A stretch of 64,000 nucleotides of DNA. Origin: Marsupella aquatica. Its lineage: Eukaryota; Plantae; Marchantiophyta. Within the stretch, counting starts at the first letter, position 1, and each line of letters starts with the position of its first letter. The notes below the pieces were generated by a model. That model was not told the origin of the DNA, ran no database searches, and worked only from the letters and a program-made list of their open reading frames with translations. Below are positions 1 through 64,000 of the stretch, one piece after another. The translations under genes were made by a program, and so were the position numbers. Location of the stretch: positions 22,417,844-22,481,843 of the forward strand of contig OZ316893.1 in assembly GCA_973895155.1 (NCBI GenBank). The letters run 5' to 3'.

Positions 1-1480
1 AACCCTGACACGTCAACATACACATGGAACTCCTTGTTCCAGTCTGGAGTGACCATGATAGGTGCGGTGGTGAGTCTTTTACGGAGTTCTTCGAAAGCAA
101 CCCATCTCCTTGGGGTCTCCTCGATCACCGCATCCTTTTTCATCATCTCTGTTAGGGGCAAAGCTATTTTAGCAAAAATTTTAATGAACCGACGGTAATA
201 CCCTACGCAGCCCAAGAAGGATCGTACTGCTTTTTGATCCACGGGGAACACCACTGCCATCCAGGCCGCAACTTTCTCTTGGTCCACCTCAATGCCCCGT
301 TTGGACACACGATGCCCGAGTAACACCCCCTCCTCTACCCCGAAGAAGCATTTGGCGGGATGTAGTTTGAGGTTAACATCTCGGCATCATTGCAACATTC
401 GTCTTAGGTGTTCGAGGTGCATGGCAACGGTTCCGAAGATGGCAAAGTCATCGATAAATATCTCCAGAAATTCCCGTAGGAAATCGTGGAAGATATTCAT
501 CATCAGGCGCTGAAACATGGCCGGGGTGTTACACAAACCGAAAGGCATCCTCCGAAATGCGAAAGTCCCCCACTCCGTAGTGAAAGTTGTTTTGAGCTGA
601 TCCGCGAGGCGAATCCAGATTTGGTTATAACCTGAATACCCGTCAAGAAATGTATAGATTTCATTTCGGGCTACCATATCTAGAACCATATCCGTGAATG
701 GTAATGGGTAATGGTCTTTTCGGGTTGCGTCGTTCAGCTTACGGTAGTCCTGACAAATACGAATCTTAGGTTTCCCATCCGTACCTCCCTTCTTTGGTAC
801 AATGACAATGGGAGAGACCCAATCGCTGGCCATTACCGGGTAGATGATATCGGCGGCGAGGAGACGATCAATTTCCTCCTTCACTAAGATGGAGTACCTC
901 GGGTTCATGCGACGTTGTCGCTGCCGTACCGCATGGGCTCCTAGGTTCAGATCGATCGTGTGTTCTCCCAACTCGGGGGAGACGCTTGTTAAATCATGAT
1001 GACTCCATGCAAACACATCTTCATATTCCTTGAGCAAAGCTTGGATGGATTTTTCAGCCTCCCCTGTCAGAGCGTGGCCCAGGTTAAAAGATTTGTCCAT
1101 CCCAATGGTGTACTTCCGGTAGTGCTCCTTCCTGATGACTTCAACCTGGTTTCGCAGGCTCGGGTCCAGGCTCGCATCAAGCTCAACTAGCCAAACTCCT
1201 CCGTACATGGGTGGAACCGGGATTGGTCTCGGGACTGGAGTTACTTCCTCCAATTGCGGAATGGACAGATCCCATGAGACTCGTTTCTTATGTCTCGGTC
1301 TCGAGTTTTTGGCCTCGGGCGGTTGTTGGGCTGGTTCGTGGTCACGAGGCTCTGCAACGGTAGAAGCAGCCTCGGCTCCCTGCTTAGCTGGAGCCGCGTC
1401 CTCTGTCTCGATGAGTTGTTCGTGCGTTTCCTCATCCCCGGCAGTAGATGTGCTTGGGGTGGACTCAATGGCAGCCCTCG
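1..1480 (-). mobile_element. Ty3/gypsy (Athila/Tat-like) pol fragment: reverse transcriptase and start of RNase H, with a premature stop; runs off the left window edge
   Basis: ORF 387..1511 has the RT motifs WVSPIVIVPKK, RICQDYRKLN, DHYPLP, LDGYSGYNQI, KTTFTTEWGTF, MPFGLCN and IFIDD. The frame continues past the TGA at 387 as CRDVNLKLHPAKCFFG...VRSFLGCVGYYRRFI...PDWNKEFHVYVDVSG. Confidence 0.95.
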
Positions 1481-4102
1481 GGTAATTTATCTTTCGTGAA
1501 CACACTCTCAAAGAAGTCCATTACACTGGACTCAACAAAAATATGCCTAGAAGTCTTAGACTTGAACTGTCCAACATCTCGTTGAACACCAGTAGAAGCG
1601 ACCGAATCCCGAGAGGAAAATCCATGATCCGAAGATTTCTTTTTCTTTTTCTTTGTGCTGGTGGCATCTGCAGGTCGCACCATCTTCTCCGTGTTGGGAG
1701 GAGTCTGTTCATCAGAGACATCTTGTTCCCCCGTATCAGCTTCAGAGACTCCAGGAGTGACAGTCGTCTTTGCATCTTGTGTTTCTTCTCCATCTGATTT
1801 CCGTCCACCTAGAAAAAGATATAAAAATTTCCAAGATTAAGGTCCACATAACACCAGCGCCGGGCGCTAACCAAATTTCCCTACCGGGTGCTAACCAAAT
1901 AGGCAACTTGATCTGCAGCGCTCGTAAAAAAATACAGAATGCCAAGGGAAAATAACACCAGCGCCGGGCGCTAACCAAACTTCACAAAAATCAAGCAATA
2001 AAGGGACACCAACATATGTGGCGCTAAACAAAAAGTCACCCAAATATCCAAACTATTGAAGGGAAATTACAGAATGCTAATGAAAAATAGAAGAACCTCA
2101 CGTTTCTTGGATCTCGTTGATGGGCTGGTTACTCCAGTTTCTACTTTTGCTTTCGCCCGGGGTTTTCGATTCCTGACTACATGCAAAACTTCTGTTTCGC
2201 AATGTTTTTGCAGCTCGCTCGCCGAGGCATCTACATCTTCCGATAAACCTTGTTTCATTTCAGAGAGAACTTTCCGAGGCACTAAAGACTTTGATAATTT
2301 CAGAAATGCATCCTTTTCAGCTTCATCGAAAGGGGTGTCCCACTTATCTGTGTCAAGATACCATGGACAGTGGGTTATCTCCCACAATGAAATTTCTCAT
2401 GGTGGAATGTCCCCTTCGGCAGGGTACATAGAGTAAACTTTGCTAGAAGCATCCCCCTCTAGAACGGACCATTTCTGGAATGCAGGAGGGTAAGCCCAAA
2501 AATACTCTAGAGAACTGGTCTCCATCGCCATGTAGAAGCGATACAGATATCTCTTGGCTCGCTTCTGGTTGCGAATGGTATAGTCTTCCTTGTCTCCATA
2601 CTTGGACTGCCAAATTGTGCTAAAAAACTTCGCCTTCACTGTTTCACCTTATGTCTTGAAATCATTGGTGATGTTCAAGACCAATGCTTCAAACGTCTCC
2701 ACTCCTCCTAGCGATAGACGATCAGTAGGTAGGATCGATTGGACTTGCGAAAGAGATGTCTGTAACATTGCAATTGCAATTCCTTCCACCAAACTCCACA
2801 TGTGCCATGTATGACACCACTGTTTAACAGGGTCATCATTCACACTCGGGGGATGGTAAAATTGTTTTCTGAGCTCGGGTGTACAGTGAGCGACAAGAAG
2901 AGTACAGCGCAATTGTGGATCCAAGTAGGAGACAGCAGTGAATAGACGCGCGCGGTCCATTGTACATACTACAAAGTCCGGCTTCTTTTCTCGTTTGTTC
3001 CTCTCCGTAAGAATGTACATTTATGCACAAGTTGACAGAAAATCACCAAACTCTGGGCTTATCAGGGGGTAATCTTGGATGTCTTTATGCTCCACTCCTT
3101 CGTTGCCTCCTTCATCATGGCAGCATACCGCTTACCAGTCTCTTCAGATGACCACGGGCAACCTTGACTTGCCGCAGCAGCCAAGTCAAGCTTAAATTGA
3201 AGTGAATATGACTTAATCTTGTTTTCACACAAGATGTAAACCAATGCTTCCAATGGCATTTGCTTGGTATACCAAGACCCCTTTCTTGTTTTGGCACGAA
3301 CAGTTTGAAATCGCTTGAAGCTTCCGAGATCGATGATCGGCTTGTAGGCCTCCAAGTCATGAGTTAAAATCCTATTGATTCTATCGGCATCGAGAATCCA
3401 CGATGGTTCCACCACAGCTTGCCCTAACCTGTAAGATATAATGGCAAATATTAGCGCCTAGCGCTAACTAACCTTGCAAAAATCAAGCGCAATTGACCAA
3501 ATTCAATAGCGTTTATGCAACTTGAGGAATACTTACTGGTTCACCGTGTGCATAGCCGCTTCAAGCTCAACAAGAGAACCTCGATCTCCCTTAAAAACAG
3601 TGCATTGAACACACGGATGGTACTTGATATTGTCTGGATTCTCATTTGTTACTTGGGTCCACGAGTAGAGTCGATGATTCCCGTCAAAAACACAGAACAT
3701 CTTATCCTTCAGAATGTGGAAATCTGGATCAGTAGCACATTCTGCTTCAAACAAGTCGTTCTGGGCAACCCAAATAGCATCCCAGGTCTCCCGAATTTCA
3801 GGCGTGCAGAATTGAACGACTCCTTCTGAATCCGTGGGCTGGACGTAAAACCGCATCCCAATTGAAGAGTTGTACCTAGAGCTCCGAAACGAATCCTTGA
3901 GCTTATCGATAGATGCACTATTTTTCTGTAAAGTCCGAACGATTTCCATGTGAACAAGCCGACAAAGAGGGATACGCGACGGCTCTTTCTTCTCCCCTCT
4001 GAAATCGACTCCAAACGACATTGCATATTTCTCGATCACAGCATCCATGGACAGGACTCCCTCGCCCCCGTCCTCCATCGCAAAATCTCCGTAAGACTCC
4101 AT
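1480..4102 (-). pseudogene. Multi-exon gene with an N-terminal ParB/Srx-like domain; internal stops; 3' end truncated against the gypsy fragment
   Basis: Exon ~4102-3536 encodes IPLCRLVHMEIVRTLQ...IDKLKDSF...MFCVFDGNHRLYSW...PCVQCTVF, a ParB N-terminal pattern with the GxHR motif. GT-AG introns are visible at ~3535-3430 and ~2098-1809. ORFs 3062..3415, 2649..3020, 2397..2639, 2067..2387 and 1465..1683 are collinear on the same strand, and the middle three share one frame broken by single stops. Confidence 0.7.
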
Positions 4103-4283
4103 GATGCCTCATTTTGGCTTTGGAATCGCCTGACTAATGTTTCGCAAAGAGTTCGACGCACACGAACGAGTGACTCTCCGAGTATAAACTGATCCGGAGA
4201 ATGAGGACTCAGATGTTTCAGAATGGCCAGGAGAATGATTCTCCATGTTTGTTTAAGATGCATACACACGGGGAACTCGCACC

Positions 4284-4338
4284 GCAACGTGCTTCTTGCA
4301 TGATGCAACGTGCTTCTTGCGTGATGCAACGTTTCTTG
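4284..4338. repeat. 21-bp tandem repeat, about 2.6 copies (GCAACGTGCTTCTTGCRTGAT)
   Basis: Read directly upstream of the ParB-like ATG. Confidence 0.85.
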
Positions 4339-5500
4339 TGGTGCTGTACCGATATGGACAAATGATTGACAACGATCCTAAACGTGCGCAGAGGTCGTTC
4401 TAACGATCAAGGAAGACACTATCGCGAAAAGATCTTATCTGATATACCCTGTGGCAGACCGACATGTATCACAAGTACACATCGAAAAGCACAAGCATCC
4501 AAAAGCAGACCTACTAAAGGTTGACACTTGTCACATTTTAACTAGTTTATAGGTACTCGTGAATATATTTATCCAAGAATTTGTTATAAATTGTAACAAT
4601 AAACAGTCAAAGTTACCGTTTAAAAAGACCGTTTATGTCAGTATTCTACTTCAATCTAATATTAGCGCCTAGCACTATTATTATGCTAGACTGAAATATG
4701 TCTTTAAATGAAGGATTTTAATAATAGCGCCTGGCGCTAGTAACATTGTACTAAAAAATCATGCGAATGAATGGACTGAAGCGTGAAAGATTTTGTAATA
4801 AACGGATCCTATTTCTACAAAGTTTATGAAAGTCCCAGGCGCTATTTTTCTTTTAGTCTCAAATAGGGCTCAAATGTGTAGATATCAATAATAGCGCCCG
4901 GCGCTAGTAACGAGGCACCTCAAAATGGTAGATGTTTGGACACAAAATGTGTAAGTTTCTATAAATAATGTTCGAGTTCATCTTGAAAATTTTATGACTT
5001 TTATGATAGCGCCTGGCGCTATTATTATGATATCTTGTACTCGATCTCAAATGGATCTATTTTAATATTAGCAGAGGGTAATATTGTCGTCTGACATAAA
5101 TAAGGGGGTATTTCCAAGGAAACCCAATATATTCCCAGGAAACCCAACACCTGTCGTAGGATGTTAACCTGTGTCAGTAACCAAAATGGTCGATGATCTT
5201 TGCTTTTGTTGTTCATTTTTTGGGCTATTTCAGATGTGGACATTGCTAGCGCCTGGCGCTACTAAATTACCCCGTTGGTTACAACATCAAAACCATTAAT
5301 TAAATAGTAACTTTCCGCCGAATTGATGGTTTTGTCATTTCTTGAACGGTAAGAAAATCCGTACCCAACGGATCCTATAACCGCTCGATGGCTCTTTCCG
5401 TTTGAGACTTGGATTTAGAAGAAACCCTCAACCATACAATCTAGCTTCAGTTTACCATGTATCACTATTTTATGTAGTCGGTTATCTTTGGGGAGCTAGA

Positions 5501-8500
5501 ATGTCTTGCATTATTGGAATAACGTGTCCGAATATAGGTGACGTTGTGACGATCCCTGTGTCGATTTCCGAAACCAAGAAACGTGTTAGTGATAATTACC
5601 TGTGTGGAAGATTTGGGGTGACTAGAAAACATATTTTGAGTATCAGAACTTTGAACGATGGGCCCGCTCATTTTGATACTGAAGCGGAGGACGTTGTTTG
5701 GAATCTCGAATATGGCGTGGAGTACTTGATTTTCATTCAACTAAGGGACATCGTTCATGTCAAGGTCGAGAGTCACCAGGTCGCTCACGATGTGATTGAC
5801 CTTACGTCCGATGCTGAATGCTCTGAGGGTTCTCCACCAATCTCAAAGGGCGGTGAGGTCAATAAGGAGGGTGGAAGTACCAGTTTGTTGACGCCCCAGG
5901 TACCCCCCGTATTGATTTCTTCGGAGGAGTCTGATGATGGAGACACTCTAACTCGTCCTGTTCTGGTTGTGTACAGAAGAAGTGCACTTGATGCCTTGTT
6001 GAAGTCAACTGGACAAAGTGAGTTAGCGCGCTTTGTTAGGTCCGAGGCATTCATTCACAAACAGGTTGAATGCTTACCTGTCGAGTACAATGGGAATACC
6101 ATATTTGAGCTTCCACCTGTTCAAGGTGTTGGCTCGAAAGGGGATCGTCTGCGAAACATGGATCGATGCAAGGACTGCTACCTTTGGACTAGAATCCTTC
6201 CTACTTCTGCTAATGTCGTTCCAAAAAAGATGTGGGAGTTTGGGAAAGTAAGCTGTAGTGGTTCTCTCGAATGCCGAAATAGAGCATGTGAGTTTTACAC
6301 CAGGACTCAAGTCAGAAACTGTAATGGATGGGATGGGACCCCCAAGCTCTCTGGTTAGCATTGTCCTGGAAGTTTTATCGATGCTGGAGGAATTGTTTGT
6401 CGCTATTGCCTTCAAGTTCCATTTTGTGTTGAGTCTTGTCCAGCAAAAATGTTTTATATGTACCCGCAAGTTTTGATAGAAAATGACACTGCAAAACACA
6501 TGTCACGACTTGCAATCCATGTGGGAGTGCACAACCATCCATGTAGGAAGGTCTGGTCTAGAACTGCTGAGAAAATAGCAATAGAAGAAATACGGAGACA
6601 GCATGAGAAGTCTCCTTCTTCTACACCGTGCATTTTGAAAAATGAGATCACTGGATCTTTAATGGATGCCGTAGGTGAGTCTATGGATGACATTTCAAAG
6701 CTAGAAGAATCAGAAATCTGGAAATCACTTATGCTCGTTTCAACGCCTCAGAAGTTTTCTGCATTATTTAAGAGCGTTCGCAAAGATCAGGTTGGTCGAG
6801 GTGATTTGGAATATCTAGTTCACATGCAGAAGAATGTTACGTTTCCTTTTCTCCAAAGATATCTTCTTCCTGGGCAGGGCTGGAAAGGTGATAGAGCGCA
6901 TATTTTCAAAATGACTATCAAAGGTCATGGATTGGGACTAGATTTACTGCGTCAGATGAAGAAAGGGGGGCCTCTAGAAGGAGCATGGGTGAGCTTTGAC
7001 GTGATGAAAAGGATGTCCAAAGAATGGAGTACTTTTAGTGCACATGTGTATGACCATAACTATCGAGCTTTGTGCACAATATTTACTTGTGAACTCAAAG
7101 CAGAGGACACTACATCGCTTGAGAAAGCTTGGAGGTTGATGATCGAAGTCACTTTGGAGAACGGTTTAAACGGTGTGGAAATCCATGGTTTCATGGCGGA
7201 TAACGCTCAGGCGGGATGGATAGCGGTTAGGAATGTCTTCTTTGACGGCCATCCAAACCCGGAGAGAGAGCGATCAGATGCATTCCACTTTTATCAGTCT
7301 TTGCATCGGCACTCTATCGAAGGAGTACTTGAAGAAAAACGTGTTGAACATAGAATCCTTTGGGACAAGTTGCGGAATGCCGCTTCATTTGTGGAAGCCT
7401 ACAGGGTTTCACGAGAGATTGATTCATGGTGGAGATGTGGGAATTGTATTCCTGGGAAACTTAGAATGTTGCAAGGATGGATCGCTTGGTGGGTTGTGAG
7501 GTGGCGTCAGTGGGGAAATTTCATTCGTTTGGTGAGTCAATGTATACTAGCGCCTGGCGCTAGTATTAATATCCCTTTTCTAATTGTGATATTTACTGAT
7601 GTTTTTGCTAGCGCCGGGCGCTAACGTACGAATGACTTGATAGCTTCTTCAATCTTTACAATCATCATGAAAACATTCATATCTTTCGTCCGCCCATTTT
7701 GAAGTTCCGCTTTTTTATTCGATATATTGTACTGAATTTGGAAAACTCTTTTCAGAGCAAAAGTGCACTTGAAGGGGGGATGATTCCCAATTGCACTGGT
7801 TCTGAAGCTGTTCACGGAATCATGAAAGCATGGCAGGGAAAGAAAACAGTTGGTTTGTTCGAAGGATGTAAGACCAATCACAACAGAGCAATCTCACAAA
7901 TAGCAGCCTATAAAGCATATCGTGAAGGGCTCCATCGGGGTACCGGTCCAACAGTGTTTGAATTGGCTTTTCGTTTGGCTGACCAGGCAGGGTCCCCGAA
8001 ACTCTTCGAAGAAGCCTCTAATATGTTACTCGCAAATGCAGCAGAATTTGATTTGGAGAGGGATTCTCCGTTGAATGGGGATTTTGTGACAAAGTCTATG
8101 AAAAGAAAAGGTCCGGCGACCAGGAATGTCTCTCCACAAGACTCCCATCGACATGACACTGTTCTCATAACTACGCCAAACACCCGAGGTTGCAAGAGGA
8201 GAAATTTGACCTCAGCCGAGTTTGAGCACATTCCGATACTTAGAACTCCTCCTTCGAATCCAGTTATCGATTTGTCTGAAAGTGGCTCTCCAGTTTCCCA
8301 TCATGTCACTCAATCTTCTGAAGTTCCAGAAAGTGTTCCGAACACCACTCCATTCATTCCTGTAGACACTTCGCTTTTTGAAGTGGACGTTGTACCCGGG
8401 TCGTGGCATTTGCGGAGAGTTTCCAGAAATGGTGTTGGACCACAGTGTAATGGGACGTTGTCTGGAAGTTGTGATCGAGATGAGTGTCGTAATCAAATTA

Positions 8501-9249
8501 AGAAGGTCGGATATCCTTCAAATGCAGGGGTTGTCGGAATAGTCGTCAAAGGTTACCGCTTATTCAGAGGTGAACACCATCCAGAGCTTGTCTGGTTCTG
8601 CCCCACTCGTGATTGCTGGAAGAGCCACCCTCGTCGAGGTATTGTGAACCTCCCTACTTGCCCAGACTTTTTGCCAATACAGAAAGGCACTCATCTTTCA
8701 AGTCTGGAGTTGAATTTCCTTCACGAGCAGGGCATTGAAGTCTCGAGAGGAGGTGCTATTTCACGTTGTCCTTCTCCATTTGAACTGAGAATCAACATTG
8801 ACATTTTCCCTAAAAAGATCAATCTTGCACAAGTCAACATCCGTTTTCGAACGAGAAATGGGCGTGCGATGAGCTCCAGATCAAATCTCACTCAGGAATA
8901 TCATAAAAGGATTGAATCAGCAACGAAAGAAACAATGACTTTGATCAAAACTATGGAAGTTTCATCGGGAAATTCATACGGGAAACGATTCCAGATACGC
9001 ACACATGCACATTTATGAACTGCAAATACTTACTGGGTGCAGATTTGCATTTTCCCTTGTTGCTCTTGTGAAGATTTCTTTCGTCGACATTCTCGAGGGA
9101 AACCTTTCATGCCATGTAAACACTTGTACTGGGTTTACAAAGTTATCTACAAGCTTGATCCTGTGGATAATATCCTCCCAAGCCAACCAATTCTTACCAT
9201 TGCGGAACTGCGTTATATTCTAGCGAGGCATAATGATGCTGGTTTATAG
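5501..9249 (+). mobile_element. Mutator-like (MULE) DDE transposase pseudogene with GCM-like Zn domain and C-terminal SWIM finger
   Basis: ORFs 5402..6358 and 6449..7624 are one frame split by a TAG. GCM/WRKY-like C and H pattern: SCSGSLECRNRAC...CRYC...C...HVGVHNHP. Candidate catalytic residues FDVMKR, FMADNA and GSEAVH, plus the MULE-type DAFHFYQS. Intron 7532-7755 (GTGAGT...TTTCAG). Frameshift near 9018, then SWIM CCSCEDF...PCKHLYWV. Confidence 0.8.
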
Positions 9250-9875
9250 GAAGGCTTAGTATTCTAGTTTACGTTCAACGGGTATGTAGGACTTGTCGTT
9301 TCGTAACGGTAACTTTGTTTTGGTTAGCGCTCGGCGCTAGTAAACAACATTTGGTTGCTTTTCAACACAGCTGAATCTTTTGTGGGTTGCACAAAAACTT
9401 AATTTGTTTTTACAATTTTTTGGATGTGTAAATTTCATTGTATGGGTAATGGAGATTTCTTTGTATTCATTTGTCACTTGGACTTCAATTTTGTTAGCGC
9501 CCGGCACTAGACTTCATTTCCGTACTTGGTTTCAGTTTGTAGTTTCTAGGTTTGAACGTGTGGATTTCTTTCGCATGCATTCTCGAGGATGACCTTTTCT
9601 TGCCTTAGAAACCGTTATCCTCTGATCATTCCGGTAGATGGTGAGCGGGTATTTGTTAATGATATTTTGTAATGGTATCAAACGCTTGGTTAGGACTAAG
9701 CGCTAGTAAAGGCATCTTCCGATAATTGTCGTTTTCCCCATCTTTTTGAGTTGATGTTGAATTTGACCTCTTTGGTTTGGTCCAAAATTAAGCCGTTTTT
9801 TCTCAATGATAATACCAATTCTCCTGTTTTGTTCAACTATTTTTCCTGTTATGATCATCACTGTTTCCTGTTTCC

Positions 9876-11291
9876 TGTCACGGAGGTCGGGCCCTTAGTT
9901 AAGGTTGGTGATATATACACCCTGGGCCCTCACTCTTACTATATTAAGTGAACCCCCCTGAGAACATACACCCCCCGTGTACCCCTTCTTAATATTTTTG
10001 TTCACAAAAAAAATCTCCTTGTTAATGTAAAAATATTAACTTTTCCTATTAAATTTCATCCTTTTGTAAATTATAATAGAGTTTTTCAAGGAATTGAAAA
10101 CACCCTTGAATTTTTAAAATTGCAAATATCATACTGAAATAGATGAGACTGCATAGGGGACTTGTATGGCTGTTACGCCCAATGTTCAGGATACATACAA
10201 GAATACACTACAAGAATAGTTCTTCCTATAGTATACAAAGAGGCATGCACTCTCCTCTTAGTGTTTGCAACAGTGCCTCTAAACTTCTAGTTTCATGAGT
10301 ACTATATGTATAATTGAGGAATAATACTCCAAAGTCTGAACCAACTATAACAAACATTGGTTGAGCACCCGATACCCCCCTACACACGCAAACACATCTA
10401 GCCTCATACCTGGCTGTTTGATTCAAGAGAATTCAAAAGTAATCTTGTCCGTCCATGTGGGGTTGATCCATGAATCCCCATCAATCCCAGATTCCCAACA
10501 TGTACTCAACTCCCGACTTAACTCCTAAACATGTGGGTAAACATGTCTACCCAAAACCATTTGTCCCACCATAAAGGGTCCCACAAAACTAAACTTGCCT
10601 TAAGACAACAAATAATTAAATGTCTGATTTACTATATGAACACGTGTGCAAATGAGGTGATGAGTGTATGTGTCCCAACCATATAGTGACGTGTGTACTT
10701 GGCATTTTGGGTACCCTTGTGTAAGAATAATGTGACATGTATTTGATAAGAGCCTTATTACTAATATTGTGATGAATGTATATACAGGGATGTTGCCTAC
10801 TTTAAAAATTATTATAAAACTTTGTTTGTATTACATTAAAAATACCCATGCGTTGTTCGCACGTCCTCCTTGTATTAGTAATGCTGAGGGCCCAGGGTAT
10901 ATACAAGGCATGTCCTTAAGCACTTAGGCCCAAAAGTAGGATGTCGCCCGGTCCTTCTTAAGTATACTCTTATCATGAACCCTTGTAAGACTTTGTACTA
11001 TACTAGTCTTTGTGTGGACCTTTAGAGTGATTCCAAGAACAAAACCCATGATGTCCTAGAGTGTTCACCTTCACAAAGTAGCAAGGTTACTTTTCATAGT
11101 CTTTAACTAAACCGGAAAACACTGAAAGTCTTTTATAGTCTTTAACAAAACCTTGGCAATGGGTGCGAGTCATTTAAAGTATGGAAGAAGGACTTAGTGG
11201 GCTTAGTCCTATAAGGTATGGTCTAAATTACCCTGGTTTCTACTAGTGGCAATATGTTATTGTTGATTCCACCTCAGTGCGGTTCTTGACA
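9876..11291. mobile_element. Possible LTR remnant (TGTCAC...TTGACA) interrupted by the 978-bp element
   Basis: TGTCA/TGACA inverted ends typical of LTRs; no matching TSD found. Confidence 0.25.
9920..10897. mobile_element. 978-bp non-autonomous deletion derivative (MITE-like) of the P-like element
   Basis: TIRs CCCTGGGCCCTCA...TGAGGGCCCAGGG and a perfect 8-bp TSD TATATACA (9912-9919, 10898-10905). The 200-290-bp subterminal regions match 11761-~11975 and ~26045-26328. ORF 10226..10426 (GAQPMFVIVGSDFGVLFL) matches the transposase segment GAQTMFVTVGSDCGVLFL. Confidence 0.93.
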
Positions 11292-12694
11292 TCCATCAGA
11301 AGGATGCAAACATTGACTTGAGCAGGTATATTAATCGTCCCCATGTGGATGACATTTTAACCTCCAAGTTTTGGACGTTGTTCTGCTCACAGTACGTCCA
11401 GCCAAACAAGACCTCATCAGAAGAAGCATAAGCAAATGGAAAATGTCTAAGGATGCAATGTGGATCCATAAGCAAATGTAAACAAAGGAAGTAATTAAGT
11501 AGAATTAGTAGTGAAACTTCAAGTAGAAGATAGCAGATAGAGTATTTAAGTGCAGTAGTAGGCGTGAATAATCTTTGTAAGATGGCTGGGATGATAACAA
11601 TAGAAGGCGCAACAATCTTTGCTATATGGAGTACTATAGGTTTAGGGTTTTGTTACAAACGGTGCAGTACAAAGTTCTAAAGGTGATGGTAGGGACTGTG
11701 CTCTAGGCATAAGAGCAAGGCAAAGAAGGCAATAGGAGTAGGGCGATTGAATGTTCTTAGCCCTAGGCCCTCACTCTCTATATATTAAGTGAACCCCCCT
11801 GAGAACAGACCCCCCCCCTTGTACCCCTTCTTAATATTTTTTCTTCCATTAAAATATCACTTGTTAATATAAAAATATTAAATTTTGCTATTAAATTTTA
11901 CCCTTTTGTAACTTATAAAAGGGTCTTTCAGATAATTGAAAATACCCTTGACTTTTTAAAATTATGAATATCATATAAACATGCAAACTACTCAGAAACA
12001 TAAATTATGTGTAATGATGTTATTTTGCATAAGAAACCTGATGTGGGTACAGGTTTCATATAGATTAACAAAATTAGCACCAGATAATTATAGTATCGCT
12101 GGTTGCTTGTAAACCTCATAAACATGAACTAATTAAATTAACACTAGAATGTTCTAGTGCCTTGGAAGAATAATTGCAAGTATATTATTGCATATACATG
12201 TATACTATTGAGTATGCATGACTGTATACTGTTGCTAAATTGTTCTAAATATTATAAACTAAGCATGATTCTTAGTCTGTAAAAATCTCCCTCAGTCTGT
12301 ACAAATCTCCCTGACTCAAGTAAAGTTCCCCATGATCATGACTAAGCATGATGATCAATGTGAAATCACTAGCTCAAATACAGTTCTTGGCAGCTTCTTT
12401 TGAACCTGATACATCAAACCACACATTAATAATTGATTTTGGACCATACTCATTACACAAGAAAATCACTGCTGAGAAATATGAGAATAATACCATTAGG
12501 TCCTCTTTGACTAAATTGTTACTTAGACATGCTAGGTAATTTCTCTGTCATCTCTACAATCAAACAATTGATTGAAATGTCAGAAGCATTATCAAAATTT
12601 CTATTCAAAAGCTTTTCATACCAATTACATACTTAAATGGTACATGCAATAACCAGGCAATAACTATGACAATTGCTTACCCTGTTATATAAGA

Positions 12695-15600
12695 TTAAGG
12701 AATTTTGTTTTTGGCAAAATTATCAAGAGCAACTGCATCATCTGGATGCAACTGAAAAACTCCTGGGCATAGTGGATCCACTGTCAAGTGAACTGTTGAT
12801 ATAACACAGTCCAAATCAATGAATTGTGGATCACACACATTGTAGGCAAATTTATGCCTACTAGTTCCAATTGGAGAAAACCATTGGAACATAATTTTAC
12901 ATGCCTCCTCACCACCAGGCCTATCAAGCAAATCCAATTCACCTCTTGCTCTGTCCTGTTTCCCACCATATTTTTTGTGTATACTTTGTATTCTGCCTAT
13001 CCACCACATATATTTTGGTGTCGTATTTGAAGACATTGCAACAGCTGCACCTCTGGGCCTCTTTGGATTTGGAACAAGATCATCTGATCTACTACCAATT
13101 CTCTTTCCTCGTCCTTTTCCTCTCAATGTTCATGAAATTGCCTCTGAACTTCTGGTTTCAGGAGCACTGTATGTATCATCCAAAAATAATACTCCACAAT
13201 CTGAACCTACTGTAACAAACATTGTTTGAGCACCTGCCCTCACATTGGGTTTGTCCACTAAATTGTTGAAGTAGTGATTTTGCTTTATCCGGGTCAATCT
13301 GTCTTTACTGAGGAGAGGGTTCAGGGTCAACTGGCTAACCAAAGTACTTTTGTAAATGGACCGATTTTGATATTCTACTGTTGGCTTCACATCTTGTCTT
13401 GCTGCTCCATATATCAAGTCAGAATGCATGATGCCCATGGTGGCCTCCATTTGAGCAGCAACTCCCTCTACATCTGGGTCTGCATATATCAAAAGTTGTT
13501 CTGTTGGGACAGGAGACTCGGAGTCCTCTTCTACAACTTCTGTTGGAACTGATGAGGATGCAGGCTCATGAGACGTGGTTTCACTTTCCTCAGATTCCTC
13601 CACATCTGCCCCTCCATCTGCTAATGTATCAACATTCACATCACACCAACTACCAAACTTGACCCCTTTAGCCTCCATCTTCCATGCGGAATTCCACCAC
13701 ACCTTGTCTCTACAGGATGTGGAAGGGTTCATTTGTAACTCAGTGCATGCATTTTGGGCAAGCTGAAGACCTTCTTGCAAAGCAATCACTATTTCTCCAT
13801 TTGTTTCAATCCCTGCATAGTCCATTTGATCTGCTACAATAGGAATCCCTGCTGGGATTGTAGTGAGCTTCATCCAAATGTTTTCATGTTTTTTGTGGCT
13901 CTTCCCTGCACCCATCATTCCTTCAGCCAGATCCATTGCAGCCAATCAATTTTGATTGGTAGCGCATTCTACTAACTCAGCCAAGTCATAACTTCGCTCA
14001 TGACCATTCATACCTCCTACTGCAGAAAAAAACTGCTCACAAGCATCTGACCCAGTCAAATGCAATGGTACTGGAAGATGTCAAAAATTGTCCCTGAATT
14101 GGATTACCAACAGGACCACAAAATGAACTGACATTTGAATGTCAAGGAAACTTTGCATGAGAATGCAATTTTTTGTGAAACTGGTTGGTTGTGTATTCCC
14201 TCCCACAAAATGGTTTCCATGAAAGCACCATTGACGCCATAGTCTAAAGAAAAATCCAACCTTCCCACAATGGACAATTCTCTGTCGCAAACTGAGACTA
14301 GTATTTAGAAATATATCAATGTAGTCTGCACATATCCTAGTGTAAACTTCTGTCCCAAGAGTCTGTTCAACTCTTGCATCACCACGTTGGCGAAGCATCT
14401 GTAAGGAGGACTGTACTTTGCGGCTACAGAGTCGTTGTGCACTAGCCCAATTTTGCCTATCTTTCCTTGACTTGTCCTCTTCATTCAAGCCATGATCACT
14501 GTTCAGGTACACCTTGTAACAAGATATGATGTGACTCAAGTTCGCCATTTCTGCTCCTAATTTCAAAATACGAGAAGTAGAATCCAATGGGTTCACTAAC
14601 TTCTTCCCATTATGAATAAAATCTTGATCGTGGAGTCCATATGCATGGATCAATGGTCTAGCAGTGATCATAGAGTGAGTCAATGTCCAAGCTTCCCACC
14701 TCAGGTCTTGTCTTGGCCCTGGTATTCCTTTTCCAGAGTAGTCTTCCAGCATAAGCTTTCTCCTCCGTGCATCCCCATCACTGGCATGACCCAATAATGG
14801 CCCCACTGACTCGAGGCAATGAGTTGTCCACAGTGAGGCTAGGGTATTCCATTGTCGCCTGACCCATGGAGCATCAAACTTGTTACATGTACCCATCCCC
14901 AATATGCACAATCGAGGGAATCCAGTAACAAGGGCATTTACTATCAAACACCTTGCCTAGTGAGCTACAACATAACTGTCAAATGCATCTGCAATGTTGT
15001 TGAAGCCAACTTCTCCTTCCCCCACCATGATCTCCAAACCAACACTACACTCATGGTTGGTTTTTGTCCCACAAAACCCAAGAAGAGTATCATGTTTAGG
15101 CAGCCATCTGCAACCAATAGCAGGCGGTCTTTTCATTAGTTGCTTGTTCAATATTTTTGTGTAACACAAAAATATTAAACAGAAAGAATGACCAGAGCAA
15201 GAGGAGGCAAGAGTAGTCACCTCACAGTTCTCTTCACACAAGTCTCATCCTCTGCCAAATAGCATGGAATGGGTCCATGAATATTTAATCGAGCTTTCAA
15301 TTTGGAAAAAATTTCCGCAACAAACTGGAATTGCTCTGCATGAATTCCAGCACGAAACACTGCCATACCTCTCCTATCTCGTTGAAGGGTGTTGATAGTA
15401 GGACCAATTCCATTGGTTGCAAGACAATCAACTACACGCCTTCCACCATGTAAAAATAGTGTTTGACAGAGAAGCTTTGTTCCAGGCTTAAAACGATATC
15501 CTATCTTCTCCCTATTGATGTTTTGTGCTATGTCTGACAACATATCCCACAGAGCTCCTCTCCCACCAAAGGCACCTCGTTTGTGTGCTAGTATTATTGA

Positions 15601-17376
15601 ATGACAGAATTTCAAAACAGTTGCTTTGTTTGGTTCTTGATAGTGAAGACACACTTCACTAATGCTGGGGACCAGAGCCTTTGCCATGAGTAGCTTGTGA
15701 CTCAAGATTCTCTGCAATTTTTGCTCTCTCAAAATTTGGTTCCTATAGCTTTTGGCTTGGTACTGAACCTCTGGAATAGTTAGGTAGTCTAACCGCCTGC
15801 CTTTACCAGTTGTTCTACAACCTCGTTTCTCAATAGCTTTGTACTCCCTGTAAACTCTGAGTCGAAAGTCCTGCTCTGTTTTTATGCTAAAACAGAGCGA
15901 ACAGGTCAAGTCAATAAAACCTCCACCAAGTTCTGATATTCGCCTACAATCTCTGTGTCTAAATAAACCAGAGATCACACAGGTTTCTTGAGTTGTCAAA
16001 CACCACACCTCTACCCTCACTATGGGCTCTGCATACCAATTCCCATCTAATTTCAGTTGATCATTTAAGATTTCCTTGATAGGCCTGGTATCTGAACCAT
16101 ATTTCACCACATCACGCCAGAGACCCCAGCATAGCAAAGAGAGATTGTCAAGAGTACCTTTGTCTTTTGAACTAGAACTGGAAGCTCCTCCAGTTGAGGG
16201 GCGAGTTAAGAACCCAGCTATTTTCTGTTGTTTCACATCTCTTCCATCTGGTGCACGAGGTCTCCCTGGCCTTCCACTGTGCACTGGATTGCCCATAGCA
16301 GGCCTTTGACTTCTCATGACATAATTAAGATGACTCAAGCCTCCCACATGGGCTTCCAGATTTGTTTCCAAATTGCGTTGTTTTGGAATCAATGTTAGGT
16401 TTTCAGCACAAAACTCACAACAAAGTTTGAACTTGACCAACTCTACAGGCTCTTTGTCCACATCACCTATTACAGTAAATGTATCATGCCCAACAAGCCC
16501 ACCAGCAATCTGTGCTGAGTTAATCTTCTCCACAATCTTGACATGTTGATCAAGTATGGCTCTATCATTCAGAGTACTAGTCTCAGCCCTCTGAGCAATC
16601 ACTTTGTGATCCACTTTCTCACCCCTATTAGATGCTACACGTCTAGCATGCTTTTTTGATGGCAAGTGTTTCACTCTGAAGTTTGTAAACACATTATTGA
16701 CCATAGTTTTATCCACACCCTTGACACTGCTACATGCAACTGCTTGATATCTGTAGTCACATTCGCAACACTCAATATGCCCACGAGGCACACCATCCTT
16801 GTCCCACGTTCTGACTTTCCATTTGTGGTCCACACACTTAAGAAAAGTCATCCACTCTCTCAACTTTGTCACAGAAGTCTCCCATGCTATCTTTAAGTCC
16901 TGAGACATCAATACAGAGTCTAGGCTGACTTGAGACTCAGCGGATTGGGCTCCACTTGCAGGCTGGTCCTCCTGGGATGAAGCACTTGCAGGCTGGGTCT
17001 CCTGGAATGGAGCTCCACTTGCAGGCTGGTTAGAGGGTTCATCTATTGCAGGAGTACCAACTTGGTCTCCAGTAGATGTGCTACCAGGTCCATTGGATGC
17101 ATGGCTGCTTCCAAGGACTTGTTGTGCCCCATTCTGCACATCTCCTTGGACAAAATTGTTGGAGTATTTTGGGACAATGACAATCTTTCCACCACAATCC
17201 TCTACTAGATTATACCTTGCAAGGTTGACGTCCATGAAATGGAACTCAAAGTCAAAACCTGACTCCAAGTTCTTTCTAGCATCATAAAAGGTTTCACCTA
17301 TCTTGTAGCTATATGATGTCAAAGGTTTACGTTCCCCTGACTCTAGGTCTGCTTGAAATATAGTGGCAGGCGGCAT
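12695..17376 (-). pseudogene. P-element-superfamily-like transposase (about 1,500 aa reconstructed), two coding exons, four in-frame stops
   Basis: Motifs LAEDETCVK, GHASDGD, QDFIHNGKKLVN, DRQNWASAQRLCS and GSDACEQFFS parallel the P-type DE / D / DxxHxxK / GTP-binding insertion / ExFFS pattern. One intron at ~15220-15109. ORFs 14957.., 14081.., 13130.. and 12695.. share one frame. The N-terminal part has two CxxC...H...H Zn-finger-like motifs. Confidence 0.8.
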
Positions 17377-18066
17377 CCTCTATGTCCCACGTTTAATTCC
17401 CTATCCAAATGACATATGCCAAGGGCATAGGCCTGCAAACAGAGCACAACACAAGAGAGAAACACCAGAATCAAAATGGACTCAATCAAAGCAACACAGA
17501 CAGTTATCTGTTACTTTGTAAACCCACAAACTCATCCAATGACAACAACATGGGGATTTATGAAGATTTGGTGCCCTACAAGTAACCTAAGGAAGCCCAT
17601 CTATCAAGACCGCATCCACCAGACCAATTCCACAAGAGCCTTGCCCCATCCCGGCCATTTTTCATGGTGATTGGCTTGTAAAAGGTCCATTGCAGCTTTC
17701 TCCTTTCGGGTGGGAAGGGACATACCCTTTGCATGCAAGAACTCTGGTTTCAGCGTAAGCACAAGAGAGAGTGGGATCTACACATGGCCGCTTCAGTTTG
17801 TCCCAAAATAGCTTGTCCTAGATTAGCTTGTCCCAATTGAGCTTGTCCCAGTTTGTGCTTGGTCCATGTGCAGTCGAGGCCAGGCCCATCACTCCAACCT
17901 CTCTCCTTGACATGTGCAATGGGCTGTTTGGAATTTATTTACTCACAGACTTGCTCAGAGAGGCTGGACCTTGCTTGAATAGTGACATCCCTTGGACAAC
18001 CCATACCCTATGGCTAGGCTCTAAGTAGTCTTTCCCCCCCACTTCCAGGCTACCTGCACCTGCTTC

Positions 18067-18290
18067 GCCTCCAAGGAGTGCTAGATTGCCAGGGATGAAA
18101 TCTGGCAGTCTCCATTGAGGGCATTACTTCCCCAATGGTCTCCTTGGATTTGATGGGCCCTGCAAACAATCCTAGATCTACAACTCGCCTCCAAGGAGCG
18201 CTAGATTGCCAGTGATGAAATCTAGCAATCTCCATTGAGGGCATTACTTCCCCAGTGGTCCCCTTGGATTTGATGGAACCTGCAAACAAT
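18067..18290. repeat. About 120-bp direct tandem duplication, each unit carrying a minus-strand splice acceptor (GTTTGCAG)
   Basis: CGCCTCCAAGGAG...CCTGCAAACAAT occurs at ~18067 and ~18187. Confidence 0.8.
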
Positions 18291-18984
18291 TCTATATTTA
18301 TAGCAAAAAGACAAAGCCTAACTCACAGAACGTGAAAAGAAATGCTTACCTGAGCAAAGCACACAAAGCCCTGTTTGTTAAATCCATACAAGAGCGACAA
18401 AAAATTGGAATGCACAGATCAAATGAAAGTAGCAAAGACAGCAAGAAGTATCAGTGATTCCCCACTCACCTATGTATAATTTGCAAAGATTGCTTCAAAT
18501 TAAGGCAGCTAGATCCACCTTGTGTCCAGCCCACCACAAACCTGCTCCCGACAAAGAACAATATAATGAATGATCAAATAAGTCAATGTGCTCACTTGAC
18601 GAGACCATCCAACCTCTCTATTTCACTATTATTTGCTTAAGGGGGACCTAGGAGGAGTTCAACACAAATAGTAAGCATGACAAGAAACAGCGCAGTCAAA
18701 ATAGTCATATCCATGCATTGACGTGGAGCTGCTGGACCAGATATACTTCTCGCAAGTCTGACCAAACTACACATGTACTGCTGTATCCATGCCACATACT
18801 ATGGAGAAAATACTTTAAATACTACTCAGGATCAACATTGGACTGAGATATGGGACTCGGGACCAAAGCCGTGGAACACACTGGCCGATTCCACGACAAG
18901 CCATGAACTCGATCGCATCTTGGTGTGTGAATAGAAATCTCCAAGGCGTCAGAGGTCAATCTAGTTGTGAAGGTTGTGAAGGTG

Positions 18985-21900
18985 TGTCACGTCGTAGGCT
19001 TCGGCCTTAACTCAGACTTCAGCTTAGACGGGCACATCCCTCGTAAATCTGAGGGTTCGGGCAGGAAGGGAAGCACGTAATGCACCTTATTCTCGTAAAC
19101 TAGCGCTAAGTGCGCATATTGCTAAATACGGACACCTCCTAGGTATGGTTTGTGTTCCGCCGCCGGAACGTACCTTAGTCGATAGCAGGATCGACCCCGG
19201 CTTAAGGGCTTCTAAGCCTTCGTGCTGTCCGCCTTCGATCCAGATTCGATGATACAGGTCCTCAACCCGTGCTCGCAACCACTTACCCGCAGGCTGCACC
19301 CTGTGCACGTCTCGGGTAGTGCGTTCGGCCCGGCGCTGCCACCCATATACGAGAAACCCCCACACATATGCGCACACATGCATACAATCTCGATTTACAC
19401 GAAGGAAAAATGATGGGAAAGGATTTTTACTACAAAGGGAACATATGCGTACACTTAGTTGACACGACAGCCCTGGAATGCACAGGTTCAAGGCCAAGGG
19501 TGCACACTACAACGGAGCCCGGCTCCGCACTCGCCCGGCAAGCTTAGTCCTACCCCCTCCCCTTGGTACTCTGTCATTCCTAGAGGTCGGGACTCCCCGC
19601 ATGTCCCGCGGATGTCCGACTCTGAAACTAAAAACCCCCCCCCTGCCTCTACCGAGGGGTGCACTAAATACTAAGAGCCGAGGAACGGGGCGTCCTCCCG
19701 CCGAAGATTCGCTGACCAAGGTCCTAACTAAGCTGACAGTCAGGCCGGAAAACGGCTGTGTCTTATTAGAAGATCCTAATCTACGCAGGCTGGACAGCAG
19801 GGCAGCGCTGCCGTACCTAAGGCAGGTGCCTGTCCCAAGAGCCTGACTAAGCCAATCCTAATCCTAATCTATTCCTACTCCGCCGCTAATGCCTGGCACG
19901 CTTGCTAGAGCCGCCCGAATGGGAACGGCCATCCCGCTGCCTTCGAAGCCTGTCATTGTCCGCTTTGAGGAGCTGGACCTGGTCCAGCAGAGATTCGTTC
20001 TCTCGCCTCGCCGCGTCCGTCTCCTCTGCTGCCTCCTGACATGCCTCCTCCAGCTGCTGGGCGTCGCTCGCCAGTTTACTCGCCAGCTGGTCCTGCTTCT
20101 CGGCCTCGGTTTGGAGCCGCGCCATCTCGGCCTGCAGCGTGGCTATCTCCGTCGCGTCCCGCTGGGCTCGCTCCTCGGCCTCCTCCAGGTCTTTCTGCCA
20201 GGTGACAGCTTGTTTCTTCAAACTGTCAATCTGGTTCCGGAGTCGAGTAATCTCGGCCTCGTTCCCAGCTTTGGCCTGTTCGGCTAGGGCGGTAAGAGCG
20301 TACGCCTTTGCTAACAACTCATCGGCGGCTGCAACCTTGGGTCGTAGTTGCAGAAGCTCAGCCTCTTGAGCCGCCACTTCGTTCTTTAGGTACACGGACT
20401 CCTCCCGGTACCGCTCTATCCTCTGAAGGGCCTCCGACTGGGCCCGCCCTGCCTTTACGGCGGCAACCAACTCCTGATTGAAGAAACAGGCTACCTTCCG
20501 AGCCATGAACTCCCCGGTATCCCGGGCAATTTGATGAGAGAAATCTCCCAGAAGCCCGTTCAGAAACGTACCCTGTACGAAGAGTTCCGGGTGGTCCAAG
20601 TTGTGCCTGTCCGGATTTGGGCACGGGCAGACATCAACACGCGCAGGGGCCGGGGCAGTGACGTCCAGCCCTGGGGACATAACGTTGGAAGGGGCCGGAG
20701 TATCCTCCTGCAGCGATGTCCGGTTCTCCGGAATTGCCACCGGCGGGTCCTTGGGAGGCCCGGGTTCGGGTAAGACCTCTGCCGTACCAACTTCTGTACT
20801 TAGCCCGGCTAGTTGGGTCGCATCAACGGTTGCGACGACCGACCCCTCCGGCGCCTCCTCGGTTACGATTACAGCTATTTGTGGAGGTGGGGTGGGTGAA
20901 GCTGGCGTGTCCACTGGACTTCGGGCCTCGGGTTGGGGCCGTCTCTCCAATGCCGGAAAAACCCACCTAGCTGGGACCAGCTTTGTAACGTTGAGGCGGG
21001 GAAGGGTTCGTCGATCAAACCGGGCATACCACTCAAGAATGATTTCGATGTGGCTAGCGAAATACGCCTTCCCGCCAATGTACAGCGTCTTCCTTCGCCG
21101 CTCCATCTCTTCATGGAATTTCTTAGCGAAGTACGACGCCCACTTCCTAGGTCGATAGTTCTCGACCTGGATGACCTGGGCGGCGGAGATCTCCCCCCGG
21201 GGTTCCATCAAGTGGAGAGCGTACCTCTGGAACTCCAGCCGCTCAGCTATCTCGGGCATGAGGCAGGTCCTCATCACGAACCCGTTGTCTACTGATCCCT
21301 CTGAGGGAAAACTTGAAGATTGGTACTTGGCCCCCTTGCCCCCGGGAGCCCGTGATTCGACTCGATGGTCACCTTCGGGTAACCCGAAGATCATCTTGAG
21401 CCGTTCTTCTGTGAGGGACATATTCCTTCCCCGCAGCCGAGTCTGTTGACGTACGTCGTCATAATTCTTGACGAATTCTGTCATGTCCTCCCCGTAGTAC
21501 CTGCAAGTGTTCCAGGGGAGAGAGGCGAGGTGCTCAAATCCCTGAGTCTTCAGGTACACCGCATGCTTGGGATGGAGGATGTTGCTGTGAACGTTTTCCC
21601 CCATGCGATGCATCGTTACCTTGGCTACGGCTACCGTGGCTAACGGTAACCCGGATGCACTGGCGGATTCCTTTCTCTTCTTTCCCCGTGACTGACTCGG
21701 GGAAGGTGATACTTCCCCATCCTCCCGATCGGGCCTGGGGAGTGCCACTGCGGTTGGTAACGGGCCCGGGGCGGCCACGGTCACCATGTTGTCTGCTGGG
21801 GCCGCTCCTGGGGTCAGAGCAGGGGGTGGGGACGGTATAGTGTCGGCCCCCCGAGCGCTTGTTCCTCTGGGCCGCCTGGTCAAGGGTGGGGTAGCCTCGT

Positions 21901-22988
21901 CGTCATCGCTAAGATCCACCGCGTTGATGACGGAGCGTACCTGTGCTGGTTGGGTGATAGGTGGTGGGGTTTGGCTAGGCTGCGGCTGAGGCTGAAGCTG
22001 AGGTTGCATGGGCACGGGTACGGGTACGGGTACGGGTCCGGCTGAGTTGGTCATGTTGGTTGATGGCCGAGTTCCCATGAAGCTCTGTAGGTGCTGGTAG
22101 AAGTTCTCCGAAGCGAGTGCGGACGCCCTTGTCGAACGGTTGGTACTGGACTCGCCGTTAATGACTGCCCGAACCTGGGCAGGGATGTGGTCGAAGTGAT
22201 GTCGCTGCAGGTCGATTGTACCCGGGATATTGAAGACCTCGTCCGGAAGCCGAAGCAATGCTTCCCAGAACCCGATATATTTGTCTCCGTCAAAGAAGTA
22301 CCCAGATACCTCGGCTGGTCGGTAAAGCTCGCTCTGAGACGGGTAGTCAAAGTTAAGGACGTAGTGGTGTCGTCCTGCTAGGCGGATGGCTCTCTCGTAT
22401 TCGCGTTCGATCTCGTATCGGCGCGGGTTGGCGTGTTTCAATGAATCGGCCAAGTGCCTTCCGGTAGATAGGAACTGCGTCCAGAATCGAATGGCCGAGC
22501 TGGAGAGGATCGTGTGCGACATTCAGAGGAGATAGTAGTGGCGACCTAGAGAGAACGAGAGAGCTGGGGTCGAAGCTGGCGCGCGGACTGATGGACTGGT
22601 GCACTACAAAGGGTTGGCTCCCCTTTTATACTTTAAGGGCTTGTCGATCCCCGACGTCTCCTCGACGCCCATAGGTTGAACCGCTCACGCTTGTGGTGTA
22701 CCGGCCACTCCGCCGGTCTGAGTCAGCGTGCGTCAGTGGCCGCTTCCTTAAGTTCGTTATACGGACCCGAGGGAGGGGCCACTCCATGCTCATAACCCGG
22801 GTGTGCGAATAGCGACCCGCCGCCAGCCCGAAGCTGAAGTCCCCCTTATTGCCTAATGATGTCCTACCCCTAATGATTACCTAAATACTGTCGTCATGCT
22901 AATAATAGCGGCCTAAGACCCACCTAACGCGCGTGCCGAGCGCCGTTAGACTGAATCACTCATTAACCACCGTACCGGCGGCGTCACA
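18985..22988 (-). mobile_element. 4,004-bp solo-LTR-like insertion nested in the P-like element
   Basis: Termini TGTCACG...CGTCACA and a 5-bp TSD AGGTG (18980-18984, 22989-22993). GC-rich against its flanks. No second internal copy of either terminus seen. Confidence 0.8.
19886..22522 (-). CDS. Intact 878-aa retrotransposon accessory (Athila ORF1/env-like or plant-transposon-domain-like) protein with C-terminal coiled coil
   Basis: Single uninterrupted ORF. The core EFVKNYD...RLRGRNMSLTEERLKMIFGLPEG resembles accessory ORFs of Athila/Tat elements. Pro-rich linkers and a C-terminal heptad-rich region. TATAAAAGGGG lies on the minus strand at 22620-22630, about 100 bp upstream. Confidence 0.65.
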   Translation of the reverse strand: MSHTILSSSAIRFWTQFLSTGRHLADSLKHANPRRYEIEREYERAIRLAGRHHYVLNFDYPSQSELYRPAEVSGYFFDGDKYIGFWEALLRLPDEVFNIPGTIDLQRHHFDHIPAQVRAVINGESSTNRSTRASALASENFYQHLQSFMGTRPSTNMTNSAGPVPVPVPVPMQPQLQPQPQPSQTPPPITQPAQVRSVINAVDLSDDDEATPPLTRRPRGTSARGADTIPSPPPALTPGAAPADNMVTVAAPGPLPTAVALPRPDREDGEVSPSPSQSRGKKRKESASASGLPLATVAVAKVTMHRMGENVHSNILHPKHAVYLKTQGFEHLASLPWNTCRYYGEDMTEFVKNYDDVRQQTRLRGRNMSLTEERLKMIFGLPEGDHRVESRAPGGKGAKYQSSSFPSEGSVDNGFVMRTCLMPEIAERLEFQRYALHLMEPRGEISAAQVIQVENYRPRKWASYFAKKFHEEMERRRKTLYIGGKAYFASHIEIILEWYARFDRRTLPRLNVTKLVPARWVFPALERRPQPEARSPVDTPASPTPPPQIAVIVTEEAPEGSVVATVDATQLAGLSTEVGTAEVLPEPGPPKDPPVAIPENRTSLQEDTPAPSNVMSPGLDVTAPAPARVDVCPCPNPDRHNLDHPELFVQGTFLNGLLGDFSHQIARDTGEFMARKVACFFNQELVAAVKAGRAQSEALQRIERYREESVYLKNEVAAQEAELLQLRPKVAAADELLAKAYALTALAEQAKAGNEAEITRLRNQIDSLKKQAVTWQKDLEEAEERAQRDATEIATLQAEMARLQTEAEKQDQLASKLASDAQQLEEACQEAAEETDAARRENESLLDQVQLLKADNDRLRRQRDGRSHSGGSSKRARH

Positions 22989-25900
22989 AGGTGACCCTTT
23001 GAATCTGAGCGAGAAGCCGCCTTAGAGGCAAAGCTAGCAACCAGTAGGCGGACAGACGAGGCTGCATACTTGAAAATGTGATCGCTCTCGAGATTCAAGC
23101 CAGTGGCCTTCAATTTGCGTTTGCTCCCTGCATTGCCAACTGCTGAGACCTGCGTTGGGGTCACGGCTAGCCGGTCATGTATCCGCGTTGGGGTCACGGC
23201 CCTGTGAAGTGAAACCAATCCCAGCCTGCACTAAAACAATCAAAACCACGCCGCTACGTGAGAAGATATAATTCGGACATCAGCCGCATAATGGCTTCTG
23301 CCCAAATGTTGTTCTATGTCAAGCACAATCAATCGGCTTCTTAGCAACAGTTTTGAAGAGCAAAGATTGGAGACTCGAAGGGAAGAAGAAACAGAGTCAT
23401 GAAGAACACAAATAAGAAGATGGTTGGAGCAAGACAACAGTTTTATAGGCACTACGGGGTAAAGCTCACATGGTATGCCAAGCGTTATGGAAGACGATGA
23501 CTGAAGCAAATGAAGTCAGCAAAAAGTGTGGTCGGCGTGTGGCAGCTCGGGAGCAGCAGCTGCAACCCAGCTGGGAGGTAACCTTCCAAGAGACTTGTCG
23601 GGCTGGCCCGGCTGTGTGTTGTATGGGCTATGAAAGCTATATTGTCCATGCAAGCTAAAAAAGCGCATTACTTGGTAGTAAATTCCTGGGATTCCAAAGT
23701 GATCTTTGAGGGATGTTTGAGTCACTTCAAAATCTCGAGCAATGGGAATAGAACACCTGCAAGCTATCGCGGTGATTCATGCCACCACAAGTAGAACACC
23801 TGCAAGCTATCGCGGTGATTCATGTCAATGCAGTAGGGTTTTAGGGGACAACCATGTCGTTGATACTTAGCCGAGCTTCAATTTACAGTAGCTACTTTGA
23901 ACTTGCAAGCCAATCTAAGTTTTCTAAGCTTCAATTTAGCTCCAGTGGTTTCAAACCAGTAATAGTTTGGACACCTATTGGTTTCGGTGCCTCTTCTTTC
24001 CAGTTCTCGACCCACTGAGAATGATTGGGAAAATCATTACCACTCCAGAACAACCTGATCCGGAACATGACCAAAATTATTCTCAGTATTCAAGGAGAAC
24101 CCAAGATCGAGTCAATTTTGTGGAGACCTCCAACTGACACGATAACATGAAATATATAAGGTGGCAGCTTGCACGAAGGACTACGTGGGAGAAGGAGGGT
24201 TTATCTCCGGATCAGAGGGTTATATTCCCACTGAGAAATGGACAACATCACGTGATTAGCACTGGTGTGCTGCCGGGACAACCCGGACGAAAGGCAAACG
24301 ATTGGAGAGGTGGTAACTCAGCTAGAGGAGTTGTGAAAGGGGACCTAAGTATACCAAGGCAGACAATGGGATTGATACCGCTGATGCATACAGCAAAGAA
24401 ATGAACTCACCTGAGAGGAGGGAATCATTCATCAGCAGCCCTGGTGCCAGTCTCACCAAAATGCTCCTGTGATTGTCACGGAGATCGTCACCAATCCTGG
24501 ATTTTACACTCTTCAAACAAGTCAAATGGTACTCAATAAAAAATTATGTGTAGGAGGTGCGCAAAGGATTGCAACGCAATGGACATCCACTATTCTTTCT
24601 GACTCGCCTTCCTCATGCATGAACCAGATGGGGAAAGCACAACTACGCAGTGTTCTCACCTCACAATGGCTGCTTTTTCCCTCGCTTATGTTCCCCCTAT
24701 CTTGCTCTCATTTCACCACAAGTCTTTTGCCTCGCGCGAAGTAGCAGTAGTAGTAGCCGTAGCCAGTTTGTTATACAAAAACGCTAGGAAACCAAATGAA
24801 GGCACGCATGCAAGTCCTCTAATCCTCTTCCTCCTCCCGGGCCTCCTCCCCCTTGTCCTCGTACTCAAGTTTGACCTTGACCTTCACCTACTTCCGCTGG
24901 TCCCCACCTTGAATGTTCTCGCTGTATTGACTCTAGCAAGCACACAGTCAAGACAAGAGCTCAGAAGTCCGATTGCGCGAAAGTAGTTGCGGCAGCATGG
25001 ATGAGACAGGGGATGAGATTGGAGTTATAACTATTGTTACATCCTTATTATACCTCTGCTTAATCGCAAAGTTGCCTGCCAACGTACATGCTGCCACCTC
25101 ACATCACTTGATCATTTTCCAAAGATAGGTTACTTTGTTGCAAAATGGATTGCTTGCAATCTGCAATGAACGAGCTGATGTTCAGAACTTGGTTCAGAAG
25201 CTTTCGGTTGCTTTATGGCATCACAATTAGATTGACAAAAAGGGATGCAAAGTAATACCTTCGAAGCTTGGGCCTCTGCCGGATTTGCTTCCTGCTCTTT
25301 GGCTTTCACCGAGTCCAACCAAGCCAAAACCCTGCATGAGAACATGTACACCAAAATTGTCAGCTACAAAAACCCACATTAAAACGGGCAGACCCACAAA
25401 AATGCACAAAAACAGAGTCACATCAGATTACGGGCAGACATTGTAACGCAGACTAGCAAGAGGGTGGCATGCACTTACTTTACCAAGCGAGGAGTCGACG
25501 GGGAGTCAAAAGCAATAAGTTGATTGTGTAAGAGCAGAGGATAACACAGGATGCACCCCGCATGCAGCCCAAAGAAGATACAAGAGCTATGGCGGATCTG
25601 AAATTGCACGACCTAAACTGGCAAGCGGGAGTGGGAGAGAGCAAGGGAGAGAGGAACGGGGAATTCCTCGCGTGACGAGGCACTGGGAGCGGGGCGAGGA
25701 GGATGAGGCAAGGGGAGCTGGTGAGCCTGCTGGTGAGTGAACCCCCGACTGAACCCGTGTGGCCAGCCCCTTGGTACCCCCCGACACCCACCCATGATCA
25801 CAAGAGCACACAAACCCTAATGCATGTATATACACCAGGCCCCGCACTAGGCCTCATACCTGGCCGTCTGATTAAAGCAAGAATTAATCTGATCCGTCTA

Positions 25901-26736
25901 TGTGGGATGATACCAAGCCCGATACCAAGTTGGCCCCAAAGACCCCCGCCCAATATCTACTCAATTCCCAAACACGTCTCCCTAAACCCATTTGCCTCAA
26001 CTTATGGATCACAAACCCTAAACCAAACTTGCCTTAGGATAGCACATAATTAAATGATTGATTTAGTACATGGACATGTGTACTAATGAGGTGATGACAT
26101 GTGGACCAACCATAGAGTGACGCGTGTCCTATGCATTTTGGGTAACCTTGCGTAAAATTCTTGTGACACATATTTGATAAGAACCTTATTATTAATATTG
26201 TGCCAAATGTATATATGGGGATGTTGCCTACTTTAAAAATTATTATAAAAATTACTTTGCAATGTATTAAAAATACCCTTGCGTCGTTCGCACGTCCGCC
26301 CTGTATTAGTAAGACTGAGGGCCCAGGGGTTCTTAGCAGAAATTGGGATACTCATATATGCAAACCTGTTGGAAAAGGAAAACCCATGTTTAGGTTTATG
26401 ATTTGTGTTAGAGAAGGAGACTGCCGTGTATGGAACAAGGCAGGGCAACAGTTATTTGGCATGGATGGTGAAGCTTTCCGATGACATTTTACAACCAAGG
26501 AGGCTGTTGAGGAATTTTGCAAGGGAATCATGTCATCAAAATGGAACCTAGTGTTGGGACAAGAACATGATCATCGACAACATGCTAGTTGGAGGTTAAT
26601 TGCTGCCGAACAAGTAATTGTTTCTCAGAACATAGTTGAAACGGAAGGAACGCAAGACGTACAAAACTTGACCTCAGAAGTGAGGAACTTAACTATTAGC
26701 AGTTCTGAGATGATAGCTCCAGCTACAAACCTCATG

Positions 26737-27211
26737 CCCGGGTATGCAACTCCCCTTTTTATAAGGCAAGTTTTTAATTCCTTATAATGGCCTTATATCC
26801 AATTGACCATCTTAGATTTCATTTTAGTCTACTAAAGTCTTGTACCTCTGAACTCAAGGAATCCAAAAATGTAACTTAAAAAAAAAACCAAACATGTTTT
26901 GATGTACAAAAAGTTGATCAAAACCAAATTATATGGGTTTTTTTTAATACAGGGGTCTACAGCCAAACTAGCCAGCTTTTTAGGATTTTTATTAAAATTT
27001 TAAAAATCTTTTAATAAAAATTACAACATGTATAGGAATATTTTTTTATTTCATATGGAAAATGAAGAAAACCAAACCTTTTTTATGACTTGAAAATTTT
27101 TTAAAGTGAAAAACCCAGGTTTTTTCAAATTTTAATTATTTTGTATAGCCAACTTTTTAGTCCATATAAAATGTAGACCCCTGTCTATTATATAAGAGTT
27201 GCGTACCCGGG
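26737..27211. mobile_element. MITE family B, copy 1 (475 bp)
   Basis: TIRs CCCGGGTATGCAACTC / GAGTTGCGTACCCGGG, 8-bp TSD ACCTCATG / ACCTCGTG (one mismatch), AT-rich interior shared with copy 2. Confidence 0.9.
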
Positions 27212-27227
27212 ACCTCGTGCAAAGATG

Positions 27228-30200
27228 TGTCGTGCAGTAATTATGGTTAACAGTTGAGTAACCACAAGTAGCAATTGAGTAACCGCGGGTAGCAGTTGCG
27301 TAAACACAGGTAGCAGTTTAGTAACCATAAACGGCGACTAAGCGGTTATGTTCGATCAGTCATTTAGATGACAATTTTGGTAGTTTAGCAGAATAGTTGG
27401 AAACTAATAGACCCTGCAGGATAACAATATTTAATCTAGCAATAAGGAAATTAAGGCAAGGTGTCACTTTTTGCAATAGGTAATTTGATCAAAAGGCAGA
27501 GCCAGACTTCCCTTGAGATGGTCAGTGGTTTGTAGAAGTGTTCCCTACTCAACTGTGAGTAGAATTTTGATGTTAAGTAAAGAAGTTATTATCGCAACCA
27601 GGAGACTTTGTTCATGGATGAGTAACAATTGCTAGTTAAGGATGTGAAAAGAGATTGAGATTGAATACGAGAGTACAAACGAAAAGTGGATGGACAAAAC
27701 TGAGAAATCTAAGAAGTAAATAGAGGGTTAAGTGAGTCAATTTGATAGATAGTACTTAGAAAGGAAGTCGTGATTGTTGAAACCACAACCTTGATAAGAA
27801 TTTATAAAGGAAATGGTAAGTCGGTCAATCATTGACTGCAAGGATGAATGAGGATTAACTCACTCAGAGTGAGGACTTTAAGGTATAATACCTTAAGGCC
27901 GGAATCAAGCAAACAGACAACTCGTAAGCAGTAGAGTCTGGTTGGAGTTTGTGTGTTTTGAGGATGACAATCTGGTTGTCATACACCTCCAACATAACGG
28001 AGTAATTGTTGAATTGGTATTTTTATTACGAATAGCTTTTCTTGAATTACCCCATTACACACGAAATTGATTGATCTCTCTAAGAGTAAATTGATGAGAC
28101 AATTGGATCTGATAAGATCACAATTCATGGAAGTATGAATCCTAACAACAAGGATAGGGACAATTACTCGCTAATTAGACTCAGACCGATTGAACTGTGG
28201 ATTTGTTCAATTGGTTCACACTTGATTACTCGTTGATTGAAGGAAGAGCGTATTCCAATTTGTATCTTTACTTACCGTGAATGGTGTGGGTTCATAGAGA
28301 TTGTGTACCCAGAAGGATTGGTCTTAACTGAGTCTATTGTACCTATTTAAGAAGTGGAAAGAAGAAGTGGATATTGAAGAACATTTAGCTGAAATCACAG
28401 ATTTGGAGAATGAGAACGATTCATCAAATTACCCTGTAGTTGGACAGTTAATCGGTTAATAGGAAGGTGAACGGGTAGAAGGAAGTTAATTATCCGCTAA
28501 TCACAAGGAGGAATTGGTGTTTAATATTTTTGGCAACCATATTGGGGAATGCCTCTTTGAAGGGTTCCATGAGAAGGAAGCTGCTAGTACTTGCAGCCCA
28601 AACCAAGAAATGGTTGGAGACAAATCAAGAAGAGAGTTCAACAGGAGAGAAACATGAGTGTGAGGAAAGAATTTTGGACATTATTCTATTTTGAGGAAGA
28701 TGCAGAACTACCTATTATTACGACACTGAATGAGGACGAGTACAAGACACTAGCCAGCGGGGAAAGCAACGCGAGAAAGGGGGATGTTTTATTGATTGCA
28801 CACACAACCGCCACGCATACTGAATTGGTGATACAAGAAGCATGAAACAGAGTGTGGGGGGTTTGCAGACGCGCAACGCATCTGCGGTCCAATTTACACA
28901 AAGTCATCAATAGCAGTGATGATGGTACCGAGCAACAATCTGCCAAAGTGTTGCATACAAAGTCGACTTCCTAAACGGAAGGTGGAGTTAAAGAAAGTGC
29001 TGGAGTGGTGTCTGTGGAATTGCAACGAGTATCCAGTAGCAATTGCACTTCAAATCAGTAGTTCAATTACTGGATGACTGAGTACAAAACTTAAGGAGAA
29101 CACAGGCGCTTGCAAAAATTGTATGCTATGGTGCAAAGAGGATAGTTTTGAGTACTATTTGTTAGCACAACTGCTGACGATGTGTTTTGAGAAGGAGTTG
29201 ATGACTCCTAAGGAATGCACGCCTGCAATTAGCGAGTAGATATTGTTCCAATGGAGCACATAGTCTCAGTTAAGTAAAGGAGACAGTATAAACCATATAT
29301 GTACTGAAGACCGTGAATTATTATTCAATTACCACAAATTTGTAAACGACTTTACTATGAAGTTTGTGAATGGAGATGGGAAGAATTGCTAAAATCTTGA
29401 TTAAATAGATGGGTAAAACACCCATTAACGAGGAAGAAATGGAAGGTGAATTCAAAGCTTTTCAAGAAAGTAGACCAAGAATAGAAATCAACAACAGAAC
29501 AGAAACATCCAGAGCACAAGAACAAGAAGAACAAGTTTCAAAAGATACAATGAAACAACTTAAGATTCAACCAATTGGAGGAAGTAACCTGAAAATAGGG
29601 CCAACTACGACACGGCGGGTCAAAATACCGATTTTTAAAGGAGCATCAGATGAAGATGCAGATACACATTTGGCTTGGTTCAAAGAGATGCTCAGAGCTA
29701 ACCATGAACAGAATGATACAGCACGATTAGAGCTATTTCCAAGTTCTTTGGATAAGGAAGCATTCGTATGGTACACAATTTCCCGCTGATCACTTTAAAA
29801 CATGGCCAGATTTTGCTAAGGAGTTTCTAGATCACTATAGGAGGGCAAAAGAGGAGTCAGATCTTTATAGTATATTACAAAATATGACACAAAAGAAGGG
29901 TGAACCGGTACAAAATTACATTGGACGATTAAAAGTAACTATGAGACGATTAACAAACAAACCTTCGGATGGTCAAAGGATTAGTTGGATGCGGAAAACG
30001 ATAAAGGGGAGTCTAGTAACAATTGTAGAACAAAATCCTACTTCCAATGCAGATGAGTGTGAAAAAAGGTTAATACGATTAGAAGGCATCACCCAAATGT
30101 TGAATCAGGAGAAAAACGAAAGTAGTAAAGATGAAGATAAAGTAAGCTGTAAGGCTAAAACAGTTAAAACTGAAAACAAAGAAACAAGAGAACGCCCTGA

Positions 30201-30240
30201 AAATAGAGAGCGAAATGAAAGCGGTAACCGTAATTATTAC
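27228..30240 (+). mobile_element. Truncated Athila/Tat-like gypsy element: putative 5' LTR, PBS-like site and frameshifted gag
   Basis: Starts TGTCG at 27228. PBS-like TGGCAACCATATTGGGGA at 28531-28548. ORFs 29409..29789 and 29884..30258 give a Retrotrans_gag pattern (PIFKGASDEDADTHL...LFPSSLDKEAFVWY...TWPDFAKEFL...QKKGEPVQNYIGRL). LTR limits are approximate. Confidence 0.7.
27251..27332. repeat. 21-bp tandem repeat x4 (CAGTTGAGTAACCACAAGTAG-like) within the putative LTR
   Basis: Read directly. Confidence 0.8.
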
Positions 30241-30255
30241 CAGCACCTTTTAATC

Positions 30256-30901
30256 TGAAGACCAGCAATCACCTTTAGGGTCATAAACTTCTGCTCCGCA
30301 TATAAGTTTACAATTGGACGCACCCCCAAAAACATAAATCTTCCCATTCATGACACCAGCACCAAAATCTTGTCTTGCTTCTCCCATTGGTGCACATTCT
30401 TTCCATTTCCTTGGTCCTACCAAATCCATCATGTATACGTTCCTTCTCCAATGTGATCGGCTCATCTCTCTAACCTCATGCAGTTTGTTAGAACGTGCTC
30501 CTCCCACAACATATATCTTGCAATCCACTGAAACAACTTGACAACGATGTGGGAAGCCTTTTCGAATGCCAGGGATTGGAGGAAGTTCAAACCAAGTTTT
30601 ACGTGTCATGGAGTATAGCCAAATCGTGATCCTGTTGTCAGCAACACCTTTTGCATGCCCATTAAACAGAAAAACAGCAAAACTCTTTTCAGAGTTACTA
30701 CGAAACTCTCGCATCCTCGACAAGATGACCCCGAATAGCCTTTTCCCAAATACTGCTTGTCAAAGAGAGCTCGGAAATTTCAGAAAAAGACAGCTTTGGA
30801 GTAATCTCGTGCAGGGTGATGTCATTGGGGATGCCTGGTAGCAGTTCTTCCTCCAGGTCCTCGTAGCTCATTGGTGGCGTTAATCGCAACCTCCCTGCCA
30901 T
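30256..30901 (-). pseudogene. F-box/kelch-repeat gene, N-terminal half, frameshifted
   Basis: F-box LLPGIPNDITLHEITPKL...WEKAI, then kelch repeats KIYVVGG...WKECAPMGEARQDF...KIYVFGG...AEVYDPKGDCWSS. Confidence 0.88.
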
Positions 30902-32920
30902 TGATTACTTACAGCCTTCCCACTGCATATATGCCACTAGTGAAACCAAAGCTGTTGGAGGTTTGATAATTCTCCTATTTCCTCCTATGGTTCATCTTTA
31001 CGTACCCAGGCTAGGGAAGGCCCCTAAGTGGGATTTTTCCCAACATGGGAGTGTGTCCATTCTGCCTTGTGAATATATGTCAAAGAGACTATATATCTCG
31101 GCAGCAGGGATGGACTGAGCTTTAATGTCCAATTTCATTTCCAAACTGAAACGAAGGACATCCGGAGCTACATAGACCAGATATCGCTGCTCTGTACTAG
31201 CTTAGTTCCAATCAAGATGTCTATTTCATTAATTTTATTCCAAGCTGAGTTTTTTCCTGAAAACGTAGAGCAAACTGGCACCTTATTTCACTGCTAACAG
31301 CAATTTTTCCTGAAATTAGGGAGTAGAATGACACCGTAAATAGAAGAAAGAAGTGAGTGGAATGTGGACCAAGGGAGCAATTTTGGACACTTTTCCCTTA
31401 TGTATCATGGGCAGTTGTAGTTTAATGTAAGGAATAAATGAAGAGTCTCACAACTTATTGTAACTAGCTAGCTATCAGAGCCATCTGAAACTCAGCCCTA
31501 AGTAATCCTTGTCTGAGTGGTAATATTCCTAAAATTACAGCTAGATCAGCAACTGTCTACCCGAGATTACAATCTTGAAAACCCTGTAACAAGCATGGTA
31601 TATAGTAGGCTACTATAAATATAATTGTCTTTCATAGAGAGATCCAGTACTTAAGCAATAAAATGTACCGGACCATGAAAGTATGATAAATTTTATTAGA
31701 GTGATTACTTGGGTACGTTGGACCTGACTTTTGTGATTTGGTTTGCTGGGTCCAACCAGCACCCCTCTTACAGTAACCAAACCCAGTAGGGCTTAGAGAT
31801 GCTCTAATAAATTATTGGATGGAAATCTCATCCTAGTTTACGAAACAAACAAAGAGAGAAAAAGTTGCAAGGATGAACCAGGGTGTTGTCTACAACTAAC
31901 AATTACTTGGAGGACTTTTCCTACAAATCACTCCAAACGAACAAAAAGCACCTATTCTGTTCGTAGCTTGGTAGGTGCGGTTACTTTGTGACTTGTTTCG
32001 GAGGGCTAGTTACCTGTAGCTTATGTTGTGCATATGTCTTGGATTTTCTTGTTTTGGAGGGCTAGCTTATGTCCTGGATTTATCCTCGGGGGTTTCACTT
32101 CTACAAAAATGGCATATCACGTGCGATGAAAGATAGGGTCATTTTATTGGTTTTAAAGGAAGACTTAAGAATTTTTGTAGAAAAACAATAGGTATTTTAA
32201 ACTCAATTTTGAGACTTATAAGAATATTAGAGTAAAAATTAAGGGTAAAAAATAGGGGTAAAAAATATTTTTAAATAAATTTTCTTACATTTTAGGGGGT
32301 CTGAGGCCTAAAAACATCGCAGGTGATGGGGAGGTCCCCATATAGTGATACCCCGAGGATTTATCTTGGATTTTTTGTTTCTACCACTTGGCCATCTTTC
32401 TATTCCATGTGTCCTACTGGCCAAAGTAGGTTTTTGGTGTTTGTTGCTGGTGTACTCTTAACCTGTGTAGTTGATCCTGGAGGTCTTTAGACTTAGTTTC
32501 CCCTTTGCAAAGGTTTCATGTTTCTCGTTTTGGCCTTCTGGGCCGTTTGGACCCCTTCTCCTTGTTTTATAAAATCCTGGCCGGGGGGGTTAATTTACTC
32601 CATATTTTGGAATACCATATGTGATCCTAGCTTAACCTCAATACTCATATTTTATAAAGATAACCTTCTAGGAATATATTGTTTCTCACAATGTCACTAT
32701 TTTCAGTTTAATTTTGATTCTGTAAGAAAATTAACCCAAGTCACCTTAGTCCTTTGCATCCAATGGCTGTCATTGCACTTAGTGTTGCAAGTGTCCGTCA
32801 TGCCCAATCTCCCTCAAACTTACTTTGATTGACCACCCTTGCCTACAACCTCTGCCTCAGTATGTCTTGCAACATGTCCAGCCTGTGCACATGGCCCTGA
32901 TTCTGTGCGCAGGGAGAGGC

Positions 32921-33409
32921 CCCGGGTATGCAACTCCTCTTTTTATAAGGCAGGTTTTCAATTCCTTATAATGGCCTTATATCCAATTGATCATCTTAGA
33001 TTTCATTTTAGTCTAATAAAGTCTTGTACCTCCCAACTCAAGGAATCCAAAAATGCAACTTAAAAATAAACTAAATATGTTTTGATATACAAAAAGTTGA
33101 TCAAAACCAAATTATATGGGTTTTCTTTATACAAGGGTCTACTAACAGCCAAACTAGCCAGCTTTTTAGATTCTTATTAAAATTTTAAAAATCTTTTACT
33201 AAAAATGACATGTGTAGGAAACTAAGGTTTTAATTTTTGTATGGAAAATTAAAGAAGAAAACCAAACTTTTTATATGAACTTGAAATTTTTAAAAAGGTT
33301 AGTGGAAAAACCCAGGTTTTTTCAAATTTTAATTATTTTGTATAGCCAACATTTTAGTTCACATGAAAATGTAGACCCCTGCCTATTATACAAGAGTTGT
33401 GTACCCTGG
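32921..33409. mobile_element. MITE family B, copy 2 (489 bp)
   Basis: TIRs CCCGGGTATGCAACTC / GAGTTGTGTACCCTGG and a perfect 8-bp TSD GGAGAGGC (32913-32920, 33410-33417). Confidence 0.9.
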
Positions 33410-34910
33410 GGAGAGGCCATGCCGTGGGAGAGGTTATGCAATCTGAACAGAGGTCATGCCTGGGATGGACATAGGCCAAGCAAGTGAAGCCAACCCACTC
33501 CTCATCCCTTGTATGGTCAAAGTCACATTGAAGGAGACTGGAGCCATACAACTGCAACAAGGAGATGATTGTCATTGCATGAGAGGGGGCTAAACTGGCA
33601 TAATTTTCTCTAATGAAAAACTGACATTGTGATTAATAGAAACCAAACATGTGGCAAGTGGGGTGGCAAGGTACATATTATGTCACAGATGAATGGCAAT
33701 CTAGTAAATCCCAGTTAAAAGATTTAAGGGTTTACCTTTTGCCCAAACCAGCTATCTTACCAAGTGCACAACCATTATGGTCAGGCTCAGTAAAGTTTTC
33801 CATATAGTGGTCAATCAAAGGTGAGTTAACATTCAGACACTGCTTCAGCGGACTCACATTTAGAAGACACCCTAACTAAAAGCAATCCCAACCAGTCATT
33901 TTTTCTTGTTTAATTTTGTTTCCAAAGGTGGCCAATAGTTTTAAAATGGGGCAAGATTCTACACCAAGGAAAGGCATTCAGCTTACTATAGTTATTAGAC
34001 AGTATGGATGGTCAGTTGTCTAGCTAGTACACTTGGTACTTTTTTGGCAAACCCTCTCTGCACCATGGATTCAATGGCAGCCGATAGGAGAGATTTCTCC
34101 AAAGATTAGCCCCAGTACCATTTTCCGGCCTTATTCTAGGTTCATGGTGAATAGTTGCCCTCGAAAAAATAGCTGGCCCCAACGCTCAAAGGATACATTT
34201 TCTTAGTGGTGGCTATTAGCAACTTTCTGGTTGAAAGAAGCATACAATATTATCTAGTCTTAAGTGTGCCTTCTTAGTCTTAGGCTATTTCTGCGGGGCT
34301 TTCTAGTTAATGAGACTTACTCATCTAAAACCCATAAACACTGAAACCTTCTAAGCAATGCAGATATATATTTAAACTCCTTAACTTGATTCCAGTTGTC
34401 TAGTGGAGGGGAGAGCAATAATCTCAGCATTGAGGAGCTCCCTTAATTAATTAATCCATAGAAATAAAATAGAATGTTAAGAAAAACAGAATAGGTGGCA
34501 CAAAATCAGAAATGAATACAAGGACTAGCACACCATCCAGAGTAAGAAGAATTTTATAATTACGCAATGCATAAAAACAAAATGTTAAGAAAAACCTGAT
34601 AATGTCTCATAAAATTAGAAATGAAATATAACGGCTAGCGTGTCCTCTTGAATAAGAGGAATTGAAAAGTAAACAAGGTGAACGTAATTTACAAATTCAA
34701 AATTATACAAAGCTAACCTACACATGTTGTAGACCAGATTCACATAAAAATTCTCCGTAAGTAACTCAAATAAGACAAGATAGCAGGAGAGGGTTCCGCC
34801 ATATAACTATTACAGCAGAGCCGTATATAACTATTACAGCAGAGCCATATAGTTCTGGAGCTGCTATTTTCCAAACAAAAATAAAGGAGGAAAAAAAGGC
34901 TTTTGAGTAG

Positions 34911-35491
34911 TCAATCAAATCCATGCTTTTCATCTGGTTGTGACAGTTGGGGAGGAGCTTTTTGTCCAGGGCTCGATCACTCGTGACTCCACTGATAGAG
35001 AAATTGATGATCCAAATCAGATTAATAATATACTTGAGAATCCGCTTCAGTCTGTGAAGATCTATCACCCTGGCAAGGATGAGTGGAGGTTGATGGAGCC
35101 TTGGGGGATTGATGTTCGTGTGGGAGGCGATTTGGGAGCATTTTTTGCTGTCCAAGGAAATTTCTATCACATGAGTCCGATTGGAATTTATATCTATAGT
35201 ATAGAAAATCAGTCATGGTCACTTGTTCAATCATGTTCCTTTACTAATAGTCAAGGACGGTTGCAACATGGGCACAATGTGAGAAGCGCTCTTTCTGTGG
35301 CAAAGGAGCTTTTAGCAGTAGTAAGAACAGATTATAGTTTCTTGAATTGTGAAGAATACCTCCTACATACAAGAGGGTTTGGTCAGAACAACAAACATAT
35401 CAACCGGGAGATGATAGTAGAATGGCCTCCTCTAAGTCCCAAGGCAGTGCCTGGACACAGTGTAGCCTATCAGTTGCTCTGTTCAATTTAA
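34911..35491 (+). pseudogene. F-box/kelch-repeat gene, C-terminal half
   Basis: SIKSM...HLVVTVGEELFVQG...VKIYHPGKDEWRLM...IYIYSIENQSWSLV kelch-type blades; no start or F-box upstream on this strand. Confidence 0.7.
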
Positions 35492-35754
35492 TTTTTAGCA
35501 ATGCATGGCCGAATATATCATTGCCTCACCAATTAATAAATTTTGGCATGCATCATTTTCCAATAATTTGAACACTTTAATTTGATCTTCGAAGACATCT
35601 CTTTTCTTCCGGCTAGTGTCAAGGATCAATCGAATCATATGGAAATATGGAAATATCTTTTGTTTGTTTGTAGAATGGATCAAAACCATTAGCACCTCGG
35701 GTGCCTAGCTAGGATTCAAAGTGTTTCTCAATAGCCCACACGTGCGTTCGATCA

Positions 35755-36405
35755 CTAATCGGAGGCCGGCCCGATGGAAAGAGGGAATCTACAGACTAAG
35801 ATCCTGATTGAAATGTCGGAAACAACACCCGCCAGTGCCTTAGTAACGCCAACATTCTGACAAAGGATGCATCAACAGCAAACGTTCTGACTGTGTAGGT
35901 AGCCTTAATAACTTAATTTTGTTCTTCTCATCCATGGGATCGAGGAAGAGCTACGGATCTGTCACACATGCCACGTACTATAAGTCAACTCCATTAATTG
36001 AGAGCCAAATCACATACGGTCAAATGCAAACCTTCCAGTACAAAAGCCAGCAGTCCATGCACTCGATCAGGTGTTTTATATAATGTCACGTCCAAAAGTA
36101 AAGTTAACTAATTAAATAGCATATATCATTAACGTACCTTGATGCGACGGCCTCATGTTCGAAGAAATTCCCAGATTGGGGCTGAAAGAATCTGATGGGG
36201 TGACTGTCCTTGCATCCTGGGTTTTGTTTAAAATCTTGTACTTAGCACAAGATAGAGAATGCAATATTCGGACCATGTCTTCCTCTTTAAGATTCAAACG
36301 CCCCTTGATATAAGATTATTTGCATTATTTGTGTCAAAAGAAGCAGCACAGCACCCTGGAGAAAATTGATAGGGAGGTAGACATATCGAAAAACTTGAAA
36401 CTAGG
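35755..36405 (-). pseudogene. Inverted partial copy of the 3' end of the cullin pseudogene
   Basis: The reverse complement matches ~40250-40790 (exons plus intron; LNLKEEDMVRILHSLSCAKYKILNK) and ~41245-41340 (3' flank), with the last exons deleted. Confidence 0.85.
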
Positions 36406-38484
36406 GGTTTCCTTGCTCCCTCTTAGCAGTCTCTACACTAAAGAGAACCCCTATTTTCACTTTGCGCCTAGACCTAGCTGTGCACCGTTCTTAGTCTCCA
36501 TGGATCTAGCCAAGCATATAGCTAGTCTCAAATCAGAAGTTTCGATCATTTTTTAATTGGGGATATATTAGTTTATGCTAATCCTGCTGGAGGAGTCACC
36601 CAGATCTAAATGGATGTCGATCTCCCACATCATGAATATATGTTTTGAGACACCGAGTTATTGAAAGCTCCTTGCCCGACAAGACATATGAAGCTTACTG
36701 AAGAGATAATAAGTAGGCCAATTAACAGAAAGACAGCCTCTATATGGGGAATGGAAGTGCCAAGTTCTGAACGGAAAGATGCAGTAGGAAGAAAGCTAAT
36801 TAAGGCTCCTAATATAACTTAAATAGGCCAAGCTCTAGCTGATCAAAACTCGGAGCTGAATAATGACCAAATCACTATATATCCTGTTGGCAGAAAGAAA
36901 CAAAATGCAAAACACATGTCCAACCAAACCCACCAAGCAAGAAAGAGGGGTACAATACTTCCTTTTTTTTCTCCCTTTTTTCTACTTGGTTTTTTGGGGT
37001 GTTCCGTAAGAGCATCTCCAATCCTATTATTGAAGGGTGTTGACAAACCCACTAAACAAAATGCACAAAGTCAGGTCCAACCAAACCCACTAATCAATAA
37101 ACTAAACAAGATGACAACCCCACTAAACAAATTGCAAAACTCAGTTCCAACCAAACCAACCAACACTGTAAAACTGAACAAGTTCACAGCACCCCTAAAC
37201 AAAATGCAAAATATCAGGTCCCACTACAATAACTAAAAAGAGGATGCTATCAGACTGGGTATCTAATGTACCCAATAAGGAGAACCCTGTAGGGCCAAAT
37301 TAAAGCTTCTATGGGAGCAGCATAATCATTATATTAAGACTTTTCAGCATTGAGAGCACTCAAGAGCGCTCAGCTTCAAGAATCGCTCAAAAACATTCCT
37401 GCGGGATGTTGCACTGTTTGTGTGGCAAAGCCTGCTCAGGTCAGACTAATATTGAAAGTTATAGGTTGAATTGCTCCTATCGTAGTGCTGGAAAGAACAA
37501 CCCTGAAAAGTAAAAGTGCAAGAGTCATCCACAATGAAATTGTAGAAAAGCAGACTTTTTCCTCTCACAGTTTATGTCCAAGTTAGTTCCACGATGCTGT
37601 ACTAGCTTCTTGTTATCTGCTCCACTTCCCCGGATTTAATTACGAGAGTGTCCATGCATGTTAGTTTCCGGGGTTAATTTGTAACTAGGTTTCCATTACC
37701 TGTAACGATCAACAGGGGACTGTGGATCTTCAGGATCGCTTCTCCGACCGTTGTGCCTTTATTGTTCGCGTTACCTTATGGCCTTTGTATTTATCTGGAC
37801 TCCGTCACTGAGTTACTCATTCATCCGGAATCTATATAAACGTACGATCATAGGAAGTTTATAGAAATCGCCCAGAATTAGGATAGATTCCAATACATTT
37901 CCAGAATGGCAGTCTTCCCAGCGTGTGTGCCAAAGTACTACATCGATTGAGGAAATTAAACCAAGGAATCGGCGCAGAAGTTTCTAGAGAAGGATGAACC
38001 TAATACATTACAGTATAACTTCTTCGTTTCCATGCATGCGAGTGGCAACCAAAACCAAACAATAGCAATATACCCATGGAATATATGAGAACTCAAGGGT
38101 GAAACTTAGAATTATATATATGTTCTTTAGTCTACTTCTCGTCAAGGCAGAATATTGCCTCAGCTAAGCTACTGGTCGAGGCTGATGGATTGCTTACAGT
38201 TTTGGTTAATTTGTGGTAGGTTTTGCGTTTGTTCATCTTTTCTATTAGGGCTTCGATCAAAGCAAATAATTATTAATTTGTTAAGTTGGAATATTTTGAA
38301 GAAAACCTTTCTTCATTTAATAAACCATTGATGGTTGTCTCTACCTCCGTCTCTACCCAAAGTTCACAATCCTATATATGATACTACTCAATAATCTGTG
38401 GATTTCCAATAGTCGATCATTCTTTTGGAATAAATTCTCGTATAAGCTAAATTTTAGCCCTGCCCTCTGTGTTGGATGCAATCA

Positions 38485-41148
38485 GATCCGGAAGTATATA
38501 GACCTTCATGACAAATACCTCCAGTGGGATAGGGGATGCTTTACGAACGACCGTCTTTTGTTCAAGGTTTGAAAACCTCATAACACTAGCTTCTCATTTT
38601 GCAATTAGTCCGTCTGTGATTATTCACTCTGAAAGATTTCAGGTAGTCTTGTGTAGTGATGTCGAGCTAGGATTCATCGGGTAGGTTGAATTCAACATAG
38701 ATGACTAGAAAATCCTAGAGTACTCATTAATACTCCCTTTTTTACAGGCTTTCAAGGAAGGAATAGAGTTCGTCTGCAACAAAAGAGGATCAGGAACCAC
38801 CACTGCAGAATTGCTTGCCATATTCTGCGATAGTCTCCTGAATAAGGACGACGGTCGGAACTTGGGTGACGGAGAGGAAATCGAAGACGCTCTTGACAAG
38901 GCGCTGTAGTTACTAACTAACGTTTCCATATCTATATAGTGGACATTGTTCAAAATTTCTTTCAATTGGTATAGTGATTTTGATAAAAATTTGGGATAGA
39001 GCACTAAATTAATAATCAAACTTAGATTTTCTTGAACGTGAATTGTTCGATAGAGGCAGAATAGATTTCCAGTAGCTTGTGGTTGCCAGCGCCGCGCGCG
39101 CCCTTCTTGAATTGGACAACATTTAAGTGTGATGTTGGGTAGAACCATATCTATTCACTCCTGAATAAAATGTCCATGCACATTTCCAGTGACACATTAT
39201 TTTGTTGCTGCTCCGTCCAGGCTGTCACAATTCTTTCCTATGTGGGTGACAAAGACCTTTTGATTTTGTAAATTAAATATTGGTGAAACGTTTTGTAAAA
39301 AAAATTATATCTAATGTTCTTTCAGCCACCATGAATTTCAAGACTTGCTTTGGTGTAGACATGTCCTATTTCAGAACTTTATTGGAACCAATTCATAACT
39401 TGGGAGATGGGTATTTCTCAATATAAGCTTGTCCTTTTTCCTGCTCCTTTGTCCCCAGGAACAAGCTTGCCCGAAGGCTTCTCCTTAATAATAAATGCGA
39501 TGACGGTCACGAGAGAAGCATGCTGACAAAGCTAAAGCAGCTGTGTGGAAGACAATACACTTATAAATTCGAAGGCATGGTATGTTCTTTCTAATTGTTC
39601 GATTGTTTCCCAAGTAATTGTATTTTAATTAGCTATCAGTGAAATAAATGTTGTTTCCCAAGTAATTGTAATTATAATAATTGTTGGACGGAAATTTGGT
39701 GCATGTCCAGGTAACCGCCCTCACCATAGCAAGGGAAACTCAAATAGCATTTCAGGATTACCTACGAGAAAATCGAGCATCAAACCCAGGGATCGAACTA
39801 TCTGTCAGGGTGTTAAACACTGCATCCTGGCCCAATTACAGACATCCAGATCTAGCATTGCCTGCTGAGATATATGGTGAGATATTGGCAACACTTAATT
39901 TCTGCTCAATAATGTGAATCGTCTTTTGGGGAAAACTACTAACAGGTTATATTAAATTAACGTGCATGACCTAATTCACACGGTGGTGTTTCAGATGAGA
40001 TGTGTGGAGGTTTTCACAGATTTCTATCAAACAAAGAAACCAGAACAAAGATTGAGCTGGATGTCTTCTTTGGGAACATGTACCTTAGAATGGGTTGACA
40101 TGCAGATTCAGCTTGTACTGACACCATGTCAGGTAAATAGTACGACTTCCTTAATGAAATTCATTTTAGCGTTTACGGACGTGTTGCATCGTTTTAACAG
40201 TTAGTATTAGACACCTCGCAAGGAAATTACTTTTCAGTCAACCATTTCTTCCTAGTTTGAAGTTTTTCAAGAGGTTTAATTGCCTGCGGGATTGCCTGTC
40301 AATTTTCTCCAGGCTGCTGTGCTGCTTCTTTTCGACACAGATGATGCAAATATTCTTAGCTATGCTGATATCAAGGGGCGTTTGAATCTTTAAGATGAAG
40401 ACATGGTCCGAATATTGCATTCTCTATCTTGTGCTAAGCACAAGATTTTAAACAAAACCCTGGATGCAAGGACAGTCACCCCATCAGATTCTTTCAGCCT
40501 CAATCTGGAATTTTCTTCGAACATTAGGTGCATCAAGGTACGTTTGTTATGTCATTTAATTGGTTAACTTTACTTTTGGACTTGCCATTATATGAAACAC
40601 TTGAGTGCATGGACTGCTGACTTTTGTACTGGAAGGTGTGCATTTGACCATATGTGATTTGGCTCTCAATGGAGTTGACTTATGCTGCCATGTGTGGACA
40701 GATCCCTTTTCCTCCCATGGATGAGAAGAAGAAAGTCGTTAAGGCTATCGACACAGACAGAAGGTTTGCTGTTGATGCATTTATTGTCAGAATATTGAAA
40801 AGTGGTAAGGTTTTATCTTACCAACAGCTGCTTCTTGATTGCGTTGAGGAGCTAAGCCCAATATTCAAGGTACTATTTCAGCGTACTCTCGTTCCTGTAA
40901 GAATTCGGTGGATTTTTCGTCAGCTCTTAGGTCGTTGTAATTGAACCTGAGTTTCCATGAAAAGAAGTTCCTTTACTGTGCATGCTGTGCCAATTAATCC
41001 AAGTGAAAAGGTATGAGTAATGCATAGTGTGCTGTGTGTCATTCAACCTGAACCAAAGTTTATCAAGGACCGCATTAACCAACTCATCGAACGGGAGTTC
41101 TTGGAACGCGACAAAGACAATCCCCAACTGTTCAGACACTTAGCTTAA
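38485..41148 (+). pseudogene. Divergent cullin-1-like pseudogene (C-terminal half), multi-exon
   Basis: Exons encode IRKYIDLHDKY, AELLAIFCDSLL, KLARRLL...[44 protein letters not shown]...[22 protein letters not shown] and IKDRINQLIEREFLERDKDNPQLFRHLA*. In-frame TAA at ~40391, and the last acceptor reads CAA instead of CAG. Confidence 0.88.
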
Positions 41149-41456
41149 ATGTAGTTACATGTATTGTTCATCTGTCCAAGAGTAAGTCCGCAAGCGCCGG
41201 ACATCACCCCCTCAAATAACTTCAGGAAAAACACATGCCTGCAGATGGCGTTACTAAGGCAGTGGCAGGTGTTGTTTTTGACATTTCCATCAGCGTCTTA
41301 GTCTGCAGATTTTCCTCTTTCCATCGGGCCGGCCTCCGATTCCCGTTGATCGGGGGTGTGTGACGGGAAAACTTTGTCTTCACCTCTGTCTTAATTTTCG
41401 CAGCCAGATGGTAGTAGTTTAAACCATCCGATGAAATCTAGACCCAAAGGCTGAGT

Positions 41457-41511
41457 GTAGAGTAGAGTAGAGTAGAGTAGAGTAGAGTAGAGTAGAGTAA
41501 AGTAGAGTAGA
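41457..41511. repeat. (GTAGA)n pentanucleotide microsatellite, about 11 units
   Basis: Read directly. Confidence 0.95.
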
Positions 41512-41611
41512 CCCGGTATAACCTGACCGGCACCTTGACGCCTTGTCGGGCACGTCAAATCGTCAAATGACGGCCCAAAAACGACCAATTTGACAGATAT
41601 TTGAAAAGATT

Positions 41612-41785
41612 CTCCCGAACTCACCCGAACCCGAACCCGAACTTCCCCCCCGGACCGCACCCCTGGACCCCCCCGAACCCCCCCCGGAGCGCCCCGGAAC
41701 CACCCCCGAACTCGAACCCACCCCGAACGCGAACCCACCCCCCCAAACCCGAACCCACCCCTCCCAGACTACTCCCGAGCCCGGG
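41612..41785. repeat. C-rich CCCGAA/CCGAAC motif cluster, resembling DNA-transposon subterminal repeats
   Basis: Many CCCGAAC copies, flanked by GTCAAA/TTTGAC motifs; no TIR or TSD resolved. Confidence 0.5.
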
Positions 41786-41875
41786 TGCCAGGTTGCCCAT
41801 TTGCCGGCCATTTTCGCCCAGTTTGACGGGCAAGGTCAAACCAGGAGAGTAGAGTTTCTGTCTTAGTTTTGTGTA

Positions 41876-42262
41876 GTGATCGACGCGCTGGTGAGAAACA
41901 ATTTGAATTTCATATCTGCTTCGCGGCCTCTTCTCTGTACAGTAATCTTTGTACAAGAAAAGCTTTGTATAAAGGTCACTCATGGCAAGTAAAGATTTAT
42001 AGAACACATTCTCTTCATTCCTTCGCTTTCTCTAGCAATCTGGGCAATAACTCTCACAGTGATCGACGTGCCTGTCCGTCGAGCTGTGGAGAAACCATAT
42101 ATGAGTTTCATTTTTGCTTCGTGTCCTCTCTGTGGAGTATTTCTTGTACACATCTGCAGAAACTATGTTTAACGTTAACGGTCACTCATGGCAAGTATAG
42201 ATTTATGTAACACATGCTCAGTCTTCATTCATTCTCTTTCTCTAGCATCTGGGCAATTTCTC
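41876..42262. repeat. Diverged direct duplication, about 185-200 bp x2
   Basis: GTGATCGACG...GGTCACTCATGGCAAGTA..AGATTTAT...TCTCTAGCA.TCTGGGCAAT repeated. Confidence 0.75.
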
Positions 42263-43697
42263 CCAAACTCTTTCTGTGTTACCTGTCTTTTTTGTTTAAT
42301 CTACAGTTTCACATGTACTTCTGTTTGAAGAACCAGTCTTGGCTATTCTCCTAATATGTGGTCCATAAAATTTCAAGTATTTCTGTCGAAGACTGTCACC
42401 AAGGTGACTTTTCTCCCACCTGGCGTGCCACATGTAATAGTAAAACCTCCCATGGTTTGGTTTGTAGCAGTGATCTATTTGGTAGATAAAGGGGTGATGG
42501 TAAACAAGATATGAATATAAAGGGATAAGGCCTGAGTTTTCCATGTCATGCATGATCGTGATCAAGTACAAGCTTGAGGGTTACTGAAAGGATCTTCACT
42601 TTCTTTACAAAGAGTACATATGAACCCCTTATGTGAAACACATTCATCAGAGGACAAAAAGAACCAAAATGTTACATGAATGAGATGGCTGCCTAGCATT
42701 GTTTTGAAAGGATAGAAAACCAGGTTAGATTTTGCATGCCAAATCTTTAGAGTATTAGACCTATCCTTATACTAGCCTAACCCTGGACCAGTCATGCGTA
42801 GTAAGTGGAAATTATTCATCAAACAAAAATGATGCACGGAAATTTTCAAAAGAGAAAGTTTTTCCCAACCAGAATCGACAAAAAAAAACTTTGTGAAATT
42901 TTTGTAAAGTCTAACCATAGTTAAGTACCATAGGTTGCACAAATTCTTGTATGCAATTAAATGCAGTATGTATTTTTGTGTTGTTGTCAAATAGATACCA
43001 TGTCTTGACAACATAGACAAGGAACATGAGAATATTCATGAAGAGGAGCTAGTACAAATGTTTCCCTGTGGACTTGTTAGTGGGTGAGGTTAACAAAGTG
43101 CAATAAATTTGGCTGTCTTTATGACAGTTTAGGGATAGCACAAGTCTGAATTTTTGTTGGAGAAATATATTAGAAAAGGCTCTGAATGGTGGATGAGGTT
43201 CAGGGATAGGTTTATTGTGTCCAAACCGGTTTGGAAGTCCAGAAGTGTGTCCAATCTTTATCTGTGCACAACATTATTGGGAGTGTGTTCAATATTTTTG
43301 GGATATATTGATAGATTTGCTAGTTATGGTATTGATGCAATTATACAACTCCAAGGAACAAAAAATTTTAAAAATTGCAAATTGGTAAAGTTGTGTTATT
43401 AATGCAATTTGAGAATATGTTTTTTTTATCAATCTAGATTATTTGGTAAGCAAAAACTTGAGATGCCCTGATATTTATTAGGCTCATTCCAAATTCATTT
43501 GTGTACTATTCACTTTTTATAGGCATAATTCTTAAATCAATATTAATTTATTTGCAGATTCAAATAACACAGCTAAATTGATGTAGATGAAGTACATATT
43601 ACTTAGCCACTGTCATTGTCATACTACATTTATTTTCATAAACTAGAATGAGAAGGAGTAAGTGGCATTGCATAAATTGCCTGAAATGCTCCACCTA

Positions 43698-43922
43698 AGT
43701 GTTCATATCAGATATGATTTACATCCCCAATTGAAACACTTTCCCCGAAAATAGCTGCACCAAAAAAGGTGCTCATGTCTGATGTGGTTTATATCCAATT
43801 ATTTTGTTGACAGAATTAGCACCCAAAAGAAGTGCTCATGTCTGATGTGGTTTATATCCAATTATTTTGTTGACAGAATTAGCACCCAAAAGAAGTGCTC
43901 AATTCTGATGTGATTTATATGC
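43698..43922. repeat. 63-bp tandem repeat, about 3.5 copies
   Basis: GTGCTCATGTCTGATGTGGTTTATATCCAATTATTTTGTTGACAGAATTAGCACCCAAAAGAA at 43769 and 43832, with partial or diverged copies at ~43700 and 43895. Confidence 0.9.
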
Positions 43923-45859
43923 AATGCCGGCCTGTGTAAGTCAGCAATGAAACTGAGAATTCAATGAGGCATTGCAGCGCATCTGACTTCTAACTTCCCG
44001 CACCCATCTTATTAATAAAGTAAAATACAAAGCTCTTTTTGGTTACTGTCTAGAGTTTAACTGTCAATAAAGACAAAACAAAAAAGTAAAGATTGAACAA
44101 GAATGAATGAGAACACTACATCTATATATATTCAAATTTTCTAGTATTATTCTTTATTTGCTTCATCTCTATTTATTACATTCAAGTACTTAGGGGGCAA
44201 TAATCCAATTATGGGTGAGGGTGAAAAATGGGGATAGGGGTGGAGTAGTGTGCCCCATTTGAAAATAGAGCCTCCTGAGATGATGGAGTAAAGTAAAGGA
44301 GGGGCCATTGCATGTGAAGAGAGTCCGTGGATTAGGGAGGATGGATTGAGTGAATGGATTAGGGAGGTTGCTTATGAAGGGGTCAGCTGGATTAGGGAGG
44401 TGTCTTGTGAAGAGGTCAGCTGTTATCATCAAGAGTCGAGGGCTATGGTGTGAGCTTTTATCATCGAGGGTCGAGGGCTATGGTGAAACGACCAGGTCTT
44501 CGAGCTTTGATCAGCTGCTCTCAGCTATGGTGAAACGGCCAACTAGCTCTTCAAGAGCTTTGATCAGCTGCTCTCATTATGGGTCGACATTTTTTATGCT
44601 CATCGATTAGTTGGGCCAGTTTCAAAGAACGCAGAGCAACTTTCCTTTCAATTGCCAGGAGGTGTGGAAGTCGTGCCATTCTAATCAATTTGACACTGCG
44701 CAGCGCACAGTACATGCGTTTCAATTCGATAGCTCGTCAATCGCGAGACATTTTGCTCTACTTGCTGATGTCGCCACCATCTTCAGTCTTCCAGACAAGG
44801 TTCATGTTCGAAAGACAGCCTCGATCAATTCCCCTTCTCTGCGCACCTCCGGGAGAGACGCACTAGTGAAATTAGTCACCGCAAGGGTTTCATTTCCAAT
44901 TCGTGGACTGCTGCGCACATTCCACGGTCCTGGGCCACATGAACATTCCACCCATCTAAATCCCGGAGTTTCATGCGCATCCGGAATTTGTATAAGCTCT
45001 CTCATTCGATTCCTTCCAAATCTACTTTCTCGTTTTGTGCTGCTGATGTAGGTTTGCTCTCCCCTGTTTTGTTTACTGATTGGCCTCTCGACAATTCTTG
45101 ACAATTCTTGACAATTCTTGCTTGAGATGACTGTTTTGCTCCTCCCTGGATCACAACATCCTCGTGCTGATTATCGACATATGGTTCCCTTGCTTTCCCT
45201 TCTTGTCGTTAAGATCCCTCCCCACTAATCACCTGCTCGATTTCAGTGGATCGTAAACGCCACCCACTGTGATCATCACTAACAAACTCCCTGTAGCACT
45301 TTGGAAAGACAAGTACAGCCCTTCTCCAATGTTACCTATACTCAACCGGGAGAGGCGTTGTAGCGAAATTACTCACACGCCTGTGACGTAAACATGATTT
45401 CCAATTCGTGGGCTGCTGCACAGTCGACGAGCCTGGGCCACATTCAGTTTCCACTCATCTTATGAAAACCAGGACAGAAATGTCATGAATCGACTCTCAG
45501 TTCGTGTTCACAATTTTGTGGAGCGCCAATTCCCTGCAGTGCCCTGTATAATATGCAGCGGATGACGAACTCAGTAACATAAATTACACGTAGCAGGGCA
45601 GATCGAGTTGTTGGAGCAGATCTCACTTTTCCCGAAAGTGTCGCTAGTGGTGATGGCCTCAAAACAGAGGGCCGCTCACATGCGAGTTTTGCATTCTTCT
45701 ACTCAAATCACAGAGGGACTACGGTGGAGTCACGAAAAAGGACTTCTTGTGCTCACAACGTCATAACTCGCAGAAGCGAGCTAACGTCAGAAGGTAGACC
45801 ATCACCGCGTGGGCATGGTGATAAACTCATTGTTTTCTCATAACGCCGTAATTGGAAGG

Positions 45860-46803
45860 AGGGAGCTCGCGTAGAATTACACTGCACCATCACCGAGTGA
45901 GCTGATGGATGCACACTCTTCAAACTGCCATTGGCAGGACCGAGCTGGTGAGAAAATAAGACCCAAAATTAGAGTGACGGTCGTCATCGAGTGAACTGAT
46001 GGAACAACACTTCTCGAGACGCCATTGGCAAGAGGGAGCTGGAAGTCAAAATTAGACGATCACGAGTGAGCTGATGGGTGATCGCTCCCTTTAAGGAGGG
46101 AGCTGGCGTCAAAATTACACCTGCACCATCGCCGAGTGAGCTGATGGATGCACACTTTTCAAAACACCATTGGCAGGAGCGAGCTGGTGCGAAAATAAGA
46201 CCCAAAATTAGAGTGACGGTCGTCACCGAGTGAACTGATGGAACAACACTTCTCGAGACGCCATTGGCAAGAGGAGCTGGAAGTCACAATTAGACGATCA
46301 CGAGTGGGCTGATGGGTGATCGCTCCCTTTAAGGAGGGAGCTGGCGTCAAAATTACACCTGCACCATCGCCGAGTGAGCTGATGGATGCACACTTCTCAA
46401 AACACCTTTGGCAGGAGCGAGCTGGTGCGAAAATAAGACCCAAAATTAGAGTGACGGTCGTCACCGAGTGAACTGATGGAACAACATTTCTTGAGACGCC
46501 ATTGGCAAGAGGGAGCTGGAAGTCAAAATTAGACGATCACGAGAGAGCTGATGGGTGATGGCTCCCTTTAAGGAGGAAGATTGCGTAAAAATTACACTGC
46601 ACCATCACCGAGTGAGCTGATGGATGCACAATCTTCAAAACACCATTGGCAAGAGCGAGCTGGTGCGAAAATAAGACCCAAAATGTGACAGTCGTCACCG
46701 AGTGAATTGATGGAACAACACTTCTTGAGACGCCATTGGCAAGAAGGAGCTGGCAGTCAAAATTAGACGATCACAAGTGCGCTGATGGATGATCGATCCC
46801 TTT
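45860..46803. repeat. About 238-bp tandem repeat x4 with three related internal subunits
   Basis: Units begin GCACCATCRCCGAGTGAGCTGATGG at ~45883, 46123, 46361 and 46599. Each contains three GAGTGARCTGATGG...GAGCTGG...AAAAT submotifs. Confidence 0.92.
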
Positions 46804-46938
46804 CAGTACGACATTCAGCGCCGATCTGGTGCACTCTGCGGGCGAGGCTCTCGATAGTCGATCATTCGTGAAGGAGGAGGGTACGCACAAGCAGGCCAGG
46901 ACCAGACTCCTCAGCATCTCGAAGGTGGAAACGGTGGA

Positions 46939-47580
46939 GTGATGGAGATGACTGCTCACAGCTTGAGTTCACCGCAGGATTGTGCGGAGGGGAAAGGTCA
47001 GCATGTTGCTGATAGTTTGTACCAGCCCCTTCTGCAGAAATGGAGAGAAGTGCGTGTGGTGACAGGAGCGGGCGATAAGGGAAAGCTTTCAGGTGTTGTT
47101 GGTGATGAAGATTGCCCCGGACTTCATTGGGATGTCGAGAACGGAGAATTAGACAACGGTGCAACAGCTGGAAGAAATCTTACGATTTCTCGTGACCGTG
47201 ATTCTGATGCAGAGAGAATCATCATCCATGACACTGATGCAGATGAAGTTGTCAAGGTATCCATAGCGCCAACTGAGCAATCTCCAAAATCTCAGAACAA
47301 CCTCGGAGATGACCAGCCTGAAGTGAGATATTGGACGCGCAAGCGCATAAGAAGAACCGTCAGAGGACTCCTGTGGATCGGCCTTTGCCTGGCCATGCTC
47401 CTGTATGCATCCGTAAACTTTTCTGATGGTGTGTACCGGGTCCAACAGAAGCTTCTTCTGCTGGCCTTCGCACTTTCATCAATTGTTTTTCTTTTATTTG
47501 TTTTGACACACTGGTCAATACGGGTGATACGAACAAAAAAATTGCATCCCACAAACGTTGCCTACTTCAAGGCTTCTTGA
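46939..47580 (+). CDS. Hypothetical intronless 213-aa protein with two C-terminal hydrophobic helices
   Basis: Acidic N-terminal region followed by GLLWIGLCLAMLLYASV and LLLLAFALSSIVFLLFVLTHW. The start codon is uncertain and no family is recognised. Confidence 0.45.
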   Translation: MMEMTAHSLSSPQDCAEGKGQHVADSLYQPLLQKWREVRVVTGAGDKGKLSGVVGDEDCPGLHWDVENGELDNGATAGRNLTISRDRDSDAERIIIHDTDADEVVKVSIAPTEQSPKSQNNLGDDQPEVRYWTRKRIRRTVRGLLWIGLCLAMLLYASVNFSDGVYRVQQKLLLLAFALSSIVFLLFVLTHWSIRVIRTKKLHPTNVAYFKAS

Positions 47581-49106
47581 CCGTGACTTCGACGGAGAGG
47601 AAGTCACCGTATCACGATTGCGCAATTTCCACAAGGGAAGTCTTCGACGCCATCCGCATCAAATCACGGAAGTCGAACATTTGATAGAATCACTGTAGAA
47701 TGTAGTGATCTAGAGTAGAGAAACTGAACAGTTGACAGAATTAAAATGGATGGACCGCACGGTTGATTGCAGTAAGAAGGATCACCTGAGTAGGAATTGT
47801 AATCAGTTACTGTAGCTGATTGCTGAATGCTTTCCAATGGGAACTTAGTGTCCAGGCACACCCGAAGAGCACCAGTTTCAATAACTCTCTGTAACTTGCT
47901 AAGTAAATAATTTTGAGAAGCTCTGCGCTCTGTAAACAATTCCAGAGCGTATGCGCGAACAAGAAACACACCAAACTATGTACGTTGACACTAGTTTTCG
48001 TTTGGAATAAATGTGTCAGGAATTTGTCAATTTTCGAAAATCTACACGAAAGCTTAAAATTGTCATCCTAAGCATCTGAAAGATTTTGATCAGTCAAACC
48101 TAATGCTATTGTGGAGTACGGCAACGCTAATGACAACTACTGTAAGAGTCTAGACAACCAGAACCTTCTAAGGCTCAACTCCATCCCTCGTCAGACTCAC
48201 TTCATCAGCAAACAAGGTCTCAAACATTCCATCCTTAATGTGAGAATCCATGCAGGCTTCGGCGAGTTTTCCGAGCATCTTAATTCCGGCAGGTTTCGGC
48301 TATCCATCCGAACATCTCTATTTCGGCGACCCATCGACCCCCGTTGTGGTCTACGGAAACCTCAAGTCAGAGATGTTTTGGCCACCTTTTCACTCCCTAC
48401 AGTCCAAGGCTATATAATCAGAACCCTATCCGCCGTTGTACGAAAGAGACATCATAAGCAGGACTATCAACAAAAGATTCAAGGATCCCTGTGACAAGTT
48501 CCTGTCCGGTCCCGCTGAGTATTGCTCGCATACAGTGAATCAGCTCTCCGGCAGCAAGTTTTGCTTATTATGCAAAAGTCTAGCAGTTTCAGATTTGCGT
48601 GTACGATGAAAGAAGAGGAGAGTAAATTTCGGGTGCAATGGGAGAACACGACCGCCTTAAAATGATCGACAAGAAAACCTAGTCCAAACCGCCAATCCAT
48701 AGGGCACATTCCTAAAATGCTCAGTTCGTATCTCCAGGACCATAACAAAAAGCTCTTCTTTCGTTGGTGAAAAGTTTTTTCGCAAACCTGCACAGCTCAA
48801 TCGGAGTCTTTTCCCACTTGGAAAAGTAGAATCTGAATACCAAATCAACACCACCATAATTCAATCCAGTCGAATCCATTGCAAGTAGCGGGAGACTGGT
48901 TGCTTGACGAGAGTGGATACCAGACCCTACACCTTGAGCAATTAAAAACCTGGCTGGCCATCATAATGTGTAAAGAAAAAACCATTTGCAGACCTCAGCG
49001 TTGCTATCCAAAAAAAAGGTACACAACCACAAACCCATTTTGCAAAGTAAGCCGAATCGGTGAAGTACTTCTTTTGAGAATTTCAGAGCTTGCGTTTGAG
49101 AATGTG

Positions 49107-50854
49107 CTATAGCAATTCTAAAAAGGCAAACCCATTCCACAAACTGTGGAGGACAATGGAAGCTAGAAGGTTTTTAGACCGAACAAAAACAAAGCCCATT
49201 ACTAAGCCTAGAAATGTGAGCGGAAGGATCCGCTGCATACTAAAATGGGCAAGGGCAAAAGCTAGAGCACTAATAAAAATGGCACCCCATAAGGGCATGT
49301 AACGTGTCATCGAAGGTAGCAGGAATCCTCTGAAGATCACTTCTTCCCATACTGGGGCACAAACTGAAATGACTATGGCATACAGCAAAGTTGCTACGGG
49401 ATCTCTGGACATCATGGATTGCTCCACATAAGATGTGCTGAGATTGGGAAGGGGTATAAGATAAAGATTTAACTGGGATAGTTTGTTTACAAATGGAAAG
49501 AGGAGGCAACCCCAGCAGGCCTCTGCAAGCCACTTTCCTTGCCATTTCACTGGAAACCACCCATGAGGAAGTGGAAAGAATTGGGCTAGGCAGCGCCTTA
49601 GTATCCATATACCAACGGCTCCCTCAGCAATGTCAGTAATCAAGCTGTAGAGGGCCTGGCCACGGAAGGTCAAGGAATGCCTGCTGAAGCCTGCCACTTG
49701 AGCTGCAATTGGAAGAACCCACGATCCCATCACCCAGAATGCAGCAAACCACAACACCATTACCTGCAATACCAAAAACATTTATCATATAAAAGACAAG
49801 ACAATAGCTGGCTCTCAAGTGCAAGGTAATCGATATAAGCAATTAATGGTCATTTTTGACAGACAATGAGCACAACTTTATGTACCAAACCTGAAAAATT
49901 GTTTGACCAGTCCAGGGAACCTTCCACATTGGCTCGTCTTTTCTCCAGTTGAAAATTAACTTGTTCCAATCAACCTGCATATAAGGACCATATTGTCAGC
50001 ACAAGATAGACCAAGACCGCAGAGTCCAAAGCGAACGAAATGCAGTATTTAGGATTGGCAGCGACAAATTCGTGGTCGTAAGTGGTTGGCTAGCAACAGT
50101 CTCACGTCGCATGCTCATCTATAATACAGATGGTATGTTTGTGACATCATATATTTGCAAGTGTGAACGAAACAGGGTGCCTAGCAGCCCTACAACTAAC
50201 AGATGATCGATCAGATGTTTCAACTCTAACGTCACAAACAAGTCAACAATCCATCAAAGATCCCCTTTGCCTATGGCAAAACCTCCGATCAAATGGAAAG
50301 TCCTACACCAACAACTTTAGTTAAAATTATCTTGCCTGTTGTAGCATGGTATTCCATCGTGGCCACATTGAAGAACTTGAGCTTGAGCTACTCGCATCTT
50401 GAGCATTCCCCCCATCGTCCGAGGTAGAATCACTCGAATTCGTGGATGAACCATCCCCCGGAGTAGCGGCACAGCGTGTTTGCCTCTTCCTTCTACTGTA
50501 GCCAATCGGCAGTGACTCAGTCTTGAGGATATTTTCTCCTGCGATGTCCAACACGTATCCGTGCACTGGAAGGAAGTTCCTTGATCGGATTAAAGTCGCC
50601 CTTATACCATAGAAGACAGGTTCAACACTATCCTTGACTATATCTGCTGGGTACGTCAAGGATCTAGACACTCTACCTGACTTTCTATTGTCCCACTCGC
50701 GTCTGAGGAAACATTGGGTCGCTATCTGAACTCCAGAGGTCTCTGTGCCCGAAGCAGATCCACCTGCTTTGTAAACTGGCAACCTCTTAGATGAACACTG
50801 CAGGTTATAAAACCCACATAGTTGATGCAAGCCTGTCATTGATAAAGTCTCCAT
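49107..50854 (-). CDS. CAAX prenyl protease 2 / CPBP (Abi) family membrane protease, probably plastid-targeted; three exons
   Basis: Motifs APVWEEVIFRGFLLPS, FALAHF and HSLWN. Exons ~50854-50331, ~49974-49891 (WKVPWTGQTIFQ) and ~49763-49107. Ser-rich transit-peptide-like N-terminus. Confidence 0.9.
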
Positions 50855-51369
50855 GGCAATCTACAACTACTCTTCGTGTCGTCCTAAGCAAGAAATCCGC
50901 GACCCCTAAATTGCATTTGCAACCACACATCAACCCGGTACCATTTCTTTACCAATGCCATACAACAATCTCAAGACATTGGCACGAATAATATCTCTGT
51001 TCAGTCAGTAGCCAATCATGCAAAGCATCAAGTAATATGCTCCGCCGCCTTTGCTTCCGAGTTAAAAGACTGGAATGTGAGGTCCAAAGTGTCAATGTCT
51101 AACCTACACTACATCTACAGCTAAAATTGATCGAAGAGGATTCCATTTCTGCAATAATATGGCCATGTTCGATAGCCTGAGTTGGTGCTCGCCTGTCATC
51201 ACTTCAAGTATCTGCTTCATCCTATACTACCGGTAACAACACTTCTCCATCTGAAGGACTGGTCAACTTGTTGCTGGTGGATATCATCTTTGACCTTGTC
51301 AAGAGAACACTTGCAGAAAAATGTGATCTAGCGTAGCACCATGCCCAGCCATGACCCGTGTCATAAATG

Positions 51370-53031
51370 CTACTCAGTATTTTCCTTCAAAATTCTTGGC
51401 ACTTTCAAATACGGTCCTTCCAGCTCTGGTGCAGCAGAAAGCATTGCATCCCTGAAAATCCAGAAGCCAAACAAGAGATCATTCACTGCTTTTTCCTGGC
51501 CATATGGATAATCCTCCCTTAATAACTTGGCTGGGTACCTACTTGCTATTGTAGATTTCAACCACGATACTTTTGACATTTCAATTAGGGGCCGTAGTTG
51601 TCAATCCTCCTGCGCTGGACCAAAGTTAAACCAAAGGTTTCTTCACACTGCGTTAGGCACCGGATGTCAACCTTGTACAGATCCGCACCAACTTTATAGA
51701 AAGTGTCTAAAGAAAGGTTGCTAGGCTGATGTGGGTACTCACCTTTCTTCAAAAATCACCGGCACGTCAGCGCGCAAGGTGCTTTCCCCTCCCACTTCCC
51801 CTGTGATAGCCAAAAACTCGCATTTCAGAAATGTTTGTTCTTCAACCGAGACCGTTCACTCTCCCTTTTCAGTACGAGCCACTACGTGAAGGCATCAACC
51901 ATCCATTTAAGGGTCCGGGGGATTCTCCTCCGAAGACCCTAGTAGAACCTAATGAAGTGGATATAAATTGGTTGGTTGTTCTCTGCAAGATCAAACGATG
52001 ACCTTCTCTTCATCATTCAGGTTCGGCCGGAGCAGCGGTGGAAAAGTAGAAATTAGGGACAAGTAGATTTTAAGTTCTTACCTACGCGGATGGCTGGTGC
52101 AACATTCTCTACGTCGACATCTTGAAGCTGAGAAAACCTAAAATTGGAAGCAGAGAAACGTATTAGCAGAACAGCGAGTGAGGGAGTGTTCTTTGATATC
52201 CAGCACAATGTAAGGTGAATCTTATCAACATACATTACTTCTGTGAACCCTAAGTGCATTGCAATAAACCCTAAATCTATTGCAAATGGTTGTCCTAGGA
52301 CCGCCGAACAGAAAAACGGGTTCCAAAGAACAAATCATACAACGTTCCAGGTGCTGTTTCGTCCACAAATTTGCCTCGGTCTGTCTTTCATCAGAGCATC
52401 CATGCAGTGGCATAGAACTGCTTACCAGTCGACGACGCTCGCAATCTTCGGAGTAAAGTCCGCAATCTTACCACACACAACACCGGGAATTCAGATCAGT
52501 CGTGGATTCCAAGTCTCAATATGAAGTAATGAACGTTTTCAAGGTCAAGCCTCACAAAACAGCTCCCTTGCGGTACCTACCTAGCTTCAATTTTCAAGGA
52601 AATTGGATAACTATTTTTGCCTGGGATTGGAACAGGAGGTGCACTATCCCCGTCGACCCACCAAAACGAGGTGGAACCCACAGGGGCACCGTCTCCTATG
52701 CGGCAGCCCAATCTTTGTCGAAAGAGAAAATTGAACAAAACTGTAGGTAGAGAAAGCAAGAGAAGGGCGTGGAGTAGTGAGGCACCTCTTCAGGGGTGAG
52801 ATGAATGCGAGCCTTTTCACACAACTGGGTCAGATTCGGTGGCTCCACTTGACGAGCAGAGGAAGACGAGGACGAGCTTCCAGAAGTAGTTGCCCTGCAG
52901 ACGATGAGGAGAGAGGAGGGGCGACTCTTTCTGCCGAGAGAAAGCAAAGAGGAGGCAGCAGACGCAGCCGCAGCAGGAGAAGAGAGCCGAGCAGCAGTGT
53001 GGGCAAGAAGAAGACCCTGAGCAGCAGCCAT
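51370..53031 (-). CDS. GATC: Glutamyl-tRNA(Gln) amidotransferase subunit C, organellar; five exons
   Basis: Transit peptide, then EPPNLTQLCEKARIHLTPEE / IADFTPKIASVVDW / FSQLQDVDVENVAPAIR / STLRADVPVIFEER / DAMLSAAPELEGPYLKVPRIL, joined across introns with GT donors and AG acceptors. Confidence 0.92.
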
Positions 53032-56000
53032 TATTCTGCTTCTGCTGCTGCTATTCAGCTGGGATGATGGTGGTGCTGGAGCTCCAGCCGACACGACACA
53101 GCAGCAGCAGCAGCAAAGGTGATTTGATCACTTGGGTGTTCTCGAGGTTCTTCACCTCGTCCTCGCTCTGTCTCATGTTTGTTTGTCCAATATGGGGTCA
53201 CCTCCTGTCCCTCAATAAACCCCTCTTCTGGCCTATCTTCTTTTTTGTCTTGAACGAATGAAATGACGAATAAGACTCACTACAGTAGTCTCGAGGCCTA
53301 TCTTCTTTTTTGTCTTGAACTAACCAATTGATGAATAAGGGTCGTCTTGTGCAAGAGTCCTTGAAAAAGCTGCCCTTAGCAGCCCACATATGTCAGGGAA
53401 AAGTGTGTGACAGGATCTAAACACAACTATGTGGGGAAAAGTGTGAGAGGATCTAAACTCTAAAGACAATCAAGAGCAGCTTAGGTGTGACATGCCCACT
53501 GAGTCGCAACTACTCGTGTTATGTCTGCTGTTTTGTTTTATTGAGATTTGAAGGTTCGGGACCTCAAGGGCCGGAAATTTTCCGTCCCTTGTATCTCAAC
53601 CAAAGACTCCGTCAGGACTGCCGCACTGTTGCTTCATGAAGGAATGCCACGGGTTCATCTGGGCTAGAAAGGAAAGGACCTCGCACATGCAAGATGACCC
53701 TAAGACTCACTAGTCTCGATTACCCATTCTCTTAGTAAGGAGTACGATAAGAGTGTCAACAAAATATATTTATTATTATCATTCTTTGAAGGTTAATGAA
53801 TGATAAAAAAAACTATCATGTATAGCCCCATCATTTTTAGCAATCATGCATATCATAACATACTCCTTTCTATGCACATATATTATGGTGGAACCTTAGA
53901 GTCACAATCTAGAGTCTTCACTCTAGAAACCTAGACCTCAACTTTAGCTTCCCTCTATGATTTATATATAAGATTGGCAGGGGATTAGCTTAGAACCGAG
54001 AGATCCAAGGCTCAATCCACACAAGGGGTGTGGAGGGTATGTGTGGGTCGGGTGTAGTGGTGGGACTTTGGGAGTATTAGGGCATCTCAAAATTAAAAAA
54101 TACTCGGGACTGGCCTGCTTTGCCATCTGCTGATATTATGGCCCGAAAGTACGGTTGTGTCCACATTATAGAGCACAATCAGAATAGGGGCACTTCTAAT
54201 TGAGTGGTGTCACAGATGCCCAACCTTCACCACCAAATACAGCACCAATGTTGTTGTTCAAGCAGCACAACACCACCAAAGACAACAACAATGTCTTTGT
54301 TCAAAGCAACAGCAAGTTCAAAAAGTGTTGAGGCTCAATCGATTGGCAACCTCTGACACTTTACCTACATAACTGTATGCTGGTCAAGTTTGGGTTAGGT
54401 TGCGGTGCGAATTGCAACTCCCGGACCGAAATGCAGGATTCAGAAAATGGCCGACCGGCCAGAATGGACTGCGGTTAGCTTGGTCTCAAACCCAATCAGC
54501 CAAAAATGGCAGCAATCTTTACTTTTGTACGCCCTATTGGTTTCTCCTTGGCCCCTGGCTGGTCTGCTTTGGGGCCCAGGTTTAACCCTCGCTCTCCCTC
54601 CTGGCCTAGGTCCGTGTCGGATCCCTGGGTGTTGTCCCCTTGTGACTACCCTACATAAAATTTCATGTTCCAAAGCAAGTAGTCTATCCTCTGTTGGATG
54701 GGCCTGCTTTTGGCTTTCAAGGCACAAAAAAATAAATGAGTAAGAGCACTTAGTAGACTCTCAACCCAATAGTGACATCCCAAGTGACATATTATCATTG
54801 CAGGGAACCCATTTCATGGTAAGCCCCCATGGATACTACTGGGACCCGCACCAGGACGGAAATAGGATTAAATTAGGGTCACAAAGAAGGCAACCAAGGG
54901 CCGAGGAGATAGTCCGAACTACATATCCATATAATAACCCTTGTGGTGGGGGGGGGGGGGGGGTTGAACCTAGGACCTCTCTGTTCCCCTCCAAACTAAT
55001 CCCCTAGCCAACTCACCTAAGCCAATTTTTTTTGTGGCCTATCTTCTCACCTATCATCTCCCATCTGGGTTTCTTTCTTTACTGACCCCATGGGAAGCTC
55101 CTTTCAAAATATTTGGAAGCACATGCAACCACATCAGCACTATTGGTCACAAACAAGAATGGTTTATTTTGTAAAACGTACCAAGCAAAAAGTACCAAGA
55201 AACACTATGTGTGTTTAAAACTAATCAAAGAAAAACACCTGGTGTGTAAAATCAATAGAAAACTGAAAAATAATATTTCAAATATATCAAAGAAAGGGGT
55301 GAAAAGGGAATAAAAGAACATAAACTTTAGATAGGTTGTGATTGATATATCAATATTTTGCAGTAACTTTGTTAAATGGGTTGTGAACTATATATCAATG
55401 AAATGTATTGTGATTGATATATCAATGTTTTTCAGAAACTTCTTATATGGGTTGTCAATGTTTTCCAGAAACTTGTTATGCGGGTTTGTCAATGTTTTCC
55501 AGTAAGTTAGAATTTTCAATTTAATTAATTCAATTAAAATGGATGATCTATTAATTAAGATGGATCGATTCTAGTTTTGGCAGGAGATACAATCAATATT
55601 TTGAACAAAGCTACAAAACCTATACTATGAAGCACACAAATATTCCTGTGAAAGGGGTATAATTTCTGGAGGTGTCAGGTTTTGGGGGCAGAATGCGGTG
55701 GACCACAACCTGTTACGAGCAACAGGATCAGGCTCGTGTACTAGCCAAGGAAGGAAGGACAAATAGCAATGCGCTTTCTAGCAGGCAAGAACATCATTTA
55801 TGGCAGTTCCTAGCTCCTGCCTTCAAGCAAACCTCACAAATTACCACATCCTGACGCAAGAAATTGCCAGCAGGAGTAGTTAGCCCGCTGATGGATAAGC
55901 GGCTGTAGATAGAATTTATTTTTCTCGTGCCTACCATGCCATGCATGGTGACAGTGCACTAATATTTCCTGAAGAGCCTCCAAAACTGCGAGTCAGGGGT

Positions 56001-56137
56001 CTGACTACTATACTGTGGGTTGTGAAGATCAGACTCTGATCCCAATCCAATCATCCGTAACAACAATAAGACTATGGACTTTCTTTTGTACAAAACAATT
56101 GGGAATTAAGTGGACCTGAGACAGGAACTCCAAAATG

Positions 56138-59100
56138 TCAGCCCTTCGACCCAAGAAGCTTTAGAGCCAGGGCTTCTTGCTCCTCTAATGACAACTTAGA
56201 GACTTTTCTTCCAGGTACATCCTTCTTCGACCCAATGTGTGAATGCCTTGGACTGGACTCATCATCGGAATGGAAGTCTTCCTCGGAACCTGATACACCT
56301 TGATCACTGCTTTGTCCCCTTAAACTCCCACTCTTCTGATACGTTGGACCATCCTCCTCTTCACTACCAGATGCATCATCACTCTGGCTGGGAGATCCAG
56401 TTCTCAGACGAGGACCATCCTCTTCAGCGTCGACAGATGCTTCCCGGGCTTTGCGTTTCATTTTCATCCGTTTCTCACGAAGGCGCTGCTTCTCCAGCAG
56501 CCTGTCCTCTTTGTCCCGTTTCTTCATTTCCTCCTTCACACGTTTGAACCGCTCCCCAGCAGCTTCAGCTATCTCTTTTGTTACACCTGCAAGCCCAACA
56601 ACAATAATGGAATTAACGAAATAAACCTTCACAAATACCGATACGAGATTCCCAAGAGATGGAACGGACTTTGATCAGAAAATTGATGAGAGGAGTTTCC
56701 TTACCAGCTGTATCCTCATTGTCCTCATTTCCATCTCTGGCTAGAGCAGCAAGAGGAGGGAGTGCATTGCCTTCTTCATCAAAAACAAGTCGCCTACTTC
56801 CTGCCCTTCCGGAATCGATCTTCAGCTTTTTGTTCTTCATTACCTTTACACCAGAGCTGCCAGTGGAAAACAGGTGATAAGACTTACGAAAAGAAGTTTC
56901 TCACGTGAAGAAATTCAAGCAGCAAAGATCGAAGTGATCGGCTCGTTCAATCCAAATTTAAACATGCGTTTCATCATGCTAGCTCAGATAGGTTAAATAA
57001 TAGGTTAGATAGTAGTGTGCGGAAAAAAGTCTGGATGAAACATGCTCTTCGAAGCCACCTTCACATCACATTCCTTGTCTTTATGGTCAGGCAAACCTGA
57101 CATCCAGCAGAAGTTGATATGAGTGATCACCTTTTCTCTAGACGAAATTGTGGATCAATATTGTCGGTCTCTGCCCTTGGCCTCTTCTTGCTTAGAAACT
57201 CCTCATCGCTGTCGTCCTGCTTATTTGACGTATTCTCTACTGCGCGATTATTCTCATGGGCTGTAGATAAAACATCCATGTTCTTTCTATTGAAAAGACG
57301 ATCCAACTTGGATTTTTTCTTATCCACTTTAGAAACAGCCTCCCTATCCTGTTCAACTTTCACTGAAATTTCCTCTCCGTTATCATCATCTGACTCCTCA
57401 TCGTCACTAGAATCACTACCATTCTGTTTGGCTCCCTCAGAGCCTTTTGAACCACCAGATTTTTTCTTCAAAAAGCGAACTCTAGGAGTGGTAGGTAAAC
57501 CCAGCGAGAGAGCGTATTCTGCCAAAGGAAGCTTTGTCACGTCAAAGACTTCTTTATTGGAATGCAGATAAATGGAGCGTAGATATGTGACAAAAGCACG
57601 CTGTGCTAGATACTTGAGAGTGGTATCCCTAGATAGGAGACCTGCCAGCGTTCCAGATACTGACTGAACTTTGCTCTTGTTCGGCTGCACAAAAAATAGC
57701 TTAAATGTTAAAGAAATGAGGAGGGACTCCCAACCGTATATTCAAGAATATCTTAACAAATGCAAGTTCTGTAGTAGTGGATACCTTGATGACTTTGATT
57801 GGTACTTTTGCTACTTCCAACTCGGTCAAGAACTCCTCTTCTGAAGGCACAAGGAAGAGCAAAGAGCGACCAGCAGCTGTGTATCGAGCAGTACGACCAA
57901 CGCGATGAATGTATGTAGCGACATCTTCAGGGCAATCCATCTGTGTAGTCCAAAGTAGCGCATTATGTAAGCATAAATATGAAACCCACTCTCAAAACAT
58001 AAAAGTACCACTTTTACATGCCAACCCAACAGCTATACAAACAGCAATGTACTTCACAATCATAGCGTGTGTAACGTAATAAATCCTTTGAATACATTTG
58101 AGGGCAAAAAGATAGACATGAGAGCAAGAAAGAGAGCCTATGTAGTGCTACTTAGCAGCCCAGTAGACATGGCTTCAAACAGTAAGCTGTCTTTTCAAAT
58201 GTAACGATTCCCTGAGAATTGTCGTCCAAGGTTTGGAGATGGCAATTAACTGAAAAAATCATTAGGGGGCAGTCCTCAACACGGTTACATGACGGCCCTC
58301 ATTAAATGCAAGAAGAATGTTTTGCACCTGAACCACCCAGTCTACCGAAGGGAAATCCAATCCCCTGGCGGCAACATCCGTGCAAAAGAGCAGGGAGTGC
58401 TTGGTCTCACAAAAGCTTAGGAACACGATCGACCGTTGTTGTTGCTTCATGCGACCATGCAGGCACTTGACTGGTACGCCTGGCCGCATTTTCTTGAATG
58501 CTTCGTGGACAAACTTGACCTGAAAGAAAGCATTGTAGGGACTGAATAAGTGAATTGACATTTTCGTCCATGGACTCCTAATTTGGACATGGAACAGAAA
58601 AAATAATCCAGTGCTCGACCCAAAAGAAGGAGTAGTTGTCATAAGGAGTGGAAACATATACTTGCAAGCAGGAGTGATCTGGACCTATCCACGCTTAGCA
58701 GTCCGAGGTGTCAAAATTCTCAAACTCCCTATTCTCTGGATGTATCAGTGACCTCCCATTCAGCAAGTCATAATCAGCTCATTTCAATTTACCACCTACG
58801 CTGGAGCAAATTTTAGGATGTAAACAAAAGCAGCCCATCCTCTTACCTGTTTGCAACTGGACAAGAACACAAGCGTTTTGAAGTGCAGATGGGTCTTCAC
58901 AAAACTCCACAGCATGTTCATCTTCTCATCCAAAGGCACTATCATCCCCGTCTGTTGTAACCTTGCTGGCGTTGCTGCAGTTGACTCTGCATGCACAGCT
59001 AAGTATTCTGGATCAACTAGACTCAGCCTAGCAAGGTCCTGCACCGATCGAGTTTGAGTAGCAGAGAACAGAAATGTCTGTCGCTCCTTCGACAGTTGAC

Positions 59101-61012
59101 CAACAATGGCATTCAATGTGCCAGCAAACCCCATGTCGAGAATTCGATCGGCTTCATCAAGGACCAAAACCTACATATTGGAAGAGAAGAATCAATGAAT
59201 TTAAAGACCAATAACGACCAAACAGACATTAAACCTACAGCTACAAAGAATTCTGAGTCAATATTTCCAGTTCGGTCAACTGGCCTGCAAGAGACCAACT
59301 AAAGCGCACATAAACATCCTTGATCTCCACTGGATGTCTCATGAGCTGACGTAGAAACCCCCTACAACTTCCTTTGTCAAATCTTGACTTCTAAGAAAAG
59401 CATAAAGCACAACTTTCTTTTCTTGGTTGCTCAAATTCAGTTCTAGTCATCAGTCTTACTAGAAACAACATTGATTTAGCCACTTTTGAGAGAGAGTTGT
59501 ATAATGCGAATGTGTTCTTCGACGCCAGCAGCACACGAGACCTATGCTTGCTCCAAAAACTATGTAAAGCCCAAACTTTTCACATTCTACGCAGGGACTC
59601 TATGTCGTAGGAGTACTGTACCTGCAACTGGGAAGCGTCAAAACTGGGCGTCTCATCCATATGCTGCAAAAGTCTGCCAGGTGTGCATACCAAGACATTC
59701 AATCTCCCGACATGCTCCTTCTCTGTTTCAACGTCCTTCCTTCCTCCTATAAGAAGGCCTGCACTTAATGAATGATGTTTACCAACTTTTCGAAGTTCCT
59801 CGAAAATTTGGAAAGCTAATTCTCTTGTGGGAGATATTACGATCGCACCGAGTCCGTCATCAGCACCCCACCGTAATCTATAAAGCTTCTCAATAACCTG
59901 CAGATACGATATCATTAACTTCAAATATCGTCATAAAACAAGGTTCATGATTTAAGGACATAAACCATCTTCACTTCACAGGATGATGCGACACATGAAT
60001 TTGCAACTATGTACACGCCTTTTCAGTCCATTCTTCCCTTTCTGTTCGAGTCGACGGAAGTGGGCCATGTGTAGAATCTCACGCCATATCGCTCTGAGAT
60101 GGGCGTGCATAATGCACTGCTCAATAACATACTTCATCTCCACAGAAACTGACAACTTCATCCCATCTCAAGCAATTCTGTCTCAGAATTGGGAATGGCG
60201 AAGAGCAAATTCAAGGTTCAAAAAATGACTAAAAGCTGTCTCCCCGAGTCCTTTATTTAAAGGATGCAGGAGGGCAGAACGCATGAGTGACCTGACATCA
60301 AGACTATGAAATGATTTTAATGCCCACAAATTCCCTCTTGAGCAAGGGACAAAGGGTAAACGCGACATGACGTACTATATGTCAGACTGCTTACACAGAA
60401 ATGCCATCATGATGCAAATGAATTCCCTAACACAGACCTGATAGCTATAGAGAAGGAATGTCTCCAGTCACCGGACCCCGAGAGAAAGAAATAAGAAAGC
60501 CCATGAGAAATTGAACCACTCCGGGCCCAACTAAAGGAGTTAATTACCGGAAGAAGGAATGCAAGCGTCTTGCCCGAACCTGTCTTGGCAGCTCCCAAAA
60601 CATCCCTTCCACACAAGCAGTGCGGCAGAGCAGCCCTCTGAATTGCCGTCATGTGCGTATACTTCGCATCCTTCAGGCCCCTCTTGCTCCGATCGGACAA
60701 GGGCAACTGCTCAAAATACTTGGCGCCGACGTAGGGCTGGCGAGGGTCTGCCGGTTTACCATCTTTCCCAGCTAAGCCTACATCCTTGGGAAGCGAGCTC
60801 GCCAGAGGATTCGTACCGGGAAGTGGTGCCCCGGCTTCAATCCTAGCATTCAAGGCCTCAATCTCCTCGACTTCTTCCACCTTCTTTCCTCTAAACTTCC
60901 TCTTCGAATTTCCTTCTGGCCTCTTGGCACCAACTTTCCCTTTGCCGCTTCCTCCTCCTCCTTCTCGGTCATCTTTACCTCTCTTCCGCTTCTCCATTTT
61001 CTGCCCCACCAT
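56138..61012 (-). CDS. DEAD-box RNA helicase of the DDX10/DBP4 (plant RH32) type, multi-exon
   Basis: [85 protein letters not shown]...FDVTKLP and a C-terminal [11 protein letters not shown]. Confidence 0.95.
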
Positions 61013-61781
61013 AATGCTCTCCCTCTCGATCTCCCTCTCACCAAAACCGAATGAAATTCTCCTCCAAGGTCATCGACCTAAAATCTCCCCTCGTCCACGG
61101 TTTGTTGATTAATTACTTCCTTCTCCGCCATGTAGCAGATCAGATTTCGTCAGGGATTCCACCCTATTACCAAACAATAATCTATCATACACCATCCGTG
61201 GCTCCTTCCGTGATGAAAAATTCCGATTCAAGTCCCTTCTGTTCCAATCCTTCCTCCACTCCACAATCTAATTACCACTGTAGAACCAAAAAAACTCCTC
61301 GACTGTTGCTGGAGAGACTCACGAGCAGCTGTTTTCGGGAAATGATTACCTTGCGATTCAAACGGTGAGAAATTCTTCCATCGATCAGGCGATTGTGAAC
61401 GACCCGGTCATCCAAACAGAGACACTACTGAGTCTGGAGCTGTAACAGCCACCATCCTCTTTCTTTGACAATGAAATCTCTCCCCAGTCCTCCTAGATTA
61501 CTCCCAAAACTCTCCCAAAACTCTCATCGCCGTATGAACTCAATCAACCCGGCGTGGAGGAACAAGAGACTCGGATTTAGGGTTCAGGGTTTTTCCCAAA
61601 AACTCGAGTGGTGGGGTTCTTTACAAGCGTTAAATAAGCTCATCTCCCCTTTTTTTTAATTTTATTCTTTGTTGTCCCTTCATTGTACTTTGTTGGGCTC
61701 TATTTAGTAAATTAAGACCAATTTTAATTTATTCCTGGGCTTTTCATTTTTCTGCCCAATAGGTTATAGTTTTCTGCTTCT

Positions 61782-61985
61782 TAATGGATTTTTTGTTGTT
61801 GTGGGGACTCGTTGGCTTGCTGGGACCTCTTGGAGCTTCTCCAGCCTTTGCCTTCTCCCTCCCTTAATTGGGCTATTTCACGTGTGGGATCTTCTGCTTC
61901 TTAATGGACTTTTTGTTGTTGTGGGAGACTCCTTGGCTTGTTGGGACTCTTGGGGCTTCTCTAGGCCTTTCCCTTCTCTGGGCTG
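61782..61985. repeat. About 120-bp diverged direct repeat
   Basis: TTCTGCTTCTTAATGGA.TTTTTGTTGTTGTGGG..ACTC..TTGGCTTG occurs twice, at ~61772 and ~61892. Confidence 0.7.
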
Positions 61986-63174
61986 TTTACCTGTGGGAAC
62001 TTATCTCTTGGTTTAGCATTTTTGTCACCTATTGGATCTGTCTCCTGGTTTGGTGTTTTTGTAGCATGTGGGATCATATGTACTGGTTTGACATAATTGT
62101 CCTTTTTTTGGTTTATTGGGTGTTCTTGGGGCATTCCCCTTCTCTCTCCCTTTGTTGGGTCTTTTTGCCCTCTGTGATCATCTAGGATCATGTCTCTGGG
62201 TTTGGCATTTTGTCTTTTTGGCACTATGATATTTATTTTTCCCCTTTGTCATCTCTTTCTTTGTAAGTAGCTTGAGTGCAAGTTCCTTGAAAGTAAATAC
62301 ACTCAACCATGTATAAGCTAGCCACACTATGTACAAGTGCATTATGTGGCTAACTGCAGGCCGATTGTGTACTCACCTTATATTATACTGCTTTCCTTTA
62401 AAAAATTCACAATGCATAAGTGCAGGTCTACCCACACCAAACAAATACATAAGGGCATTTATTGACAAGTGCAACACACAATTATATAAAGTAGTTGCAT
62501 GCACTTATCCCATTGAGTTGTCCAATATGCAAGCTCGGGGCATGAGGAGTCTGATGTGTGTGACTTGAAAACATGTATGAGAAAGATTTCCCATGGACCA
62601 TCATCTTTGACAAGAGGTTTGGATAGACCATTGCGATAAGCATGTTTTGCCGTTGACTTTTTGAGATTCTGGCAAAATCTCCTAATGTTTCCATAGCTAA
62701 TAGTATTCTTTACCATAGATAAGAGGGTTCTTTGCCAGATGGAAGGGTTCAGGTTAAATCAAGAAGAAATCAACAGGTCGGTGTTGTGAGTAATTGATAA
62801 ATGATACCTCCCTTGCCAGGAGAGAGGTCGTCAGACTTACCTCCTGCCAAGAATTATAGATGAAAAGGCAGCTTCATATTTTCCCACTGTTATCCTTGTG
62901 TCCCCTCATCTAGAAGCTTCACTATAGACATCATTTCTTGTCCCCGACCCCCAAATCACGGCTTTACGTGAGAGCCCAAAAATACAACTTACCTGATGAT
63001 TACATATTGATTTAAACCGGTCTACCATTCGTTATTATATTTTCAAATTACAATATGTTCGATTGTTCCTGTTTTCCTCTAGAATTCCTGTCCTGTCCTG
63101 ATCTGTCCTGTCCAGGCCTCTTTATTGTCTTTGCAGGTGACCTCTGTTCATGGTACAGTTGATCAGCAAGCTGT

Positions 63175-63955
63175 TCATGGGTACAAATTGCTCATCCTTC
63201 GCTGATCTACTGAGACAGAAGAATTCTTTCTAGGGCTTTCGTCAAGGTTTTTGTCACATGAATTCGTATGGCCATTTGAAGTTGAAGGACTGTGGTTGGG
63301 TTGGTCGTTGGGAATGAGAATCACACAATGAGCTGCCTTCTGTAAATATAAATTACGAAATTGTACGACTGTCTCAACCACACAAACTCACAATTGATGA
63401 ATCCCTGCATACCGACCTGTCAATCTTGATCAATATACGCAATTTCTACATAGTACCCATCAATCTCTATCACACGTTCGTTGACACTATGCATAATTTC
63501 TGCGACATAAACGAACAATTTCGCCTGCTGCTTTAAAAGGAGGAGAAAGCTGCAACAGGAAAATTTCATACTGGATTGCATAGGCAGACAAGCCAATATT
63601 TACTACATTTCTGCTGTACACTGAACTCACCTTCAAACCTGTGAAAGGCCCCAATGAACTCGAGATATGAACACACAAGATAATATTGATTAGAATCCAC
63701 GGATTCCCCTGATAAAATAGTCATGACAAACGCTCAATGTAAGACCATGAGGGAAAAAGTACCAAGATTCCTCAATTGTTGACGAAGACAGAACTTTGCA
63801 CTGATACTCGCCAGTCATGATCATTGAATGAGCGTGCAGAGCTGCAAGTTTGACTGGAGAGTCCTTAAATTGTCGGGAAAAATGAGTCTCCTCTGTTGCT
63901 GCAAGAAGATACACTTCGCTGAAAAAAGTTTCTTTCGGCACGGCCCAATGGGCCT
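63175..63955 (-). CDS. Probable 3' exons of an unidentified intron-containing gene entering from the right edge
   Basis: CTACAG acceptor followed by the open frame AHWAVPKETFFSEVYLLAA...EESW, with further short AG/GT-bounded blocks; no family recognised. Confidence 0.3.
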
Positions 63956-64000
63956 GTAGAAATGGCATAGATTTAATTTGGCCCAAACAATGTGAGAACT

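Follow-up and report, generated by a model that had tools for sequence, protein, structure and literature searches.

A palindrome in the non-coding DNA of a dead Mutator-like element is a candidate docking site for the element's own ParB-fold accessory protein

Introduction

The VANC motifs of VANDAL elements in Arabidopsis are asymmetric words of 8-9 bp (YAGTATTAY and AGTTGTCC), and hypomethylation has been demonstrated for VANC (PMC5735166). ParB-type proteins bind short palindromes, e.g., the KorB operator (PMC11790492). The accessory protein of Sola1-1_Ec32 from Ectocarpus is of the ParB-methyltransferase type and a palindrome-protein pairing has been proposed for it, in a paper that cites Iyer et al. 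2011 for such proteins (PMC12477816). In Bostrychia, PAG3 of the Plavaka (EnSpm/CACTA) transposon has an N-terminal ParB-like domain and adjoining inverted repeats, with self-binding proposed (bioRxiv 10.1101/2025.02.11.637652). ParB-HTH-methylase fusions of another family are described from chlorophytes and chytrids (PMC4738411), and the MpDN4MT1 host genes of Marchantia, which carry a TSPPY motif, act genome-wide in sperm (bioRxiv 10.1101/2021.02.12.428880). Self-recognition is already in print as a proposal for red- and brown-algal transposons; the present analysis adds a defined target word, in a Mutator-like element of Marsupella aquatica.

Results

The initial annotation of the window, i.e., the whole 64-kb stretch of DNA analyzed here, had described the palindrome TAGCGCC-N-GGCGCTA as confined to the introns and other non-coding DNA of one element. 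A scan of the window at ≤2 mismatches returned 12 matches, relative to a chance level of mean 0.08 and maximum 1 in 100 shuffles at the same threshold. All 12 lie within 1855-9509 and belong to a single dead Mutator-like element, where they occupy introns, the spacer between the divergent genes or sequence 3' of the transposase; 0/12 are exonic and 0/12 fall in the remaining 54 kb of the window, much of which is non-coding, so that the reported absence from exons and beyond ~9.7 kb was borne out. The half-site GGCGCTA, a sequence rich in mutable CG/CHG sites, was counted 20 times among 2,596 non-coding 7-mers, 0 times among 5,735 exonic ones and once among 54,081 elsewhere. The probability that 12/12 copies fall in the 31% non-coding part would be 9e-7 for independent copies, and the copies are not fully independent.

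The copies were recovered at the sites listed in the initial annotation, with the refinement that two of them begin one base earlier than given, at 1855 instead of 1856 and at 1959 instead of 1960, their first base being T>C. These two (1855..1869 and 1959..1973) lie in intron 2 of the accessory gene as 32-nt duplicates of one another, together with half-sites at 1887 and 2020 that were absent from the earlier list. Intron 1 of the same gene holds a copy at 3452..3466 (G9>A); position 3460 is G in other copies of the family, which makes the palindrome perfect there. The divergent spacer has six copies within 4663..5261, at 4663 (2 mismatches), 4725, 4830 (3 mismatches), 4892, 5007 and 5247, the degenerate copy at 4830 being an addition to the earlier list. 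In the transposase intron, two perfect copies occupy 7544..7623 (7548 and 7609), and the 23-bp form reported at 7544-7566 does have 11 complementary pairs. Three copies lie 3' of the transposase, within 9325..9705: 9325 and 9495 have 1 mismatch each, and 9691, already called degenerate, has 4. The perfect copies number six (4725, 4892, 5007, 5247, 7548 and 7609). Among the mismatches, 5/7 in the 12 core copies and 9/14 across all 14 copies are of the C>T/G>A type, in agreement with the excess noted earlier; such changes account for most of the ongoing decay of the motifs in the window copy, which is a dead element. As a separate post hoc observation, 7/9 within-cluster spacings deviate by ≤0.16 turn from a multiple of 10.45 bp (p 0.01, periods 10-11 scanned); with one duplicated spacing removed and two spacings from the distant relative L001 added, the value is p 0.05, a post hoc hint only.

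The transposase gene is encoded on the + strand. Exon 1 (5501..7531) contains a Cys/His-rich region, FDVM and FMADN acidic motifs, DxFH, and an in-frame stop at 6356-6358; the intron (GT..AG, 7532..7755) is at a position common to P0001-P0003 and L001; exon 2 (7756..9249) carries a SWIM-like C-x-C...C-x-H finger and a frameshift near 9016. Intron positions were inferred from GT-AG sites and homology. The acidic motifs and DxFH are kept in 4/4 aligned sequences. In the atlas, all ten of the best family-bearing matches are assigned to MULE at family or clan level (top score 0.93, 154 shared features); HMMER against Pfam gave no match to a MULE-type transposase domain. A C-terminal SWIM zinc finger is a feature of Mutator-like elements, and here C-x-C-x15-C-x-H is visible directly in the sequence at 9019-9246, Pfam SWIM being without a match. 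Mutator-like elements also have terminal repeats and an 8-11-bp target duplication; the left end of the window element has been replaced by a Gypsy fragment. No significant Pfam family was assigned to the element's segments (six window segments), and Rfam matches numbered 0. Relatives of the transposase were found at 1 locus among the metagenome contigs searched and at none in prokaryote genomes or viral contigs, and the paired-motif pattern likewise gave 0 stretches in prokaryote genomes and in viral contigs. Observed/expected CpG was 0.94 in non-coding DNA outside the motifs, 0.73 in exons and 0.57 in the rest of the window. The CpGs retained in the element's non-coding DNA hint weakly that methylation is locally held off, a hint weakened further because CpG in the Gypsy fragment is high too (0.88).

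The accessory gene runs on the – strand, divergent from the transposase gene, with the spacer common to both promoters. Exon 1 (3537..4246; probable start 4246, premature stop 4109-4111) encodes a low-complexity N-terminus followed by a ParB/sulfiredoxin-fold domain with FDGNHR. Intron 1 (GT..AG, 108 nt, 3429..3536) was inferred from splice sites and an alignment gap, and many homologues stop matching the protein at query residue 190 (HMMER, best 150 of 211), marking this intron. Exon 2 (2102..3428) encodes a helical middle region and has a frameshift near 3060 and three in-frame stops. Intron 2 (GT..AG, 1809..2101), placed by its splice sites, precedes exon 3 (1490..1808), a charged linker cut near 1490 by the junction to a Gypsy pol fragment. 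The cut falls at about the point where the methyltransferase domain begins in Riccia relatives, and one family record departs from the window sequence at 1490.

We assessed the fold of the exon 1 product, for which a HMMER search gave 211 matches (best 150 listed) and a word-based protein search found no homologues among longer proteins. The ParB-domain model has a pLDDT of 94. With Foldseek, the 12 best-ranked rows were all sulfiredoxin, Noc or ParB, with no match at E 0.001 or better; with VIA, the best matches were KorB (Z 7.3, rmsd 2.5, 92 aligned), PadC (6.3) and sulfiredoxin (6.3), all at Z below 8. Of 62 aligned homologues, 53-61 retain the G-N-H-R box, and Pfam recognized no ParB family among the 62. 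These scores are middling and the top matches agree: the N-terminus of the accessory protein is predicted by modelling to have the ParB/sulfiredoxin fold. No helix-turn-helix was identified in the middle region, of which the fold search covered very little; the Riccia model is helical there with mixed confidence, and KorB aligns over residues 22-292 of the model (Z 7.5, rmsd 5.1). Homodimer prediction for the ParB domain without an alignment gave no informative model (score 0.00). VANC homologues carry DUF287/DUF1985 domains, and Pfam matched neither domain in the long homologues or in any of the six segments from the window.

The accessory gene is colinear with residues 147-758 of P0156 from Riccia sorocarpa (24-28% identity, E 1.6e-44). 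The Riccia homologues are annotated at full length, with about 1,200 aa, a ParB-fold start and a methyltransferase-fold end. The C-terminus of P0156 matched PF01555 at E 5e-5, below the curated cut-off, and matched beta-class amino-methyltransferases by structure (Foldseek E 2.5e-7; Z 15.2, rmsd 3.8, 195 aligned); among solved structures, P0156 had no significant match by sequence. By these models, the Riccia homologues have a predicted beta-class N4C/N6A methyltransferase fold at their end. Their catalytic motif is atypical, and because DLPT/DMPT/DMPS replaces the expected DPPY/SPPY, the Riccia proteins may be inactive. The window copy lacks the domain, and a comparison of window exon 3 with the Riccia linker profile was not significant (6/300 shuffles scored higher).

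Conservation of the motif could be followed in L001, a distant relative with 59% transposase identity and 44% identity in exon 2; on its 2-kb contig, the transposase gene is the only one seen. Its orthologous transposase intron contains three palindromes of 24 bp, in which the same half-sites adjoin with zero spacer. When the two introns are compared, the motifs alone align, at E below 1, and the flanks are unrelated; the half-site is unchanged between the families although the intron is otherwise unalignable, and no compensatory stem changes are seen. Motif and flank were also compared among copies of the family: of the substitutions at ≥20% share in 4640-5290, 0/26 fell in motifs, which make up 90/651 positions (p 0.019, or 0.039 counting five motifs, i.e., p 0.02-0.04). 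This test is diluted because the palindrome word occurs in other flanks too, as seen in contigs from depth peaks over the motifs and loose ends at motif edges. Since the L001 intron keeps the word while the rest is unalignable, and since common substitutions spare the motifs, a selected, element-associated motif is supported. Some copies did arise by local duplication. The 32-nt stretches 1848-1879 and 1952-1983 have 97% identity, the 66-nt units at 4663/4830/5007 share 64-71% identity, and the 46-nt units at 9299/9469/9665 share 63-72%; no unit ends or flanks are shared across the motif clusters. The initial view that the motif is not a tandem duplication was therefore too strong, in that local duplication helped to spread it, and the view of a conserved, selected motif is supported. 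The dimeric reader suggested at that time is plausible, and now has a candidate in the ParB-fold protein.

Discussion

On balance, we lean towards the view that the ParB-fold accessory protein encoded by the element docks at the palindrome as at a parS-like site, with predicted binding likely to counter host silencing. The word belongs to the non-coding DNA of a multi-copy Mutator-like transposon family. A dimer would bind the two-fold symmetric palindrome, and the role of binder would fall to the ParB-fold accessory protein rather than to the transposase or a host factor. By analogy with bacterial ParB clamps, the protein might load at the palindromes and spread along the ~10-kb element, and by analogy with VANC the outcome may be anti-silencing. 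Intact copies of the window family would carry the methyltransferase domain. Because the ParB-fold protein of intact liverwort relatives ends in a methyltransferase fold, the element may chemically tag its own DNA: the intact accessory protein, with its predicted N4C/N6A methyltransferase-fold end, would label the element or protect it from silencing by host 5mC.

The alternative that survives best, and that we still judge unlikely, is that the palindrome is a site for the transposase (or a host transcription factor), aiding synapsis or autoregulation, with the ParB gene as unrelated cargo. Such a site would fit the six copies found where the divergent genes share their promoter region and the three close to the probable right end, as it would the retention of the word in the transposase intron of L001, where no other gene is seen, and the Cys/His-rich transposase regions could bind DNA. 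Mutator transposases bind terminal repeats, however, and Ac/CACTA sites cluster near the ends, whereas 11/14 copies here are internal; moreover, the same element encodes a ParB-fold protein, whose relatives bind such palindromes.

A further reading, which we consider quite improbable, treats the palindrome as filler that amplifies itself, or as a very small mobile fold-back repeat, persisting only where no reading frame is broken. Local duplications do carry several copies, contigs place the word in other flanks, and absence from exons is expected for any insertion. Against this, none of the 12 matches lies in the other 54 kb of the window, and the clusters have no unit ends or flanks in common; the half-site has also stayed the same in the L001 family despite an unalignable intron and mutable CG/CHG sites.

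Another reading, to which we give very little credence, keeps the ParB protein as binder and takes the methyltransferase fold as dead or absent in the window family, leaving a scaffold or repressor of the divergent promoters. KorB is a sliding clamp that exerts repression from its operator (PMC11790492), and the atypical Riccia catalytic motif and the missing domain of the window copy point the same way; against this reading, several Riccia subfamilies retain the complete fold along with the SAM-binding F-x-G-x-W-G motif. This reading and the docking-site explanation have the binding step in common and differ in output alone. Finally, a single-strand pre-mRNA hairpin (acting in splicing or small-RNA avoidance) or an extruded DNA hairpin is highly improbable: hairpins of 6-12 bp can form from the motif, 5/5 folded copies give a stem closed by a loop of 3-4 nt (z-scores -3.6, -0.35, -1.1, -2.7 and -4.1), 5/14 copies are intronic and a hairpin would readily accommodate the change of spacer between families, but 2/5 folds are no better than shuffles, the stem sequence is identical in both families, and 9 copies lie outside the inferred introns, with no Rfam match.

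The docking-site explanation can be extended to a general scheme that we regard as doubtful. In Mutator-like transposons of seed-free land plants, a fusion of a ParB sliding clamp of bacterial type with an amino-methyltransferase would load at family-specific parS-like palindromes in introns and spacers, slide, and write 4mC or 6mA (core CCNGG) that blocks host 5mC silencing, independently of VANC. The defined target word, its natural spacer variant and the full-length homologues of Riccia sorocarpa make self-recognition directly testable, and with this element eukaryotic CTP-clamp behaviour and transposon-written 4mC/6mA become directly testable as well.

Our literature searches turned up no Mutator element of a land plant that combines a ParB gene with palindromes; the novelty of the case may be affected by Iyer et al. 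2011 and the Bostrychia supplements. The window accessory protein is likened to that of Sola1-1_Ec32 by domain layout, the Riccia homologues of the window gene sharing its arrangement at about 1,200 aa; the Ectocarpus protein comes from a brown-algal Sola element whose target motif is unnamed in the accessible text, whereas the window has a Mutator-like element with a defined palindrome (PMC12477816). PAG3 is alike in having a ParB-like N-terminus in a transposon accessory gene near inverted repeats, but ends in a putative 2OG-oxygenase, with a separate methylase gene, PAG2, where the homologues here end in a methyltransferase fold; its repeats are tandem arrays beside the gene, whereas the window palindromes are dispersed across the introns and spacers of both genes (bioRxiv 10.1101/2025.02.11.637652). 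The Plavaka transposase is EnSpm-type, and the look-alikes of the window transposase are MULE-type. MpDN4MT1 is likewise a prokaryote-type amino-methyltransferase fold in a liverwort, with TSPPY in place of the DLPT/DMPT of the Riccia ParB fusions (bioRxiv 10.1101/2021.02.12.428880). With ParB-parS and KorB-OB, the window system shares a ParB/sulfiredoxin N-terminal fold with a G-x-x-R box and short palindromes dispersed over the element (PMC11790492). It differs from them as a eukaryotic intron-containing transposon in which no ParA was seen and any clamp is putative. VANDAL/VANC is similar in combining a Mutator-like element and an accessory gene with a short motif that is limited to introns, intergenic and terminal non-coding DNA, is spread by local duplication and varies between families (PMC5735166), and the window element has the same enrichment of a short motif in introns and other non-coding DNA. 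The two systems differ in the word, a GC-rich palindrome of 14-15 bp in the window vs an asymmetric one of 8-9 bp (PMC5735166), and in the accessory protein, which here has a predicted ParB/sulfiredoxin fold without a Pfam family match.

A palindromic word confined to the non-coding DNA of a probable Mutator-like element

The initial annotation had described TAGCGCC-N-GGCGCTA as a conserved 15-bp palindrome restricted to introns and other non-coding DNA. The motif is real: twelve matches with at most two mismatches lie at 1855-9509, compared with 0.08 expected from shuffles, degenerate further copies lie at 4830 and 9691, and no other palindrome with 6-bp arms was seen more than twice in the 64-kb window. 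Its confinement was confirmed with the half-site GGCGCTA, found 20 times in the non-coding DNA of the element and a single time in the remaining 54 kb, with none in the exons; the variants are, as annotated, mostly C>T or G>A (9 of 14 mismatches in the motif copies). Spacings between copies of 61, 62, 62, 104, 105, 115 and 240 bp fall near whole helical turns (~10.4 bp) and those of 170 and 196 bp do not, a comparison made post hoc.

The transposase gene (5501-9249, plus strand) has one intron, 7532-7755, which is supported by three relatives (52-55% identity) whose alignment stops at one common point. In the Atlas the transposase resembles clusters with a MULE domain, and a SWIM-like finger lies at its end; a Pfam search returned no match. 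The divergent second gene (minus strand, introns with GT-AG sites at 3429-3536 and 1809-2101) runs from ~4246 to a break near 1490. Since both genes carry stops and frameshifts, this copy of the element is dead. The family has many divergent copies: contigs aligned to the first 12 kb number 2,546-4,410 in three of four sequencing runs and 332 in the fourth, counts that include neighbouring repeats. Apart from metagenome records, the 11 homologues looked up that have a named organism are from Riccia sorocarpa or Adiantum, a sign that the host is a seed-free land plant.

At the break, the second gene abuts a Gypsy-like fragment (1-1490, minus strand; RVT_1 and RNase H-like matches) from the middle of pol, and a single contig from another run departs from the window sequence at 1490. 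Because the Gypsy sequence is joined in mid-pol and no LTR was seen at this junction, it is probably a deletion or recombination junction. Elsewhere in the window, 9914-10903 holds a separate element of ~1 kb whose 28-bp inverted ends match at 86%; it resembles a MITE family. Another end of this kind was seen at 11761-11975, and pieces akin to the interior of the element lie at 13118-13234 and 25970-26328. Three minus-strand ORFs at 13130-17379 (720, 291 and 270 aa; no significant Pfam match) resemble the remains of another DNA-transposase gene, and a GC-rich stretch at 19886-22522 (minus strand) holds an intact 878-aa ORF that ends in a coiled coil and whose Pfam matches are all weak.

The second gene encodes a predicted ParB-like fold

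For exon 1 of the second gene, 211 relatives reached E 0.001 or better, and a structure prediction with 62 of them was confident (pLDDT 94). The model best matched sulfiredoxin, Noc, ParB, KorB and PadC. The scores were intermediate: no Foldseek match had an E below 0.001, and the highest Z was 7.3. A D-G-N-H-R box is retained in 50-61 of the 62 aligned rows, and the Atlas ties the exon to DUF3723 and ParB_N clusters.

Residues 147-758 of the Riccia sorocarpa homologue P0156 are colinear with the second gene. The C-terminal domain of P0156 and several paralogues matches PF01555 below the curated cut-off, and its predicted fold resembles beta-class amino-methyltransferases (such as M1.HpyAVI, CcrM, M.PvuII and rotifer N4CMT), with DLPT, DMPT or DMPS as putative catalytic motif and FAGGWG as SAM motif. 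The UniRef name 'Trimethylguanosine synthase' for P0156, P0164, P0157 and P0154 was unsupported by the fold results. At least 24 long paralogues are on record. The last exon of the second gene ends strand-and-helix-like, where the methyltransferase domain begins in Riccia; its alignment to Riccia scored no better than shuffles, so that a methyltransferase domain is putative in the element's own family.

The word is probably selected and may dock the second-gene protein

We compared the window with a distant relative on a 2-kb metagenome contig (L001), whose transposase is 59% identical. The same intron there contains three 24-bp palindromes with identical half-sites and no central base, and between the two introns nothing except the motifs aligns at E below 1. 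Two of these three zero-spacer palindromes (1106-1303 of the contig) carry one C>T each, the decay pattern seen in the window. Among family copies in run X3, none of 26 substitutions (at least 20% share) at 4640-5290 fell in motifs (p 0.02-0.04). The strength of this test is reduced by motif-bearing contigs that belong to other surroundings and accumulate on the motifs, where depth peaks and loose ends are visible. In the 40 of ~1,900 rows listed, other copies have the perfect palindrome at 3460, a position at which the window departs from it, and many copies have C, not T, at 7609, a variant also present at 1855 and 1959. Outside the motifs, the non-coding DNA of the element shows no CpG depletion: its observed/expected ratio is 0.94, compared with 0.73 for the exons and 0.57 for the remainder of the window. 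Because the Gypsy fragment is high too (0.88), the non-coding ratio is a weak hint of local protection from methylation.

A site with two-fold symmetry whose sequence is strictly kept fits recognition by a DNA-binding protein that acts as a dimer. The annotated role as a site for such a protein is plausible, and the element encodes a candidate binder with a ParB fold. The word might instead bind the transposase or a host factor, which we consider unlikely; the candidate binder is the second-gene protein, and proteins of this fold family are known to bind sites of this kind. Somewhat less likely still is self-amplifying filler: some copies lie inside short local duplications (63-97% identity), so duplication helped spread the word and the annotated exclusion of duplication does not hold throughout, but the word is probably selected. 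That it acts as an RNA or DNA hairpin, or that the second-gene protein is a non-catalytic ParB repressor, we regard as equally and highly improbable.

The reading that we favour, modestly, is that the word would be the docking site of the second-gene protein, with an output against host silencing. A dimer would read the word. KorB is loaded onto DNA at its operator, also a palindrome, and then slides over distances of up to 1.5 kb (PMC11790492). The output would counter silencing as VANC does from non-coding motifs in VANDAL (PMC5735166).

Comparison with known systems

The element resembles VANDAL/VANC in layout, with motifs in non-coding DNA and an accessory gene (PMC5735166), but is not a member, lacking a VANC-type domain and having a palindrome as its motif. 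The closest likenesses are the Ectocarpus Sola1-1 ParB-methyltransferase gene (PMC12477816) and PAG3 of Bostrychia, which lies next to inverted repeats (bioRxiv 10.1101/2025.02.11.637652); for both, self-binding is a proposal. The papers listed by literature searches include no land-plant Mutator element with such pairing. Self-recognition by the product of a ParB accessory gene has already been proposed, as a hypothesis, for algal transposons, and the pairing suggested here is a variant of that proposal.
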